This document shows, piece by piece, positions 1 to 64,000 of a stretch of DNA of 64,000 bases. Below the pieces are notes generated by a model. It saw nothing but the letters and a program-made list of their open reading frames with translations, made no database searches and had not been told where the DNA came from. Each line of letters starts with the position of its first letter. Within the stretch, counting starts at the first letter, position 1. The DNA is taken from sequence record LC727701.1, one strand, 5' to 3'. Made by a program: the position numbers and the translations under genes.

Positions 1-1
1 T

Positions 2-130
2 TGCATTATTGATTATTTAAAATGTGATAATAAAATTACATTTAATCAAGATCAGTGGTTACACATTGGTTTTAAACTGATGTATACTTATCTAATTGTT
101 TACGAAGTACCTTTCGTAATGTATGGATAA
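2..130 (+). CDS. 3' end of a hypothetical protein truncated by the window edge
   Basis: Open frame 2 (CIIDYLKCDNK...VMYG*) ending TAA just before a terminator. Confidence 0.55.
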   Translation, partial: CIIDYLKCDNKITFNQDQWLHIGFKLMYTYLIVYEVPFVMYG

Positions 131-141
131 AGTTATATATT

Positions 142-166
142 ACCCTCTCCTTCGGGAGAGGGTTTT
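142..166 (+). terminator. Intrinsic terminator
   Basis: ACCCTCTCC-TTCG-GGAGAGGGT followed by T run. Confidence 0.85.
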
Positions 167-271
167 ATGTTTAATATTTTTTTTGTTAAGTTTTATTACC
201 CAATCTGATAGGGCTATAATGGAGTTTAGTCTTGTGGAAGTTTATAAAACCCTATTGGGAAGAGAACTACA

Positions 272-760
272 ATGGTTATTACACATCAAACTGTAGACCA
301 GATAGATACACAAGTGAGTTTAGGTTTACCTATTGGTTACTATGGTGCTAATGATGATCTATCTACATTAATTAGGATGATTGGTGATTGGAACATCAGA
401 CCCATTGAAGAGCGTAGGACACCAGGTACAGGTTATATTGTAGCTGTCCCATCGAATACTCGTACACGAGTGATTTACACTGCTGGTCGTAAGAAATGGC
501 TAGAAGCATTAGATTTTAGCCCCGAATTAGCTGAGAAGTATATTCGTGCTTGTAGTGCAATAAAACGATGCTGGGACCACGATGTCGCAACCTTTGTCCT
601 GACACATAATAAAATTAGCGACGAATTACTTAAAGAATTGATGAGTGTTGAGAATCCTAAAGCTGTACTCAATCACTATAAAATTCCTGTAAAGATTTCT
701 AGAAATAGAATAATTGCAGCTTGTCAAATAATCTTCAATATTCGTGGACTAAAAGTCTAA
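272..760 (+). CDS. Hypothetical protein (162 aa)
   Basis: ORF with GGGAAG RBS, followed by a terminator. Confidence 0.75.
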   Translation: MVITHQTVDQIDTQVSLGLPIGYYGANDDLSTLIRMIGDWNIRPIEERRTPGTGYIVAVPSNTRTRVIYTAGRKKWLEALDFSPELAEKYIRACSAIKRCWDHDVATFVLTHNKISDELLKELMSVENPKAVLNHYKIPVKISRNRIIAACQIIFNIRGLKV

Positions 761-769
761 TACTTTTAT

Positions 770-799
770 AGGAGAGAACCGCCATGGTTCTCTCTTTTT
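770..799 (+). terminator. Intrinsic terminator
   Basis: GAGAGAACC-GCCAT-GGTTCTCTC plus T run. Confidence 0.8.
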
Positions 800-850
800 G
801 ACGTAAGTGCATTATTGTTATGATAAGACTTTCGTATAAGGAAAACTACT

Positions 851-1282
851 ATGTTACTTTTTGTTGATACAGAATTTGATACGCCTACTGGTACTCTTAT
901 TTCACTCGGTATTGTTAGTGAAGATCGACGTTGTGAATTCTACGAAGTTCTACCATATGACAATATTGAAGATGAATGGGTTAAAGAAAACGTTATTCCT
1001 ATTCTTCAAAAAGAACCAATCTCTTTAGAAGAATTCCATGATAGACTAGCCAAGTTTCTTGGTCAGTTTGCTCGATTACATTTTATAGCTAATCATGTTA
1101 ACGATATGGTTTACACTGGTAAAGCTATGGATATGGGTAAAGGTAAACAAGTTGTTGAGTTACCAACTATATTTGAATTAAATCATGAGCTAAGTGGAAA
1201 AGGTTCTAAAATGCTTCACAACGCACTATTTGATGCTCGTGCAACCCTAGATGACTGGGAGCGTTTAAATGGTGTGAACTAA
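851..1282 (+). CDS. DEDDh 3'-5' exo(ribo)nuclease, RNase AS/Rv2179c-like
   Basis: N-terminal FVDTEF (ExoI), LISLGIV, C-terminal HNALFDA (ExoIII with His). Confidence 0.8.
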   Translation: MLLFVDTEFDTPTGTLISLGIVSEDRRCEFYEVLPYDNIEDEWVKENVIPILQKEPISLEEFHDRLAKFLGQFARLHFIANHVNDMVYTGKAMDMGKGKQVVELPTIFELNHELSGKGSKMLHNALFDARATLDDWERLNGVN

Positions 1283-1301
1283 CCTTTTTGGGATAGCCAT
1301 C

Positions 1302-1961
1302 ATGACTAATACCTTTGAGAAGATGTCAGGCGACAAAGATAGAAAAAGTCGTCCAGAAATCGTACTGCGTTTGCTGATCGCAACCAGTTTTCCTCAATCC
1401 GTTTTAGCCGATTTGACTTTTGATATTACTAAGCAAGTTGGTATTACTGATAACGATGAATTAGAGAAGATTGCTAATGACATGCGTGATGTTGAACGTA
1501 AGTTTGATATGACTGATTTCATTAGATGTATTGATCTACGTCGTAATGGTAATGACGTAAATATAACTGTTAATTGTTGGGATTTTGATCCACGTGCTAA
1601 AACCATCGAGGATCGTGCGGAGAACCATGAATTCCTGGCAAACAGTAATATTACCTTACATTCACCAGAAACAGATTTTAATGATCCACGTGAACTAGCT
1701 AGTAAATTAGTTGGACTATTTTTTCGTAGCAAGATAGGTCAAAAGCCGTCAGCTAGTAATTTTACTAAGGGATGGAAAATTCTTAGTAAACCAATTAGTA
1801 AATCTAAAAATACAGGTGATATAGAATCAATCGATCTAGTTGATGCTATTGAACTAGTAGCTCAGAGTCTAGCTAAGCGTAGATTTAACATTAAAATTAC
1901 CACAAGTGCTATTTTATTACTTGATCAGAAAAGACGGTTATTTAATATAACGCGTGGTTAA
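1302..1961 (+). CDS. Hypothetical protein (219 aa)
   Basis: ORF with GGGA RBS, ends at a convergent terminator. Confidence 0.75.
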   Translation: MTNTFEKMSGDKDRKSRPEIVLRLLIATSFPQSVLADLTFDITKQVGITDNDELEKIANDMRDVERKFDMTDFIRCIDLRRNGNDVNITVNCWDFDPRAKTIEDRAENHEFLANSNITLHSPETDFNDPRELASKLVGLFFRSKIGQKPSASNFTKGWKILSKPISKSKNTGDIESIDLVDAIELVAQSLAKRRFNIKITTSAILLLDQKRRLFNITRG

Positions 1962-1972
1962 AACAACATAAT

Positions 1973-1993
1973 GCCCTCCCATTGTGGGAGGGC
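1973..1993. terminator. Bidirectional terminator between convergent genes
   Basis: GCCCTCCC-ATTGT-GGGAGGGC flanked by CATAA/TTATG. Confidence 0.8.
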
Positions 1994-2001
1994 TTATGCC
2001 G

Positions 2002-3951
2002 TTAAACTTTTACAAGTTTATCATTTTCTATTTTCCAATTAGCATGGAAAGAAATTGGTTGACCAGTGGTCTCATCAAGAATGTCACCAGTCTTTAACCT
2101 ATTTTTAATAGCTCGATTATTTCCAAAGAATGGAACTAGTTTAGCTACTGTTACATCAGCTAATCCTGGATCTTTCATTACATACCAGCCAGGCGTTGAA
2201 GCCAGTTCATCATACTGGACAACTTTAGAAGTATCTGCAAAGATAACAATATCACCATGTCGTCCGTTCTGGACACGTTGTGATAGTTTACCCCATGTGG
2301 AGTTATTATCATAAACATATACATTAGCTGTATTCAATGTCTCACCAAGGAATGTACGACGTAATGCAGTCAATACTATTGGTTTTATATTAATGTTATT
2401 CTTATATGCATTCGCTACACGATACATATACTTGGTCATGCTAAGATTAATATATTCATAAATTTTAGCTTTACTTATCCCTTTATAATCATCCCATGCC
2501 ATTGTACCTATAAGGGATGCTTCATTATAAAGAGAAGCAGGTTTTGAACTAAGTACCACTTGATGCTGCATTGTGTAAGTATAAGGTACACGTACGTTAA
2601 TACGTATCTGATCATTATCATGGATTAAAAGAGTTGATCCATGAGTTATCAGATCCCACTGAGTAATGCCCTGACTAAATAAGAATGATCCAACTAAATA
2701 GCCATTTATTTGAATATCGCCTAGATAATCCTGATGGTCAGTGCCATTTGAGTAACCTAGATTAAGATCAAAATAACGCTTAGCTGTTAATATCTGAGTA
2801 GTATCAATAGCTTGGCCATTATCACGTGCAACAAAGATACCATCATCTACACCAACTTGGAATCTAAATGAAATAGCATACGGTTTATTAGGATTTTCAG
2901 ATGTCGTACACAGAAAATTGTAAATGTACTCGCCAGTATGATCGAAGGTAAATTCAGGAATATCTTCTTTGTTATACGCTGGGAAAGTAACAAGCTTAAT
3001 CTCACTTTCACTTGAATCACCTTTGATAACAAAGTCAGTTACTTGACCATTACCAATAGATTTATTCATACCTGTAAACAAACCAGATGATGCAGCTTTT
3101 GGTGACCAGCTTAGCATCTGATTTACAGTATATTGAACATCTGACCTATCAACAACACCAGAGAAATAAGAACCAAAATTAAAGGCTAGTCTATTAGCGG
3201 TAAATGCAAAACTACCATTATTTTCTTTAGCATCTTCAATATTAGTGTAATCTCTTGAAGCAGAATCAGTTATAACAAAGATACCATTACCCGATTTACG
3301 CCAAGTAGCTAGATTATCGATAGTCGCCTGACTCACTCTTTCAGGAGTTAATGCGCCAGTATTATGATCTTTAGTAGAAAATAGAATACATGCATAATAC
3401 TTATTAAGATCTGTTAAAGTAAGGTCTACTGTGCCACCCATCATTTCTGGGTAATAAACATCATAGGTAGAATCTTGTACACGAGCAGCCGTATCTAGTA
3501 TCTTTTTAAAACCATTACCTGACGTATTGAGGACTGAATAAGGTTCACTAGGATTACTATCTGTGATTACTAAGAATTTCTTTCCAGTTGATTCGTACTT
3601 ACTACCATTCCTAATAAACCCAATAGCATTATAAAAATATCTTACCCATCCCCATAGATCTTGAGGGTTTGTTGTATTAGCCGGAATTTGGTAAGTATCA
3701 TAGTTTAAATTATAGAATTTTGGAAAACTACAATCATAAAGAACATTACCAGTGCCATCTTGCACAACAGCAATAAATGGACTACCACCTGTTGCAGGGT
3801 CACCATCATAAGCAATGTATTCAGAGAGCACCGGAGGTAACTCCGGGCTCACTGTATAATACACCTTCTGAATATCTGAACTAAAGTTAAATTTAACTTT
3901 AGAGTTTAGTGCCACAGGACCCGGCACTTGCGACGGGACAATAGAAGGCAT
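2002..3951 (-). CDS. Putative virion structural/tail-associated protein (649 aa)
   Basis: Long ORF rich in G/S/T/N/D/Y with beta-strand character, in an oppositely oriented operon; function is inference. Confidence 0.45.
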   Translation of the reverse strand: MPSIVPSQVPGPVALNSKVKFNFSSDIQKVYYTVSPELPPVLSEYIAYDGDPATGGSPFIAVVQDGTGNVLYDCSFPKFYNLNYDTYQIPANTTNPQDLWGWVRYFYNAIGFIRNGSKYESTGKKFLVITDSNPSEPYSVLNTSGNGFKKILDTAARVQDSTYDVYYPEMMGGTVDLTLTDLNKYYACILFSTKDHNTGALTPERVSQATIDNLATWRKSGNGIFVITDSASRDYTNIEDAKENNGSFAFTANRLAFNFGSYFSGVVDRSDVQYTVNQMLSWSPKAASSGLFTGMNKSIGNGQVTDFVIKGDSSESEIKLVTFPAYNKEDIPEFTFDHTGEYIYNFLCTTSENPNKPYAISFRFQVGVDDGIFVARDNGQAIDTTQILTAKRYFDLNLGYSNGTDHQDYLGDIQINGYLVGSFLFSQGITQWDLITHGSTLLIHDNDQIRINVRVPYTYTMQHQVVLSSKPASLYNEASLIGTMAWDDYKGISKAKIYEYINLSMTKYMYRVANAYKNNINIKPIVLTALRRTFLGETLNTANVYVYDNNSTWGKLSQRVQNGRHGDIVIFADTSKVVQYDELASTPGWYVMKDPGLADVTVAKLVPFFGNNRAIKNRLKTGDILDETTGQPISFHANWKIENDKLVKV

Positions 3952-3961
3952 TTCTCACTCC

Positions 3962-4432
3962 TTACGGGGTATACACGGGAATATCAGCCGTCTTAATAGG
4001 TGAGTCAACTCGAATATAATAAGTGATTGGTACAGACAGGCTATACCCACGGATATTTAAAATCCCTGTAGATGAATCGAGATCCCAACCAATACTAGCA
4101 GAAGCGCTAATAAGCTTACCACTAGTAGGACTAGTAGTTTCAGGGTCGATAATCTTGAGATCAACGATGGCTGTAGCCAGAGTATAATCACCCATAGAAG
4201 TAATAACTTTGGAAAGATCATAAGTAACTACATCTCCTGGGTTTAATGTACCAGTTTGAAATAGAATTGGTTTTAAACCAGTACTAGGACCTGGACCAGG
4301 GCCACCACCAGATTCTAGGATGGTTGTTACTTTGTCAACCCACCTTAAAATCGCATTATACATTTCTTCACTGGTGGCTTCAGGCCCAAGAATAAGATCT
4401 TCACCAGTATTAGATGAATGTGGATCAGACAT
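3962..4432 (-). CDS. Putative virion structural protein (156 aa)
   Basis: ORF co-oriented with neighbours; GGGPGPGP linker followed by a beta-rich domain. Confidence 0.4.
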   Translation of the reverse strand: MSDPHSSNTGEDLILGPEATSEEMYNAILRWVDKVTTILESGGGPGPGPSTGLKPILFQTGTLNPGDVVTYDLSKVITSMGDYTLATAIVDLKIIDPETTSPTSGKLISASASIGWDLDSSTGILNIRGYSLSVPITYYIRVDSPIKTADIPVYTP

Positions 4433-4443
4433 TTCTGTCTCCT

Positions 4444-6555
4444 TTAAAACCGCATATATGCGGGCTGATATGGTTTATACATACGTGTATCAAAGTCATT
4501 AAAATCAATTGCGATATCATACTTCTCAAATGATTCTTTTAGCATCTGATAAATGATTTTATTTTCATCAAAATTATTATTTTTATCAACATAACTTTCT
4601 AATGACTCTGTGATCTCAAATGGAGATTTAATACCCATAATAGCTTCAACCATCGCCTGACTCCATTTTAGAATGTCATCTGACCTTGTTGAGATATTCG
4701 GTTCATCTTCTGTATCGAGAGTACATTGATATACGACTGTTTGTGAATCCTGACCTTTACGGTAAATTCGAGCAATAGCTTGTTCTAGAATGTAATGCCT
4801 AAACGGTGAATTAATTGTCACCATAGTATCAGCCATCGTCATACGGACCGCTGTTGAAAGGGAAGCATATGTAGCTACCAATGGATTTAATTTAGGGTCT
4901 TTCTCAAATCTACTGATTATTTGAGGTAAATTGTCATTGGTTTTACCATACACCACCGCCGGATGCATACCTAATTTATTGGTGTACTTATCAACAGTAT
5001 CAACAACCTCAACAAACGATGTAAATGCAATCGTTTTCTTCATAGTTGATTCAGTGATACCAACCCAGTCAATATACGGTACCATGTCCACATGGCACTG
5101 AATGCGTTTAGCACCTAAAACCCTTCCCAAACATTCACCTTGTATCTTTAGCATAACGTATTTTATAACTGATTTAATATCTCTAAAAGCAGCTATTTCA
5201 TTACGAGGTAAAGTTGGCTCTATAAACATTTTTTCATATTGGTTAGATTCTTTAATTTCTTCACCAATGTATCGCGGGTCTTGATTCTTCTGAATTATTT
5301 TAATCAAATTCTTATAGCGAGCGAAACCATCTTTCTGCGCCTGGGTCTTAAGAGAGTTCTCGTGTATCGCCATTAGTTTAGCCCAATACTTCTCATCTTC
5401 TGGTCGGCGCGCAGCATAGAACTTTACACGTTCTCTAATAAAAGCTTCACAATCACGTTTAATGGCATTAAGAGTATACTGTGATCCATTTGGTATCTTG
5501 ATACGATACGCTTTTATCCTCGGTGGTAAAACCTCAGTATCTTTCTTTTCAATGACGTACGCAATTAACCCAAAGCGATGTTGGACAATATCTAATCCTT
5601 TCTGTGTCTCTTTTCCAAATGCTTTCTTAAAACGTTCTTCAACCTCATTGGTGAAGAGATCGTCTAATACTCTTAATGCACTTACTAATTCAGAACCAAG
5701 TGCTTTAACAGGGGTACCTGACGCTAATAATCTGTTATTAGAGTTAGACATAAAACATATTTGCTGGAACTTAAGAGATTGTGCAGAATTAGGATCGTTC
5801 ATATTGTGTGATTCATCCAGAATCACCGTAATGCTCTTACCTTTGAATATACCGCTTCTTAATAGATCAATTATTTTATCTTGCGCCTGGTAATGGGATA
5901 TAAGTATTCTTTGACCGTTGTAGGCTTTATCATCAATGGTCGACCATACTTTTTGTCTTTCCTTATACATCTCAATAATAGATGGCTTCCATATTAGATC
6001 AATAGACTTCTTTTCACAAACAACTATAATGATATCCGACTCAACCATTTCAGCAATAGCCATCGTCATGAATGTCTTACCAGTACCAGGTTTACCTGCA
6101 ACAATATCACCACGTAAACCATACTGGTCAATTCGATAATTATAATTTTCAAAATAAGCTTTTTGAGACTCATCTGGTGTAAATGTCAATTTGTCTAACA
6201 TCTTGAAATTGAGTCTACCTGGTACAGAGTTGGTATCTACAGGACGAGTATTTTTTAACCAGGTATATTGAAGCATTGCTTCACGGATGGCATTAACAGT
6301 TTTAATAGAGATGTATCTACTTCTATAATTCTTTACTGCTTCTAGCATGTAATATATTTCAGGAGCAAAGAATTTATAAAATGAAATACTACGACGACTA
6401 ACCGTGTTAAATAACTGCGTAGCTAATTTAGTGGTTCGCCAATACTTGTTAATATCTCTAATGAATGCAGCACCATCAAAACCACTGATGATAATTTCTT
6501 GATCAGTTTCAGTAATTGATAGCGAGCCCATTAGCTTCCTAAATGAGTCTATCAT
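4444..6555 (-). CDS. SF2 (DExH, SNF2-like) helicase
   Basis: Walker A GKPGTGKT, ILDESH, motif III SGTP, motif V ATYASLSTAVRMTMAD, motif VI QAIARIYRKGQ. Confidence 0.9.
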   Translation of the reverse strand: MIDSFRKLMGSLSITETDQEIIISGFDGAAFIRDINKYWRTTKLATQLFNTVSRRSISFYKFFAPEIYYMLEAVKNYRSRYISIKTVNAIREAMLQYTWLKNTRPVDTNSVPGRLNFKMLDKLTFTPDESQKAYFENYNYRIDQYGLRGDIVAGKPGTGKTFMTMAIAEMVESDIIIVVCEKKSIDLIWKPSIIEMYKERQKVWSTIDDKAYNGQRILISHYQAQDKIIDLLRSGIFKGKSITVILDESHNMNDPNSAQSLKFQQICFMSNSNNRLLASGTPVKALGSELVSALRVLDDLFTNEVEERFKKAFGKETQKGLDIVQHRFGLIAYVIEKKDTEVLPPRIKAYRIKIPNGSQYTLNAIKRDCEAFIRERVKFYAARRPEDEKYWAKLMAIHENSLKTQAQKDGFARYKNLIKIIQKNQDPRYIGEEIKESNQYEKMFIEPTLPRNEIAAFRDIKSVIKYVMLKIQGECLGRVLGAKRIQCHVDMVPYIDWVGITESTMKKTIAFTSFVEVVDTVDKYTNKLGMHPAVVYGKTNDNLPQIISRFEKDPKLNPLVATYASLSTAVRMTMADTMVTINSPFRHYILEQAIARIYRKGQDSQTVVYQCTLDTEDEPNISTRSDDILKWSQAMVEAIMGIKSPFEITESLESYVDKNNNFDENKIIYQMLKESFEKYDIAIDFNDFDTRMYKPYQPAYMRF

Positions 6556-6620
6556 TGCATTTTTCCTTAAGGGGTATGTAAATATAACTCTAAGTCATAA
6601 GATTAGCTAACGAATAAAAA

Positions 6621-6823
6621 TACGCACAGTGCAATGATATAGAGCAAGGCAGTTTGCGTAAAACGCACTGCACTTTAAGGGGGTGATCCAGTCGTAAATC
6701 AACCGGGGTACTAAAGTATCGTCAGGAACGACACGAGCCCCAACTACGGTGCCTTGCTACTTACCGACCTCTAGATAGGGGTCGGACCTATTACATTAAA
6801 GGAGCCCACCAGGGGCTCCTTTA
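6621..6823 (+). ncRNA. Candidate structured non-coding RNA
   Basis: GC-richer ORF-free intergenic segment with helices 6643-6651/6750-6758, 6628-6633/6669-6674, 6655-6659/6663-6667, 6763-6771/6776-6785 and its own terminator; a G-U pair favours the + strand. Confidence 0.55.
6798..6823 (+). terminator. Intrinsic terminator
   Basis: AAAGGAGCCC-ACCAG-GGGCTCCTTT. Confidence 0.8.
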
Positions 6824-6842
6824 TGTCATTCATTATAAATTA

Positions 6843-6861
6843 ATTTAAATCTATATTACAG
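6843..6861 (+). promoter_or_regulatory. phiKZ-type early promoter
   Basis: ATTTAAATC-TATATTAC (6852-6859) upstream of ORF 6906. Confidence 0.7.
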
Positions 6862-6905
6862 GATTACCATAAAGATATTTATCCTTTTATAATGAGGAAA
6901 AGATT

Positions 6906-7301
6906 ATGTCCGATATTAATAGCACCAATGTAACAGATGAATTAGTACCTTATTTTCCATCGGCGGATGCCATTACTAATTCTACTATTAGGGATGAAGT
7001 AATTCCTAATATTTTGTTATTCTACAAGAATGCTTTTAGTGACTTCCAACACGTTAGTAATATCACAGGTACTAACCAGATTGCATCAGGTTATTTACCA
7101 GGTGTAGGTTATTATTTCGAGTATAGTGTTACCGGTAATGCTAATCTTATTCCACCTGAAGCAATTAAAGTATTACGTAATGTAATCACTAAAAATGGAT
7201 ATAAAGATGACATTACCATTACACCAAAAGGTTTTGGCCTAATCAATTGGTTCATTGTAAGAGTATACGTAGATGAGCAAATTAAGAAGACTACTCAATA
7301 A
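6906..7301 (+). CDS. Hypothetical early protein (131 aa)
   Basis: GAGGA RBS; first gene after the promoter. Confidence 0.8.
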   Translation: MSDINSTNVTDELVPYFPSADAITNSTIRDEVIPNILLFYKNAFSDFQHVSNITGTNQIASGYLPGVGYYFEYSVTGNANLIPPEAIKVLRNVITKNGYKDDITITPKGFGLINWFIVRVYVDEQIKKTTQ

Positions 7302-7449
7302 AGAATTAGAAAAAGAGTTAGTTAAAAAACTAGATTTTCTAGAACGTGATTTTAGAGCTATAAAAGAAGTTATCAAAACTGGAAAATATCCTGATCCTGT
7401 TAATCCGAATCGCAGACAAAGTGATTATGATTTATCTTTTAATAATTAA
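7273..7449 (+). CDS. Small hypothetical protein (58 aa, not in ORF track)
   Basis: MSKLRRLLNKELEKEL...SFNN*; fills the gap between two genes. Confidence 0.55.
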   Translation: MSKLRRLLNKELEKELVKKLDFLERDFRAIKEVIKTGKYPDPVNPNRRQSDYDLSFNN

Positions 7450-7465
7450 CCTATAAGAGGATGCT

Positions 7466-7867
7466 ATGGAAATCACATTTCCATCTGTAAAAGAAGTAAT
7501 GACAACTGATCCAGCATTTATTGATTTGGTTCTGAAAAGTAAATTACTTACTATCCGTAAAGCAATGATTGATGTTATTCGAAACATTGAGAATACATCA
7601 CTAGCATCTAGTAGGCTTGTTAAACAGAAAAGCTATCCATATCAAACTACTTTCGAACTTGTATTTAACCCAAAGGTTTTTAAATGGTTTGATAAAACAG
7701 ATGCTATCAATATTAAAAATATTCTTCATGCTGAAGTAGTTAACCAGGATTGGGAGAGTATTGATATTTCTTATAATGGTAGGGATATACATGGTTTTGA
7801 AAAAGTGACTATTGTATTAACTCCTATGAAAGATGAAGCTATTAAATATGATCTTTCAAAAGCATGA
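7466..7867 (+). CDS. Hypothetical protein (133 aa)
   Basis: GAGGA RBS. Confidence 0.8.
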   Translation: MEITFPSVKEVMTTDPAFIDLVLKSKLLTIRKAMIDVIRNIENTSLASSRLVKQKSYPYQTTFELVFNPKVFKWFDKTDAINIKNILHAEVVNQDWESIDISYNGRDIHGFEKVTIVLTPMKDEAIKYDLSKA

Positions 7868-7883
7868 ATTAAGATAACATATA

Positions 7884-7905
7884 CCCTCCCCTTTATTGGG
7901 GAGGG
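7884..7905 (+). terminator. Terminator hairpin
   Basis: CCCTCCCC-TTTATT-GGGGAGGG. Confidence 0.75.
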
Positions 7906-8109
7906 ATTATTTACTTATATGTTTAATAGAATAAGGACTCTACCTTGGAATAATGCTAATGCTCTTCACCAGAGAAAAGAGATATATAGATAGACGTATT
8001 ACACATTATCAGGTTGAGTAGTAAATTAAAACAACCAATAATACGTTATTCAATATTGAAATAGTTGTTATAAAACATTTATATTAATCTAATACAGGAA
8101 ATAAAGAAA

Positions 8110-8820
8110 ATGGGTGATTATGTATATTTAGAAACTCAAGCTAAAGTAAATAATGAATGGATTGGTATCGAAGATATTGAACTAACACAGAATTATGATC
8201 TTTATGCATATCTACTTGATATTCGCAATTATTGGGATGTAAAACCATTTGCTTACCATAATGGTGTTCCTGATGATCTGAAAAAGAAACCAGAATGGTG
8301 GAGTAGTTATGATGATGATCCACGCTGTGATGCATGGATTAGTGGTGAAGCTATTCTAAAAGGTATGAGTGAGCTTAAACCAGTTACTAAAACAGTATAT
8401 ATGAGTCTATATACTTATATGTCCTGGGATCGTATGTCAGAACCAGATTGTTATTCACGGTATAGCCCACGTCTTGTAACAGATGAACCAAAAATTAATA
8501 AAATCTCTCAAAAACAATTACAGTATTATAAGAATTTAACTGAAAGTTTTTATTCTCTAAACCTTAAAGCTAATTATGATTGGAAGGTTATCGACGGTCG
8601 GTTACAACGAGTCGGGCCTAAATGTGGTAAGAATCACCTACGTAATCTACGTCGAGTATCGCGTTATCTATCTTTCTGCAATGTTCCTAATGAACCTATC
8701 AAAGTAACTTATACACTCACGGCTGATCAACAGCGAAAAGAATTTAAACCTTTTATTTATCAAGTCCGAAATGCCGTTCTTAAGTACGGTGATATCCGTC
8801 TTCTAATGAGGGTTAGATAA
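8110..8820 (+). CDS. Hypothetical phage protein (MG..E...W...NYDLYAYL..IRN...G.P.D type)
   Basis: ORF; N-terminal motif recurs in many unannotated phage proteins. Confidence 0.7.
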   Translation: MGDYVYLETQAKVNNEWIGIEDIELTQNYDLYAYLLDIRNYWDVKPFAYHNGVPDDLKKKPEWWSSYDDDPRCDAWISGEAILKGMSELKPVTKTVYMSLYTYMSWDRMSEPDCYSRYSPRLVTDEPKINKISQKQLQYYKNLTESFYSLNLKANYDWKVIDGRLQRVGPKCGKNHLRNLRRVSRYLSFCNVPNEPIKVTYTLTADQQRKEFKPFIYQVRNAVLKYGDIRLLMRVR

Positions 8821-9473
8821 TGGCAATGACAGCTATTGTCGGTAGTCGCTATGCCCCTACATGGGCCCTAGAATTGATGATACGCGCAGGAAGAACATTT
8901 GTTGATCTAGGTATAGGTATTTCATCAGGCGATGCATATGGATCAGATAGAGCTGGTTGGTATGGTGCAATTCAGTCTGATAAATGGGATACAGTAGAAA
9001 GTCGTATTTACATTATTCGAAATGGATTTCTTGGAAGACGAATTGAGAATCTAGCGTGGTTTCATGATGCCTCCGTATATACTGATACCATTCCCACAGC
9101 TATGGCAATGGCCTGTGCAGCTCGGGGAAGTTTCAATGGTTTAGGTAGAACAGGTATTGAACTACATACTCGTAATGTATTTCAAATTCATGGCCATACT
9201 TTACGTGAACCTGTTTCAACTATTATTGCATACGGTGAACAAAAGACACCAACCTCTGTAATTAGTGGTGGTACTAATACAGCGTGGCAGTTGGCATTAG
9301 ATGCAAATGTGCCAACTATGTATAACCTATACTGGTCCGATGATGTAAAGAGACTAGAAGAATGGTTAAATAAAAATGAATCTGATGAGCCATATATGCC
9401 AATTGATTGGTCTGAAATCTTAGATCCTAGAGATAGCCGTCTACCTGAATTGATGGATGAATATAATAATTAA
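8820..9473 (+). CDS. DprA/Smf-like (SLOG Rossmann fold) protein
   Basis: AIVGSR, SSGDAYGSDRAG and SGGTNTA motifs. Confidence 0.7.
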   Translation: MAMTAIVGSRYAPTWALELMIRAGRTFVDLGIGISSGDAYGSDRAGWYGAIQSDKWDTVESRIYIIRNGFLGRRIENLAWFHDASVYTDTIPTAMAMACAARGSFNGLGRTGIELHTRNVFQIHGHTLREPVSTIIAYGEQKTPTSVISGGTNTAWQLALDANVPTMYNLYWSDDVKRLEEWLNKNESDEPYMPIDWSEILDPRDSRLPELMDEYNN

Positions 9474-9507
9474 TTTTCTCAAATGAATTAGTTATAATAG
9501 CCAAAAT

Positions 9508-9533
9508 AAACCCTCCTCTTAGTAGGAGGGTTT
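9508..9533 (+). terminator. Intrinsic terminator
   Basis: AAACCCTCCT-CTTAGT-AGGAGGGTTT. Confidence 0.8.
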
Positions 9534-9576
9534 ATATCGTCTCAAATTAGATTATCAATTAGAAAAGGAACATCAA

Positions 9577-10677
9577 ATGAATTATCGTAATAGCAAACTT
9601 ACGTTAGTCCAGCAGAAGTGGATTGATCGTTTTATCTCCATTGCTATGGAGGTTGATAATGGCCGTGCAATTTCCAATGCATATCGCTATACTCTTAATG
9701 AACAGGGAATTAGTTCAGATAGTGAAGATCTACGTATTCACTATCCTTTTGGAGTTGATAGAAAAGAATTCATCAAAGAACAAATTTACAAACTATGTGA
9801 TGAAGTTATAAGCCCTTTAAATCTGAAAGCATTCAGAATTAGTGGTGGTTTTGCATTACTAGATGATGAAGGAATCATTGGTTTCCTAATGAATGGAATG
9901 GAAGGTACCACTAGTCAGAACTTTAGATTATACTCCAATGAAGAACTGATCAAAGTATTTAAATTACGTTTTGAAGAAGTATTTGATCAGACTCGTCCAC
10001 CTAGTATTAAAAGAATTCGGGTTAACTATCAAAATAATGAACTATATAGCTTTAGTGAAGTTATTTCTGTTCGTAACTACAATCCAAATATGATGGAAAT
10101 GTATCCATTCCTAGATCGATCTCCAGCTGAAATCTGGACTGAATTCGCTGCATCTGAATCTAATGTTCTACTATTGATTGGTCCTCCTGGCACTGGTAAG
10201 TCTAATTATATCAATGAGATTATTCGGGCTCGTGGTTATAATGATCGTAATGTGTATCTAGCTGATCAAGATGATGTACTTGGCCACGCCGGTTTGACTA
10301 ATTTTATTCGTGGTGTTGAGGATAATTCACTCATTATTACAGAAGACTCTGATAAAATGGTGGCTAAACGTGTAGATGGTAATAGTAATATGTCAGGGCT
10401 ATTAAATGCTACAGCTGGTCTAGTATCTACTAAGACCAAGATTATCATTTCTACTAATCTTCCGACTCTTCGTGATGTTGATGAAGCTTTAGTTCGACCT
10501 GGCCGTGCTTTCGATATTCTTACCTTCAAAACACTTACTGCTGAACAAGCGATTGCAGCTCGTTTAGCTAATGGTCTAGATCCAGTTGAGTTTGTCGGTA
10601 ATAATCTTACTTTAGCTGAAGCATTGAATACTAGTTCTTGCAGTAGCCCACGCAAAGCAAGTCGTGTAGGTTTCTAA
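9577..10677 (+). CDS. AAA+ ATPase
   Basis: Walker A GPPGTGKS, Walker B-like IITEDSD, sensor STN, SRH DEALVRPGRAFD. Confidence 0.9.
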   Translation: MNYRNSKLTLVQQKWIDRFISIAMEVDNGRAISNAYRYTLNEQGISSDSEDLRIHYPFGVDRKEFIKEQIYKLCDEVISPLNLKAFRISGGFALLDDEGIIGFLMNGMEGTTSQNFRLYSNEELIKVFKLRFEEVFDQTRPPSIKRIRVNYQNNELYSFSEVISVRNYNPNMMEMYPFLDRSPAEIWTEFAASESNVLLLIGPPGTGKSNYINEIIRARGYNDRNVYLADQDDVLGHAGLTNFIRGVEDNSLIITEDSDKMVAKRVDGNSNMSGLLNATAGLVSTKTKIIISTNLPTLRDVDEALVRPGRAFDILTFKTLTAEQAIAARLANGLDPVEFVGNNLTLAEALNTSSCSSPRKASRVGF

Positions 10678-10784
10678 GGAAAAGTAAGCTGCTTTTAAAC
10701 TAGCGAAGAAACATGAATTCCAACGTGTTATTTATAATCCTGATGACCTTAAAGTAAAGCATTATTTCACATACGGAGATCAGC

Positions 10785-11387
10785 ATGCAGCGCAATAATG
10801 ACCCGCAGCAAGTAATCATGTCGATTGAGATGTACAATAGCCTACTGGCTATGGCTAATGATTCACCTCATTACACGACAAAACTTATCCAACGTCACGT
10901 GCGAAAGATGAATCCTTTTTTACAACCTGCACATCTAAAGAATGTCAGAACTAAGGAAGCTATTCGGTCCCAACGTATTCGTGAAGCTCGGGCTTTCTTC
11001 GAAGCCAATCATAGAAAAATTCTGTACGCAAAGGTTGATATGGGTAACTGTAAAAAAGGAGATGATCCGGTTTACTTCCCATGCATATCTGAACGTATTG
11101 CCAAGAATAGACAACTAATCCAAGTTCGTCATGCCAATGAAGTTGGTTATGGACGGTGCATCCGGTTGGTAGAGGCTAAATATCTCACAACCATTATTCC
11201 TGATGGATATATCCAAGGAACTGGGCCGTATAAAAAATATCTTGTTAAAGAGAATGGTCCTTACGATATCCGTGAACAAGAAGAAAAACGTAAACAAGCT
11301 TTTTCGAGTGAGATAGCTAAGAAGTTTGAGTTCAAACATGATTCTTACGATATGGATAATCTCAAAAAGAATTATTATACACAATGA
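10785..11387 (+). CDS. Hypothetical basic protein (200 aa)
   Basis: GGAG RBS. Confidence 0.75.
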   Translation: MQRNNDPQQVIMSIEMYNSLLAMANDSPHYTTKLIQRHVRKMNPFLQPAHLKNVRTKEAIRSQRIREARAFFEANHRKILYAKVDMGNCKKGDDPVYFPCISERIAKNRQLIQVRHANEVGYGRCIRLVEAKYLTTIIPDGYIQGTGPYKKYLVKENGPYDIREQEEKRKQAFSSEIAKKFEFKHDSYDMDNLKKNYYTQ

Positions 11388-11514
11388 GATTAGTATAAAT
11401 GGACATTAGTTTATCTCCAGTATGAGTATTCCAACTTCTTAAATATTACTAAAGAGCAGACTATGAATATATCAGTGTTTGCTCTTTGGAGGTAATTACT
11501 CTGGAGCATCTAAT

Positions 11515-11847
11515 ATGTGTGCAATTCCTGTAATACCTGTATCAAATGACATCACTGTTATTAAGCCAGGTGATACAGTTTGGTCAACAGGTGTTCTCGG
11601 TATGAAAGCATCCTGTGAGCATCCACCAGCGCTATTCTGTATACGGGGTGATGAACTTGAAGTTCTAGAAATTAGCCCTCCCACGGAATATGAGAAAAAA
11701 GCAATGTATAAGTGCCGCTTAAAAAGAGGCACTGGTCATTTCTGGATCTATCGTAGTGGGTTTACTAAAATAAAGCCATTTAATCACAATATGACTGGTT
11801 ATGAGTTTTGGGATGGTGAGAAAATTAGAGAATATGGTGGGCATTAG
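11515..11847 (+). CDS. Hypothetical protein, possible SH3/KOW-like domain
   Basis: ATG 11515 with GGAG RBS preferred over the track start; IKPGDTVW motif. Confidence 0.6.
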   Translation: MCAIPVIPVSNDITVIKPGDTVWSTGVLGMKASCEHPPALFCIRGDELEVLEISPPTEYEKKAMYKCRLKRGTGHFWIYRSGFTKIKPFNHNMTGYEFWDGEKIREYGGH

Positions 11848-11858
11848 AGTAAAAGAAA

Positions 11859-11984
11859 ATGGCTAGCGAAAATAATAAATCAGACATGCAACATGAACAA
11901 GAAGAACCACCCATATTCAAAATGCTTTTTCTAAGTGCAGTTATAGGTGGATCATTATGGGAAATAATTAGACAGTGGTTTTAG
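11859..11984 (+). CDS. Small membrane protein (41 aa, not in ORF track)
   Basis: MASENNK...MLFLSAVIGGSLWEIIRQWF*. Confidence 0.5.
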   Translation: MASENNKSDMQHEQEEPPIFKMLFLSAVIGGSLWEIIRQWF

Positions 11985-12018
11985 CCACTGTCTTTATAAT
12001 GTATTTTGAGTTATAAAA

Positions 12019-12183
12019 ATGTCCATAGAAAAAGCCTATTCCAATTTAATAGCTTCAATTAAAACAGTTAGAAAACATTTTCCTAAATTAATTCAAGAGA
12101 AGAATTTAGATGAGGAATTACGACGGGAGTTTACGACTCCTATTCAATTCGACCCGACTAAGAAATCGGGAAACTCCTTTTGA
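12019..12183 (+). CDS. Small hypothetical protein (54 aa, not in ORF track)
   Basis: MSIEKAYSNLIASIK...KSGNSF*. Confidence 0.5.
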   Translation: MSIEKAYSNLIASIKTVRKHFPKLIQEKNLDEELRREFTTPIQFDPTKKSGNSF

Positions 12184-12199
12184 TAACGAACAGTCAGAA

Positions 12200-12367
12200 A
12201 TGGATAAGTTAAAACCAATCGATGACTTTTGGAAAACTAAAACAATTAAACCATCAGATGCTTATTTAGAAAGAAAGAATGAGCAACTAAAGATGATTAA
12301 TCCGCATAAAGTTTATAATCCATTCAATGAAAAAGATACGGTATTAAAACCTATTTCTAAATTATAA
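12200..12367 (+). CDS. Small hypothetical protein
   Basis: In-frame ATG 12200 (MDKLKPIDDFW) avoids overlap with the upstream ORF. Confidence 0.5.
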   Translation: MDKLKPIDDFWKTKTIKPSDAYLERKNEQLKMINPHKVYNPFNEKDTVLKPISKL

Positions 12368-12379
12368 AAAGGATTTACT

Positions 12380-12799
12380 ATGAAACAAGATCATCAATTC
12401 TGGCATGATAAACCATTTTCAGAAAATGAAGTTAGGAAGAAACTTGGCGGATCGTCATTATCCAAACTAAGTACAGAACAGATTTTAGAAGAGTGGCGAA
12501 CAGAACATATTGAACGTAATACTCCTTTAAGTAAAAGGCTATATGACATTCGTAATAAAGCCATCAATGATTACTCACTTACTGATAATCAACAAGTTAA
12601 TAATTTGTTGCAATGTGCAGTGGATCAAGTCTTAGCAGATGTGATCGTTATGTTAGATGGTTCAGTGCCACATAAGCAATTTCAAATTTCTGAATATGAA
12701 ATTGAAATGGACAGTAAGGAATTATCGATTAAAGAACATACTCGTCCAATAACTGAAGATCTACTAAAAAATTATTTTGAATTGGTGAATGGCAAATGA
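12380..12799 (+). CDS. Hypothetical protein, possible distant LDG-family member
   Basis: AAGGA RBS; VIVMLDG motif. Confidence 0.7.
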   Translation: MKQDHQFWHDKPFSENEVRKKLGGSSLSKLSTEQILEEWRTEHIERNTPLSKRLYDIRNKAINDYSLTDNQQVNNLLQCAVDQVLADVIVMLDGSVPHKQFQISEYEIEMDSKELSIKEHTRPITEDLLKNYFELVNGK

Positions 12800-13140
12800 C
12801 TGAACGTATTCATTACTCAGATCGTAAGTTACCGCTGTGTTTTAAAGGTGTTTATGACATTCCAGTTGTAACCATCGAAAACTATTGTAAGTGGTATGGT
12901 CTTAATATTGTCTATCCAGATGGGCGTGTTGAATGGGTTGACACTGATTTACTTGCTGAAATAGAACGGGAAAGCAAGTTCTCAGTAATGGGTGATCACA
13001 ACTATCATCCAATTCTGCTGGACAAAGTAGCTGAGAAGATTGGCGGGGTGGCATGTGAGGTTGCACGTGAGTTGATGACTGGTCGTTGGGTACTAGAGGT
13101 TATGGACGGTAAAATCCCTGGTCAAGAAAAATTCTGTTAA
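12796..13140 (+). CDS. Hypothetical protein (114 aa)
   Basis: ATGA overlap with the upstream stop. Confidence 0.75.
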   Translation: MTERIHYSDRKLPLCFKGVYDIPVVTIENYCKWYGLNIVYPDGRVEWVDTDLLAEIERESKFSVMGDHNYHPILLDKVAEKIGGVACEVARELMTGRWVLEVMDGKIPGQEKFC

Positions 13141-13144
13141 ATGG

Positions 13145-13693
13145 ATGATTAAAATGGGTATTGATGTTTTCCCTGTAGTTACCAAACGTTCCACACGTTC
13201 TTCAGATGGTGCACGTGTACTTAAATTCATTGACATGCATACATGCGAGGCTCTTAACTTTAGCCGTTGCTATTATCTTTGGGATTGGTTAACCGATAAT
13301 AATGAGTATACCAACCGATTCTGTCGACCGACTCTTAAAGGCTGTGGATTTGGTACACTCGTCAGTGATGACTCGCATCCAGTATGGAACAACTTTGAAG
13401 GTCGCCTTTCACAAATTGTCAATTCCAAACAGGACAATCTAACACCGTACGCCTATTATAGTGAAGATGGTTGGTACCCACTTACAATGATCTTCAATAT
13501 GGAAGACCTCTGGAACTTCGATTATGATCAGAAGCCAACGATGTTCGATCAAGATGTTAATGGTGAAGTCATTTCGGAAAAAACCTATCGCCAGCTATTT
13601 TTGAGCAATGGTGTGGATGATGGTTATTTCAAGTTCCTGGAAGAAACTAAAAAGATGGAGTGTGTTCACTTCATCGCCCGATTCTGGGGATGA
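13145..13693 (+). CDS. Hypothetical protein (182 aa)
   Basis: ORF in operon context; MGIDV...FWG pattern. Confidence 0.75.
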   Translation: MIKMGIDVFPVVTKRSTRSSDGARVLKFIDMHTCEALNFSRCYYLWDWLTDNNEYTNRFCRPTLKGCGFGTLVSDDSHPVWNNFEGRLSQIVNSKQDNLTPYAYYSEDGWYPLTMIFNMEDLWNFDYDQKPTMFDQDVNGEVISEKTYRQLFLSNGVDDGYFKFLEETKKMECVHFIARFWG

Positions 13694-13716
13694 TTACTTA
13701 ACAGGAAAAGTTAAAA

Positions 13717-14286
13717 ATGGCTATTCTATCTGATAAAACAATCACTGACTTATCTAAAGGTCGTGAACCAATGATTACGGATTTCATTGGTCACCAGGTC
13801 CGTGAAAAAGATGGTAAAAAGATTATTAGTTATGGGCTTAGTTCATATGGGTACGATGTAAGGCTAGCCCGTAATTTTAAGATCTTTTCTAATGTAACAA
13901 GTGCAGTTATTGACCCATTAGACCCTAGTGATGGATTCTTAGTAGATTGGACTGGTGATTATTGTATTATTCCACCTAACAGTTATATTCTTGGTCATAC
14001 TGTAGAATCGTTTAATATTCCAGATGATGTCCTAGCTATTTGCACAGGTAAATCAACCTATGCACGACTAGGTGCAATTGTTAATGTCACTCCTATTGAA
14101 CCAGGTTTCAAAGGACAAGTCGTTATTGAGATTGCAAACTGCACTACACTACCTCTAAAAATTTATGCTGATATGGGTATTGCTCAGTTTATGTTCTTTA
14201 GAGGTGATGCCCCATGTGAAGTTAGTTATGCAAAACGTAATGGTAAATATCAAAATCAAATTGGTATCACAACAGCGAGACTTTAA
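13717..14286 (+). CDS. dcd: dCTP deaminase
   Basis: SYGLSSYGYDVRL, GKSTYARLG, TPIEPGFKGQVVIEI, IAQFMF, KYQNQ.GIT. Confidence 0.95.
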   Translation: MAILSDKTITDLSKGREPMITDFIGHQVREKDGKKIISYGLSSYGYDVRLARNFKIFSNVTSAVIDPLDPSDGFLVDWTGDYCIIPPNSYILGHTVESFNIPDDVLAICTGKSTYARLGAIVNVTPIEPGFKGQVVIEIANCTTLPLKIYADMGIAQFMFFRGDAPCEVSYAKRNGKYQNQIGITTARL

Positions 14287-14288
14287 TA

Positions 14289-14525
14289 ATGCTTAGTCCT
14301 AACCAAGAAAAGTTTGTCAGTCGGCTAACTGAAATTACAAAGGCATCTGATTCAGAACTTTGTGCAGTTAATGATACAATCTCATTTGATATTTCAACTG
14401 ATAACATGCATGCTGAATTCTTTAATTTGGTTGCTGAACTGCATTTTAAGATTGTTCATATGTTTCCAATTAACCAATATAACACTCGTTATCGGGTTGT
14501 TATTCATGAACCATTCTATCTATGA
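14289..14525 (+). CDS. Hypothetical protein (78 aa)
   Basis: ORF directly after dcd. Confidence 0.7.
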   Translation: MLSPNQEKFVSRLTEITKASDSELCAVNDTISFDISTDNMHAEFFNLVAELHFKIVHMFPINQYNTRYRVVIHEPFYL

Positions 14526-14552
14526 TTGACCAACATAGTGGTTTATACATTC

Positions 14553-14588
14553 AAAGCATTTTAAACAGTATATCACAAATGTGATATA
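14553..14588 (+). promoter_or_regulatory. Early promoter, class B, with perfect dyad
   Basis: AAAGCATTTTAAACAG-TATATCAC-AAATGTGATATA; 14569-14588 is TATATCACA-AA-TGTGATATA. Confidence 0.65.
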
Positions 14589-14615
14589 ATCAACATATAT
14601 AGGAGATTCTAATAC

Positions 14616-15092
14616 ATGTCACGCAATACTATTTCTTCCTGGAGTGAACTTGGTTCAATGCTGGGTGTACAGCCGAAGCCGGTTCAGAAGAAACAGAAAA
14701 ATCGAGCTAAAAAGAATCATGAAGCTGCGGTTCGTAAAAATTCTAGGGAAACCTTTATGGACATTGCTGCAAAACAAACTAAATCAAGTCCTAACTTCCG
14801 TAAGAACAAACAAAAAGATGTTCGTCATTGCAGTGTATGTGATAATATTAAACTAAAAGAAAATGGTATCGAAGAAGGGCGGGCCAAACCAATTGGTATG
14901 ACCGAATTAGCTAAGTTCAAAGTTGAGCTAGCAAAAAATGGTCTTGAGCTATTCGGTTGTGAAGTACGTAAGCAAGAATCTTTTGCAGATGCATTTTATG
15001 GTAATAATACCATTTGTGAAGAAACTGCAAAGCTGATTAAAGCATACCAGGAAGAGTTTGATTCAGTCTTCCGCCGCGCTATTACTGCCTAA
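14616..15092 (+). CDS. Basic early protein with CxxC
   Basis: GGAG RBS, K/R-rich N-terminus, CSVC. Confidence 0.75.
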   Translation: MSRNTISSWSELGSMLGVQPKPVQKKQKNRAKKNHEAAVRKNSRETFMDIAAKQTKSSPNFRKNKQKDVRHCSVCDNIKLKENGIEEGRAKPIGMTELAKFKVELAKNGLELFGCEVRKQESFADAFYGNNTICEETAKLIKAYQEEFDSVFRRAITA

Positions 15093-15098
15093 CGATAT

Positions 15099-15118
15099 AG
15101 GGGACCTTCTGGTCCCCT
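15099..15118 (+). terminator. Terminator hairpin
   Basis: AGGGGACC-TTCT-GGTCCCCT. Confidence 0.7.
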
Positions 15119-15150
15119 TAGTCATTATTATTTTTTTTTGGATTTTAGCT

Positions 15151-15342
15151 ATGGATGATATTGAAAAGAAAATAGCCAAAATGGAAGCTCTATTTAGGTA
15201 CCATGGTATTACCGTTGATATTAACCATAAGTTGAAACCTAATGCTAAGACAAAATTAACTCGTGCGGAAATTAACCGATTACAAATACAATATGATAAG
15301 CTTTTAGCTGAACGCGAAGAAGCTTTAAAAGCAATTCCTTAA
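15151..15342 (+). CDS. Small coiled-coil hypothetical protein
   Basis: In-frame ATG 15151 (MDDIEKK) lies after the terminator. Confidence 0.6.
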   Translation: MDDIEKKIAKMEALFRYHGITVDINHKLKPNAKTKLTRAEINRLQIQYDKLLAEREEALKAIP

Positions 15343-15346
15343 ATTA

Positions 15347-15577
15347 TTGAGGATTTATAAAATGTTCAAGCGCGTTATGAGATATATTCGTGTTTTGAAA
15401 TTAATTGTTATTTTCTATGTTAGGCGACAACTGGGTTTACACGATTATTGTACACGAAAAAATACAATTGCATTAGATCGTGAAAATAATAAACGTGTTC
15501 AAATAAATGCTATTTCTCGTAAAGTCGAAGAAGCATTATTTAAAGTTGAACTAGTTGCGATAATGAGTAAGCGGTAA
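15347..15577 (+). CDS. Hypothetical protein (76 aa)
   Basis: ORF in operon context; start uncertain. Confidence 0.6.
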   Translation: MRIYKMFKRVMRYIRVLKLIVIFYVRRQLGLHDYCTRKNTIALDRENNKRVQINAISRKVEEALFKVELVAIMSKR

Positions 15578-15589
15578 TGTTGTCATAAA

Positions 15590-15645
15590 GCCCTCCCTTC
15601 GGGGAGGGCTATTGCACTAAATTTTATTTGAGATCTACATTATAG
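15590..15645 (+). repeat. Terminator + early-promoter cassette, copy 1
   Basis: 45 bp identical to 31276-31320 (GCCCTCCCTTCGGGGAGGGCTATTGCACTAAATTTTATTTGAGAT), then variant TACATTAT. Confidence 0.9.
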
Positions 15646-15687
15646 ATTAGCATATACTAATGGAAACATCTACATGAGGTAATTATC

Positions 15688-15987
15688 GTGAACGAAGCTA
15701 TTATTTCACTGGACCGCAGAGGAGCCCATCATTTAGGATCTCGCGGTTATCCAATTAGATCAATTGGAGATGTTACAGTATTTGATTTGAATCATAATCA
15801 ACTATATCCCAAAATCCATTCTCTTAAAGATCAAAATCATGATGGATGGCACTCCATTAGTGTTGATGATGAAAATGGAGTAACAGCGTATACGTTTGTT
15901 TTGAATATGGATCTTAATCTAGGATGGCTAAGACCTAAGCAGCCTAATGTTGGTGGTGGATATATCAAAATCAAATTTGAACAATAA
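15688..15987 (+). CDS. Hypothetical protein (99 aa, GTG start)
   Basis: GAGGT RBS. Confidence 0.75.
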   Translation: MNEAIISLDRRGAHHLGSRGYPIRSIGDVTVFDLNHNQLYPKIHSLKDQNHDGWHSISVDDENGVTAYTFVLNMDLNLGWLRPKQPNVGGGYIKIKFEQ

Positions 15988-16036
15988 GCGGTGTGTACAC
16001 CGCTTTTATTCCGTGTTTATACTCAAAAGGTAATTT

Positions 16037-17170
16037 ATGATTATGTTTAAGTACTTAAAAAATGTTATTGATAGTTTTAACAAACCAAAAAAGGTAGATA
16101 CATTAGAACAAAAGATAGCTGATCTAAATGATAAATACATCAGAGAAAATGTAGATGTTGATAAAATTGATATTTTGTCAGGTTACTTCACAGGAATGCT
16201 ATCTGGTAAATTACATGATCGAAGTTTAGCATGGGGTTATTATACCAAAGAAACTAAGACATGGATGATTTATTTTGTTGAACAAAATTTTGATTCATTC
16301 ATGTATAAAGTAACTAATAATTCATTAGATATTATTAATCTAACTGATATAGAAGATCTTAAATTATTCTATTTTTCTAATGAACAATACTTACCTTTAA
16401 ATACACCAATCAATAGTGATCTAAATGTGGCTGTAATTTTCACATCAAAATCACTCACTAAGGATTTCATTGATCCATCTTTAATAGATCAAGTTAAATC
16501 AGTTAATAGTAATTACAAGATTGTGATGGATGGGTTATCTGATAATTCCAAATTTGATAGTAACCCAATAACTCTAATTGTAGAGTCTTATGAAGCAGAT
16601 GGTGATATCGTCGTAGTTGAACTAACTAATGGTACAACTGTGGCCATCAATAGAAAACTACTTAATATGTTTATGTATCAGTCAAGAATAGTTGATACAT
16701 GTAATAACTCAAAAGTGCTTATAGATTTCAATGGACGGCTAAAGTTCACACCTATGGAGAATCATCTAGGTGGCATCAATAGTGCAATGCATTATTGGTC
16801 AAGTAATGGAATTATCAAAATTAGGTGTGACTATAGCATCACATTAAATCTAGATAAGTTTCCAGAGATTGTTAATCATATTGGAAACTGGATACATATT
16901 GAAGCTAAAACAATTGCAAAAGTAATTGACTCGGTTGTGGTACCATACTTAACAAATGGGGAGCTTAGTACGCTCATTGTTGATTTAGATAATGTCGATA
17001 TTCAGTATCGTGGTTTAACATTATCTGGTAATATCAGCTTGCGTGATCGTTTAGATAAATGCAAAATCAAACTGATAAATCCATCAACTGATCCATATGA
17101 GATACCTAGTCTAAATGGTAAACGTGATGTCCATGGTTTTTATAGGGTAGATGGAAGTTTATTAAAATGA
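16037..17170 (+). CDS. Hypothetical protein (377 aa)
   Basis: AAGGT RBS, long ORF. Confidence 0.8.
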   Translation: MIMFKYLKNVIDSFNKPKKVDTLEQKIADLNDKYIRENVDVDKIDILSGYFTGMLSGKLHDRSLAWGYYTKETKTWMIYFVEQNFDSFMYKVTNNSLDIINLTDIEDLKLFYFSNEQYLPLNTPINSDLNVAVIFTSKSLTKDFIDPSLIDQVKSVNSNYKIVMDGLSDNSKFDSNPITLIVESYEADGDIVVVELTNGTTVAINRKLLNMFMYQSRIVDTCNNSKVLIDFNGRLKFTPMENHLGGINSAMHYWSSNGIIKIRCDYSITLNLDKFPEIVNHIGNWIHIEAKTIAKVIDSVVVPYLTNGELSTLIVDLDNVDIQYRGLTLSGNISLRDRLDKCKIKLINPSTDPYEIPSLNGKRDVHGFYRVDGSLLK

Positions 17171-17637
17171 TTAAATTAGTGATTAGTCTTTTTTATAAAA
17201 TAGTTAATGAAAAGATGTCACCCACATATAAGAAATTAGTTACATTAGATAGAAATGGGTACATTTTCAATAATAAACAAGACCTGTATTCAATTAATCT
17301 TTCACTCTATCTTGAACTCATTCATTCAGTGACGAATGACTATATTGTTCAAGAAATTATAATGTGTCTAAGTTCTAAGCCACAAGCAGTGAAAGAACTA
17401 TTCCTTGAAGACCTAAGTACTAATAATCAACTACATTATTCATTGTTAGCTTGTAAAATAATGAATGAGAGGAAAATCATTAATAAGAATATTAATAAAG
17501 CGTGTGCTAAAAATATGGCTACTTTTTTAAAGGGCTATTTCCCAAGAGACTACTTCACTTGGTATAGTTGTCTCTATTTAGCGCTATCGGCTAAAAGTAA
17601 AGCTGAGAATAACAAAGTATCTGTTATTAATGAGTAA
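17167..17637 (+). CDS. Hypothetical protein (156 aa)
   Basis: ATGA overlap. Confidence 0.75.
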   Translation: MIKLVISLFYKIVNEKMSPTYKKLVTLDRNGYIFNNKQDLYSINLSLYLELIHSVTNDYIVQEIIMCLSSKPQAVKELFLEDLSTNNQLHYSLLACKIMNERKIINKNINKACAKNMATFLKGYFPRDYFTWYSCLYLALSAKSKAENNKVSVINE

Positions 17638-17680
17638 ATACAATACTATGTAGTAGTATTTCTATTACGTACCTTTCGAG

Positions 17681-17716
17681 GCATATACTCCATGACTTAT
17701 GTTGTGGGGTATATGT
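17681..17716 (+). promoter_or_regulatory. 16-bp RNA hairpin, possible processing site
   Basis: GCATATACTCCATGAC-TTAT-GTTGTGGGGTATATGT; four G-U pairs give strand polarity. Confidence 0.5.
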
Positions 17717-17739
17717 GTTATAATGTTTAAGAGGTTAAA

Positions 17740-18087
17740 ATGCAAAAGCAACTAAATTCTGATGATCTAGATGTTCTTGACTCCTTTAATGCAGCATGGG
17801 AAATTGTTAAGGAAGAACATACTGATCTATTCTCACGTATAGCGATGATGGCTATTAATAAGTTAACTGATGATGATATCTCAGTCAATGATACTAAAGT
17901 AAGTATTCAGCAAGTAGTTAATTTCCATGAGAGAATTCGAGATATCATTCCTAGCTCTGAGATTGTTAATCTTACGATTGTTAAAACTATCTTAGGTGAA
18001 ATGAATGGTTGGTTAGAATTTGATGAACTTAATGAAGAACTATTTACAGCATTAGGTAAAGCTTATAGCACTGTTAACTTTAATTGA
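17740..18087 (+). CDS. Hypothetical protein (115 aa)
   Basis: GAGGT RBS. Confidence 0.8.
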   Translation: MQKQLNSDDLDVLDSFNAAWEIVKEEHTDLFSRIAMMAINKLTDDDISVNDTKVSIQQVVNFHERIRDIIPSSEIVNLTIVKTILGEMNGWLEFDELNEELFTALGKAYSTVNFN

Positions 18088-18155
18088 TCATTAATATGAA
18101 AATTAAAACAATATAAGTGAGGCATGTGCCTCACTACATAGTAGAGGACTAACAC

Positions 18156-18488
18156 ATGCAGATTCAATTAGATCCATTAATGGTTTACCATGGTAGCACT
18201 AGATCTTTATTTAATGAAGATTCTAGTTTAAATGTTGTTGATGTAAGGGGCATTCAATTAAATGCTGAAGGGATAGCTGATAACAAAAATTACTATTTTG
18301 ATTATGGACGTAAGAAAGATGATGATGGTGAAATACTCACTATTTACGTACATGATCGAAATGTAGCTAAAGATTTTATTGTACTGTACGTTGAATTCCA
18401 TTTAGGCACACATAAATTTCATACGTATGTACATCCACAATATCGGCATAAATTTCCAGTATTAGTACTGGAGTTATTATTCGTTTAA
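18156..18488 (+). CDS. Hypothetical protein (110 aa)
   Basis: GAGGA RBS. Confidence 0.8.
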   Translation: MQIQLDPLMVYHGSTRSLFNEDSSLNVVDVRGIQLNAEGIADNKNYYFDYGRKKDDDGEILTIYVHDRNVAKDFIVLYVEFHLGTHKFHTYVHPQYRHKFPVLVLELLFV

Positions 18489-18493
18489 CATTA

Positions 18494-18516
18494 AGGGACT
18501 CTCATTAAGAGTCCCT
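18494..18516 (+). terminator. Terminator hairpin
   Basis: AGGGACTCT-CATTA-AGAGTCCCT plus T-rich tail. Confidence 0.75.
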
Positions 18517-18676
18517 ATTTATTTTGCGTAAATACATGTATGAAAAAGAAAGCATTTATTGAAACTAGCCTAAAATATTCAAACACCAAATATAACAAAG
18601 CGATTATCTGTAATGAAATAAAATTCAAACAGTACTAAACATACTAACCCTATGAATTAAAACGCATGGTGGTTGT

Positions 18677-19075
18677 ATGAAAATTTATGGTTCTTCTTTT
18701 CATGAAGTCACACTAGAATATGGAAAACCCTTTATACGCAATGGGGTTTTAAAACATTTACCTGATCTAGGTACACCAGACTTAGGATGGACTGATTTTA
18801 ATATCCTTGAAATTATTCCAGGACCAGGTTATATCGATAAGAATACTCTAAACTTTTATAAAGAAAGAGATTGCTTATTTCCAGCAATCGTCAGGTTTAC
18901 TGTATTTGAAGAAGAGCGTAATCGTATTATATCAACAATTAATGTTGATCTGGCGAAAAAGGAATTAGAGTGGAATAAGACTGATCGTTTTTGGGAAATC
19001 GAAAACTTTGCAATTAGATTCCAATTAACTCAAAATCCTTATTCAGTTTTATGGGCATCCAATGGATCACTATAG
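18677..19075 (+). CDS. Hypothetical protein (132 aa)
   Basis: GGTGG RBS. Confidence 0.7.
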   Translation: MKIYGSSFHEVTLEYGKPFIRNGVLKHLPDLGTPDLGWTDFNILEIIPGPGYIDKNTLNFYKERDCLFPAIVRFTVFEEERNRIISTINVDLAKKELEWNKTDRFWEIENFAIRFQLTQNPYSVLWASNGSL

Positions 19076-19496
19076 GTGTCATATGCTTACAATGGTTCCG
19101 TTATACCCTGGTGTGAGAGGATATCTTGAAGACTCGGTATTTTCAAAGAATGGGATTAATGATATTGGTTATCATAAATGGCTATCCCCTAAACGAATGG
19201 TAGGTCCAGATGGACTAATCATTAGTGAGGTAAAGATAACTCCACGTATAGCCAGAATGGAAGGCGAAGTAATTCTTAAAGTATGGGATAAATGGCGAAG
19301 AGCCCAGCCTAAGCTAGTTGCTACTGTGTATATTGATCCTAAAGATAATTCATACAGGGTAGAAGTAGAGCCTTTTTATGCATGTCGTCGGATATTACTT
19401 GAGGTGGATTTATGGGCTCAAGTAATACCTGGTGACCGTGCACCATTTGTAAATGACTCTGTAGATGGTACATGGGCATCAAGAGATATTATTTAA
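19062..19496 (+). CDS. Hypothetical protein (start uncertain)
   Basis: ORF in operon context. Confidence 0.65.
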   Translation: MDHYRCHMLTMVPLYPGVRGYLEDSVFSKNGINDIGYHKWLSPKRMVGPDGLIISEVKITPRIARMEGEVILKVWDKWRRAQPKLVATVYIDPKDNSYRVEVEPFYACRRILLEVDLWAQVIPGDRAPFVNDSVDGTWASRDII

Positions 19497-19792
19497 TGCT
19501 TATACCAATTAAACTTCGTAAGACATTTAAAAGACTGGGCAAAAGACATTCTAAAAGAGTGTTGGCTGCTCAGTCATCTTTTCTGCCGTTCGGTGAATTA
19601 ACGTTGAGGAAGCAAAGAATGCCTAAGAAAAATAAAGAATATATTCTTGATGTTATTGATACTAATACTAAAGAACTACAGGCACAGATTAATACGTTAA
19701 GTGAACTTGTATGTGAGCAACAGAAACAAATTAGTTTACTAAACAGAACACTAGTTGAGTTACAAGATAATTTGAAAAAAGATAGGGATTAA
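19472..19792 (+). CDS. Hypothetical protein with C-terminal coiled coil (start uncertain)
   Basis: LQAQINTLSELVCEQQKQISLL heptads. Confidence 0.55.
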   Translation: MGIKRYYLMLIPIKLRKTFKRLGKRHSKRVLAAQSSFLPFGELTLRKQRMPKKNKEYILDVIDTNTKELQAQINTLSELVCEQQKQISLLNRTLVELQDNLKKDRD

Positions 19793-19794
19793 AA

Positions 19795-20124
19795 ATGAAT
19801 GTAGATTATGTGTACCTACTTTTGACCTTATTCTGGATAGTTGTTTTATTTTCATTTAGCTATGTATCTCAACGTTATAAACGAATTAAAGAAAAACGAA
19901 GAGCTGATTTTCTAGTTAAAAGAAAATTAGTATATAATTATTTCAAAGTAACAGATCCTTCTGAATTAACTAATGATTCTATAGAAAGTATCATACTTAA
20001 ATTAATTGGTGATAATTATAGAAAATTAACAGATATACAGAAAGTAGTAATTAGGGCAGCAGCAGCTCGTGGTTATATGAATAACCCTAATAAACCAATT
20101 GGCAAACATTTGAAATATATGTGA
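19795..20124 (+). CDS. Membrane-anchored hypothetical protein
   Basis: N-terminal TM segment VYLLLTLFWIVVLFSFSYV followed by basic residues. Confidence 0.7.
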   Translation: MNVDYVYLLLTLFWIVVLFSFSYVSQRYKRIKEKRRADFLVKRKLVYNYFKVTDPSELTNDSIESIILKLIGDNYRKLTDIQKVVIRAAAARGYMNNPNKPIGKHLKYM

Positions 20125-20134
20125 GTTATAAAAA

Positions 20135-20650
20135 ATGTCAGAAAACTGCCCGTTATATATAGCTGCTATTAAAAAAGATCTTTTAAAAACAACAGGTTTG
20201 TATAAACCTTATAATGATTCACCAATAGCTGTGGTTAGTAATGAAACCAGTAAGTGGCATGTAATGCTAAATATATTACGACATGGTTGGGAATGGATTG
20301 AAATACCTGAAGGTGAGATTAAACAACCGGAAAGTTACCATGACTATGTTATTCTAGCATTAACCACTGTATTAACTGATACTTTAGATTATAAAAATGA
20401 TCCAAACTCTGATAAATATATCAAGCAAATAATCTGTACTGATATAGCACTAAAAGTTGAATATGATAAATTAATCAATGTGCTAGAGACAAGTAACGAG
20501 TTAGATTTAGCTGATGAATACACCTTTACTAAACAAGGTAATCTCAGAGGATATTTCCATTATGATGAGTATTATGGTTTAGATGTACTGGCATGTGCAT
20601 CTTATGTGATCTGTTCACATATCGAACTAACACCTAGAAATGTTAAATAA
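20135..20650 (+). CDS. Hypothetical protein (171 aa)
   Basis: ORF in operon context. Confidence 0.75.
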   Translation: MSENCPLYIAAIKKDLLKTTGLYKPYNDSPIAVVSNETSKWHVMLNILRHGWEWIEIPEGEIKQPESYHDYVILALTTVLTDTLDYKNDPNSDKYIKQIICTDIALKVEYDKLINVLETSNELDLADEYTFTKQGNLRGYFHYDEYYGLDVLACASYVICSHIELTPRNVK

Positions 20651-20662
20651 TAGGAACTACTG

Positions 20663-21262
20663 ATGAAAAAACGTACCGCTTATATCGATCGTGCTAAATT
20701 CCGAGATTTTCTAGCCGAGAAAAAAATTAGCGTAAGTAGCCGACAGTGGATTGAAAAGAGCCACCCAGATCATAAAGAATATTACAAGGCAATCCTAGAT
20801 TACGTCGTATCTAATGTAAAATTCAAAGAAGAACGTTATATTGAAAAGGCAAATGAGGTTATTATTAATGGGTGTATTCGATATCATCTACCCATTCACG
20901 CTCAACGTGCACTAACTGTAGTTGAAGAAGAATTCATTAATAATGCTAGTCTTCAATTTACTTATCTGAATGATAATGATACTAATATCGCCAATATTAA
21001 CTTTGAAGAAGTTCTTGATGCACAAGTAACTGAGAATGAAACTGAACTAAGACAAAGTTGGGAATATGTCAATTGTGATATCAACCCATCAGAATACTTT
21101 ATTGATGTTGTTGATGTACCAGAAGAACTAATTCTTCGTCTATCTGTATTCCGTTTTGTACACAGTATCAAGAAACTGGAAGTAAAGGATAAGTTAGATC
21201 TTGCCGATGTTGTAGGTAAAGATCTAGTTATTGAAGATGGTAACGTTAAGGTTGTAGAATGA
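20663..21262 (+). CDS. Hypothetical protein (199 aa)
   Basis: AGGA RBS. Confidence 0.8.
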   Translation: MKKRTAYIDRAKFRDFLAEKKISVSSRQWIEKSHPDHKEYYKAILDYVVSNVKFKEERYIEKANEVIINGCIRYHLPIHAQRALTVVEEEFINNASLQFTYLNDNDTNIANINFEEVLDAQVTENETELRQSWEYVNCDINPSEYFIDVVDVPEELILRLSVFRFVHSIKKLEVKDKLDLADVVGKDLVIEDGNVKVVE

Positions 21263-21315
21263 TTTAAGGCTATTTTAGTAGCTTTATATTCTGATCTTAG
21301 CAACCTAGGTACAAC

Positions 21316-21684
21316 GTGATGCAATGTTTAACACACGTAATGAAGTTAGTGGCCGTATTAAGTACGTTGTTATACTTATCAAACCCACTAGCTGCATCGT
21401 TGGTAGTTGACGAGAATTACTGTAATGGTGTTGCACTTATAGCACATGCCACAGCAGAAGCACGTCAGCGTAAAACACCCATTTTACAATGGGAAGAAAA
21501 CCTACGATCCCTAAAAGGGTACGGCGTGAAGAACAAAGATAACGTTCTTTACAATGTTCTCCCAGCAGCAATTAAAGAGGTGCACGTTGTGTATTCACGT
21601 AGACAAAGCCCACGTGATGCATACGTTACATCATTTAAAACCTGTATGGATAACAACTACGGTAAAGCTGTGGTTGTAAAATAA
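21316..21684 (+). CDS. Exported two-cysteine protein (family member 1)
   Basis: Signal peptide KLVAVLSTLLYLSNPLAA; mature part has ENYC near N-terminus and KTC near C-terminus. Confidence 0.7.
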   Translation: MMQCLTHVMKLVAVLSTLLYLSNPLAASLVVDENYCNGVALIAHATAEARQRKTPILQWEENLRSLKGYGVKNKDNVLYNVLPAAIKEVHVVYSRRQSPRDAYVTSFKTCMDNNYGKAVVVK

Positions 21685-21687
21685 ATA

Positions 21688-21705
21688 CCAGCCCTTCGGG
21701 GCTGG
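21688..21705 (+). terminator. Intrinsic terminator
   Basis: CCAGCCC-TTCG-GGGCTGG plus T-rich tail. Confidence 0.85.
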
Positions 21706-21719
21706 TTTATTTCATCTAG

Positions 21720-22037
21720 ATGAGAATCTGTGGGTTGCAAATGTATAAAGTATTTGTTATATCAATGATAACACTAACAGCTATATCAACATGTGTAACT
21801 TTCATTATTAATATAAAAAATCATTATATTCACTGGATGGGTGTTTATAAGGTTAGATATGTATTAGATAAAATGCCCAATGGCATAAGTTATTTTTTCT
21901 ATCAAAATGCTGTCCAAGACATTATAGATAAAGAATCATCTAAAATAACAAATCAACATATTTTTACATCTTTTATTTACGATATCAACTCATTGATTAT
22001 ATTAAAATGTAATAATAGGGAAACAGCAAATGAATGA
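21720..22037 (+). CDS. Membrane-anchored hypothetical protein
   Basis: TM segment VFVISMITLTAISTCVTFII. Confidence 0.65.
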   Translation: MRICGLQMYKVFVISMITLTAISTCVTFIINIKNHYIHWMGVYKVRYVLDKMPNGISYFFYQNAVQDIIDKESSKITNQHIFTSFIYDINSLIILKCNNRETANE

Positions 22038-22320
22038 TATCATGACAGTAATTATAGGTATTTTGTTTCTGATTATAATGATGGCTTTAATTAACTGGGG
22101 TTATTATGCCATCAAACACACGATAAAGTGTAACAGGCTTTATAAAGAAGCACTATCAATTATTGACAATATGAGTGATGGTTTATCTGAATACCAGTAT
22201 ACAGTAGCTATTGGACGTTTACGTAAAAAGGCATACTCTATCGACCATTTAACTGCTGTTAAAATGTTTGAAGCATTAGACTTAGTTATTAAAGATAAGT
22301 CAAGAAAGAAAAATAAATAA
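22030..22320 (+). CDS. Membrane-anchored hypothetical protein
   Basis: TM segment VIIGILFLIIMMALINWGYY. Confidence 0.7.
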   Translation: MNDIMTVIIGILFLIIMMALINWGYYAIKHTIKCNRLYKEALSIIDNMSDGLSEYQYTVAIGRLRKKAYSIDHLTAVKMFEALDLVIKDKSRKKNK

Positions 22321-22328
22321 GCATAAAT

Positions 22329-22387
22329 AGGAGAGCTATTTAGCTCTCCTTTATTGCATTAAATTTTTTTTGAAATCTATATTACAT
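22329..22387 (+). promoter_or_regulatory. Terminator followed by class A early promoter
   Basis: Hairpin 22329-22350; 22357-22386 identical to 38036-38065; TATATTAC at 22378-22385. Confidence 0.8.
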
Positions 22388-22421
22388 ATTTGGTCAAGTC
22401 ATATCAAAATAGGTAGTTATA

Positions 22422-22595
22422 ATGCTAGCATTACATTCACTACTATTATTAGTTATAGTGATTTGTTATATAATTCATAAGTGGTTGTGGTATACTTTCA
22501 ATATGTTTAAACTAAAAGACATTATTAAAAATAAAGACAATTTAACTAATGATGAACTATTAAAATTACTCATTGATAAAATAAAGGCAACCTAA
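22422..22595 (+). CDS. Small membrane protein (57 aa, not in ORF track)
   Basis: AGGT RBS; MLALHSLLLLVIVICYIIHKWLW...; TAATG overlap with the next gene. Confidence 0.65.
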   Translation: MLALHSLLLLVIVICYIIHKWLWYTFNMFKLKDIIKNKDNLTNDELLKLLIDKIKAT

Positions 22596-23062
22596 TGTAT
22601 CCATTCTTTACAGGTAATGAGAAAGTTACTGTAGATGTTCTTGATGATAAACATAATCTACATAGAAGTTGGACTGATTATAAACATCCCATCACGACGC
22701 GTGTGGATGGTAAACTAACCAATGTGTGGTATAAAGTTGAACCACCGATGAGTGCTAAGGATATTGAAAATAACTTTACAATTGACAAAGATAAAGTTAA
22801 ATTATCTAATCGTTTGCACCAGGCTTTAGATGCATCGTTGATTAAAAATGAATTAGAAGAGTTTAACAAATTAATTGATCTATGCGTAAAACATGTTAAT
22901 TCAGTTAGTATTCATCTAGGTCTTACTATTTGGAAATTAGCAGATACTGTAAAATATGAAAAAGCAGATTTAAAGAAATTATTTAATGTGCATTATACCA
23001 AATCTACTGAACTTGTAAAAGAAAAGAATATAGTGCCCTCAGTAGAAGATATCTTCCTATAA
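22595..23062 (+). CDS. Hypothetical protein (155 aa)
   Basis: Translationally coupled ORF. Confidence 0.75.
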   Translation: MYPFFTGNEKVTVDVLDDKHNLHRSWTDYKHPITTRVDGKLTNVWYKVEPPMSAKDIENNFTIDKDKVKLSNRLHQALDASLIKNELEEFNKLIDLCVKHVNSVSIHLGLTIWKLADTVKYEKADLKKLFNVHYTKSTELVKEKNIVPSVEDIFL

Positions 23063-23084
23063 TTTATTTAAAGGTAATACAAAT

Positions 23085-23993
23085 ATGCTTAAGGTAAAAT
23101 CATTACTCACTGGCCATATTCTTCGAGCTACCTATGATTGGTTTCTTGAGAATAACTTCAGAGATATTCTAATTGTAGCACATACTCAATTAGTACCTGA
23201 TTTATCTGAGGTAGCTCTAAAGCATGCGAAAGAAGATCACACTATCACTTTCAATATCCATCCACGCTGTGCAAAGAATTTTTATATCAGTGACGAATAT
23301 ATCTCTTTCAATGTAACAGTAAATGGAGTTGGGGTCAGTATTAAACTTCCTCTTTATGCAGTATTGGGTGTAGTTACACCTATTGATGATAATTCTAACG
23401 CATTCTTTGAAATGCCGCTAGTAGATAGATATCTCAATGCAGATACTATTCGTGCAACATTAGAAGGAACTGTTAATAATGCAGTTGACAAAAACCCAGT
23501 ATTAACTACCGTAGGTAATGTCACTGAGGTTAATTTTAAAAATAAAGCCGATACCGCTAATGGTAAGTTAGTTGTAAGGAATACATCTGAGAATGAGCAT
23601 GATCAGATGATTGAAAGCGCCATTAACAAAGTAACTGAATTTAGTAATCCAGAATTAGATGCACATATTAGAGTAGCGGTAACTGCAATTAAACAGAATG
23701 CACCAGAATTGATTATGGATTGGTGTGAGCGGGTTATTAATTGTACACGTAATGAAAACTATCAGGATAACATCAATGTACTTATGATGGAACTTCTCAG
23801 TTACCCTATTTCAAATGTGGTCAGTGAATCAACTGTTGACTCGGGCGACGATACATCTAATTCATTTGACAATGATGTAAATAAGATGGTTGAGGATTTC
23901 AATAATTCTTCCAATTCGCAGGTTATTATTAATAAACCTTCTCGTCCTACCGGTCCACCAAAACTCACTGTTATTAAAGGTGGTAAGAAATGA
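23085..23993 (+). CDS. sspB: SspB-like ClpXP adaptor with extended middle region
   Basis: LRATYDWFLEN, ITFNIHPR, ISFNVTVNG...LPLYAVLG match the SspB fold; C-terminal RP...PKLTVIK resembles the ClpX-binding tail. Confidence 0.8.
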   Translation: MLKVKSLLTGHILRATYDWFLENNFRDILIVAHTQLVPDLSEVALKHAKEDHTITFNIHPRCAKNFYISDEYISFNVTVNGVGVSIKLPLYAVLGVVTPIDDNSNAFFEMPLVDRYLNADTIRATLEGTVNNAVDKNPVLTTVGNVTEVNFKNKADTANGKLVVRNTSENEHDQMIESAINKVTEFSNPELDAHIRVAVTAIKQNAPELIMDWCERVINCTRNENYQDNINVLMMELLSYPISNVVSESTVDSGDDTSNSFDNDVNKMVEDFNNSSNSQVIINKPSRPTGPPKLTVIKGGKK

Positions 23994-24247
23994 ATGCAAC
24001 TTTAGCAATTCTTTTTAGTAGTATCAGTATCGCTGGTTATCAAGCCAATGGTGCATCGCAGTCAACCGCTGAGTTCTCTGACATGGCTACTTGTTTTAGC
24101 GCGATTGAGCGCATTCAAAAACTAGCTAAAGCAAGTGCTATTCGTAATAATGTAGAGACTGTAAAAATCAGTGATGGTGTTCTATTACGTTATTTTTCTT
24201 CTAGTACTAGTAAAGTAGAACATACTCTAATCTGTGTAAATAAATAG
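23990..24247 (+). CDS. Small exported two-cysteine protein (different pattern)
   Basis: Hydrophobic N-terminus; EFSDMATC...LICVNK. Confidence 0.65.
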   Translation: MNATLAILFSSISIAGYQANGASQSTAEFSDMATCFSAIERIQKLAKASAIRNNVETVKISDGVLLRYFSSSTSKVEHTLICVNK

Positions 24248-24255
24248 GTACGGAT

Positions 24256-24963
24256 ATGTCTGAGAAAATGTATTTATCTTTTTCTGGAATTGGACACAAT
24301 GACGTAATCAAACAAGATCTTAATGGATTCGTTCCAATGGATGTATCAACTATTGATAATGAAGTAGCTAATCGATTATTTTACACTCCATTCAATAGTT
24401 CTGAACCAGGTACCTCATTACCTAATGTTGCTAATGTGGTATTCAAGGTATTACCTATCCATATCGAGGATAACACTATCTGTGTTTTAGATAGTTGTTC
24501 TAGTACCGAATACTCATTGAATGACTTAGTTGATACTAGTGTCTCATCATTAGAAACATATGGTCCATTATTAGATTTACGTAGTAGTGATCCAATTGAG
24601 ACATATGCTAATCAGGCAGTGTATACTTGGTTAAATAAGAATATCTGTAATATCGAATTTGAAGTACATGGCGGGTTGCATTTGCAACTAACTGTTGACC
24701 AAGTGCGTTCCAATGTTAATGCATTTGTAGCAGGTATTGATCTTGACATCGACGATAAATTGATGGTATATGTGGTGATTAAAATCAATGATCGTTTATA
24801 CGATGCTTGGTCTAGTCAACATGTGGTGGAACCATTAACAATGTATCATGTGCAAGGTGGTCATGAGCCTATTGTCTATAGTGAGACCCATATTGAAAAT
24901 AGCCTATTGCGATATGCTAAAGAGAAAGGTTGGGCTGAAATTTTGACTCGTATTGGTCTGTAA
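24256..24963 (+). CDS. Hypothetical protein (235 aa)
   Basis: AGGT RBS. Confidence 0.75.
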   Translation: MSEKMYLSFSGIGHNDVIKQDLNGFVPMDVSTIDNEVANRLFYTPFNSSEPGTSLPNVANVVFKVLPIHIEDNTICVLDSCSSTEYSLNDLVDTSVSSLETYGPLLDLRSSDPIETYANQAVYTWLNKNICNIEFEVHGGLHLQLTVDQVRSNVNAFVAGIDLDIDDKLMVYVVIKINDRLYDAWSSQHVVEPLTMYHVQGGHEPIVYSETHIENSLLRYAKEKGWAEILTRIGL

Positions 24964-25027
24964 TAAAAATACTTCTTATAGACTAATAATATAGGTAAGA
25001 TACTAGCCGATTGGTTAGTTGCGCTTA

Positions 25028-25047
25028 GGGAGTCCTTCGGGACTCCC
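25028..25047 (+). terminator. Terminator-like hairpin
   Basis: GGGAGTCC-TTCG-GGACTCCC; no U tract. Confidence 0.65.
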
Positions 25048-25068
25048 GTATATCGTCTAGGAGGTTTT

Positions 25069-25362
25069 ATGTATACAGTTACACTTGAACAAGTAGGACA
25101 CCGTATACCGTCTAGTTTAAGTGCTTTTGTAATTAGACCGTTTGAAAATACCATTACGCATAATGATACGTCTTATTACTTGATCATGGGTAAAGATGAT
25201 TTCGATAACATGCACATGGAATGGCGAGATGTAGCTGTAGTTGATAGTCAAGCCGTTATAGTTGCTACATACACTCCATCGAAAAACTCATTTAATCTTG
25301 TAAAAAATGAATTAGGTATACCGGTTGAAATCAAATACAAACGAATAGAGGTTGATCTGTGA
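25069..25362 (+). CDS. Hypothetical protein (97 aa)
   Basis: GGAGG RBS. Confidence 0.8.
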   Translation: MYTVTLEQVGHRIPSSLSAFVIRPFENTITHNDTSYYLIMGKDDFDNMHMEWRDVAVVDSQAVIVATYTPSKNSFNLVKNELGIPVEIKYKRIEVDL

Positions 25363-25389
25363 TTACTAGTAAGGTTAAAGGAATGAAGT

Positions 25390-25590
25390 ATGGATCGTCT
25401 TGATGAAAGAATCGCATTCAGTGTAAGATCGTACAAAATTTTCAATGCTCTCGCCAATGGCCGAGTTCGAGCATTGATTATTAACTTTAAAGATGGTAAG
25501 GGCACGATCATGTCTATTAGCGATGATCGCCGCCATGATAAACATCTCTGGTTCAACTGTGGACTAGTAGACAATCCAAGGATCAAGTAA
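25390..25590 (+). CDS. Hypothetical protein (66 aa)
   Basis: AGGA RBS; TAATG coupling to thyA. Confidence 0.7.
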   Translation: MDRLDERIAFSVRSYKIFNALANGRVRALIINFKDGKGTIMSISDDRRHDKHLWFNCGLVDNPRIK

Positions 25591-26660
25591 TGGAACAATA
25601 TCTTAATTCAATTCGTTTAGTTAAAGAACTCGGTGTACATAAAGGTGATCGTACTGGTACTGGTACTCAGAGCATGTTTGGTCAACAAGAACGTTATAGT
25701 TTACGTAACAACGTTCTACCCGTAGTAACTACTAAGAAAATTCATCTTCCATCTGTTATCCATGAATTATTCTGGATGCTTTCTGGTGATACTCGTGTAG
25801 ATTATTTAATTGAAAATGGTGTACGCATTTGGAATGAATGGGTTAAACCAAATACTGCGGTATATCGTGAGTTAAATCAAGAAGAGCTTGACTCAGCTAT
25901 TCTAAAGAAAGTTGGTGGTCCATTTGCCCTTTATTTTCATTGTCTAGATGATGAAGTAATCATTCAGACTAGAGATGAGTTTGAAGCTTCTTTAAGTGGT
26001 GCTGAGATATTTAGCTTTTGGAATCAATATCCAACCATTAATATCGAAGCTACCCATGTAGTTGGTGTTAACGCCGACCGCTGGAAGTTAGTATCTACTC
26101 TAGATTTCGATGAAAGTGTGACACCAGAACTAATTAAATATGAATATGGTAAACGACTATATAAATTGCTATTTGGTGTTAAGCCTCTAAAACTCATCGG
26201 GGGTGATCTAGGTGCCGTTTACGGTAAGACATGGCGTGATCTCGAAGATACCCGTGTGATCCCAAAACACGAGTGGGCTGTTTACGAGGCACGTGGCTTT
26301 GACTTCGTAGTTGATATTCCAGGTACTTACATGGAGAATGATCGGTGTGTTGTAACACGTCGTATTGATCAAATTCAAGACGTGATTGATCAACTTAAGA
26401 CAAACCCTGATTCCCGTCGAATCATCGTTTGTGCGTGGTCACCGCAACTCGTTGATGAACAGGCGCTCCCACCATGTCATAGCTTCTTTCAGTTCTGGAC
26501 TCGTGAACTGACGCTAGAAGAACGGTATGACTGGGTCAAACTTAACGACACTGAAGCTCAACGTATTTTCCTTGAAGGTGCGCAACCGGAAACTGATCAC
26601 GCACTGTGGGATAAACTTGGTGTTCCTAAACGTGCATTGAGCTGCCAGCTCTACCAGCGT
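25590..26660 (+). CDS. thyA: Thymidylate synthase, exon 1 (357 codons)
   Basis: GDRTGTGT, LPVVTTKK, IWNEW, GDLGAVYG, DSRRIIV, catalytic ALPPCH, ends LYQR. Confidence 0.95.
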
Positions 26661-27750
26661 TAAATACTAGCGCCTTCTAGGAGCAATCCTAGTCGAATAA
26701 CCTATCTAAACGGGGAAACTCTCTATGAGACAATCCCGTGCTAAATTGACTACGGTCATAAATGCCTAACGACTATCGAAACCACTCTGAGAAGAGGAAG
26801 GGAGTAGAGTAGGACCAAGTGGTCCGAAAAGGTAGGGGTCTCTTTTTAAGAGATCGTGATATAGTCTGTCCTGCATGGAGACATGCAGCGGTTTACTTAA
26901 TGACTCCGCCAGATAAGGAGGGTGTTATTAATGACGTAGCTTATGTGTATTGCCTATTCACCAAAGAAGGAAAGGTATATGTCGGAAGTGCGCGAGATTT
27001 AGTTAAGCGCGTTCAACGACATTTCAGAGACCTTAGTAATTCCAAGCACCATAACTACCCATTACAACAAGAATACGATAACGGTGAAAGATTCTCGTTA
27101 AAGTACTATCGTTGTGAAAGTCGGGAATCAGCATTTACACTCGAACAGATGTGGATAACCAAGCATGAAGAAGAAGGTAACCTTCTTAATATTGGTAGAC
27201 ACTCCAAGGGTGGTGATAACTTAACCAGGCATAACCTCAAAGAACAAATCATCGAGAAGCGGAGTGATACAATACGTATCAGACTTGATGAGATTGGAGC
27301 CGAGGCTCGTCAGGAAAAGTATGGTCGACCAGGTGAGCAGAATGGGATGTATGGTCGTACTCACACAGAAGAAGTTAAGGTAGCTCTATCCGAGTTACAC
27401 ACGGGTAACACTTACCGTCTTGGCATTAAAGCTAGTGATGAGACAAGAGCCAGGATGTCGGAGATAGCTTCTCAGAGAACAGGCGAACGTAATCCATTCT
27501 ACGGTAAAACACATTCCGAAGAAACCAGAAAAAAGTTGGCGGATAACAAACGCGGTATAAAGCCAACTAACTCAAACAAACTTGAAGTGGACGGTGTTGT
27601 TTATTTATCCCAGGCCGATGCAGCTAAGGCTCTCGGAGTATCACAGGGTACAATAACATACCGAATTAACAGCAAGAATCCAAAGTATTCTGGTTATAAA
27701 GTCATTTAAGTAAACGGCTCAGGATTAACGACCCTGGGTGAACATAAGAG
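26661..27750 (+). mobile_element. Group I self-splicing intron (1090 nt, IA2-like)
   Basis: 5' exon ends in U and intron ends in G; core motifs AAACGGGGAAACTCT, AATCCCGTGCTAAA, ATGCCTAACGACT, GATATAGTCTG; GNRA hairpins; splicing restores YQR|SVD. Confidence 0.93.
26900..27709 (+). CDS. Intron-encoded GIY-YIG homing endonuclease (NUMOD3 repeats, C-terminal HTH)
   Basis: AYVY...VYVG...R...H...EQ; NGMYGRTHTEE and NPFYGKTHSEETRKK repeats; SQADAAKALGVS; exact start uncertain. Confidence 0.9.
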   Translation: MTPPDKEGVINDVAYVYCLFTKEGKVYVGSARDLVKRVQRHFRDLSNSKHHNYPLQQEYDNGERFSLKYYRCESRESAFTLEQMWITKHEEEGNLLNIGRHSKGGDNLTRHNLKEQIIEKRSDTIRIRLDEIGAEARQEKYGRPGEQNGMYGRTHTEEVKVALSELHTGNTYRLGIKASDETRARMSEIASQRTGERNPFYGKTHSEETRKKLADNKRGIKPTNSNKLEVDGVVYLSQADAAKALGVSQGTITYRINSKNPKYSGYKVI

Positions 27751-28053
27751 AGCGTCGATACTTTCTTAGGAAAACCCTTTAATATCACGTTCTACAGTCT
27801 GCTGACCCATATGTTAGCTAACCAAATGAATATGGTAGCTGAAGAGTTTATCTGGACTGGTGGTGATGTACATATTTACTCTAACCACCAAGAACAAACC
27901 GATCTTCAATTAACTCGTGAACCGAAGGTTCTACCTACCATTCGTTTTAAAGAAGAAGCTATTGGTAAAGATATTCGGGAAATTGGTGTAGATGATTTTG
28001 TTATCGAGAACTACGAATATCATCCACACATTGCTGGTAAAGTTGCTGTCTAA
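27751..28053 (+). CDS. thyA: Thymidylate synthase, exon 2 (100 aa)
   Basis: SVDTFLGKPFNITFYSLLTHM...GDVHIYSNH...HPHIAGKVAV*. Confidence 0.95.
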   Translation, partial: SVDTFLGKPFNITFYSLLTHMLANQMNMVAEEFIWTGGDVHIYSNHQEQTDLQLTREPKVLPTIRFKEEAIGKDIREIGVDDFVIENYEYHPHIAGKVAV

Positions 28054-28060
28054 CATAAAT

Positions 28061-28081
28061 GCCTCCCTTCGGGGAGGCTTT
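28061..28081 (+). terminator. Intrinsic terminator
   Basis: GCCTCCC-TTCG-GGGAGGC-TTT. Confidence 0.85.
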
Positions 28082-28160
28082 ATTTCCCTTGGAGAAATTC
28101 GATGTTCATGTATCTGGATATCGGTAAAGAAGAGAAATTTCGAATGATTAAGGTGACCAC

Positions 28161-28997
28161 ATGATTGATCCACGACATCCAGTTAGCGATGAGATGCGCG
28201 CAATCATCGATGCTGAACTTAATCGCATCGAAAAGAAATATGGTGTAAAGATTATTTATGCTTGTGAGTCCGGTAGTCGTGGATGGGGCTTTGCTTCAAC
28301 CAATAGTGACTATGACGTTCGTTTCATTTACGTTAACCATCCGAGTCATTATGTTCGTGTGGATAATGAAGCACGTGATACTATTGAAGAGATGGTGTCT
28401 AAAGAACTAGACCTAGCTGGTTGGAGTATCACTAAGACTCTTCAGCTTGCTTACAAGTCTAACCCCACTCTCTTGGAATGGCTAAACTCCCCAATCGTTT
28501 ACCGTAAGGTTGATCGGGACTACAAGTTAATCCGTGATGCTGCGCTAAAGCACTTCATCCCTGAATCGAGTTACATGCATTATATCTCGATGGCCAAACA
28601 AACCAAAATGCGTTGGTTGTCAGATGAGAAAGTCCGGATGAAGAAATACTTCTATTCTCTTCGTCCTCTGTTGGCTGCAATGTGGGTCCGTGAAAGTCTG
28701 GAACATCCACCGATGGTATTCCATGATCTACTGCCTCTTCTAACAGATCCTATCCTTTATAAACGTATCCAAGAACTGGTTAATGATAAGGTTGGGGCTA
28801 CTGAACAGGATCTGATAGATCGTTGCCCTATATTAGATCAGTTCATCGATTTTCAATTGAGTCGTGAGAAACCAGACTTCGGTAAATACGAACGTCCGGA
28901 CATCTATGCACTTACCGATCTAGCCTGGCATTTTGTTGACCAGTACAAGATCGACACATTCGCGAAACTACAGGGCATCGAACGAAGAAAATATTAG
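28161..28997 (+). CDS. Pol-beta-like nucleotidyltransferase (YcgL/RlaP, PF10127-like)
   Basis: ACESGSRGWGFASTNSDYDVRFIY, SNPTLLEWL.SP, KKYFYSLRPLLA. Confidence 0.88.
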   Translation: MIDPRHPVSDEMRAIIDAELNRIEKKYGVKIIYACESGSRGWGFASTNSDYDVRFIYVNHPSHYVRVDNEARDTIEEMVSKELDLAGWSITKTLQLAYKSNPTLLEWLNSPIVYRKVDRDYKLIRDAALKHFIPESSYMHYISMAKQTKMRWLSDEKVRMKKYFYSLRPLLAAMWVRESLEHPPMVFHDLLPLLTDPILYKRIQELVNDKVGATEQDLIDRCPILDQFIDFQLSREKPDFGKYERPDIYALTDLAWHFVDQYKIDTFAKLQGIERRKY

Positions 28998-29046
28998 TCA
29001 ATAAAGAAAAAAGTTTAATACCATCTTATTAAAAGGAAAATATTTT

Positions 29047-29547
29047 ATGCTATTTAAAGATGAACTATGCATCGAAAATATCTTAGTAAAAGAAAAACTA
29101 TATCTAGTTAAAAATATTGGTCGGACTCGTGAGGTATATCCTAATCCAGAAGTAATGTATAAGGATATTAAGAAGTTCACTAAAACGTATGGCGTGATTC
29201 CAATGCAGTTCTTAGGGCCACTACTTCATGAAATCGTTGAACGAGAAGATTTCGCCCTAAGAGAAAAAGAAGCACAGAAATTCATTGATAATAATCCTTA
29301 TACTTTAGTTGAACCTATCGGTAATATTCATCTTGACTACGTTATTCGTAATTATATTATCCCAACTACTACTGATCCAGATTGTAATAAATTCACTATT
29401 AATCTTTATAAGTATAAAGAATTTTTAGAAGAGGTTACTAATAGGTTAAACATGCGACCTTTTTGGGCTGGCTGGATGCCTAATCGTAATTACTTACTGG
29501 CGATGCGTGAACGTCTACTTACCATCCAGGATATTGTGGAAAATTAA
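29047..29547 (+). CDS. Hypothetical protein (166 aa)
   Basis: AAGGA RBS. Confidence 0.8.
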   Translation: MLFKDELCIENILVKEKLYLVKNIGRTREVYPNPEVMYKDIKKFTKTYGVIPMQFLGPLLHEIVEREDFALREKEAQKFIDNNPYTLVEPIGNIHLDYVIRNYIIPTTTDPDCNKFTINLYKYKEFLEEVTNRLNMRPFWAGWMPNRNYLLAMRERLLTIQDIVEN

Positions 29548-29646
29548 TGAAGTTTAGAATGTTAAAAGTTAATGTATTCAATTTACTCTACTACATACTT
29601 TACCCTACTCCATATTGGGGTAGGGGTATTAAGGTGGGGTATAAAT

Positions 29647-29940
29647 ATGTCAAGCAACAAACTATCTGCACAACTTAATCGTCATCACAATACTCGTATA
29701 GTTAATTATTATGTTTCACTAGCCGCGAGTCGTTATAATGACACTAATCCTTCAGCAAAGGCTAAAGGTAAATGGCGTAAACATAATCCGTTTAACTGCG
29801 GTAGGTCTCGTTGTATGCTATGTGGTAATCCGCGTAAACATTGGAATAGGATTACTCTTAATGAATTAAAAATAAATATTTCATTAAAAGAGCAACTCAA
29901 TGATCTTTATGTAGATTATACTACGCTGACTGAGGATTAA
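29647..29940 (+). CDS. Small basic protein with CxxxxCxxC motif
   Basis: MSSNKL start after a hairpin at about 29601-29630; HNPFNCGRSRCMLCGNPRK. Confidence 0.7.
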   Translation: MSSNKLSAQLNRHHNTRIVNYYVSLAASRYNDTNPSAKAKGKWRKHNPFNCGRSRCMLCGNPRKHWNRITLNELKINISLKEQLNDLYVDYTTLTED

Positions 29941-30011
29941 ATTATGCATGAAGAATATGAAGCAATTTAATAGTTTAGATTAACCATTTGAAATAAATTT
30001 GGAATTAGCAA

Positions 30012-30134
30012 ATGAAAGTTAAAAATAAGCAACAGCCTAAGTTTGTCAATCTAGCTACTATGCAAGCTGCTTGGCGGCTTAATAATGCAGAACTCAAAGC
30101 TAAACGTGAAGCTAAAGAAAAGCAAAAAGAATAA
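30012..30134 (+). CDS. Small basic protein (40 aa, not in ORF track)
   Basis: MKVKNKQQPKFVNLATMQAAWRL...KE*; followed by a terminator. Confidence 0.55.
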   Translation: MKVKNKQQPKFVNLATMQAAWRLNNAELKAKREAKEKQKE

Positions 30135-30150
30135 AACTATTTAGTTGCAT

Positions 30151-30180
30151 AAAGAGAGAGGAATTTATCCTCTCTCTTTT
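30151..30180 (+). terminator. Intrinsic terminator
   Basis: AAAGAGAGAGGA-ATTTA-TCCTCTCTCTTT. Confidence 0.85.
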
Positions 30181-30275
30181 TATGTTGTTTTATAATTTGT
30201 ATACTACAGGTATATTTCAATATGGAATCTTACTTACACGTACCATTCTAGATAGAAATATCCTAACTGATATGT

Positions 30276-30803
30276 TTGTTCTTTATTCTCGGATCACTGA
30301 ACCTAAAGAGGATTTTTAAGATGGTTGAGCATTTAAATAAAGATAACTTCTTTTCATGGGGTGCTGTAGTAGGTGGTGCGCTATTACAGTATTTTGAAAA
30401 TGGTAAACTTGAAGGTGGGTATGATATATTTAAATTCAGTGATGATGTCAACGGCCTAGTTATTACAGGTGGTATAACGCATCGAAAAAATATCGGGATC
30501 CTGAGTGGTCAAGGTGATGATGAAGATCTGTTTTTAGTATTTGTCATAAGTAATACCAATAATCCATATGTCGTATGGTATTATGATATTTATAAAGATA
30601 ATGAAGGTATTTGTTTTACGAATGCTTCACCTACCAGTGGTCGTATTTTTAAATCAGATACTGATGAAAATAATGACCTGTCGATAAGTCAATTACTTAA
30701 AGTAGTTAAATACCTAGTAGATGAACGAGTCCGTTTAAATAAAAATATAGTTAATTTACCAGGTTATGAAATCATTGAAGAAGATAAAGACTTTCAACTA
30801 TAA
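30276..30803 (+). CDS. Hypothetical protein (start probably MVEHL)
   Basis: GAGGA precedes the internal ATG. Confidence 0.7.
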   Translation: MFFILGSLNLKRIFKMVEHLNKDNFFSWGAVVGGALLQYFENGKLEGGYDIFKFSDDVNGLVITGGITHRKNIGILSGQGDDEDLFLVFVISNTNNPYVVWYYDIYKDNEGICFTNASPTSGRIFKSDTDENNDLSISQLLKVVKYLVDERVRLNKNIVNLPGYEIIEEDKDFQL

Positions 30804-30826
30804 TAAGTCTTTTACAAAGTTACCAT

Positions 30827-30910
30827 AAAGGCCTCCCTTCGGGGAGGCCTTTATATTGTGTTTTTTTGTATTCAAACATATTTAAACAGTATATTACTAA
30901 TATGAATTCA
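30827..30910 (+). promoter_or_regulatory. Terminator followed by class B early promoter
   Basis: AAAGGCCTCCC-TTCG-GGGAGGCCTTT; TTTAAACAG-TATATTAC at 30890-30897. Confidence 0.8.
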
Positions 30911-30933
30911 ATCTTGAAAAAAGGAGATATATC

Positions 30934-31263
30934 ATGAATGTGTCAACTATTTCCACTGGTGTTCTGGTACTAGGTGGCATCGCATTTGGTTACCATCTCT
31001 TTGATGGGGCACGCTCCATTTATAAAGAATGGTCGATGGAATACATTTACAAAAAGCAAATGGCTAAGGTAAAGGAGCAGCTTACCGAATATGAAAACAA
31101 GTATGTTGAGATTCCATCAATAGCTGAAATAAATATCTATATCGAACCAGTTCTAACTGAAGCTTTAAATAAACTTGATCGGTATAGTTACAACTGCTTC
31201 TTACATGATGTCGAACAGTACATCGAGTTTATTATTGATAATTATCGTGTAGTTAATCGATAA
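30934..31263 (+). CDS. Membrane-anchored early protein, monocistronic
   Basis: GGAG RBS; TM GVLVLGGIAFGYHLF; own promoter and terminator. Confidence 0.8.
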   Translation: MNVSTISTGVLVLGGIAFGYHLFDGARSIYKEWSMEYIYKKQMAKVKEQLTEYENKYVEIPSIAEINIYIEPVLTEALNKLDRYSYNCFLHDVEQYIEFIIDNYRVVNR

Positions 31264-31275
31264 TAAGAGCATATG

Positions 31276-31331
31276 GCCCTCCCTTCGGGGAGGGCTATTG
31301 CACTAAATTTTATTTGAGATATATATTACAT
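31276..31331 (+). repeat. Terminator + early-promoter cassette, copy 2
   Basis: 45 bp identical to 15590-15634; TATATTAC at 31322-31329. Confidence 0.9.
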
Positions 31332-31374
31332 GTGTGTATTACAAAATCAAATTAATGTGTCGAGGTTTTAATAG

Positions 31375-31812
31375 ATGGACGTAGTTACTAACATTTGGGA
31401 GGACGTTCTTACGAACGTGCATCACAAACTAAAGGTAATGGCCACTACTGCTGGCGATGTCATTCATATAGTGGAACCCAAATTAAATGAAATGATTAAA
31501 TCGAATATTAATCAACTACAGACAGAAAGGTATAGTCTTAGTTTAAACAAAACTAAAGACAATAAATACTACGCAAAATACCATGATAATCATCATGGCT
31601 GGGATGTTTATTTATTTGTTGAACAAACTAGGTATGGGGCTATTGTTGGTAGTGGGTTACGCCATCGTGCTAAAGAAGCTTGGGGGCTTAATAAATTCAG
31701 AGAATATAATCTTATCAAAGTAAGGTGTACTCGACAAAATAGTGTTGTTGATAGTATTGTCTTCTTCGATGATCCATCTGAATATTTTCTTAGAGCTGTA
31801 AATAAATTTTAA
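31375..31812 (+). CDS. Hypothetical early protein (145 aa)
   Basis: GAGGT RBS. Confidence 0.8.
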   Translation: MDVVTNIWEDVLTNVHHKLKVMATTAGDVIHIVEPKLNEMIKSNINQLQTERYSLSLNKTKDNKYYAKYHDNHHGWDVYLFVEQTRYGAIVGSGLRHRAKEAWGLNKFREYNLIKVRCTRQNSVVDSIVFFDDPSEYFLRAVNKF

Positions 31813-31832
31813 ATTAACTAAAAGGTAAAAAA

Positions 31833-32729
31833 ATGAATAATCTACAAGTTAATACCACTATTAAAGAATTACATAAACTTTTAATCTGTAATATTATTGA
31901 TGGTAAACTAATTGAATATAATGATATTGTGAAAGAACTGAAAATTACTAATGATGAATTAGATAATCTACTAATAGCTATTTCAAAGCTATCTGATACA
32001 CCAATTAATAATATCTTTAAATCACTTTCACTAGCAATTGATCTACGTACAATTACATCCGTCATTGAAAAACTTAGTAATTCTACGAAACTATCTAAAA
32101 AAGAAATCCAGCTAGATCTGTTAACTAGGTTAGGAATAAAAGATAATTATTTTTCGAATAGTTTTACCAACGTGTATCATGAACTAAGTGATATTATCAA
32201 AAAGCTTGAATATAGTGATAAACTATATCAATCAGATTATCAAAACTTTATTATTGATAAAGTAACTAGTCATTTTAAAGATGTATTATATTCAGCTGGT
32301 TATGCAATCAATGATATTTATAAGTACACTGATTCTAAAGTAGTTAATGTAGATGAAAATGGACTATTGATAGGTATGAGCATTACCAATTATGACTTCC
32401 ATAATGAGGACGAACCAATTAGAACTATTGGTTTTTCATTAATTGATGAAACTAAGGGTTGTGTTGGAAAATCTGAAACTATTAAAAAGTTTGATGTTGA
32501 ATATTTTCTTAATGCAATGGATACTATCAATATTAACCCTGCTGTTATTATTTTTTCAAATCAGTATCGAGAAAAAGACTTAGCCATTCATAATGCTATC
32601 ATGAATGAATTTAAGGTGAACAAGATTTCAAATAATACACGTGACAATATAGTATCTTATCATACTGTCATGATGGGGCATAACTGTATTATCTCATTTA
32701 ATCACAATGGGTTCCTATTGAAAATTTAA
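31833..32729 (+). CDS. Hypothetical protein (298 aa)
   Basis: AAGGT RBS; helical N-terminal half. Confidence 0.8.
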
Positions 32730-32786
32730 TAGAATATCAATTAAAAATTATCTTATGTAGTTTATCTAATTAAGGAAACAAAAAGA

Positions 32787-33143
32787 ATGCCAACTTATAT
32801 TGAATTAATCAATATTGTCAATGATGATACTCCTGTAGATGATGCAGTTATTAGTGATCTGATGAGTCAAATGAATGATAAACAAACTGTTCTTGACAGT
32901 TGTCGTATCAATCATAAAGGCTATGCTTATTTTAAGTTCCATGTTAAGGGATCAATTAGTAAGGATAAACTTAAGGCTCTAAATGAAACTTTAAAAGATT
33001 CTAATCTTGTTGTGACTGATGCTAGTACACAACGTGGTTTCATGCCACCTAATAAGTTTGATGATATCACTTATACTGAAGAGAGTGTTGGTTATAGGGC
33101 AATGGTCTGGACAAGCTTCACTATTGAAAAGCTACTTGTATAA
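32787..33143 (+). CDS. Hypothetical protein (118 aa)
   Basis: AAGGA RBS, followed by a terminator. Confidence 0.8.
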   Translation: MPTYIELINIVNDDTPVDDAVISDLMSQMNDKQTVLDSCRINHKGYAYFKFHVKGSISKDKLKALNETLKDSNLVVTDASTQRGFMPPNKFDDITYTEESVGYRAMVWTSFTIEKLLV

Positions 33144-33145
33144 TA

Positions 33146-33166
33146 AGAGCCCTTCGGGGCTCTTTC
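33146..33166 (+). terminator. Intrinsic terminator
   Basis: AGAGCCC-TTCG-GGGCTCT-TT. Confidence 0.85.
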
Positions 33167-33193
33167 TATTTCGTAATTAGGTATCTGTATTAA

Positions 33194-33628
33194 ATGGATA
33201 AGTATCCTATTCTACACGCCATGTCTAAAGAAGAGGCATTTAGACTTTTAGACATGCAGGGTGAGTTTAGAAAAACTCAAATGAAGGAAAGGTATTGGAA
33301 TGAGGAAACTGGTCTATGGTGGTGGGAACAACATCCTGATGTTAAATTAAGGATAGTTGCTGCATGTAATAGATGGAAGGATGTTTATTTTATTGCGGCG
33401 AGACATTCATCAATCCTAATGACACAACAACAGCTAATGTATGGTGGTCTTAAGGTATTGCATGAATATGCAGGTGATGATCATGAACAAGGTTTTATTG
33501 ATCAGTATGAAAACTTCCACTCTAGGAAAGAAGCAGTAATTATCGCTAAGAATAATAATCAGTTATATCGAGCTGAATTAGAAAATAGGTTAGTAACCAA
33601 ATATTTATTTAGTGAAGACCTATATTAG
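33194..33628 (+). CDS. Conserved phage hypothetical protein
   Basis: RIVAAC...ARH...QGFIDQY..F.SRKEA..IA...LFSEDLY pattern. Confidence 0.75.
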   Translation: MDKYPILHAMSKEEAFRLLDMQGEFRKTQMKERYWNEETGLWWWEQHPDVKLRIVAACNRWKDVYFIAARHSSILMTQQQLMYGGLKVLHEYAGDDHEQGFIDQYENFHSRKEAVIIAKNNNQLYRAELENRLVTKYLFSEDLY

Positions 33629-33658
33629 GTTTCCAATAATTTAAATAGGAATATAGCT

Positions 33659-34315
33659 ATGCTAATGAATGAAATTATCGATATTCTAGAAGGAGGGAAA
33701 GAGAATATTCTCTTAACTAACCATCTAGGTAATGGCAAATACTCCAATGCAGGTAATGCACTGGCTGCGTCATATGCCATTGCGGCACATACTGCTGTTG
33801 GTCAATTGCGGGATGGCTCAGGAAAACCTTACTGGCATCATTTATTACAAGTAGCTGAGATGGCCCAATTATTCGACCTATCTCACGCTGCTTATAAAGC
33901 AGCATGGCTACATGATGTAATTGAGGATACTGCTGTAACCGCTTCTGATCTAACTAAACTGTTCTCAATTTCTGTTGTTAATCTAGTAACTGAACTAACG
34001 AATGTAACTTACGAAGGTAATCGTAAAACTAGGATTAGTTTACAACATGAAAGACTTTCTCGTATTTCATGGAGTGGACAATCTCTTAAGTTACTAGATT
34101 CCATTTCAAACATGTGGTCGATTGTTAATGATAAACCTGATTTTGCTGAGCTGTATCTGACTGAGAAAGCTCAACTAATCAGTAAGTTAAATAATTGTCA
34201 CCCCGCTATTAAAGATCTGGCTATATCTGTTCTCTATGGCAGGTGTACTATGGTTGGTGGGGGTGCACTAAAAGAATATAATAAACTATTTTCTGATAAT
34301 GAAATTGTATGTTAA
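33659..34315 (+). CDS. HD-domain (p)ppGpp hydrolase-like protein (SpoT-HD/Mesh1, small alarmone hydrolase)
   Basis: AH.A.GQLRDGSGKPYWHH, AAWLHDVIEDT, LV.ELT, LKLLDSISN; no synthetase domain. Confidence 0.85.
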   Translation: MLMNEIIDILEGGKENILLTNHLGNGKYSNAGNALAASYAIAAHTAVGQLRDGSGKPYWHHLLQVAEMAQLFDLSHAAYKAAWLHDVIEDTAVTASDLTKLFSISVVNLVTELTNVTYEGNRKTRISLQHERLSRISWSGQSLKLLDSISNMWSIVNDKPDFAELYLTEKAQLISKLNNCHPAIKDLAISVLYGRCTMVGGGALKEYNKLFSDNEIVC

Positions 34316-34333
34316 AATAATTACTTAATATAC

Positions 34334-34412
34334 ACCCTCCCTTCGGGGAGGGTTTTATTTATCTTTTTTTGTATTTAAACTATTTAAAAAGCTATATTAC
34401 AAATATGAATTT
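34334..34412 (+). promoter_or_regulatory. Terminator followed by class B early promoter
   Basis: ACCCTCCC-TTCG-GGGAGGGT-TTT; TATATTAC at 34393-34400. Confidence 0.8.
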
Positions 34413-34433
34413 AATAACCAAGAGGGCAATACA

Positions 34434-34697
34434 ATGACTGAACGTTTGAAATCCGTATGGTGCGCTTGCAGCTTACTGCGTGAACGCTGGAGACACATCC
34501 AAGACATTGCTGTCGGGGATGAACATTATGTCATAGTAAAAAACGATATGCTGATGGTGTTTCGTGGTCAAGTACCGGTAGGTAGCATGTACCGGGGTGA
34601 CAGTGACCCACTCATCTACGAGGGTGGTGCACTGGAAGAATTTACTAAAGTTGTATTGGATTTAGAATTCAATACTCGTGGTGAAACCAATAGTTAA
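34434..34697 (+). CDS. Hypothetical early protein (87 aa)
   Basis: GAGGG RBS. Confidence 0.8.
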   Translation: MTERLKSVWCACSLLRERWRHIQDIAVGDEHYVIVKNDMLMVFRGQVPVGSMYRGDSDPLIYEGGALEEFTKVVLDLEFNTRGETNS

Positions 34698-34723
34698 TAA
34701 AATTAATTTTGAGGTAATTCATT

Positions 34724-35131
34724 ATGAAATATGTAATTGCATTTATGTTGTCTATTGTAACTATCACTGCTAACTCGGCTGTCATGTACACTAATCGTGA
34801 TTCATGCATCGAGTTTGTAAAACAGGCAGATGAATTGTTTGTAAAAGGTGCATCTGTAACTGAAGTGCAAATGAAGACTTATGAAAGGATTCATTATATC
34901 CTTAATAACACTAAAGATCTAAAGACCAACCAGTCTAAAGTTGAAGAACTCACTGGTCTATTTTACCTATGGTCTAAGGTAGATAAAATGGCAATTGAGG
35001 CAAGTTTGCCACGTGCAACAAATGCTGCTAAAGTCTATAAGACCACTCCTGAGAAATTCATCATTGATGGTTATTTCCAGCGTTGTGTAGCGGCAGGTGC
35101 GTTTGAAGCAAAACCACTTACTCTAAAATAA
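34724..35131 (+). CDS. Exported two-cysteine protein (family member 2)
   Basis: Signal MKYVIAFMLSIVTITANS; RDSC...QRC. Confidence 0.8.
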   Translation: MKYVIAFMLSIVTITANSAVMYTNRDSCIEFVKQADELFVKGASVTEVQMKTYERIHYILNNTKDLKTNQSKVEELTGLFYLWSKVDKMAIEASLPRATNAAKVYKTTPEKFIIDGYFQRCVAAGAFEAKPLTLK

Positions 35132-35143
35132 TGGAGGTACAAC

Positions 35144-35503
35144 ATGCTTAAGAATTGGCTATTATTCCTTTTCCTGCCAATCCTGTCCATTGCATGTCAG
35201 CCTGCCCACGCTGTAGAAGTGGGTATTACTAAGAAATCATGTAATGTGGCAGTAAATCTTTCACAAAAAGCAACTGAGCTTTATGATAAGAACCTATCCC
35301 AATTTGAGATAATGATGCAGTTAGACATGATCTCTCGTAAGGATATGGATGACTTGGAGTTCTATGCAGGTACCGTATATGCTAAATTAAACTTAGTTGA
35401 TATTCGCGTAAATAAACGAAAAGGATTTACCAATGGAGCTATTCTAGATAGGCTAGCTGAAAACTGTGTTGAAGCAATTGGTACTAAATTTAACTTGGAG
35501 TAG
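35144..35503 (+). CDS. Exported two-cysteine protein (family member 3)
   Basis: Signal ending AHA; ITKKSC...ENCVEAIGTKF. Confidence 0.8.
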   Translation: MLKNWLLFLFLPILSIACQPAHAVEVGITKKSCNVAVNLSQKATELYDKNLSQFEIMMQLDMISRKDMDDLEFYAGTVYAKLNLVDIRVNKRKGFTNGAILDRLAENCVEAIGTKFNLE

Positions 35504-35506
35504 AAT

Positions 35507-36301
35507 ATGGTTAGTATTTATATTGTCATTATACTCATGGCTATGCTAGCTGCATTGACATGTGGTAATTTGGTAGATAGCTGGGTAAGGCCAGCTATTC
35601 TAAAGTGGTTAAATGATGATGTCGCTATTCATTTCACCAATGCTACCTGGATGGTTGGGGGGATCCCTAATAGTGTTCCAATGCAACTAGGTAAAGCTGT
35701 TTGGTTACCCAAATACGTGGGTGACGGAATACGTCTTTATATCACGGCTGATGAAATAAAATTTGGATGGAATGGTAAAGAAAAAGATGCTTTAGCACGA
35801 GCCATTGTTGAAGTTATCTTTATTGGTAAAAATCCAAATAGTAAACTTCTTGAAGTAAGTATTAAACCTATTTGGTTACACCCTTCTATCCAAAAAGAAA
35901 GTTTCTATTTAATGTTTGATTGGGAAAAGCTTTATACAAAAAATGAAGAGATGCGTATTTGTTGGAAGACAATACGTCACACTTTTTTCTATGGATTCCT
36001 AGGTTTGCTATTTGGCGGTAGTGCCAATGCAGATAACCTTGTATTAACTGAACGTGGATGTGACCAATATGAAGCAATGGTGAGAACTATTGCATCTAAA
36101 GCTTATATTGGATTAGATCCAGTTATGGGTAGGGAATTCATTATTAATGATCCTGATATGTTAAATGCCCGTGAGAAAGCACAACGTAATACCCGTATCA
36201 TTATCGATATGGTGGAAACTGGACAAGAACCCAAAGACATTGCATTATGGATGAATACTCAATGTAAACAAGAAGCAGTGTCAAATTTAATCAAACAGTG
36301 A
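35507..36301 (+). CDS. Membrane protein fused to, or overlapping, family member 4
   Basis: N-terminal TM; internal ATG 35951 followed by a signal ending SANA; LTERGC...TQC. Confidence 0.7.
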   Translation: MVSIYIVIILMAMLAALTCGNLVDSWVRPAILKWLNDDVAIHFTNATWMVGGIPNSVPMQLGKAVWLPKYVGDGIRLYITADEIKFGWNGKEKDALARAIVEVIFIGKNPNSKLLEVSIKPIWLHPSIQKESFYLMFDWEKLYTKNEEMRICWKTIRHTFFYGFLGLLFGGSANADNLVLTERGCDQYEAMVRTIASKAYIGLDPVMGREFIINDPDMLNAREKAQRNTRIIIDMVETGQEPKDIALWMNTQCKQEAVSNLIKQ

Positions 36302-36314
36302 AAAAGGCATAGAT

Positions 36315-36698
36315 ATGAAAAGAAATTTTGAAGATGATCACGTGGTAATGGCAGTGGAAGTATATGAGAAACTGAAAGAAGCTGCTGCTTATTCATTACA
36401 CTCTTCTGAAATTAGTAAGATCGAACGACATATGCGTAAGTTTAATCGTGTTCAACGCGATAAACATATTGAAAATATGCATATGGAAATGCTTGAGAAA
36501 CGCGAGGCTATTAGAAAAGCAAAATCTTTCTTTTCTCAAAATGCCGGTAAAATTGGTTGCGTAGTAGATAGGCTTGTCAAAGTATGTGAAGTGTATAAAA
36601 TGGATAAGTCTATGGTGGTTGTTGAGTTTCTCCAACATAAATCTAAAATTAAAGTTCCAGTAAATCCTGAAAAAATTACTATTCTTACCATTAAATAA
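36315..36698 (+). CDS. Hypothetical protein (127 aa), possible C-terminal SH3-like strands
   Basis: AAGG RBS. Confidence 0.75.
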   Translation: MKRNFEDDHVVMAVEVYEKLKEAAAYSLHSSEISKIERHMRKFNRVQRDKHIENMHMEMLEKREAIRKAKSFFSQNAGKIGCVVDRLVKVCEVYKMDKSMVVVEFLQHKSKIKVPVNPEKITILTIK

Positions 36699-36715
36699 AT
36701 GAAGAAGGATTTAAA

Positions 36716-37171
36716 ATGAAAAATGTAATTGCAGCAGCTTTCGCTGGTCTCATTGCCATTACCGGTATCATGTTCAATACCGCAATGGCTGAAATCAAGA
36801 TTGGTAAAAAAGATGCTCAACTCACTGTGCAGTCGTGTGCAATGGTTGAAACCATTACTAAACAAGCTGTATTTCGAATGAGTGAAGGTCATAGCGCAGA
36901 TGAAGTTGGTGTGCTTATGCTCAACAACTCTGCTAAACTCAAAGATGAGTTGGATACCAATAATTGGATTGCGTTAACATTCGTATTCAATAGTCTTAAT
37001 AAAATCAATAATGACCTTAACAGTAAAGAGATCCATGATTATATCCGTAGTCAAGGTTACAATGTGACTACTCCTAATCTGGCAGCTTTTATCAGCGGGT
37101 ATTATGGCAATTACTGCATGAAGCATATTGGTGAGAAATTCACTCACATGGTAATTGTTGAACTCATTTAA
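36716..37171 (+). CDS. Exported two-cysteine protein (family member 5)
   Basis: Signal ending AMA; LTVQSC...NYCMKHIGEKF. Confidence 0.8.
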   Translation: MKNVIAAAFAGLIAITGIMFNTAMAEIKIGKKDAQLTVQSCAMVETITKQAVFRMSEGHSADEVGVLMLNNSAKLKDELDTNNWIALTFVFNSLNKINNDLNSKEIHDYIRSQGYNVTTPNLAAFISGYYGNYCMKHIGEKFTHMVIVELI

Positions 37172-37203
37172 TTCATATCGAATACTTTCAAAAGGAAAAT
37201 AGG

Positions 37204-37581
37204 ATGAAATACGTCTTCTCGCTCATTATCACTATGGTAGCAATGTCGGTTAATGCACAACCCGTAACCGTGTCATCTTGCTACGTGCTGCACAGCTTGG
37301 CAAAGAATATGGTTCAATTCTACACTAATGGCGGTGAGCCATTGGAGATGTATGCAATACTGCAAGATGAACTATCCATTGCCATAGATAAAAACCAGAG
37401 TGATAAGGCACTCGCTATTAATATCGCATTGGATAATGTCGATGTAATATACCAAAATCTCACTGATCCCGCACTTAAGCTTTTGGCAAAGAGCGAGGGA
37501 AGTGATCTTGGTGAGATGCTGACTGAAAAACTCAGTAATGGGTGTTTCAATATAGTCGGCGAGGAGTTGTATGATAACTAG
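37204..37581 (+). CDS. Exported two-cysteine protein (family member 6)
   Basis: Signal ending VNA; VTVSSC...NGCFNIVGEEL. Confidence 0.8.
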   Translation: MKYVFSLIITMVAMSVNAQPVTVSSCYVLHSLAKNMVQFYTNGGEPLEMYAILQDELSIAIDKNQSDKALAINIALDNVDVIYQNLTDPALKLLAKSEGSDLGEMLTEKLSNGCFNIVGEELYDN

Positions 37582-37810
37582 AATCATCCTAATTGTTGCA
37601 TGGGTATGGGTAATCTCTCTTATGGGAATGATTACGTATGTTCTTTATGATACGTATCAATTTCGTAAGAAATTAGAAATGCCTGTTGTAGAATGGGAAG
37701 ATAAGGCGAAGGACACTCCTGTTAAGAAGTGTCCAGATGAAGTATTATTCGCTGAAGACCCAAAGGATGGCAAACTCAAAATGGGATGCCCTGAGAGTTA
37801 TAAGAAATAA
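37571..37810 (+). CDS. Membrane-anchored protein with two C-terminal cysteines
   Basis: GAGGAG RBS; TM IILIVAWVWVISLMGMITYV; KKCP...MGCP. Confidence 0.75.
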   Translation: MITRIILIVAWVWVISLMGMITYVLYDTYQFRKKLEMPVVEWEDKAKDTPVKKCPDEVLFAEDPKDGKLKMGCPESYKK

Positions 37811-37812
37811 TT

Positions 37813-37856
37813 AGAGGACCTTCGGGTCCTCTTTTTAACCGACTGGACGGTTAAAA
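37813..37856 (+). terminator. Terminator plus abutting second hairpin
   Basis: AGAGGACC-TTCG-GGTCCTCT then TTTTAACCG-ACTGGA-CGGTTAAAA. Confidence 0.8.
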
Positions 37857-37892
37857 CTAGGTGGGATAAATTAAACTATTTGAGGAAATCTA

Positions 37893-38000
37893 ATGCAACT
37901 TAGTAATGAACTTTTCTATGTGGGTATGGTAGCTGTATCAATGTCAATCGGTATGCTATTTAGCTATATTTATCACACTCATAAGAAAAAATATAAATAA
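37893..38000 (+). CDS. Small membrane protein (35 aa, not in ORF track)
   Basis: GAGGA RBS; [35 protein letters not shown]. Confidence 0.7.
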
Positions 38001-38009
38001 AGTCATAAA

Positions 38010-38066
38010 CCCTCTCCCAAAGGAGAGGGCTTTTACATTAAATTTTTTTTGAAATCTATATTACAC
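38010..38066 (+). promoter_or_regulatory. Terminator followed by class A early promoter
   Basis: CCCTCTCC-CAAA-GGAGAGGG; TATATTAC at 38057-38064. Confidence 0.8.
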
Positions 38067-38103
38067 TAATACAACATTAAACTATTAAATAGGTAATTAA
38101 AAA

Positions 38104-38502
38104 ATGAATGAAAATATTAAACGCTCATTTATTGGTATGCCACTGTCTATCAATATTGGTATGCCACTGTCTATCAATATTGGTAAAGATATTGATTTAT
38201 CAATGTATGAACGAATTGTATTTGTATCACAAGTAGATAAAAATGATATAAAATACTTTGTCTATAAATTAAATAAATCCAAATTTAAACATGACCCAAA
38301 TGTAGTTAATTACGCCGAAACAGATAAAGATATTATTATTTATCCCCCGCTTGATTTCATTCAGACAATTAATGAATATTATCGAGTATCATTGGAAAAT
38401 GAATTTATGTGTCATCCTGTTATTCTAAAAGCAGATGATAGTAATAATCAAGAAGTATTTTTGAAAACTATTAAAATGGTACATGAGTATGTCGATGAAT
38501 AA
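38104..38502 (+). CDS. Hypothetical early protein with N-terminal 8-aa duplication
   Basis: AGGT RBS. Confidence 0.75.
   Translation: MNENIKRSFIGMPLSINIGMPLSINIGKDIDLSMYERIVFVSQVDKNDIKYFVYKLNKSKFKHDPNVVNYAETDKDIIIYPPLDFIQTINEYYRVSLENEFMCHPVILKADDSNNQEVFLKTIKMVHEYVDE
38131..38184 (+). repeat. 24-bp in-frame tandem duplication (2.25 units)
   Basis: ATTGGTATGCCACTGTCTATCAAT twice plus ATTGGT; encodes IGMPLSIN-IGMPLSIN-IG. Confidence 0.95.
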
Positions 38503-38950
38503 TTGTGCATTTATTAATTTAAGGCAACGTTTAATTAACGATAAACTAACCTATGTGATTCATCCCATAGTGAAGGTTTATGATTTCACTAGGAAAACTA
38601 TTAGACAATTAACTGATTTTGCTATTTTAGATAGTTATAACTTCCCAGAGGAAATTTCCAATATTAGTGTTCAGCCAACTACTGTAGATGATACTAATAA
38701 TAGGTATTCTTTGATACATCTTGAGGTTATAGAAGAGCCTGATTTTGGACCAACCAGATTATACGCTATAATAGATAGAGAAATCAAAGATGATTCTAAT
38801 CTAATTGAAACAACTGATGATGGCTGGTATACATTGGATGAGTTAATTCTAGTTGAAGACGATATGGACGAATTCGCGCGACTTATTGTTCAGTACTTGC
38901 GAACTATTCCGAGGAAGCCACAATGGTTAACTTCGACAAAAGATGTTTAG
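38483..38950 (+). CDS. Hypothetical protein
   Basis: ORF in operon context. Confidence 0.7.
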   Translation: MSMSMNNCAFINLRQRLINDKLTYVIHPIVKVYDFTRKTIRQLTDFAILDSYNFPEEISNISVQPTTVDDTNNRYSLIHLEVIEEPDFGPTRLYAIIDREIKDDSNLIETTDDGWYTLDELILVEDDMDEFARLIVQYLRTIPRKPQWLTSTKDV

Positions 38951-39153
38951 AAATAGAGCCCAATCAGTTAGGTTATGTATTTACAAAGATCGGTTGGGAA
39001 ATATGTGTTACTATTGGCATACGACATATATGTGCTAAAACCTATTATACAGTGTATTCACTTAATGATAAATGCATTTATTACATTGAGCATTCAGCGC
39101 AATTTACTAAACGCATAAAACCAAACTATATACAAAGGTTTCATGCTCTATGA
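38923..39153 (+). CDS. Hypothetical protein (76 aa)
   Basis: GAGGA RBS. Confidence 0.6.
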   Translation: MVNFDKRCLEIEPNQLGYVFTKIGWEICVTIGIRHICAKTYYTVYSLNDKCIYYIEHSAQFTKRIKPNYIQRFHAL

Positions 39154-39836
39154 TCAATACAACCGATAAAACTATAGTTGGTATAGGATTTGAAACAAAG
39201 GTTTCAGATTCACCGATTGAGCAACCTGTAAAGAAAACTAAGACTCCTAAGATAAATAAACAAAAAGAATGGGAGAAAGTAGATGATCCGAGAGAATATA
39301 CAAAAGAGGAACAAACTTCTCTCTTTGTAAATTGGCTTCAAAGCACACGTAATTATTGGCATAAACAGTATACTGATACTCAAAATACAGATAAAGCACT
39401 GTCTATCAGAGATATGCTTGATGGATTTATATATAGTATCGCAGCTGGCCTAGATGGCAATGATCCAAATATACCCGGATTCAAACTTATACCTAATGTT
39501 ACTCAAGAAGATATTGACTACCTAATAAGTATTGGTGAGAATTATTGGCCAGTAAACCCAGTTGAAGATTTAAAAGATAATATCCGTGCAAAATGCGATG
39601 CAGTTGATATTTCTGGTAATCTACGTTATCAAGTTTCTAAGACATTTACGGAACCTTTCAAAGGACCGCATGCACTATTGAACCATTTTCTTAGTTTAGC
39701 AGGTGAGAAACCTGTTAAGTATTACTCGGGTAATTTTACGCAAGAGCAACTTGCTATGTTAGTAGAGAAAGCTAAAGAAAAAGCGGAAAAGATACAGTCA
39801 CAAACAGCTAGCGATATCAGTCGAATAATGCGTTAA
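39150..39836 (+). CDS. LDG-family hypothetical protein (paralog A)
   Basis: PREYTKEE...LDG....PGFKLIP...DISGNLR. Confidence 0.75.
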   Translation: MINTTDKTIVGIGFETKVSDSPIEQPVKKTKTPKINKQKEWEKVDDPREYTKEEQTSLFVNWLQSTRNYWHKQYTDTQNTDKALSIRDMLDGFIYSIAAGLDGNDPNIPGFKLIPNVTQEDIDYLISIGENYWPVNPVEDLKDNIRAKCDAVDISGNLRYQVSKTFTEPFKGPHALLNHFLSLAGEKPVKYYSGNFTQEQLAMLVEKAKEKAEKIQSQTASDISRIMR

Positions 39837-39880
39837 TGAACTAATAAATTTATCAGCTACTGATAACAAGGTATGTAATT

Positions 39881-40255
39881 ATGATCTATTTTGAAGGCGA
39901 TGGTAATGTTAAACCTGTAACACAGGAACAAGTTAAAGAACTATTTATTAGTAGTGTTGTTAATATGCGTGATAATGCTATCAATAACTCTAAACTTGAT
40001 CAATTTACAGAACCAGCTGATCGGGACAGGGCTGTAGCAGATAGTGTCATTACAGGTATGCTAGATATACTGGATGGCAATAATGACGATTGCCCAGCGT
40101 TTCATTTAATTCCAGCAGTTGGTGAGGAAGAATATTTAGCGGCTGTGGAAGCAGGTGCTGATTATATTCCTTATGATGATGGTAGTGATAATTATCAGCC
40201 ATTAGATTTAGCTGGTGAACTACGAGATTATTTTATCTTTGTTAATAGGGGTTAA
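39881..40255 (+). CDS. LDG-family hypothetical protein (paralog B)
   Basis: VTQEQVKELF...LDG....PAFHLIP...DLAGELR. Confidence 0.75.
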   Translation: MIYFEGDGNVKPVTQEQVKELFISSVVNMRDNAINNSKLDQFTEPADRDRAVADSVITGMLDILDGNNDDCPAFHLIPAVGEEEYLAAVEAGADYIPYDDGSDNYQPLDLAGELRDYFIFVNRG

Positions 40256-40257
40256 TA

Positions 40258-40692
40258 ATGACTGAGATAGTGATTGCACTCATCCTGTCAGCAATTATTG
40301 TTTATCTAATTAATATTTTTAAACACCCAAAAATAATTTATGCCAATAGTGTAAATGATAATGTCTTCATTGTTACTGGTTGCTCTTATGTATCTGAAAA
40401 TAATGAAGATGGTACATTAACAACCTTTTCACCTAAATTAAATAATAGGTTAATAATTGACTTAACTAAAGGTCAGCCCAATAAAGACTTTTATATTTCA
40501 GTATTAGATAACACACTTAAATTCCATCACACTGTTGATGAAATTATCACAGCTAATAAATGGGAAGCTTTATTTAAAATTAGCATAACTAAAGAGGATG
40601 TGTGTATCTCAGGAATACCTCTTAAAAATAAAAACATAAAATGTAATTTACACTGGGTTATAGCACCAAGTAAAATGGTGAATAAGTTGTAA
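40258..40692 (+). CDS. Membrane-anchored hypothetical protein
   Basis: TM IVIALILSAIIVYLINIF. Confidence 0.75.
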   Translation: MTEIVIALILSAIIVYLINIFKHPKIIYANSVNDNVFIVTGCSYVSENNEDGTLTTFSPKLNNRLIIDLTKGQPNKDFYISVLDNTLKFHHTVDEIITANKWEALFKISITKEDVCISGIPLKNKNIKCNLHWVIAPSKMVNKL

Positions 40693-40705
40693 TAGTTATT
40701 ATAAT

Positions 40706-40786
40706 GCCCTCCCATTGCGGGAGGGCTTATATTTTATTTTTTTGTATTTAAAGCATTTTAAACAGTATATTACAAATGTGATATTA
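40706..40786 (+). promoter_or_regulatory. Terminator followed by class B early promoter
   Basis: GCCCTCCC-ATTGC-GGGAGGGC; TATATTAC at 40766-40773 followed by AAATGTGATATTAC. Confidence 0.8.
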
Positions 40787-40816
40787 CTATCTAAATTGCA
40801 AATAGGTAAATCAATT

Positions 40817-41176
40817 ATGTTGGACTATGCTTTGGAAAAGTGTCGTGAAATCCCTTATGTAAAACATCGTCAACGTGTTTATTCAGTCATTACTGATAAA
40901 CGTGGTAGGATCATTAGTGAAAGCCAAAATATGTATGGTAAAACACATCCTGTTCAGAAACGTTATTCTCTAAAAGCAGGATTGTCCGATCTACGTTGTG
41001 AGATGCATAGTGAGTTGCGTTCTATCATCCTCTCCAAGGGAAAAGGATATAGGATCTATGTTGCACGTGTCGGTGCTGATGGTAGGCCACTGGATGCATA
41101 CCCATGCCCCACTTGTCAAATGGCAATTAATGACCATGGTAAATTAAAAGAGGTAATTGTATCTATTGGTAAATAA
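40817..41176 (+). CDS. Zn-dependent deaminase (CMP/dCMP deaminase superfamily)
   Basis: HSE and PCPTC motifs; ATG 40817 has an AGGT RBS (the track start lies inside the terminator). Confidence 0.7.
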   Translation: MLDYALEKCREIPYVKHRQRVYSVITDKRGRIISESQNMYGKTHPVQKRYSLKAGLSDLRCEMHSELRSIILSKGKGYRIYVARVGADGRPLDAYPCPTCQMAINDHGKLKEVIVSIGK

Positions 41177-41217
41177 TAACACTATAGTTAATTTCATTAT
41201 TTAAAAAGGAAAATTCA

Positions 41218-41748
41218 ATGCCTAATGATTATTTAAATAATAAACCATCCAAATATCTTAGGAGGATTCACCTTACAGCAAATGGCATACTGGCTATAAC
41301 TGTAGAAACATGTCTAGAATATCAACCAGTTGGTGATGTCCATAAGTTTTATCCTTACTTCAATTTTACACCAGCAGAACTTTGGAATATATTTTCTGAA
41401 TCTAGTTCTAATGTATTAACTATTTTTGGTAAACCCGATACAGGTAAGTCAAACCTCACTAAAGAAATACTGAATCATAGAGGCTGGGACGATAAAATTT
41501 ATTTAGTTGATCGGTCCGATGTTTTAGAACATCCTGAATTTGCTAATCTCATTAGAGATTTTCCAAATGGATCTGTTATTATTGCCGAAGATGTTGATAA
41601 AGTAGTGCGTGCACGCACAGGTAGTAATGGAGTTATGGCAGCTATCCTTAATGCCAGTGAAGGAATGGCCAAACGTAATATCAAATTAGTCATCACTACT
41701 AGCCTACCAGTACTTAAGGATACTGAAGTAGGTGTTTTGATGTTCTAG
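41218..41748 (+). pseudogene. Truncated paralog of the AAA ATPase at 9577
   Basis: GKPDTGKSN, IIAEDVD, ILNASEG, KLVITTSLP align with 9577 but the ORF stops before the RPGR arginine finger. Confidence 0.6.
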
Positions 41749-41768
41749 AATTTAATTAGGATCAAACT

Positions 41769-42191
41769 ATGAAAAATACACGTCTAGTTGAAGTAGCACA
41801 ATATGCATATTCCCTAGTTGGCGGTAAACCGCTTGACGAGGATATGGATGACTGTGAGCGTGAGTACTGGGCAAGTATCCCGGAAGAGGACATTGCTCTT
41901 GCCTCCAATTGGATCGTCGTCTCAGATGGTCCGCTCTACGATCTCCTCAAAGAGATCAGTAAAGTTGCTCACGAGCGACTAAACCCTTATCCCGGTGGAC
42001 CTACCCTGAAGACGGACGTACTTGAGACGTTCCGTCTTTCTGGATTGGATGAAGTTGCATTGATCTGGAAAGATGTCTGTATTACCTGGTATCAATATCC
42101 CGGTCGTTGCATGACCTCTTCTCGTCAGTTAACTGATGAGGAGTTCGAGGAATTCAAAGAAGATCTAACTATAGCGGTTGAACTGCCGTGA
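41769..42191 (+). CDS. Hypothetical protein (140 aa)
   Basis: AGGA RBS; visibly GC-richer codons. Confidence 0.8.
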   Translation: MKNTRLVEVAQYAYSLVGGKPLDEDMDDCEREYWASIPEEDIALASNWIVVSDGPLYDLLKEISKVAHERLNPYPGGPTLKTDVLETFRLSGLDEVALIWKDVCITWYQYPGRCMTSSRQLTDEEFEEFKEDLTIAVELP

Positions 42192-42265
42192 CAGTATATT
42201 TCGAAGGTAACGGTGAACCACGTTACTAGTTCCATCTATTCTTATCACTACGACAGGGTTAACTC

Positions 42266-42478
42266 ATGAGTGATCCATCGAACGCTCTGATCGAGTATTA
42301 CGAGTCTCGTGGACTTGGTGCGGTTATGGCTACCCATGACCTGCACACACAGATCAATGAATATCACACGATCTATGGTGGTGGTTGGAATGAGTCAACT
42401 GAGAAGGCTGTCAAATCTATCCGCCGTCGGATGAAACGTAATGCCATCGTAGAAGTAAATGTGTGGAAGAAAAAGTAA
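42266..42478 (+). CDS. Hypothetical protein (70 aa)
   Basis: AGGG RBS. Confidence 0.7.
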   Translation: MSDPSNALIEYYESRGLGAVMATHDLHTQINEYHTIYGGGWNESTEKAVKSIRRRMKRNAIVEVNVWKKK

Positions 42479-42517
42479 TTTATTCATATTTTTAATCTAA
42501 CTAAAAGGAAATTGTAA

Positions 42518-42751
42518 ATGCAACATGTAACTGTAAAGACTATGAACTCTGGACTGAAAGTCATTGATCTGGATGGTATCCGACTCAAAGACAAAAATAT
42601 TATCCAGCTACGTTCTATTATGAATCACGATGCAGCAAAGCAATCATCAGCTTTCATGCATCACGATAGCCAATTCAATGATGTACGTATTGAATTTTGG
42701 CGCGAACCATCAGCGCGAATTATCTCGCTGATTAAAGATGCGGTCGCATGA
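42518..42751 (+). CDS. Hypothetical protein (77 aa)
   Basis: AAGGA RBS. Confidence 0.8.
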   Translation: MQHVTVKTMNSGLKVIDLDGIRLKDKNIIQLRSIMNHDAAKQSSAFMHHDSQFNDVRIEFWREPSARIISLIKDAVA

Positions 42752-42778
42752 CCGCTTTCTTTTAAGAAGGTAACTAAT

Positions 42779-43057
42779 ATGTCTATCTCTGATGTAGTAT
42801 TTGAAGCCGCTGTCAAAAGTGGCGTTAGTCTTGAACACCTTGGTAAAGAAGAACCTATTCTAAAAATTCGTTCTGTTAAAGAAAGGGATGGGTGGGATAT
42901 CATCCTCTATTATCCTGGTAAGATTACCAAGACTGTAAAACTACCATCAAGTGATGTAGCTGGGTCAGATGCATCAAAGTTTATTGAACATGTATTTGGA
43001 GATGTTCAATTTGCTAAAGAAGCAGTACGCAATGCCGAAGGCATTGTAATAAAATAA
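42779..43057 (+). CDS. Hypothetical protein (92 aa)
   Basis: AAGGT RBS. Confidence 0.8.
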   Translation: MSISDVVFEAAVKSGVSLEHLGKEEPILKIRSVKERDGWDIILYYPGKITKTVKLPSSDVAGSDASKFIEHVFGDVQFAKEAVRNAEGIVIK

Positions 43058-43082
43058 TCAATCTGGAAAAAAGGAAATATAA

Positions 43083-43502
43083 ATGTACCTTAATGAAAAG
43101 TATTGGGCTTATTCTGTAAAAGCTATGGATAACAAACATCCAGTTTTGATGAATGTGCATGGTCTTCATTGGTATTCACCATCTTTGGTTAATTGGAGCC
43201 TAACTGCTGTCAAACGAAATGGGTCGCTTTCATCAAAAGAAGTGTTTGACATCACTAGCAAATATGTCAGCCATCTCATTGATCATGAAGTTAAAATCGT
43301 TAATGATCAATTGGTCTACCTGATCAAAAATAATCTGATTAGTGGTATCACTGAGCTTGATGATGGTTTCTTTGTATTTGCAAATATTGACGGTGAATCA
43401 TGGTCCATGCATGTTGTAATTGAATGCTTGATGGAACATGAAGAAGATTGGGAAAAACTCGCTGCCGTTAAGTACAATGAGTTGACCATTTCTGCATTCT
43501 AA
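43083..43502 (+). CDS. Hypothetical protein (139 aa)
   Basis: AAGGA RBS; hairpin at 43517-43534 downstream. Confidence 0.8.
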   Translation: MYLNEKYWAYSVKAMDNKHPVLMNVHGLHWYSPSLVNWSLTAVKRNGSLSSKEVFDITSKYVSHLIDHEVKIVNDQLVYLIKNNLISGITELDDGFFVFANIDGESWSMHVVIECLMEHEEDWEKLAAVKYNELTISAF

Positions 43503-43580
43503 TTAATTATGAAAATGGGGGTCTTTAGACCCCCTATCTATTTAATAGAATGAAACTAATCTTAATAATGGTGAATACTA

Positions 43581-43877
43581 ATGAATAAATATTACCATTT
43601 GAAGAAACAGAAGGATGCTACATGGACAATTGAATTTTTAGGAAAGATGCGTAATTTTAAATTCAACCATGTAACTAAAAATAGAAATAGTTGGGTTAGC
43701 ATGGGCATTGAAGGTTATCCAGCACTTAAATTTAACTGTGATGGATTTGGCAGATTAGAAAGTATTCAACCTATTGATGATGATTTAACCATCGATGAAA
43801 TATTTATTCCATGTAAACATTCTGTTTCACAGTGTATCGACATAACAACACTTTATACAGGTGGTCAATGTGACTGA
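43581..43877 (+). CDS. Hypothetical protein (98 aa)
   Basis: GGTG RBS. Confidence 0.7.
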   Translation: MNKYYHLKKQKDATWTIEFLGKMRNFKFNHVTKNRNSWVSMGIEGYPALKFNCDGFGRLESIQPIDDDLTIDEIFIPCKHSVSQCIDITTLYTGGQCD

Positions 43878-44307
43878 GATTATATTAGTTATTTTATCAT
43901 TGTTTGTTCTTTCAGTCATAACCGGCTATTGTATAACCCGGTTAGAGAAAACCGAAGATATAGCCTATTATGTTAAATCAATTACGTATTACTTAGGCGA
44001 ATCTGGCGATACATTTTTTAATAGTGAACCTAAGGTAATACAGCTGGATAACCCTGTAAAACTAGTTTTCACTAATGAACCAGTTCAAATAAAAACACTT
44101 TATTTAGACCTAGATAAGAAAGAATTATATCTTAATCACCCCGAACACGCTTGTATTGTAATGCGTGTTATTTTCTTTTTAAATTATCATAACCAGAAAA
44201 AACTCATCGGTTATTCAGATGAGTACTATCATGACAATGAGTATGGTGATAGTGAGTTTGATATGACTATAAAGAAAATTAGTGTAGAATGCTATAAAGG
44301 TTTATAA
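43861..44307 (+). CDS. Membrane-anchored hypothetical protein
   Basis: TM IILVILSLFVLSVITGYCI. Confidence 0.75.
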   Translation: MVNVTEIILVILSLFVLSVITGYCITRLEKTEDIAYYVKSITYYLGESGDTFFNSEPKVIQLDNPVKLVFTNEPVQIKTLYLDLDKKELYLNHPEHACIVMRVIFFLNYHNQKKLIGYSDEYYHDNEYGDSEFDMTIKKISVECYKGL

Positions 44308-44340
44308 TGGTCAATTTTATAGACCGTCAATCAGGAGTTA

Positions 44341-44775
44341 ATGATGAGTATTCTACAACCGCTAGGAAGTTTCCCAGTATATAAGAAAACTAATGGTGAA
44401 ACTCGATTTCTATTAGACCATGATGTTGCTATCAGTATGGTTACAACTGAGCAAGGTAGTTTTATGACAGCCCCACTAAAAGCAGATGGGGTAACGTTTA
44501 ATCTATCTGAAGTCTTTGGTGATTATAAAAAATTTGATAATGTGATTGTAGATAAACTCTACTATCGTGATTTATCTGGTAAAATGCAGTCTAAAAAAGT
44601 ACCAACTATCCCACAGCTTTATAAAGACATGACCGTATTTAAAAGTGGGTATACCACTAAAATAAATAATCTTCGCTGGGGTTATTGTGTAACTATTAAA
44701 AATGACGGTACAGCTAAAATTTGGACCGATTCAAATAGTCCTATTTGTGGGGTATCAATTCGTTTCACAGTGTAA
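44341..44775 (+). CDS. Hypothetical protein (144 aa)
   Basis: AGGAG RBS. Confidence 0.8.
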   Translation: MMSILQPLGSFPVYKKTNGETRFLLDHDVAISMVTTEQGSFMTAPLKADGVTFNLSEVFGDYKKFDNVIVDKLYYRDLSGKMQSKKVPTIPQLYKDMTVFKSGYTTKINNLRWGYCVTIKNDGTAKIWTDSNSPICGVSIRFTV

Positions 44776-44785
44776 CAACATAATG

Positions 44786-44807
44786 GCCTCCCTTCGGGGA
44801 GGCTTTT
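44786..44807 (+). terminator. Intrinsic terminator
   Basis: GCCTCCC-TTCG-GGGAGGC-TTTT. Confidence 0.85.
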
Positions 44808-44839
44808 ATATCCTTTTAATATACATAGGTAACTCAAAA

Positions 44840-45142
44840 ATGAACATGAAAAATAAAGTAATTGACTCGGCGTCGTATATGTTGGCAAATACTGATAAGT
44901 TCATTAGCACTGTATTCGCCGGTGAAGATCGGTATATTGAGTCCTGTACTGGGCTCATTAGCGCACATGGTGATAAGGTGGAGCAGTACCGCGCTGGTTG
45001 GGAAGAGGCTGGATTAGATTTTAATAAAGCACAAATAATCTATCTTCTAACCTATACTAAACTACTAGGTGATACTCCTAAGTATATGTCTAACCAATGG
45101 GTGATTGATAACTATTCTAAATACAGTGAACTATTGCCATAA
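44840..45142 (+). CDS. Hypothetical protein (100 aa)
   Basis: ATG 44840 with AGGT RBS; the track start runs through the terminator. Confidence 0.75.
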   Translation: MNMKNKVIDSASYMLANTDKFISTVFAGEDRYIESCTGLISAHGDKVEQYRAGWEEAGLDFNKAQIIYLLTYTKLLGDTPKYMSNQWVIDNYSKYSELLP

Positions 45143-45224
45143 TAAAAAATGGTTTATTATAAGTAAATTTAAAAATATATAATAACCATGCTAAGTTAGA
45201 TAGTCATTATCTGAGGTACTCAAA

Positions 45225-45377
45225 ATGGAAGGAATCAAATATGTAGCACTGTTTTTGATTATAGCTATTTTAAGTAGTACATTAGTTGGTATTAATAAAA
45301 TTATTAGTATAGGTGATATCGATGGATACAGATCAGAAAAAGAAAGAATCACCGAAATTCAATCCCATCATAAATAG
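45225..45377 (+). CDS. Small membrane protein (50 aa, not in ORF track)
   Basis: GAGGT RBS; MEGIKYVALFLIIAILSSTLVGI... Confidence 0.7.
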   Translation: MEGIKYVALFLIIAILSSTLVGINKIISIGDIDGYRSEKERITEIQSHHK

Positions 45378-45433
45378 TATCTTTAACAAGTCATGGTTAA
45401 CTGAAGATAAAAGTGGTAAAGAGGTAAAAAGAA

Positions 45434-45736
45434 ATGAGTACAACAGTGAGCTGTCTAGCAAACGCGCTAGTTAATGGCATTAATCTTATTGCTAAAAATA
45501 AAGTTCAAGTTGGTATGATCCTACAAGCAACTCAAGATATATGGATCATGAGAACCTGTAAAAAGAATGGCTATTTAGAATGGAAGTTTGCTAATGAAGG
45601 CGATGACCTTACTGTATTAGGTATTGATGAAGGTAATCCCGAAGGCGGCTTTAGAGTTTTAAATGCCGATAATTATAATCAAATTGAAACTGTACAATGT
45701 ACAGATATGGACGATGTTCTTCACGCATATAACTGA
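45434..45736 (+). CDS. Hypothetical protein (100 aa)
   Basis: GAGGT RBS. Confidence 0.8.
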   Translation: MSTTVSCLANALVNGINLIAKNKVQVGMILQATQDIWIMRTCKKNGYLEWKFANEGDDLTVLGIDEGNPEGGFRVLNADNYNQIETVQCTDMDDVLHAYN

Positions 45737-45744
45737 GGTGATAT

Positions 45745-45957
45745 ATGTCAAATTCATTTAAAGCCGGCGACAAAGTTGTAGTCAATACAGATATTGTTAA
45801 TAGCACCGGTGAATGTGGATATGATCTTACACTATGTAAAGCTGGTACTGTAGTTATAATCGAATCTGTTAATGGAGACCATCTGTTAGTTTATCCGTCT
45901 AATAGTGGTCCTAGTAATGGATTTTATGTTCATCTACATCAGGTTAATGCACAATGA
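45745..45957 (+). CDS. Small SH3/KOW-like protein
   Basis: FKAGDKVVV...GTVVII pattern. Confidence 0.65.
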   Translation: MSNSFKAGDKVVVNTDIVNSTGECGYDLTLCKAGTVVIIESVNGDHLLVYPSNSGPSNGFYVHLHQVNAQ

Positions 45958-46331
45958 AACTTGAATGCGTAAGAGATACTGCACAGATCCTCTACAGTAA
46001 AAGAGCTTTTATAAAAGGTAATTATATTGGTAGCGAATATCACATTTACCAATTACTAACCCATCTTCATCATCGTATCGTTAATGCGCTTATTGAAATA
46101 TATGATGATGATTCACTAGCTGATGCGCTAAATAAAAGTCCTGATGATATTATTATCATGTTCTCTAAACATGCGACTAATGCATATCAGCATTACAAAG
46201 TTCTTCGTCAAAATATAAATGCTAAGATTGAAGAAGTAAATGCATCACGAAATAGGTATACACTGTGGTCTAACTTAGTAGAGGATATTCTTAAGTTTAG
46301 ACTATATTGCAGTAAACTAAAGGTGGGTTGA
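45954..46331 (+). CDS. Hypothetical protein (125 aa)
   Basis: ATGA overlap. Confidence 0.75.
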   Translation: MKLECVRDTAQILYSKRAFIKGNYIGSEYHIYQLLTHLHHRIVNALIEIYDDDSLADALNKSPDDIIIMFSKHATNAYQHYKVLRQNINAKIEEVNASRNRYTLWSNLVEDILKFRLYCSKLKVG

Positions 46332-46332
46332 G

Positions 46333-46695
46333 ATGATTGAATTTAATTCTGCTGAAATAGAGATGCTGGTTAAAACAGTTACTGGTGATTTATTTAACAT
46401 CACCTATGGTGCACATCCGGCTGAAATTAATTGGATGCTTAAAGCAGATGTTGCAATGCTGGATGTATGGTTTGCTAAAATTTATCAGTTTGGTATGTCA
46501 AAGCAAATCCCATATGCCAGTATTCCATTCACCAATCTAGTAGATGTATCAACTGAGTGGCTATTCCAATATATGGCCAATCTGGCAGCTGATCTAGGTG
46601 ATTTTGAAGAGGTCCAAGAACCTATTTTTAATATCATCAATAAGATCCATTCAATGTGGTTAGTTTATGATAAGTATTCATGGACTGGTAGCTAA
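46333..46695 (+). CDS. Hypothetical protein (120 aa)
   Basis: AGGTGG RBS. Confidence 0.75.
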   Translation: MIEFNSAEIEMLVKTVTGDLFNITYGAHPAEINWMLKADVAMLDVWFAKIYQFGMSKQIPYASIPFTNLVDVSTEWLFQYMANLAADLGDFEEVQEPIFNIINKIHSMWLVYDKYSWTGS

Positions 46696-46738
46696 TACTT
46701 GACCGTCCAATTAGATAGTTATAGGACGGGAATTAGCC

Positions 46739-47074
46739 ATGTTTATAGTTGATGATAAGTGTTATAGTTGGTCAAGTACTTCGCACGGTCGTGGGAAAAG
46801 AAGCGAAATAGTTGGAGCAGGTGTTTATGTTATTGAACACATTGCAACTGGGAAGTATTTGGTAGGGCTTTCAAAGACTGTTAGTAATGAAGTTGATAAA
46901 CATATCGCTGCATTACGTAATAATAGTCATCAAAATAAGGCAATGTTAGGTTTAGTACATCGGGACATGGATTTACGTTTATTAGAATATCCCATTAGTA
47001 AGGTTAGTGATCAAAAAGCACTTATTGCTAAGATCCGAGCCACTACTGAACCTAAATATTTAATGCTTAATTAG
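46739..47074 (+). CDS. Stand-alone divergent GIY-YIG domain protein
   Basis: GVYVIEHIATGKYLVG...H...L.NNSH.NKAM; canonical Arg and Glu not evident. Confidence 0.6.
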   Translation: MFIVDDKCYSWSSTSHGRGKRSEIVGAGVYVIEHIATGKYLVGLSKTVSNEVDKHIAALRNNSHQNKAMLGLVHRDMDLRLLEYPISKVSDQKALIAKIRATTEPKYLMLN

Positions 47075-47096
47075 GGAGGGTAATACCTCCCTTTTC
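47073..47096 (+). terminator. Intrinsic terminator
   Basis: AGGGAGG-GTAATA-CCTCCCT-TTT. Confidence 0.75.
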
Positions 47097-47120
47097 TTAT
47101 ATAAGAAAAGGAAATATACA

Positions 47121-47807
47121 ATGAGTAATCCGTTAGTTATCAAATCGGCAAGTGATTTAGTAGAACCAAAAGAGATAGATTACAAAGCACCTATTTTTAA
47201 GGCCAGTCACGAATATGAATCTATTCGTGAGAATAGCAGACAGTTAATTGAAAAGCAAATGAAACTATCCAAAAAACCTTTTGCCGTGGTTGAACGAGAA
47301 GGTGATATTGGTTCCAATGTTGTTTATTACACGTGTGGATGTAATAAAGAAGATCCACTCTTTCCTGAACTGGTGATTACTGCCTGCATTACTAAGGAAT
47401 CGGCAGTAAATACCTTTTACGCCATTTTTGAAAAATTAAAAGAAGTGAAACAGATCACGGGTGGCGTAGAGATTGCAGATTTACTGAGTGCATTTGAAGA
47501 AGATCAACGGATGGGACGCCAACCTAAATTTGGTATTCGCCTAATTGATACTCGTCAATTTGTATATGGTTTTGGTGGTAAACTCCATGCATACTACAAT
47601 ATGGATGACTACTATAACCAATTGCCAATTTGGCAAATTCTCATCAGTGATATCGAAGGATTCCTACCTACCGATAGTGGCTATCTACAAACAGTTTGCC
47701 CGCAGTTTCTTCTAGCCGATAAACCTTTCGGACAAGCTGGTAATATCTATCCTACTGACATTTTTAAAACTATGAAATGTCGTCCTTCTGCAACAGTTAT
47801 TCATTAA
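47121..47807 (+). CDS. Hypothetical protein (228 aa)
   Basis: AAGGA RBS. Confidence 0.8.
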   Translation: MSNPLVIKSASDLVEPKEIDYKAPIFKASHEYESIRENSRQLIEKQMKLSKKPFAVVEREGDIGSNVVYYTCGCNKEDPLFPELVITACITKESAVNTFYAIFEKLKEVKQITGGVEIADLLSAFEEDQRMGRQPKFGIRLIDTRQFVYGFGGKLHAYYNMDDYYNQLPIWQILISDIEGFLPTDSGYLQTVCPQFLLADKPFGQAGNIYPTDIFKTMKCRPSATVIH

Positions 47808-47819
47808 GAGGTTAATATA

Positions 47820-48059
47820 ATGCGTGAGTTTCGTACTGGTCAATATTGTATTACTAAAATTGATATCCCTCATCCAAAACCCAATGCATTAACTGGCCCA
47901 ACTTATTTAACAGCTGGACAGCAGTGCCAAATTATCGTTTATGATCCATCGAAAACACCTTCTACTGGTATTCGTAAAGAAGGTGAAAACTTTGCAATGG
48001 TTTATGTAGACGAATCTGCACTAATTGCTGATCCATCAAAACCGGTTCCAACTCTATGA
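47820..48059 (+). CDS. Small SH3-like protein (79 aa)
   Basis: GAGGT RBS; FRTGQYC...AGQQCQI. Confidence 0.65.
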   Translation: MREFRTGQYCITKIDIPHPKPNALTGPTYLTAGQQCQIIVYDPSKTPSTGIRKEGENFAMVYVDESALIADPSKPVPTL

Positions 48060-48415
48060 TATTTAAATTCTTTGATGTTAATGGAGAGTATGATCCACGT
48101 AACTTGTGGTTGCCCGCTGAACGTCAGCTATATATCTCTATTATTAATCCAGAGGGCCATGAGGTGCTCTGGTATGCTAGAAAACCAGGCACTAATGTAG
48201 CTATGTTGACACCTAAGCGAGATGATTATGAACTTGTAAATTGTTCAAATATTCTGAAGGCTAGGGATGTTCTATTGGTTAATCATGAGGCTGGTTCAGT
48301 AGAAAAAGCATTACGTTATTTTGACTTACCTGTTAAAGGTAAATATAAATTAGCAAGTCGTACATGGGAATGTAGTGAACTATTCACTCTTCAATTTATT
48401 GAATATAATTTTTAA
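48056..48415 (+). CDS. Hypothetical protein (119 aa)
   Basis: ATGA overlap. Confidence 0.75.
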   Translation: MIFKFFDVNGEYDPRNLWLPAERQLYISIINPEGHEVLWYARKPGTNVAMLTPKRDDYELVNCSNILKARDVLLVNHEAGSVEKALRYFDLPVKGKYKLASRTWECSELFTLQFIEYNF

Positions 48416-48429
48416 ATAGGTAATTATAA

Positions 48430-48951
48430 ATGGCTCTTATTTGTGGATATGGTGAAAATGCCGTGCTATTTGGTGGCGATGTTGATGTAGTCGACTATGC
48501 GATGTCTCAAAGAAAATATACCTTAGATAATAAATTCATTATCCGTGGTATTGCTGTTATGAGTGCTGATAAAGAAGCGCGACATAGTTTCTGCCGAGCT
48601 AATAGTGAGCTGTTTCTTAGTCATCGCACAAAAGACTATAATGTAATCACACGACAATTCCAAGAATCGGTTAATAATTATAAAGTGATGGTTTACATTG
48701 TATTCGATGACGAACTAGCCGTCTTTGTACCGAATACACCAATCACTGTACTGAATTATAAAAATAACCCAGATGGAGTTACTGTGATTAATAAAGGTTT
48801 CCGCTATAAACAGAGGGAGAGGCTTAAAGTTCTCATTAAAACATATCACAATGATCTACTGCTATTGGCTAAGAATATTGCAGATAATTCATTGAAAGAT
48901 GTTAATCAACTAACTGTCTTTAAAGACGGAACTACCCAACGGTTTATTTGA
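48430..48951 (+). CDS. Hypothetical protein (173 aa)
   Basis: AGGT RBS. Confidence 0.8.
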   Translation: MALICGYGENAVLFGGDVDVVDYAMSQRKYTLDNKFIIRGIAVMSADKEARHSFCRANSELFLSHRTKDYNVITRQFQESVNNYKVMVYIVFDDELAVFVPNTPITVLNYKNNPDGVTVINKGFRYKQRERLKVLIKTYHNDLLLLAKNIADNSLKDVNQLTVFKDGTTQRFI

Positions 48952-49262
48952 GGTATCTTTACATGACCACTAAACAGCAGCGCATTACCTATCACTATCA
49001 TTGTAAAGGTCTTAAACAGACATATCACCCAGTCATTGGTAAAGATGGGGAATTGAAACTGTCTGTACTTACACCTGATAATATTTATAGTCAATATCCA
49101 TTATACGAGGATGTAGAAGATGAAGCTATCGATAAATTATGCGATCAGGTAGAACTACTACTGAGAAAAGAACTTGTGGGTGTAATTGCTATTAAATATA
49201 ATGTCGATTATCTAGCTACCCCTGGTGAGAAATTAAAAGAAGTATATAGACTCGTAATTTAA
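48948..49262 (+). CDS. Hypothetical protein (start probably MTTKQ)
   Basis: GAGGT RBS before the internal ATG. Confidence 0.7.
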   Translation: MRYLYMTTKQQRITYHYHCKGLKQTYHPVIGKDGELKLSVLTPDNIYSQYPLYEDVEDEAIDKLCDQVELLLRKELVGVIAIKYNVDYLATPGEKLKEVYRLVI

Positions 49263-49275
49263 TAATGGTATAATT

Positions 49276-49295
49276 GCCCTCCTTCGGGAGGGCTT
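49276..49295 (+). terminator. Terminator hairpin
   Basis: GCCCTCC-TTCG-GGAGGGC. Confidence 0.8.
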
Positions 49296-49320
49296 CTATT
49301 TCGTAAAAAGGAAAATACAA

Positions 49321-49761
49321 ATGAAAGCGTTCATCCCAAAATGGCGCCAAGACCCAAATAACGTTGACCATAAGTATGGTTATGAACTGAATGCGTACAC
49401 CTCTGTTTCTGGTACTCGCGTCTTCATCGAACGTCGTGTTGAATACTACAATAAGAAAAAGAAACAATGGTGCGATGAAACAATTCAAGTAATTCATCTT
49501 GGTAAACTGAATTGTTATATTTGGAAACACTATCCAGTTATCAGTTTCAGAGATGTTGGTGTAATCTACGGTCGGTTAGAATTTGATGAACTAAAGAAAG
49601 TAAATAAACTTATTCAGAGTTCAAATTCCGTATCTATTGAACTGATGGAATCTATTTCAAAAGAATATCAGGTTTATATCACAGCTGTAATTAATAACAT
49701 CAAATATGTGTTCAGCCCTGAACGTACTTATGTATCTGATGAGGGTTACGTAGATGACTAA
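49321..49761 (+). CDS. Hypothetical protein (146 aa)
   Basis: AAGGA RBS. Confidence 0.8.
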   Translation: MKAFIPKWRQDPNNVDHKYGYELNAYTSVSGTRVFIERRVEYYNKKKKQWCDETIQVIHLGKLNCYIWKHYPVISFRDVGVIYGRLEFDELKKVNKLIQSSNSVSIELMESISKEYQVYITAVINNIKYVFSPERTYVSDEGYVDD

Positions 49762-50215
49762 AGCAACTACTAATATCGTAATACAAGAGAAGCTTAAAGA
49801 ACTCCGTCATAATAGTGATTGGATGTATTACATGACTTCCCAGTTCACTAACTGGATGTCAATGACTCCAGGTGCACTGAATTATAAAAACAACATGACA
49901 CCAGATGAGTATTACGAGCATCTGGTAACTTGGCGGGTGATGACTGAGGATCTAATCCGAGTTCGTAAATCAATTGGTATCAGTATGTCAGGTATGATTA
50001 GTGATACACTAACACATCTTGATGTAAATGAAGTAATGTGTGAGTTCAGTGTATCAGCTAAACTACGTGTTCATCGCAATCATTGGAAAACCAATATGCT
50101 TTACTTGGGTCTTGACTGCGGTGATCATCTATGGCGTCCTAAAGAACGAGTATTCGTAGTTGGTCAAACGGAATGGTCTCGTTTCCGCGATGCTATTGTC
50201 AATGGTGTTTACTAA
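49754..50215 (+). CDS. Hypothetical protein (153 aa)
   Basis: GAGGG RBS. Confidence 0.8.
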   Translation: MTKATTNIVIQEKLKELRHNSDWMYYMTSQFTNWMSMTPGALNYKNNMTPDEYYEHLVTWRVMTEDLIRVRKSIGISMSGMISDTLTHLDVNEVMCEFSVSAKLRVHRNHWKTNMLYLGLDCGDHLWRPKERVFVVGQTEWSRFRDAIVNGVY

Positions 50216-50247
50216 GTGATTCCTTTATGTATTTAGGATAATTAAAA

Positions 50248-50760
50248 ATGGCAAAAACACTCCGTGTAGTACGTGTCCGTGATGGGATCGTTGATAGTCT
50301 TAATAACGATGGTCTATGGGTTAACAAACATACCTTTTGTATGGAAGAGGTATGGGAAGCCCACAAACAAACAACCCAATTCCAGTCTTACAACTGGGGG
50401 ACTATGTACTTCGTTAGTGAAAATGATGTAGCATGTAATCCATATCCTCATCATCAATACCGTGAAGTATGGATCTGTCAACGAGGTGTGCAACAAAAAC
50501 TAGAACTATGTGAGGATTTAGAATCCGGTATAGTTGGGGATGATCATGTTGTAGTTATTATGACTACCACGGATGGATTAGATTATAGTTTTGTGAGTGG
50601 TGTGTATGGCGACCGTATTAACTACAGTCCTTATTATGGTGATGCCATTTCTATACCTTGTACCAATAATCAAGAAGCAGACGATGTCTATCATATTCTA
50701 GCTAAAATGGCTAATGGCATAAGTCTATCTGTTCCTCTAGTAATGAAGCTGATTAAATAA
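50248..50760 (+). CDS. Hypothetical protein (170 aa)
   Basis: AGGA RBS. Confidence 0.8.
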   Translation: MAKTLRVVRVRDGIVDSLNNDGLWVNKHTFCMEEVWEAHKQTTQFQSYNWGTMYFVSENDVACNPYPHHQYREVWICQRGVQQKLELCEDLESGIVGDDHVVVIMTTTDGLDYSFVSGVYGDRINYSPYYGDAISIPCTNNQEADDVYHILAKMANGISLSVPLVMKLIK

Positions 50761-50767
50761 AGGAGTA

Positions 50768-51133
50768 ATGATTATGGATTATAAATGGCATGATAAGTTC
50801 ATTATAGAAATTATTAGTAAAAGTTGTAAAAAAGATGGAATTGGTAAAAGTTACTTAGTGCGTAAAGATTGGAGAGATGTTAATCAGCGTGATTACGCCA
50901 TTCTATCACGTATTGGTTTCCATGATGCTCTTTTGCTTGATGAACATGAAGTCGAATACTATTTGAACAATGTAGCATTTGATATCGAAAAGGCCGTATG
51001 GGAGTCTGAAGGTAAACCAAAAGATACTGATATGCATATTCGGGCATTGCGCGTAGATATGGATAGCCTATCTAATAGATTCAAGATATATACTGATATA
51101 AAACTAGATATGGATAAGCACCGGAAATCGTAA
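50768..51133 (+). CDS. Hypothetical protein (121 aa)
   Basis: AAGGAG RBS. Confidence 0.8.
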   Translation: MIMDYKWHDKFIIEIISKSCKKDGIGKSYLVRKDWRDVNQRDYAILSRIGFHDALLLDEHEVEYYLNNVAFDIEKAVWESEGKPKDTDMHIRALRVDMDSLSNRFKIYTDIKLDMDKHRKS

Positions 51134-51173
51134 AAGATATCCATCGTATACATTTATTAATAGGAACCTACAA

Positions 51174-51530
51174 ATGCAACTAGATAAAGACAAATTGAAA
51201 GAATTGGTAAATATCATTGAAGAGAATACACGCCTTAAAGGTAAAGTATTCCACCAGGAAACCTACTCCAGTATTCATGGTGAAATAGAGGTTCGCAGTT
51301 ACGCTGGTAATTTCATTTTCTATAAAAATCATACTACTGAACAATATGCAATGTTCAATGTAGAGTTTGACACACATGGTAAGGTAGTTAGATTCATAGC
51401 ACCTGCACTATTACGTGCGACTATTATTTGGGAATTGAACGAAGAACCAGAATACTACAAAATCAACATCGAGCAAATGCTGATCGAAGCAGTAACCAAT
51501 CACTTCAATACTGCCACACTACTACCTTGA
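51174..51530 (+). CDS. Hypothetical protein (118 aa)
   Basis: AGGA RBS. Confidence 0.8.
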   Translation: MQLDKDKLKELVNIIEENTRLKGKVFHQETYSSIHGEIEVRSYAGNFIFYKNHTTEQYAMFNVEFDTHGKVVRFIAPALLRATIIWELNEEPEYYKINIEQMLIEAVTNHFNTATLLP

Positions 51531-51563
51531 AGTTAATTGATAACCATAACCCTTATAAAGCAC

Positions 51564-51616
51564 AGTGGATTTTATATTGTGGATATTATTTATAGTGTCC
51601 ACAATATAGATTCACT
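51564..51616 (+). promoter_or_regulatory. Long (about 21-bp) RNA hairpin upstream of an RBS
   Basis: AGTGGATT/GATTCACT plus TATATTGTGGATA/TGTCCACAATATA; G-U pairs favour the + strand. Confidence 0.55.
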
Positions 51617-51630
51617 AAAAGGAATTTATT

Positions 51631-52146
51631 ATGAATAAACCAGAATTACTTTACCATGGTTCTCTGTATAAACAAGACGAATTAATGCCAGGATTTAAAA
51701 GATCTGGTGAACTTGTTATGTGGGATGGTATTGAGTCTAACCAATACCTATATGCAACGTCATCTGAAAAAGATGCATCTTATTTAGGTATTGGTAGCGC
51801 TATCGAAAAGTTATTTGATAGTGATAGATATGCTACTGTTGATAGGGATATTACGATCTATTGTCAAAATAATATCGATAAAAGCGATATTTTAAAAATG
51901 GTTGTGTATGTTTATACCATTCCATTTAGGGACTCTGACAAATGGATTAAGAATAATAATCCTCACAATAGCATTGATACTGAGTGGATTACGAAAAACA
52001 CTATCCATGATGTTACTGTAAAGAAACTAGATATTGGTGAATTTTTAAAAGGTGCTCGCTTAACTGTCACTAAAGCACCAGTGGATGTTGATCCATTAAA
52101 CATCATGTCACAATACCGTTCAGTAACAGAGCGTTATCTGTTTTAA
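51631..52146 (+). CDS. ADP-ribosyltransferase-fold candidate (Arr-like)
   Basis: LYHGS, YLYATS, YVY, TEW spaced like an H-Y/T-E ART core; inference. Confidence 0.5.
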   Translation: MNKPELLYHGSLYKQDELMPGFKRSGELVMWDGIESNQYLYATSSEKDASYLGIGSAIEKLFDSDRYATVDRDITIYCQNNIDKSDILKMVVYVYTIPFRDSDKWIKNNNPHNSIDTEWITKNTIHDVTVKKLDIGEFLKGARLTVTKAPVDVDPLNIMSQYRSVTERYLF

Positions 52147-52161
52147 TTAAATAGGTTAATT

Positions 52162-52626
52162 ATGTATCACATATCGACAATATACCTTGGGGATTATGTT
52201 TTATTAAGGCCATATATTCCAAGTAATAGAGCTGATGGCGAAGACAGTGTAACCAACCGTATATGTGTGGCTCCATCAGTTATTGAATGTATTGCAGCTA
52301 AAAGCGGGAGTTATGATATCGATCTTAATTTACTTGGTTCTAAATCAACTATTTACGCATACCGAAGTAATTCTACTGACTACATTATAGGAAATGTACC
52401 TGATCAAAAACAATATAGGGAACACTGGTATTTAAAACCAACTTTATTTGCGTATGTTGGCTCTCTGCAATTATTAGAGACTGGGGTGATTAAGGTAAGT
52501 AATGAAGTCGATATGCATTCTAAATTAATGGTATCACATCGGTTAAACTACTTCAATAATATTATTAGTAAAGAAGAACTAATACACCATTGGCATATAG
52601 AGGCTTTATCTATTTTAAATGGTTAG
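52162..52626 (+). CDS. Second ART-fold candidate
   Basis: MYHIS...P..P...ED...RICVAPS...YAY...EHW; inference. Confidence 0.4.
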   Translation: MYHISTIYLGDYVLLRPYIPSNRADGEDSVTNRICVAPSVIECIAAKSGSYDIDLNLLGSKSTIYAYRSNSTDYIIGNVPDQKQYREHWYLKPTLFAYVGSLQLLETGVIKVSNEVDMHSKLMVSHRLNYFNNIISKEELIHHWHIEALSILNG

Positions 52627-52628
52627 AT

Positions 52629-52656
52629 CATAATTTATTTAAGATCTATATTACAA
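52629..52656 (+). promoter_or_regulatory. Class A early promoter
   Basis: CATAATTTATTTAAGATC-TATATTAC at 52647-52654. Confidence 0.7.
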
Positions 52657-52681
52657 GTGTACTATCAATAAACTAATAGGA

Positions 52682-53044
52682 GTGATACAAGTGGATTTTA
52701 TAATTGAAATTATCGATAATCCCAATAGTGATACTGCGTTGTATGTTTATGATTATTGGGGTACCCTAACTACGGTTGTGGGTAATGCAAAAACCCTGGC
52801 AGAAGCATATAGTTTTAAATATTCATCCATTGACAGCATTGAAAAATTAAAAGCTGTCATTGGTAAAAATATCGAATGCATTTTTAAAGAAATGCATGAT
52901 CAATCGAATAAGGTAATTCGTGTTAATATCGTAAAAGTAGATCTAGAGAATAAGATTATTAGTAAGCGCATCGAAATTGTAAAAAGCTATAGTGTTATCA
53001 ATAGTGATGGTGAACTTATTCTAATCACAGATGTAGTACGGTAA
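52682..53044 (+). CDS. Hypothetical early protein (GTG start)
   Basis: AGGA RBS. Confidence 0.7.
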   Translation: MIQVDFIIEIIDNPNSDTALYVYDYWGTLTTVVGNAKTLAEAYSFKYSSIDSIEKLKAVIGKNIECIFKEMHDQSNKVIRVNIVKVDLENKIISKRIEIVKSYSVINSDGELILITDVVR

Positions 53045-53085
53045 TTGAATAAATAATTCATTAATTTAACATAGGTGATATAACC

Positions 53086-53922
53086 ATGGCACGTCGTTCT
53101 AATAAAATTCGTATTGGTTTTAACGTATCGCTTAAAGCGCTTGAACGAAATGGATCTGATGTAATTAAACTACATGATGACATCATATCTTGTTTTAGTG
53201 AACTATATCAAAATTACGTAAAAATTGATACAACTACTGACAAAGATGACAAATCACTAAAACAAGGCATTATTGATGTCGTGGTGTATGTCGATCTAAA
53301 TACAGCGAACCAAGCCATTCGTTTTAAAGGTATTAGTGATCTGGTAAACCATCTACAGTTTAATGTAATGGCGAATGATGTTATCGTCGATACAAGTGAA
53401 TATATTCAGCCTAGCCATATGTCATATATCGAAGATGGTCACCTGAATATGTTAGTGCGTCGAGAAGGTAAAGAGGTTATCAAAACCATTTTCACTGATG
53501 AATATGGTGTTGATCCACTAGTTAATAATGGATCAATAGGAGATGGATGTAGTGTTTCCGGGATCTATCTAATCGGTGAAGAAAATCGGGTTAATAAACT
53601 AACACGTATTGTTTCTAACAACATTCGCAACGGAGAGTTTAATTTCAAGACAGAAGTAAATATCCGTAAATTCTATTGGAGTGTACTCGGAAAACCAAGT
53701 GCGCTATTTAATGAAATATGGAACCGTAATGGTTTCTATGTGGATGTACTTATTAAGCTAACCAATGGCAAAGTTTATAGTTATGCTAAGAATGGTTTTG
53801 TTGGTGGACCTACTGAACTAGAATTCCATTATTATGGTGTAACTGATCGAGAAAATTGGGATAATGCATCCGACAATTTCCTATATCAGGAATTCGAGCA
53901 ACACTGGTCTGTAAAAATCTAA
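53086..53922 (+). CDS. Hypothetical protein (278 aa)
   Basis: AGGTG RBS; C-terminal half resembles the next gene. Confidence 0.8.
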   Translation: MARRSNKIRIGFNVSLKALERNGSDVIKLHDDIISCFSELYQNYVKIDTTTDKDDKSLKQGIIDVVVYVDLNTANQAIRFKGISDLVNHLQFNVMANDVIVDTSEYIQPSHMSYIEDGHLNMLVRREGKEVIKTIFTDEYGVDPLVNNGSIGDGCSVSGIYLIGEENRVNKLTRIVSNNIRNGEFNFKTEVNIRKFYWSVLGKPSALFNEIWNRNGFYVDVLIKLTNGKVYSYAKNGFVGGPTELEFHYYGVTDRENWDNASDNFLYQEFEQHWSVKI

Positions 53923-53927
53923 TATAT

Positions 53928-53958
53928 AAAGGGTTCTTCGGAGCCCTTTATTTTTTTC
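53928..53958 (+). terminator. Intrinsic terminator
   Basis: AAAGGGTTC-TTCG-GAGCCCTTT plus T run. Confidence 0.85.
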
Positions 53959-53979
53959 TTTATTTGGCAGGAATATAAA

Positions 53980-54765
53980 ATGCATCGTCGAACTATGTAC
54001 AGATTTAGCTTATCATATTCCAATAAACTTATTAATAATAACCCACTTGGCTTTACAGTCGAGAGTTATCTTGAAAGCTGGTTTGACAAACTCAAGTGCC
54101 GATTAACTAAAGGTTATACCAAAAGCCATGCTATTCATTTTCGTGGAAGTTGGAAATACTTTGAGTTAGATCAATATAAGAACAATGCTTTCTTCAATCA
54201 ATATCACATGGTGATGCAGTCACTAGAGGATCTAGAAAGAAAGATTAGTGGGGTGATTGGGTTAAGTATCAAAATCACTAAACCAGAACGACATTTATTT
54301 CATGTTCTATTTAACCATGAAAAGATTATTCTATCCCCTAATGGCATTATCTTTGATGTACGTGTTCCAAAACACACCGTGATAGCTAATCCTGAAGTTA
54401 TGGGATATCGTAATTGCAATGTAGATAGACTGGCGGTATTTGGCGAGCGCTCTAAAGTTAACTATGTGGTTAAACAAGTACGTTATGCCTTAAAGCAGAA
54501 AGGGGTGACAACTGTTGCCAATAGTTCAATGGCTCGTTTTTTACATGACCTATTTCATCCAAAATACAGAGACAATCAAATTTATAACTACGGCATGACT
54601 ATGTCTGATGTTTATGTAATGGCCGTATTCAAAAATGGGTATACGGAAATCTATGGTAAAGATGTAGGTGAAGTATTTGAAAGTCATACTCTAGATTTCC
54701 TAGAGCGTGAGTACATGATCTGTGGACAATATTTTCCCATGTTATCCAGAGGGCTGCTAGTATGA
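53980..54765 (+). CDS. Hypothetical protein (261 aa)
   Basis: AGGA RBS. Confidence 0.8.
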   Translation: MHRRTMYRFSLSYSNKLINNNPLGFTVESYLESWFDKLKCRLTKGYTKSHAIHFRGSWKYFELDQYKNNAFFNQYHMVMQSLEDLERKISGVIGLSIKITKPERHLFHVLFNHEKIILSPNGIIFDVRVPKHTVIANPEVMGYRNCNVDRLAVFGERSKVNYVVKQVRYALKQKGVTTVANSSMARFLHDLFHPKYRDNQIYNYGMTMSDVYVMAVFKNGYTEIYGKDVGEVFESHTLDFLEREYMICGQYFPMLSRGLLV

Positions 54766-56288
54766 TTATAGAGACCTTATTGCAATATTACGCCATGTTC
54801 ATCGACATCTCTCAAAAGAATATGGTGATGGGTGGTGCGATTGGTATGGCGATTGGTGGTGTATTATGGACCACTATCCGAGGTCTACCAAGTAAGATAG
54901 TTAGATTCACATTAAATCAATTTACAGTTAGTTTACATATCACTAATACTGGTAATGGTTTAAATGAGAAAAACTTTGACTCATTTATGGAGTGGTATAT
55001 TAAACAACCATTAGCTGGATTTAATCGCCGTTTTTCAACCAACGTTGATGAGCAAAGTTATAGTGCAACTAAACAGAAAATTGGTGTTGGTTTTGGCTTA
55101 CATTTCTTTCTGTTTAAAGGTAGGTTATTCTGGTTTGTAAAAGCACGCCGGGATAGCCAAAATGCCAGTCGAGACCAGATGGACATTACTATCCGTGGAT
55201 TATCTAGAAGTAGTAAACTTATTATTGATTTAGTTGATGCGTACCACTGGCGTCCAAATGAAATGGGTCTTACTATCTCACATTGGGATGGTAATCGCTG
55301 GGGTAATGAAATCGAAGTTACTAAACGCGATATCAACACGGTGATTTTGCGTAAAGAGATCAAAGAAGAATTCCTTAATAAGATTGAAGAATTCTATTCT
55401 GATCGGAAATGGTACGATGATCGTGGACTACCCTATAAATTCACTTGTGTTCTAACAGGTCCTCCTGGTACTGGTAAAACCTCAATCAGTAAAGCGATTG
55501 CCTCACATTTTAATAAAAATGTTAGTGCACTGTCATTAGCCTCTATGACCAATGATAGTCTTAGGCGGGCATTTACTACACTACCTAAAGGTAATATTCT
55601 TCTAATTGAAGATTTCGATGATACCCCGGCAGTTAAAGATCGTGTTTTAAATGATCCTGTAAAACTAGATAAAGAGATAAAGGAATTAGAGAGGAAATAT
55701 TCTTTTATTGATTTAATTGAAAAATATCCGTCTGCATGGGTTGATCTTAAAGATGACTATGAAGGATACTCTGTAGTTGGGTTTAATGACACCATCTATA
55801 TCTTTGATGAAAATAGCGATGATCAAGGTTTTGGGATAAGTGCTTATGCTATGGCTGAACTGGGTGTTTCAAAATGGGCCGATGAAAAAGATCCATTATT
55901 TACCACAATTCGCCGATGGTGGAAATTAAAGAAGTGCATGAAGAATGGAATCACGTATGAACAACCAGCTAGCGGATTAACTTTGTCAGCTCTATTAAAT
56001 GGGCTAGATGGCATTGTTCCACTAGATGAGACTATGACCATTCTAACTACAAACCATCCTGAGAATATTGATAAAGCACTTCTAAGGAAAGGTCGCGTTG
56101 ATTACATGGTGGAGATTCCATATCTACGAGATCAAGAAGTTAGGGAGTATATTAAACTAATGTTCCCTGACTTCGATATTCCTGAAGATATCAGATTTAA
56201 AGATCAGCCAGGGTGTGATGTAATGGCGGCTTTTTCAAATAACCGTTATGACCCTAATGCTTTTATCAATAGTCTATTGAAATATTAA
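54762..56288 (+). CDS. BCS1-like membrane-anchored AAA+ ATPase
   Basis: N-terminal TM, BCS1_N-like GFGLHFFLFKGR segment, GPPGTGKTS, LIEDFD, LTLSALLNGLDG, TTNHPE.IDKALLRKGRVD. Confidence 0.85.
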   Translation: MIIETLLQYYAMFIDISQKNMVMGGAIGMAIGGVLWTTIRGLPSKIVRFTLNQFTVSLHITNTGNGLNEKNFDSFMEWYIKQPLAGFNRRFSTNVDEQSYSATKQKIGVGFGLHFFLFKGRLFWFVKARRDSQNASRDQMDITIRGLSRSSKLIIDLVDAYHWRPNEMGLTISHWDGNRWGNEIEVTKRDINTVILRKEIKEEFLNKIEEFYSDRKWYDDRGLPYKFTCVLTGPPGTGKTSISKAIASHFNKNVSALSLASMTNDSLRRAFTTLPKGNILLIEDFDDTPAVKDRVLNDPVKLDKEIKELERKYSFIDLIEKYPSAWVDLKDDYEGYSVVGFNDTIYIFDENSDDQGFGISAYAMAELGVSKWADEKDPLFTTIRRWWKLKKCMKNGITYEQPASGLTLSALLNGLDGIVPLDETMTILTTNHPENIDKALLRKGRVDYMVEIPYLRDQEVREYIKLMFPDFDIPEDIRFKDQPGCDVMAAFSNNRYDPNAFINSLLKY

Positions 56289-56311
56289 TATACTAAAAAG
56301 GAATCTGTAAA

Positions 56312-56500
56312 ATGAGTCTACTCAACATTCTAAATACCGTTGCGGCTGCTAATGGTAGGGAAGTAGATGATTTTAATATCACCTATTTAAACGATACGGA
56401 TGTGTCATCTAGTTATACCTCATTTCGATATCGGTATGTTGATGAGGATCGTATTGCACATATTTTCATTGTTTCTGAAAAAATCGAACAGGTTCGCTAA
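56312..56500 (+). CDS. Hypothetical protein (62 aa)
   Basis: AAGGA RBS. Confidence 0.75.
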   Translation: MSLLNILNTVAAANGREVDDFNITYLNDTDVSSSYTSFRYRYVDEDRIAHIFIVSEKIEQVR

Positions 56501-56648
56501 TTTGTATTGTTGGCAAAACTAACTGGTTACAATGTAACTGTAAATACATGTATTTAATTTTGAAAACATACTGGAGTTATTGATGTATTGAGTTGAAACT
56601 CAATAATAACTCCTACTTTAATTTAAAAAATACAAAAGGAATATTTCC

Positions 56649-57302
56649 ATGGCGTCAATCATTAGTCTACCTTTTATCAAACTAGTAATCAGCCGTAATA
56701 ATAATTACACTGTTAACCATCAGTCAGGTGCTGATAATGTACCTCATCTATGTGTTAAAGTAAAACATTCTAACGGTTATGCCTGGTTCGGTATTATCAT
56801 TGTTGATTATGAAAAACGTACCAGTGGTTGGACTGAAGAAGAATTCAATGCAGTTGTAACTCGTTTCCATGAAGCAATGAATTCTCAATGTGATATCCAA
56901 CGATTAGAAACAGACATTAACCGACTAATGGATTCCATCCAAGATGTTGTTACTGGTCGGAAACGACCAACCCTATTCGGCGGTGATAGTAATGACTTCA
57001 TTCAAATGCATCTTCAAAATAATATCCAACTTGATATTTATCGGAATGAAATTAACGAAGATACTCTAACCTATGGTGGGTATCGTGGTAAAGTAAGTCT
57101 TCGCCATGGTTATGATGAATACAGCTTCTTCCTGTATCATCGTGGTATTATTCTAAACCATTACATCGATGCAGAGATTGCTAAAGAGCTAATTGAAGAT
57201 GCTCTTAATAAGACTTTCCCGGAGATTACTTATCTACCGCGAGCCACTGTCGAACCTACAGCAGTGGAACGCACTCGTAATAGACATCTGGATAAAAGTT
57301 AA
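56649..57302 (+). CDS. Hypothetical protein (217 aa)
   Basis: AAGGA RBS. Confidence 0.8.
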   Translation: MASIISLPFIKLVISRNNNYTVNHQSGADNVPHLCVKVKHSNGYAWFGIIIVDYEKRTSGWTEEEFNAVVTRFHEAMNSQCDIQRLETDINRLMDSIQDVVTGRKRPTLFGGDSNDFIQMHLQNNIQLDIYRNEINEDTLTYGGYRGKVSLRHGYDEYSFFLYHRGIILNHYIDAEIAKELIEDALNKTFPEITYLPRATVEPTAVERTRNRHLDKS

Positions 57303-57303
57303 A

Positions 57304-57717
57304 ATGACTAGTCAACTTATCGTAGTTGATTTACAAAACCCTAGAAATAAACATATATACAGTGAATTAACTCATGAACACCCTAGAACAATAACATCAC
57401 ATCTAGTTGAAGAATTAGATGATTTTGATGTTCATCAATATTCATACCAAGCGGAGTATAAATCTGGGATTGATCTTAGATTAATATTCTTTTGGGATGG
57501 ACCATACACTGAACCAAGAGAAGAAGGTTACGAACCAACTGATCTAGAGAAAAGGTGTGTGAAGTTGTGTAGGCAATATGAGGCTGCGATTAACGGGCAA
57601 TTATCTGTAGTTGATCACTCTCGGTTCCGGACGGTGTGTACCTTCAGATCAGATAATAGTTTACCAACAACTTTAGACTGGATTCATAAAGAACCCCCAT
57701 CTAAAGAGGTTGTGTAA
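57304..57717 (+). CDS. Hypothetical protein
   Basis: ATG 57304 directly after the upstream stop. Confidence 0.7.
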   Translation: MTSQLIVVDLQNPRNKHIYSELTHEHPRTITSHLVEELDDFDVHQYSYQAEYKSGIDLRLIFFWDGPYTEPREEGYEPTDLEKRCVKLCRQYEAAINGQLSVVDHSRFRTVCTFRSDNSLPTTLDWIHKEPPSKEVV

Positions 57718-57810
57718 AAAATAGTAAAAGAAATACACTATTCTATGTAGTTCCTTTACGATTGCTCTTTTATCTTAGTTTCAGTTTTGCTGAAGAAGTA
57801 CCAATGAGAT

Positions 57811-57837
57811 ACCCTCCCCTGATCGGGGAGGGTTTTT
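57811..57837 (+). terminator. Intrinsic terminator
   Basis: ACCCTCCCC-TGATC-GGGGAGGGT-TTTT. Confidence 0.85.
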
Positions 57838-57858
57838 GACATCTAAGAGGAAAATATA

Positions 57859-58239
57859 ATGTGCAAACAACATCGTGTAGTATCTATGAAAGTTACATGC
57901 ACGCAAGCTCGCTATCCGATCGGTCTGTGCGATCTCGGATTTGATAATGCTGCTGATGCTCGGCAATATCTACTAGATGTCGTCGAGTACAATATGGATC
58001 GTCTCCACCCACAACATGCTAATACATTCCAGCTACAAAATCTACAAGACGGGTTCGTAGTATCCTACGATATCGAAAAAGATGGATCCGTTTATCTTCG
58101 GTTAACACTGGCGGCTGTAGCTTATCAATCAATCGATCTTGAGTTGGGGGTTACCGTTAAAGAAAATGAAGGGATCAGTGTTGTAATCAAAAATTGGATC
58201 AATGGTGATTATACTGCGGGGAACAAATACTTGCAGTAA
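57859..58239 (+). CDS. Hypothetical protein (126 aa)
   Basis: GAGGA RBS. Confidence 0.8.
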   Translation: MCKQHRVVSMKVTCTQARYPIGLCDLGFDNAADARQYLLDVVEYNMDRLHPQHANTFQLQNLQDGFVVSYDIEKDGSVYLRLTLAAVAYQSIDLELGVTVKENEGISVVIKNWINGDYTAGNKYLQ

Positions 58240-58265
58240 TACCATATGTAAAGAATACCCAAATC

Positions 58266-58329
58266 GGGATCTCCCGGACTATCTCCCTTCAGCGTTCCCG
58301 TCCGCAAATGAAGGTGCCGCCGAGATCCC
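58266..58329. ncRNA. Candidate compact pseudoknotted RNA element
   Basis: Outer helix 58266-58273/58322-58329 encloses crossing helices 58275-58279/58300-58304 and 58286-58291/58309-58314. Confidence 0.45.
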
Positions 58330-58342
58330 ACCTATTGATAAT

Positions 58343-58369
58343 GCCCTCCCTTCGGGGAGGGCTTTATTT
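58343..58369 (+). terminator. Intrinsic terminator (repeat-family copy)
   Basis: GCCCTCCC-TTCG-GGGAGGGC-TTTATTT. Confidence 0.85.
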
Positions 58370-58405
58370 CGCTTAAGCCTATTTATTTTATTATAAGGAG
58401 TGAAA

Positions 58406-59137
58406 ATGACATATATCGTAAATGATGGTAAAGTCATGATTGCAGACTGCCTATTAATTGAGCGGAATAATGCAACTGATAGCATTGGGCGACTTCCAGT
58501 ATTAGATAACGGTTATATTGATCTAACTGCTAAAGCTGAAGGTGTAGATGTATATTACAATGATTGCCACAAGATAATTTTTCATCCGACAGTTACTTGG
58601 CAAGGTAAACGTGTTAAAACTATGGCTTTTGCTGGAACTATAGATAATGTTTATGATCTATTGAATGCCCTTACCGCAGGTGTTGATTTAGCTGATTGGT
58701 TTAAAGTTGAAGTAAATATCTTGCCAGTCATAGAACGCAGGTTGTTTAATGGTAATACTTCTATGATGTTCACTATGGAGAATGGTGACATATATACAGT
58801 TATTCTTAAAGACATGGGTATCAACATCACCAAGAAAGATTGGGCTCATTTGGGTAGTGGTGTAGATGCAGTTAATAGTGTACTTGAGTTTATCCCTAAT
58901 TGTAATGATAATGGATCAACCAAACTAACTGCACTTGAAGCATTTGCTATTGCATGTGCACATACTACTACTGTAAGTCGTAAATTTGATTATTACATCC
59001 ATGCTACAGGTGAGTACAAGCAAAATCAAGAACTATCAACTAAACAACTAAAATGGATACTAGCGCGCATTCAAAAGCGGATGGATCTTACCCGCATTTT
59101 CAATGACCGCGAATATGCCAATAACATATGGGGTTGA
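58406..59137 (+). CDS. HslV/proteasome-beta-like Ntn peptidase candidate
   Basis: GGAG RBS then M-T-Y-I-V; GKVMIAD, AFAGT, LGSG, LTALEA...IA in HslV order. Confidence 0.55.
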   Translation: MTYIVNDGKVMIADCLLIERNNATDSIGRLPVLDNGYIDLTAKAEGVDVYYNDCHKIIFHPTVTWQGKRVKTMAFAGTIDNVYDLLNALTAGVDLADWFKVEVNILPVIERRLFNGNTSMMFTMENGDIYTVILKDMGINITKKDWAHLGSGVDAVNSVLEFIPNCNDNGSTKLTALEAFAIACAHTTTVSRKFDYYIHATGEYKQNQELSTKQLKWILARIQKRMDLTRIFNDREYANNIWG

Positions 59138-59658
59138 TTTGTATGAGTAATTCTAATATGGATATGCTATATTACACTAATGTAAATTGGGAGCAATATT
59201 TTCATCATGTGAAACAACGTGCAGATGATACTGTTAAAGTAATGTATAAACCTGAATATGAAGATCTTATTGATGAAGCATGTAGGCCATTAATTAAATG
59301 GTTTAATCAATTTATCAATGTTGCAACTATTTATTGCTGTTCAGGCCATGTTGATGAAGAAACTGGTGGTAGCCCTGGATACATTAGTCTTTTATTTAAA
59401 GATACCAATGCAGAGAATTCTGCAATGCGTTTATTGCGTGAAGCAATGTGTAAGGGGCGTGAGTGTAAGATCCCATTCGAAATTGAACTGGGGGCTTATT
59501 TCGGGCATCTACATGAGACCATTGATCAGAATCACTGGGTCGCCAATCTAGTCATCCGCACCAATAGCTACAAACGTAAAAATACGTATGATCGCTATTG
59601 GCATCGTCTTTACAATATCATAACAACATGTAATACTGAGGGTTTATACACCGTCTAA
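59128..59658 (+). CDS. Hypothetical protein with IDE...LN...T..CCSGH motif
   Basis: Motif resembles the TYW3 N-terminal signature; inference. Confidence 0.55.
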   Translation: MGLICMSNSNMDMLYYTNVNWEQYFHHVKQRADDTVKVMYKPEYEDLIDEACRPLIKWFNQFINVATIYCCSGHVDEETGGSPGYISLLFKDTNAENSAMRLLREAMCKGRECKIPFEIELGAYFGHLHETIDQNHWVANLVIRTNSYKRKNTYDRYWHRLYNIITTCNTEGLYTV

Positions 59659-59676
59659 AAAATCTGAGATAATTTA

Positions 59677-59826
59677 ATGAATGATATTAAAAATACATTA
59701 TTAGTTAGATTAAAGAGGAAACAAAAAGCTAAGCGTATAGATAAATTACAAAGACTAGGTTTATGGTTTATTCTATTGCTATGTGTATCTAATCTATTTG
59801 TCCAATTAATAAAAGGTATATTCTAA
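59677..59826 (+). CDS. Small basic membrane protein (49 aa, not in ORF track)
   Basis: MNDIKNTLLVRLKRKQK...LGLWFILLLCVSNLFVQLIKGIF*. Confidence 0.55.
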   Translation: MNDIKNTLLVRLKRKQKAKRIDKLQRLGLWFILLLCVSNLFVQLIKGIF

Positions 59827-60507
59827 ATGGCAGAAAAGCTCAGTTTTGCTGATATATTTAAGATGGCTAAAGAGGAAAATGTTAAGCTTGAATTGCATTG
59901 TCTAATTGGTACTCGGCCAGTTAGGGGTCTTATTAAAAGTTTAAACTTTAATCCAATCAGACCTGATGTATACGAATCTGTTAATTTATATGTAGATGTA
60001 TTTTCTAAAGTAGTGGAGACTAAAATAGATCCATCAAGTACTACTGCTGATTATGGTTGCTGGAGAATGACACCAGAAACTAAGAATTATGTAGATAGTA
60101 AATATAACTTACCAGAAAAAATGGATATCACTAATCCAGATATCGTTAGGAGTAATATTAATTATTACCTCAGTTTACCTACTCAGGAACGTATTGAGTT
60201 ATTTAATAAAATAAATAATCCTAATGTCATTGAGGCGATAAACAAAGAATGGTCTAAAATGGTTGTAGAGTATTATCAATCTGAGATCGATTCGTTTATT
60301 GGATTAATTGATTTCGATCATGTCCTTATCAATAAGTTCATGGTATTTAACTGGATGGATGATCTGTTTGAATATGCTTTAAATATCCCATTAAAACAAA
60401 CCAATACAGTAAATGAAGGTACCTGTTGCTTACTGGTTCACAAAGATAAAAAGGCAACATATACCCATTTTACTGATATTAAAAATCTTATCAAAGTAAG
60501 TGTATAA
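59827..60507 (+). CDS. Hypothetical protein (226 aa)
   Basis: AAGGT RBS. Confidence 0.8.
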   Translation: MAEKLSFADIFKMAKEENVKLELHCLIGTRPVRGLIKSLNFNPIRPDVYESVNLYVDVFSKVVETKIDPSSTTADYGCWRMTPETKNYVDSKYNLPEKMDITNPDIVRSNINYYLSLPTQERIELFNKINNPNVIEAINKEWSKMVVEYYQSEIDSFIGLIDFDHVLINKFMVFNWMDDLFEYALNIPLKQTNTVNEGTCCLLVHKDKKATYTHFTDIKNLIKVSV

Positions 60508-60519
60508 TTACGGCATAAA

Positions 60520-60541
60520 CCCCTCTCCACATGGAGAGGGG
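60520..60541. terminator. Bidirectional terminator between convergent units
   Basis: CCCCTCTCCA-CA-TGGAGAGGGG. Confidence 0.75.
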
Positions 60542-60568
60542 CTATGTCTTTATTTTCTTTATTTAAAC

Positions 60569-60958
60569 TCACTTAGAATAATCTTCTACTGGAATATCAT
60601 CTAGCCAATCATTAAGTAGTTTAAATTGTTGAGGGTGTTGCATCTTAGTTACTTTACCGTATTTAACACTAATAGCGTAACCACCAGATACTGCAAGATC
60701 CACTAGTTTGCGTTCATATGCATTAAATTCATCATACCAACGGGTATGAATAAGTTTTGCTAAGCGTGCATATGCAGTCTTACGATATTGATCTTCCTGT
60801 TCCCGACGTAGGACTTCAAGTAGTTCTTTCTGACGCTGCTTCTGCTGGCGTTTCTCTTCTTCCTTTTTCTCTTTCTCCAGTCGTTTTTTCTCAGCAATGT
60901 GTGATAGAATGGGTAGCTTGAAAAGCAGACTTAGAATTAGTTGAAAGAATTGTTTCAT
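60569..60958 (-). CDS. Hypothetical protein with amphipathic N-terminus and charged coiled coil
   Basis: GAGGA RBS before MKQFFQ. Confidence 0.75.
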   Translation of the reverse strand: MKQFFQLILSLLFKLPILSHIAEKKRLEKEKKEEEKRQQKQRQKELLEVLRREQEDQYRKTAYARLAKLIHTRWYDEFNAYERKLVDLAVSGGYAISVKYGKVTKMQHPQQFKLLNDWLDDIPVEDYSK

Positions 60959-61038
60959 TAGTATTTCCTCAGTTTGATTAAATAGATAATTTACAAATGG
61001 CAATCCGCCTAGTTACATACTAGATAGCTGTAAGTATT

Positions 61039-61449
61039 TTAATCCGTTACAATATCTGGATAACGTTCATCAATTAATGATTTCCTATATGCAAACTCAC
61101 GTACCTCTACTTCTAACTTTTCTTTAGTTGCATATGTAGTGCCGATTACAATAATTGAATCATTATTAATTGATAACTCTACATCATTATCTTTTCCAAA
61201 TACTAATTTAAAAACAGTATTTAATTCATCTAATTGATTTTGAATGGACACTGTATCATCATGGATTGCCCTAGATGGCTCTTCTAATAAACCCTCTAGT
61301 ACTTTATAAGACTTTATAAAAAGAGTATCATTAAAATCTTCTTTTAGCCATGCTAATTCAAGTGTATATAAATCAACTACTCTATTAAGATTTGAAGTAG
61401 TTATATCTGTTTTCCATTCATAACCTAGATAGTTAGTTTCATTACTCAT
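61039..61449 (-). CDS. Hypothetical protein (136 aa)
   Basis: AGGAG RBS. Confidence 0.8.
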   Translation of the reverse strand: MSNETNYLGYEWKTDITTSNLNRVVDLYTLELAWLKEDFNDTLFIKSYKVLEGLLEEPSRAIHDDTVSIQNQLDELNTVFKLVFGKDNDVELSINNDSIIVIGTTYATKEKLEVEVREFAYRKSLIDERYPDIVTD

Positions 61450-61491
61450 TATAAACTCCTTTGATCAATACATATTAAATAATCTGGAGTA

Positions 61492-61668
61492 TTATTTCTT
61501 TGTAATACGATAACCAACTGACCATAAATCTACACGGACGAAACCTTTTCCATCATGTTGACCGTATACACATACACGTAACATTCTATTGCCTGTCTTC
61601 ATGTCAATTCGTGTTATCTCAAATTTATTAGTAATGTATTCTTGAATGATAAATAACAAATGACTCAT
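61492..61668 (-). CDS. Small hypothetical protein (58 aa, not in ORF track)
   Basis: AGGA RBS; MSHLLFIIQEYITNKFEITRIDM...RITKK*. Confidence 0.7.
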   Translation of the reverse strand: MSHLLFIIQEYITNKFEITRIDMKTGNRMLRVCVYGQHDGKGFVRVDLWSVGYRITKK

Positions 61669-61699
61669 TTTATATTTTCCTGATTAATGACAAACATAA

Positions 61700-61719
61700 G
61701 CCCCTCCATATGGAGGGGC
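61700..61719 (-). terminator. Terminator downstream of the tRNA
   Basis: GCCCCTCC-ATAT-GGAGGGGC. Confidence 0.7.
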
Positions 61720-61797
61720 AATATGATTTACTGAGTCTTTCGCGTTCAATCCCATCCTAACTAATATATTTAAGAATAGTTTAAACCTCAGTAAATT

Positions 61798-61874
61798 TGG
61801 TGCCGCCACTCCGAATCGAACGGAGGACCTACGCATTACAAGTGCGTTGCTCTACCTAGCTGAGCTATAGCGGC
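61798..61874 (-). tRNA. trnT: tRNA-Thr(UGU), 77 nt, CCA encoded
   Basis: Full cloverleaf: GCCGCTA/TGGCGGC acceptor, ACGCA-CTTGTAA-TGCGT anticodon arm, CTCCG-TTCGATT-CGGAG T arm. Confidence 0.97.
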
Positions 61875-61940
61875 GGAATCTTCTACATATAGTGTATATG
61901 AAAGTATTATTTTAATTTATTATAATAAATAAAGTTATAT

Positions 61941-61981
61941 TCAAACCTATTTAAAAGGTATATTACAAATGTGATATTACT
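61941..61981 (+). promoter_or_regulatory. Class B early promoter
   Basis: TCAAACCTATTTAAAAGG-TATATTAC (61959-61966)-AAATGTGATATTAC. Confidence 0.75.
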
Positions 61982-62022
61982 AAAAGTAATATTTTCTATT
62001 AATTGTAAATAGGATACTAAAT

Positions 62023-62160
62023 ATGAATATTGATCCAAAAACTCTTGGCATTATTATTAGCACCACTATTGGCACCGTGGGTGCTCTTATTCTTACGTAT
62101 GGTATTGCGAGAGCAGTACGTTGGAATAATAAACCTGATGTAAAAGATGTAGCAGAGTAA
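62023..62160 (+). CDS. Monocistronic single-TM microprotein (45 aa, not in ORF track)
   Basis: AGGA RBS; MNIDPKTLGIIISTTIGTVGALILTYGIARAVRW...; own promoter and terminator. Confidence 0.8.
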   Translation: MNIDPKTLGIIISTTIGTVGALILTYGIARAVRWNNKPDVKDVAE

Positions 62161-62170
62161 GATAACATAA

Positions 62171-62193
62171 AGCTAGCCCATTAGGGGCTAGCT
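62171..62193. terminator. Bidirectional terminator
   Basis: AGCTAGCCC-ATTAG-GGGCTAGCT between convergent genes. Confidence 0.75.
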
Positions 62194-62216
62194 CTTATAT
62201 TTATTTTTTATTTGTT

Positions 62217-62846
62217 TTAACTTAGAGTACTATAATAAATAAATTTAGTTAATTCATCTTGTTGCTCTTTGATTATATTATTTTTCGTTTGTTTAACATT
62301 AATGTAATATTCAATAAATAACCAACGTCTATCATGTTTGGCTAAGTCTTTGAATTCAATTTTCTCAAATCGCCATGACTGTACAGTAGTCCTAATGAGA
62401 TTACCGGATTTATTGATAATATACCCTTGCATGGTGTTAATTTGATCATCGATAGTAGGCGTTGGTAAAAATATCAAATAAACACCATCTGTATTTTTAG
62501 TGTGCATACTTTTTAATTTATACATCATTGGGTTAAAGTATTCATCACTTTTATGATAATCGCTTAATTCTAACACAGCATCAATCATCATTTTAGCGCT
62601 TTCAGTAACACCAACATTTAGTAAATAATCATTAAGCTCTTTTAATGAATTATCTGTAAGTGATGCATCTATGTGTTCTTCACTTATAGGTTCATTATAA
62701 ACTAGTTTATTAATAGTTGAATTAACAATATTTAGCCTATCGATATCATAAACTGCTAGTGTTTGTTTACCAACATTTATTTTTAAGTCTTTACCTGATT
62801 CATTGATAAAATCATTTAAATCTACTTCAGTAAAATGAAAAGCCAT
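62217..62846 (-). CDS. Hypothetical protein (209 aa)
   Basis: AAGGTG RBS. Confidence 0.8.
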   Translation of the reverse strand: MAFHFTEVDLNDFINESGKDLKINVGKQTLAVYDIDRLNIVNSTINKLVYNEPISEEHIDASLTDNSLKELNDYLLNVGVTESAKMMIDAVLELSDYHKSDEYFNPMMYKLKSMHTKNTDGVYLIFLPTPTIDDQINTMQGYIINKSGNLIRTTVQSWRFEKIEFKDLAKHDRRWLFIEYYINVKQTKNNIIKEQQDELTKFIYYSTLS

Positions 62847-63005
62847 TTTTATACACCTTTATGTTTTCCGTAGTGTTAAATTTTATTAACACCCGGTTTC
62901 AAGTTGAGTTATGTGTAGAACTAATCTACAAATAATATTAACTCTATGTATAATTTTACTTATAAATAGACCACTCTATATAGAGGGGTATTAAGTCATA
63001 TAAAG

Positions 63006-63101
63006 TTATTTTAGTGTGGGTCTAAATACAAACATTACGTCTACTTCATCAGTTGGGTCGACATCATATTCTGTCCCAGTATTATCAATTGCAACCAACA
63101 T
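63006..63101 (-). CDS. Small acidic peptide (31 aa, not in ORF track)
   Basis: GAGGA RBS; MLVAIDNTGTEYDVDPTDEV... Confidence 0.5.
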   Translation of the reverse strand: MLVAIDNTGTEYDVDPTDEVDVMFVFRPTLK

Positions 63102-63103
63102 TC

Positions 63104-63226
63104 TCACATTCCTCGGTAAAGGGCTTTATGTGATTTAGATAGGCGAGTGATAAAATACCTAAATGCACTGAGATATTCTCTGATAAATCCTTTACCTTTA
63201 TTAAAATTATCACCTACATGGACCAT
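63104..63226 (-). CDS. Small peptide (40 aa, not in ORF track)
   Basis: MVHVGDNFNKGKGFIREYL...RGM*; weak RBS. Confidence 0.35.
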   Translation of the reverse strand: MVHVGDNFNKGKGFIREYLSAFRYFITRLSKSHKALYRGM

Positions 63227-63317
63227 TCAATCACTTTTATGTAGCTTGATTTCAATCAATTAAAGGGTATAACGAATGTAATGTATTTATACACGAATAT
63301 AGTTATCATAAGCTCAA

Positions 63318-63608
63318 CTACTTGGGGTAAAAGAGTGGACGGAGATCAGTCTCATGGTATTCATCTTTGATATGGGAAAAGTACTTATTGAAATTATCCA
63401 CACTATACGAAGTTCTAAGCCCATTTGGCCAAATCACTAACATGTCACCAACTTCGAATGCCGTGATCATAGCCTCAAAGTCTTTTATGTTTACATGATC
63501 ATTACCAAGTTTCACGAATCGACATGCACGGAAACCACATTCCCAGTCAGACGACATCCATTGACCAGCTTCAGTAATCAGCTTTGCACGAACTAATGTC
63601 TTAGCCAT
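63318..63608 (-). CDS. Hypothetical protein (96 aa)
   Basis: GGGG RBS; overlaps the upstream stop. Confidence 0.8.
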   Translation of the reverse strand: MAKTLVRAKLITEAGQWMSSDWECGFRACRFVKLGNDHVNIKDFEAMITAFEVGDMLVIWPNGLRTSYSVDNFNKYFSHIKDEYHETDLRPLFYPK

Positions 63609-63786
63609 ACTTGGTACCCCAGTTTATCGTTTTGTCGAGAAGAGCTTGACTAGGTCGTTTATTACGAATCTGATTCTTAATAGACTCATTTAGCTCTTCC
63701 ATCGTTTTCCGAACTTTAACTAATCGTTCCTTTTGTTCATTTGTAGGAACACTACTAACTATATCTTGCAATGCTTTAAGTGACAT
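63601..63786 (-). CDS. Hypothetical protein (61 aa)
   Basis: AGGG RBS. Confidence 0.75.
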   Translation of the reverse strand: MSLKALQDIVSSVPTNEQKERLVKVRKTMEELNESIKNQIRNKRPSQALLDKTINWGTKYG

Positions 63787-63847
63787 GTCTTTACCCTATT
63801 TGTATTCAGCTATAAGATTCAACTACTGGGTACTTTTACAAGACGAC

Positions 63848-63873
63848 ATAAAGGCAGCATTAGCTGCCTTTAT
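63848..63873 (-). terminator. Terminator-like hairpin downstream of the tRNA remnant
   Basis: ATAAAGGCAGC-ATTA-GCTGCCTTTAT. Confidence 0.65.
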
Positions 63874-63917
63874 AGTTTACATAGTAGTGAAATATAACTA
63901 AATCTAAAACTATGAAT

Positions 63918-63957
63918 TGGCTCCGTGACCTGGGTTAGAACCAGGGACCCAGTGATT
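63918..63957 (-). pseudogene. 3' half of a tRNA-Asn-like gene
   Basis: AATCACT-GGGTC-CCTGG-TTCTAAC-CCAGG-TCACGGA-G-CCA; 5' half absent from 63958-64000. Confidence 0.75.
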
Positions 63958-64000
63958 ATGTTTTTGTATATTAATCTACATCGAGTATATTTTTATTGTG

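Follow-up and report, generated by a model that had tools for sequence, protein, structure and literature searches.

Among described phage proteins that act in the periplasm, T4 Spackle offers the closest architectural parallel to the proteins examined here. Spackle is the product of an early gene, is made with a 22-residue signal peptide, folds into a 75-residue helical bundle and inhibits the tail lysozyme; its disulfide (Cys29-Cys81) runs from mature position 7 to a residue 16 from the end (PMC7677548, PMC7650644). T5 Llp, an early lipoprotein on the periplasmic face, blocks the phage receptor (PMC9586334), and the genes of both Llp and T1/phi80 Cor adjoin that of a receptor-binding protein. 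The T4 antiholin RI is also an early, exported, small helical periplasmic protein; it has a signal-anchor-release domain and binds a large periplasmic domain of the holin.

The present locus is an early operon within a window of 64,000 nucleotides (the whole stretch of DNA analysed, record LC727701.1) that belongs to a phiKZ-type jumbo phage, with 100% identity to phiNK1 and 99.9% to phiKZ. Its two-cysteine proteins resemble Spackle in being products of early genes of a virulent myovirus, in carrying a cleavable signal peptide (predicted here), in having a small all-helical domain (modelled here), and in placing one Cys a few residues into the first helix and the other 11–17 residues from the C-terminus; both are also without homologs in cells. 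They differ from it in size (89–126 versus 75 residues) and in forming several paralogs per operon, one of them a probable lipoprotein and one fused to a membrane protein. Searches of every PDB chain with profiles or single sequences, at E values up to 10, did not recover Spackle (PDB 7CN6, 6X6O), and neither did Foldseek against the PDB or PHROGs. The likeness to Llp is confined to gp248, a predicted small, early-made lipoprotein facing the periplasm; no sequence homology to Llp or Cor was found in annotated PHROGs, Pfam or the PDB and, unlike the genes of those two proteins, the phiKZ operon adjoins an HD phosphohydrolase gene. The best reading of these comparisons is that the family may resemble Spackle (and, for gp248 only, Llp) in function, not in ancestry.

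A saposin-like fold is similarly a small helical bundle with its first and last helices tied by disulfides, but has three of them, as against at most one in the phiKZ family, and the match to human saposin A in a PDB fold search was not significant (TM 0.46/0.53, E 9.3). [quoted passage not shown]

Organization and timing of the early operon

The operon comprises genes PHIKZ246.1 to 253 (eight products), with an early promoter upstream and a terminator downstream (Table 1). The original prediction had placed five ORFs for exported two-cysteine proteins in one promoter-to-terminator unit, with a sixth as an outlier. This layout was borne out by the ORF positions, the promoter motif and the flanking terminators, and the six ORFs correspond to PHIKZ247, 248, 249, 251 and 252 and to PHIKZ229. 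The promoter fits the published phiKZ early promoter, an extended -10 box with an upstream T-rich motif (PMC8244752). Its extended motif recurs after terminators at 6851, 22377, 30889, 31321, 38056, 40765, 52646 and 61958, always on the + strand, and an early-promoter motif also precedes the L007 and phiPA3 counterparts. The neighbours of the operon are the HD phosphohydrolase and small early genes, and no tail, receptor-binding or lysis genes are adjacent to it. In the terminator scan the stem at 37813-37832 was called on the - strand; the same hairpin and T run are present on the + strand.

Table 1. Features of the early operon and the outlying gene PHIKZ229
Feature	Position	Strand	Description
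Intrinsic terminator	34334..34353	+	Closes the preceding unit, after gp246 (HD phosphohydrolase); GC-rich 8-bp stem, then T run
phiKZ early (virion RNA polymerase) promoter	34360..34400	+	T-rich stretch, then 9-base core 34392-34400
PHIKZ246.1	34434..34697	+	Small protein without signal peptide; not a family member
gp247	34724..35131	+	Predicted signal peptide 1-18; mature part 117 aa, Cys at 10 and 103
gp248	35144..35503	+	Core member, probable lipoprotein; mature domain 96 aa, Cys at 10 and 85
gp249	35507..36301	+	Two hydrophobic segments, residues about 3-23 and 159-175
gp249 C-terminal domain	36032-36298	+	89 aa; two-Cys pattern present
gp250	36315..36698	+	Without signal peptide; not a family member
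gp251	36716..37171	+	Core member; predicted signal peptide 1-25, mature part 126 aa, Cys at 16 and 109
gp252	37204..37581	+	Core member; predicted signal peptide 1-18, mature part 107 aa, Cys at 8 and 96
gp253	37571..37810	+	Small single-pass membrane protein, two Cys in C-terminal part; last operon gene, not a family member
Intrinsic terminator	37813..37832	+	Ends the operon; 8-bp stem hairpin, then T run
PHIKZ229	21316..21684	+	Annotated start ATG 21319; predicted signal peptide and two-Cys layout

Outside the family, PHIKZ246.1 is absent from the diverged relative L007, gp253 is 96% identical there, and gp250 has a paralog at 10785-11387 (BLASTP E 7.6e-10) and matches PHROG 18482 (E 6.9e-13).

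RNA-seq counts for gp247, gp248, gp249 and gp251 peak at 5–10 min and are 4–5 fold lower by 20–30 min (PMC12571901 source data); the gp252 transcript remains high to 30 min. Two proteomic experiments detected the Churi homolog of gp248, gp059, at 15 min, and its over-production was not toxic, leaving growth of PAO1 unaffected (PMC11849849). The gp229 transcript rises from 1204 at 5 min to 15917 at 30 min, and this rise depends on ChmA (RNA-seq, PMC12571901). The early expression proposed for the whole set therefore holds for the operon, by promoter motif and RNA-seq peak, but not for gp229, which falls in another temporal class.

Shared architecture and extent of the family

A hydrophobic signal-like segment with small residues at -3/-1 was predicted heuristically in all six named proteins, N-terminal in position but internal in gp249. 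Their mature parts each contain exactly two Cys, the first at residue 8–16 and the second 11–17 from the end, and the same number was found in 13/13 members and relatives. Among these 13, an aliphatic residue stands five before the first Cys in 12, Thr four before it in 8, and Gly five after the second Cys in 9. Pairwise identity between paralogs is only 16–23%. The predicted signal peptides, the paired mature Cys, the motif around the first of them, the Gly near the C-terminus and the very low identity had all been described in the original prediction and were confirmed on these counts. In alignments of 11 and of 6 sequences no column is invariant apart from the two Cys, both of which are retained in every L007 ortholog, and the end-to-end pattern occurs in just one of 60 other similar-sized + strand ORFs. 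The AF2 models are of low confidence (pLDDT 63–65). That of gp248 (pLDDT 64.6) is all-helical, with five helices and the Cys in the first and last, and BFVD models of gp248 orthologs, predicted independently, match it at TM 0.65–0.74. We regard the existence of a real exported family as highly probable and the predicted disulfide staple between the two Cys as reasonably likely.

By sequence statistics, gp248, gp251 and gp252 are homologous. An HMM of the mature parts of gp248 orthologs matched gp251 at E 3.7e-4, with colinear matches at both ends, and gp252 at E 2e-3; gp251 and gp252 aligned to each other across 103 columns (hhalign P 1.9e-6), and gp251 matches the PHROG of gp248 (E 0.0026). 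Orthologs of gp248 with 24–39% identity were found in phiPA3, Phabio, Psa21, D6, PS119XW and 201phi2-1. Alone among the paralogs, gp248 has a lipobox, with the lipobox-like Cys at residue 18 present in five of six orthologs (phiKZ, L007, phiPA3, Phabio and PS119XW, absent in Psa21); in this group it sits at the end of the hydrophobic core and is preceded by Gly or Ala. UniRef names gp248 'Lipoprotein'.

Membership of gp247 is probable but weakly supported: it gave an HMM E value of 0.018, aligned to PS119XW gp302 at P 1.2e-4 (hhalign), and in a column-permutation test 1/100 permuted alignments scored as high or higher globally and 8/100 locally. It was returned (as P0018) by the profile search of 1.84 billion proteins, a query that itself included gp247. 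The C-terminal domain of gp249, a protein found in phiKZ and L007 only, is a possible member; its hhalign comparison was not significant, and 7/100 permuted alignments scored as high or higher. The second hydrophobic segment of gp249 has a charge of +2 before it and -3 after it, with the small -3/-1 residues kept in L007, and the internal Met at 35951 has no good ribosome-binding site upstream.

The outlier gp229 represents a separate, better conserved family (42–53% identity across six genera) that is expressed in the middle to late period. Its signal peptide and two-Cys layout were found as predicted, but sequence gives no signal for kinship: hhalign detected no profile similarity to the operon family, and 89/100 permuted alignments scored as high or higher. 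The original proposal of a single family of six thus stands for gp248, gp251 and gp252, is marginal for gp247, and is not supported by hhalign and permutation tests for the gp249 C-terminal domain and gp229.

These results could also be read to mean that only the three core proteins are related, with gp247, the gp249 C-terminal domain and gp229 being unrelated exported proteins whose likeness reflects how common a single end-to-end disulfide is among small helical proteins of the periplasm. We take this possibility seriously, while placing it below even odds. The non-significant or marginal statistics given above favour it, as do the distinct timing, conservation and abundance of gp229 and the failure of a search with the gp229 model to retrieve gp248-group models. 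Against it, the end-to-end pattern is rare among other ORFs, the gp249 domain is located between family members in the same operon, and gp247 has a link to gp302 of PS119XW, a member of the syntenic cluster. The AF2 models of gp229 and gp248 also contain five helices each, alike in order and length and with one Cys in the first helix and the other in the last, although the tertiary fold of the gp229 model is unreliable, since it reaches a TM of only 0.35 to the BFVD model of its own ortholog. The gp248 model also resembles, weakly and without significance, the BFVD prediction for the PS119XW ortholog of gp229 (TM 0.59/0.49, E 8.6).

Distribution and selection

An exhaustive profile search of 1.84 billion proteins gave 8 matches, with members confined to phiKZ-like Pseudomonas phages. 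Copies per genome range from 1 to 5: phiPA3 and Phabio have one each (within fetched stretches of about 8 kb), Psa21 has 2, PS119XW 3 and phiKZ 4–5. Pfam, NCBIfam, the PDB and annotated PHROGs gave no match to a described family, in agreement with the original prediction, which had recognised none.

The operon is present in 47/47 matching phage records at an identity of at least 95%, and of at least 99% in 46 of them, with gp251 and gp248 99–100% identical throughout. Measured against the diverged relative L007 (73–85% identical), dN/dS is 0.03–0.16, similar to and no higher than that of neighbouring genes. The family is under purifying selection, and the divergence of its paralogs reflects old paralogy, not ongoing diversification.

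Possible functions in the envelope

The explanation we prefer, tentatively, is a set of helical binders, exported by Sec and stapled by a disulfide, whose role is to protect or modify the envelope. Transcription of gp246.1 to gp253 by the injected virion RNA polymerase takes place in the first minutes of infection. Among the products, gp248, gp251, gp252, probably gp247 and possibly the gp249 C-terminal domain are old, strongly diverged paralogs. Judging from their sequences, each would be exported by the Sec pathway; signal peptidase I would cut gp247, gp251 and gp252, signal peptidase II would cut gp248, with lipidation to follow, and the gp249 domain would be either membrane-tethered or freed at an internal cleavage site. 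Each would fold into a helical domain of about 90–125 residues with five predicted helices, whose two ends are most likely stapled by a DsbA-made disulfide between the invariant Cys of the first helix and that of the last. By analogy, the products may be stable proteins that bind targets in the periplasm and are synthesised ahead of maturation of the phage nucleus. Their targets could be envelope-acting components of later phages, namely tail-associated peptidoglycan hydrolases, with a receptor or outer-membrane component as the candidate for the lipoprotein gp248. Infected cells would thereby exclude superinfecting phages and resist lysis from without, as with T4 Spackle and T5 Llp.

Of the roles considered, envelope protection is the one we judge most likely; taken by itself, a protective or exclusion function, argued by analogy, has a somewhat low probability on present evidence. 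Superinfection exclusion, receptor masking and inhibition of peptidoglycan enzymes, all raised in the original prediction, are plausible inferences, and the architectural parallel with Spackle makes such functional ideas somewhat stronger. The very different surface charges of the paralogs (pI 4.2–8.8, with gp252 very acidic at 4.2) suggest that they probably have different partners. Weighing against the preferred reading are the missing similarity to Spackle, Llp/Cor or lysozyme inhibitors, the low confidence of the models, the lack of tail, receptor-binding or lysis genes beside the operon, and its strong conservation with low dN/dS. We found no published evidence of phiKZ excluding superinfecting phages.

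Research on phiKZ has so far been mostly cytoplasmic (nucleus shell, RNA polymerases, ribosome binders), and we came across no phiKZ protein with a described periplasmic role ahead of lysis; of the eight operon products, five or six are predicted to go to the envelope, in the first minutes of infection. If these do serve exclusion or protection, they would account for the survival of an infected cell under further attack over a cycle of about an hour, could bear on the suspected lysis inhibition, and would be the first of their kind among nucleus-forming phages, the Spackle design having been invented independently. For cocktails with phiKZ-type phages such as OMKO1, knowing whether infected cells exclude other phages would be of practical value. 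A more elaborate and rather improbable version is a 'periplasmic immunity array', in which disulfide-stapled helical binders that expanded from a single ancestor, including a lipid-anchored and a membrane-tethered one, would each neutralise a different envelope threat: the lysozymes on the tails of rival phages, peptidoglycan hydrolases of tailocins or type VI systems, or an envelope sensor of the host. Such an array would form a counterpart to the phage nucleus in a compartment of its own, protecting the outer compartment of the cell through the long infection cycle of a jumbo phage.

The proteins might instead serve host-envelope takeover, binding periplasmic enzymes or sensors of the host (lytic transglycosylases, penicillin-binding proteins, proteases or envelope-stress sensors are candidates) for the benefit of the resident phage and not for the exclusion of others, so that a punctured, swelling cell is kept intact or an envelope alarm silenced. 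This is unlikely, but it draws on the same predicted export, timing and stability features as the exclusion reading, and several observations suit it: a range limited to genera that infect Pseudomonas is consistent with a host-specific target, strong purifying selection is easier to reconcile with a conserved target in the host than with a variable one in phages, and the spread of pI values suits a number of separate partners. Neither a partner nor a matching domain was found, however, and the unchanged growth of PAO1 over-producing the gp248 homolog implies that any host target is non-essential or not inhibited to a harmful degree.

Less probable still is control of lysis timing, with one or more members acting like T4 RI to sense superinfection and delay lysis. 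Lysis by phiKZ is slower at high multiplicity, a lysis-inhibition system with a periplasmic signal receiver has been suspected by the authors reporting this, and early, exported, small helical proteins fit the description of RI (PMC12894885). In contrast to the large holin domain bound by RI, the periplasmic domain of the phiKZ holin gp142 is small, and its regulator gp143 is cytoplasmic (PMC12894885). The operon lies about 90 kb from the lysis cassette (gp141-144; PMC12894885), and its products showed no similarity to RI or any annotated antiholin family.

Lastly, the hypervariable, diversified tandem family engaged in an arms race that was originally proposed is very improbable: the very low identity of the paralogs and a copy number differing between genera speak for it, but the strong conservation of the operon across the 47 records and its low dN/dS, no higher than in flanking genes, count against a rapid arms race in which the targets vary, as does the finding of only 8 profile-matching proteins worldwide.

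Early transcription of the operon

Pseudomonas phage phiNK1 matches the region 34393-37832 at 100% identity and phiKZ matches it at 99.9%; in phiKZ the genes of the operon are named PHIKZ246.1, 247, 248, 249, 250, 251, 252 and 253. The 9-base core of its promoter occurs as six exact copies in the window, all on the + strand, and when one-mismatch variants are counted nine core copies in the window have an extended upstream T-rich motif in common. Promoters were assigned on the basis of this repetition and of the agreement between the window motif and a published account of early promoters in phiKZ, where the injected virion RNA polymerase recognises an extended -10 box together with a T-rich motif (PMC8244752). 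The motif was also found upstream of homologous genes in phiPA3 and in L007, a contig of 6.4 kb from a relative that has diverged from phiKZ. Early genes make up most of the window. By their upstream T-rich sequence the nine copies split into two sub-types. A sigma-70 promoter scan returned 32 sites against 28 expected (no enrichment), and is irrelevant here because phiKZ does not use the host RNA polymerase.

Positions of the transcription signals and genes discussed (window positions unless another stretch is named)
Feature	Position	Strand	Remarks
Terminator of preceding unit	34334-34353	+	GC-rich hairpin and T run
Early promoter	9-base core 34392-34400	+	T-rich stretch and core, 3' of terminator
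Operon-closing terminator	37813-37832	+	hairpin and T run, three bases past gp253 stop
Extended early-promoter motif	6851, 22377, 30889, 31321, 34392, 38056, 40765, 52646, 61958	+	most directly behind a terminator hairpin
PHIKZ229 (gp229)	21316-21684		annotated start is ATG at 21319
gp249, N-terminal part	35507-35950
gp250	36315-36698
gp250 paralog	10785-11387		25 kb upstream of gp250
gp252	37204-37581
gp254	38104-38502		24-base tandem duplication near 5' end
Membrane-anchored ORF	43861-44307
ORF with N-terminal anchor	40258-40692
PS119XW gp303	5348-5518 of PS119XW stretch		3' of family genes
Phabio gp363	4351-4506 of Phabio stretch		3' of family genes

Published RNA-seq counts (two replicates) for gp247, gp248, gp249 and gp251 peak at 5-10 min (PMC12571901 source data) and are down four- to five-fold from the peak at 20-30 min (PMC12571901), while two proteomic experiments picked up the protein product of the gp248 homolog in phage Churi at 15 min (PMC11849849). 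The original prediction of an early operon was thus confirmed, since the time courses and the 15-min protein detection add to the promoter and terminator evidence. The gp252 transcript departs from this pattern: until 30 min it stayed at 1,300-2,900 normalised counts, and it was 2-5 fold above its operon partners in abundance. This late signal would reflect either a 3' end protected by the terminator or an extra promoter; no extra promoter for gp252 was found.

PHIKZ229, which had been put forward as an outlying relative of the early operon, encodes a signal-peptide protein that six genera of Pseudomonas jumbo phages share at 42-53% identity. Its transcript level climbs from about 1,200 at 5 min to about 16,000-26,000 at 30 min, a rise that fails on ChmA knock-down (PMC12571901 source data). 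It is a middle/late gene, and this timing, along with the permutation result reported below, speaks against the proposed kinship. The gene is abundantly transcribed and lies outside the lysis cassette gp141-144; its product is a late protein predicted to be exported.

Relatedness and architecture of the predicted exported proteins

BLASTP detected a single pair among these proteins, gp251-gp252 (18% identity over 107 residues, E 0.05). A hidden Markov model of the mature portions of five gp248 orthologs, searched against 456 ORFs, retrieved gp251 (E 3.7e-4, with matches colinear at both ends), gp252 (E 2e-3) and Psa21 gp333 (E 6.7e-3), and a second round added PS119XW gp301 (E 0.005) and gp247 (E 0.018). 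Profile-profile comparison gave P values of 1.9e-6 for gp251-gp252 (over 103 columns), 1.2e-4 for gp247-PS119XW gp302, 1.5e-4 for gp248-Psa21 gp333 and 8e-4 for both gp248-gp251 and gp248-gp252; the best control pair with an unrelated protein reached about 0.014. When alignment columns were permuted, scores at least as high as the real one were obtained in 8/100 (local) and 1/100 (global) alignments of gp247 and its PS119XW partner with the core, in 7/100 for the C-terminal domain of gp249, and in 89/100 for gp229. Because of these results homology was graded by protein: gp248, gp251 and gp252 are, as judged from their sequences, homologous, gp247 is probably homologous to them, and the gp249 C-terminal domain and gp229 appear to have only layout in common with this core family. 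The claim of one six-protein family therefore held for the core, and probably for gp247, and was over-extended for the remaining two.

The N-termini of gp247, gp248, gp251, gp252 and gp229 all have a hydrophobic core and, C-terminal to it, small residues at -3/-1. In each of the six proteins the mature domain contains exactly two cysteines, Cys1 at residue 8-16 and Cys2 11-17 residues from the end, a placement seen in just 1 of 60 other similar-sized + strand ORFs. When relatives were included, 13/13 proteins had exactly two. Around Cys1, the same 13 proteins often carry an aliphatic residue five before (12/13), Thr four before (8/13) and Ser just before (7/13); following Cys2, Gly is found at five residues (9/13), Lys at seven (7/13) and a hydrophobic residue at eight (10/13).

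The architecture proposed for all six proteins was borne out as to the export-type segment and the two mature cysteines, with the exception that in gp249 the signal-like hydrophobic segment is internal (residues about 159-175). Net charge is +2 before this segment and -3 after it, and L007 retains a cleavage-type motif; taken together, this would put the last 89 residues outside the cytoplasm. An internal start at 35951, from which a separate ORF had been proposed, was ruled out as the main product: its Met lacks a properly spaced ribosome-binding site in both the window and L007, making a separate product unlikely, and gp249 is more likely one continuous polypeptide, the signal-like segment lying inside it. 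For gp248 a lipid anchor is most likely, because, where the hydrophobic core ends, a lipobox-like Cys with Ala or Gly directly before it is conserved in 5/6 orthologs, and the UniRef name of the protein is 'Lipoprotein'.

Distribution and conservation

An exhaustive search (HMMER, cut-off E 0.001) in which the family profile was compared with 1.84 billion representative proteins recovered eight: phiKZ or PS119XW-type members, close relatives or fragments of these, and a single additional protein like gp248. No homolog from cells turned up among the proteins searched. When gp248, the family alignment and gp229 served as queries in word-indexed protein searches, near relatives alone were obtained, and in IMG/VR the gp248-group alignment had matches in PA7, phiPA3 and Phabio only. 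Pfam, NCBIfam and PDB searches (sequence and fold) gave nothing significant, in agreement with the view that no described family is involved. Short NCBI contigs labelled Klebsiella pneumoniae encode pieces of phiKZ gp248 and of its neighbours at 86-91% identity; a phiKZ-like Pseudomonas phage is their probable source, its reads having entered mixed or contaminated assemblies.

Copies were counted within the syntenic cluster, from some 8 kb of sequence surrounding the gp248 ortholog in phiPA3 (one copy), Phabio (one), Psa21 (two) and PS119XW (three); phiKZ has 4-5. The family had been described as hypervariable, which was contradicted: the operon region was at least 95% identical in 47/47 matching phage records (at least 99% in 46/47), and the L007 family proteins were 73-85% identical to those of the window with dN/dS of 0.03-0.16, against 0.04-0.23 for flanking genes; dS is partly saturated. 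It is an old, conserved family. L007 carries the complete operon minus PHIKZ246.1, which is wholly missing, its early promoter standing directly before gp247 (L007 1861-1994 vs window 34316-34723).

PS119XW gp303 and Phabio gp363 are single-pass membrane proteins of 51-56 residues in which a short two-Cys loop is conserved. Their position is taken in phiKZ by an unrelated small membrane protein, gp253.

Structure models, function and neighbouring genes

The AlphaFold2 model of mature gp248 with its paralogs (pLDDT 64.6) has five helices (7-25, 30-44, 49-58, 62-69, 74-89), with one Cys in the first and one in the last. BFVD models of the phiPA3, Psa21 and 201phi2-1 orthologs, which were predicted independently, agreed with it (TM 0.65-0.74), and it had no match in the PDB (best E 4); saposin A (TM 0.46/0.53) was not significant. 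The low-confidence model of gp229 with five orthologs also has five helices (6-24, 29-39, 50-59, 62-66, 73-85), in the same order, and Cys in the first and last. We set this tertiary fold aside, however, because its TM to the BFVD model of a gp229 ortholog was just 0.35 and its search retrieved no gp248 relative.

As far as folding, the mechanism with the best support would be export by Sec, cleavage of the signal peptide or lipidation, and one disulfide that joins the two ends of a helical domain. The design (early, predicted signal peptide, helical model, two end-placed Cys) is that of T4 Spackle, an early tail-lysozyme inhibitor that contributes to superinfection exclusion and has a 22-residue signal peptide, a 75-residue helical bundle and a Cys29-Cys81 disulfide whose cysteines lie at mature residue 7 and 16 residues before the C-terminus (PMC7677548, PMC7650644). 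None of the sequence, profile, PHROG or fold searches with the operon proteins returned Spackle, and we file the resemblance as 'works like' rather than 'is a member of'. For gp248, the predicted lipoprotein, the closest analog is T5 Llp, an early lipoprotein on the periplasmic face that jams the receptor (PMC9586334), although gene context differs. The observation is real and well bounded; the predicted exported two-Cys family itself is new, its general kind already known.

Judged by analogy alone, envelope protection or superinfection exclusion is a tentative assignment of function, and takeover of the host envelope one that is only slightly less likely. Over-production of the Churi gp248 homolog in PAO1 caused no growth inhibition (PMC11849849), and the operon genes were not among the targets of a phiKZ antisense screen (PMC12571901). 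A role in lysis timing is improbable: lysis inhibition at high multiplicity is suspected for phiKZ by the authors of one study (PMC12894885), yet participation of the operon proteins in it, while possible, is unsupported, and the operon as lysis cassette is ruled out by the assignment of the phiKZ lysis genes to gp141-144, whose regulator is cytoplasmic (PMC12894885).

Other genes of the window also have relatives. The first 80 residues of gp250 are 34% identical to its paralog (E 7.6e-10); neither has a signal peptide, and gp250 also matches PHROG 18482. The N-terminal part of gp249 is weakly similar to the membrane-anchored ORF (25% identity over 103 residues; E 2e-4 pairwise, 0.03 against all window ORFs), and a further ORF has an N-terminal anchor that resembles that of gp249 by eye alone; the three may form a second small membrane-protein family. 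The duplication in gp254 repeats eight residues, giving a protein of 132 aa in the window phage vs 124 aa in phiKZ and L007.
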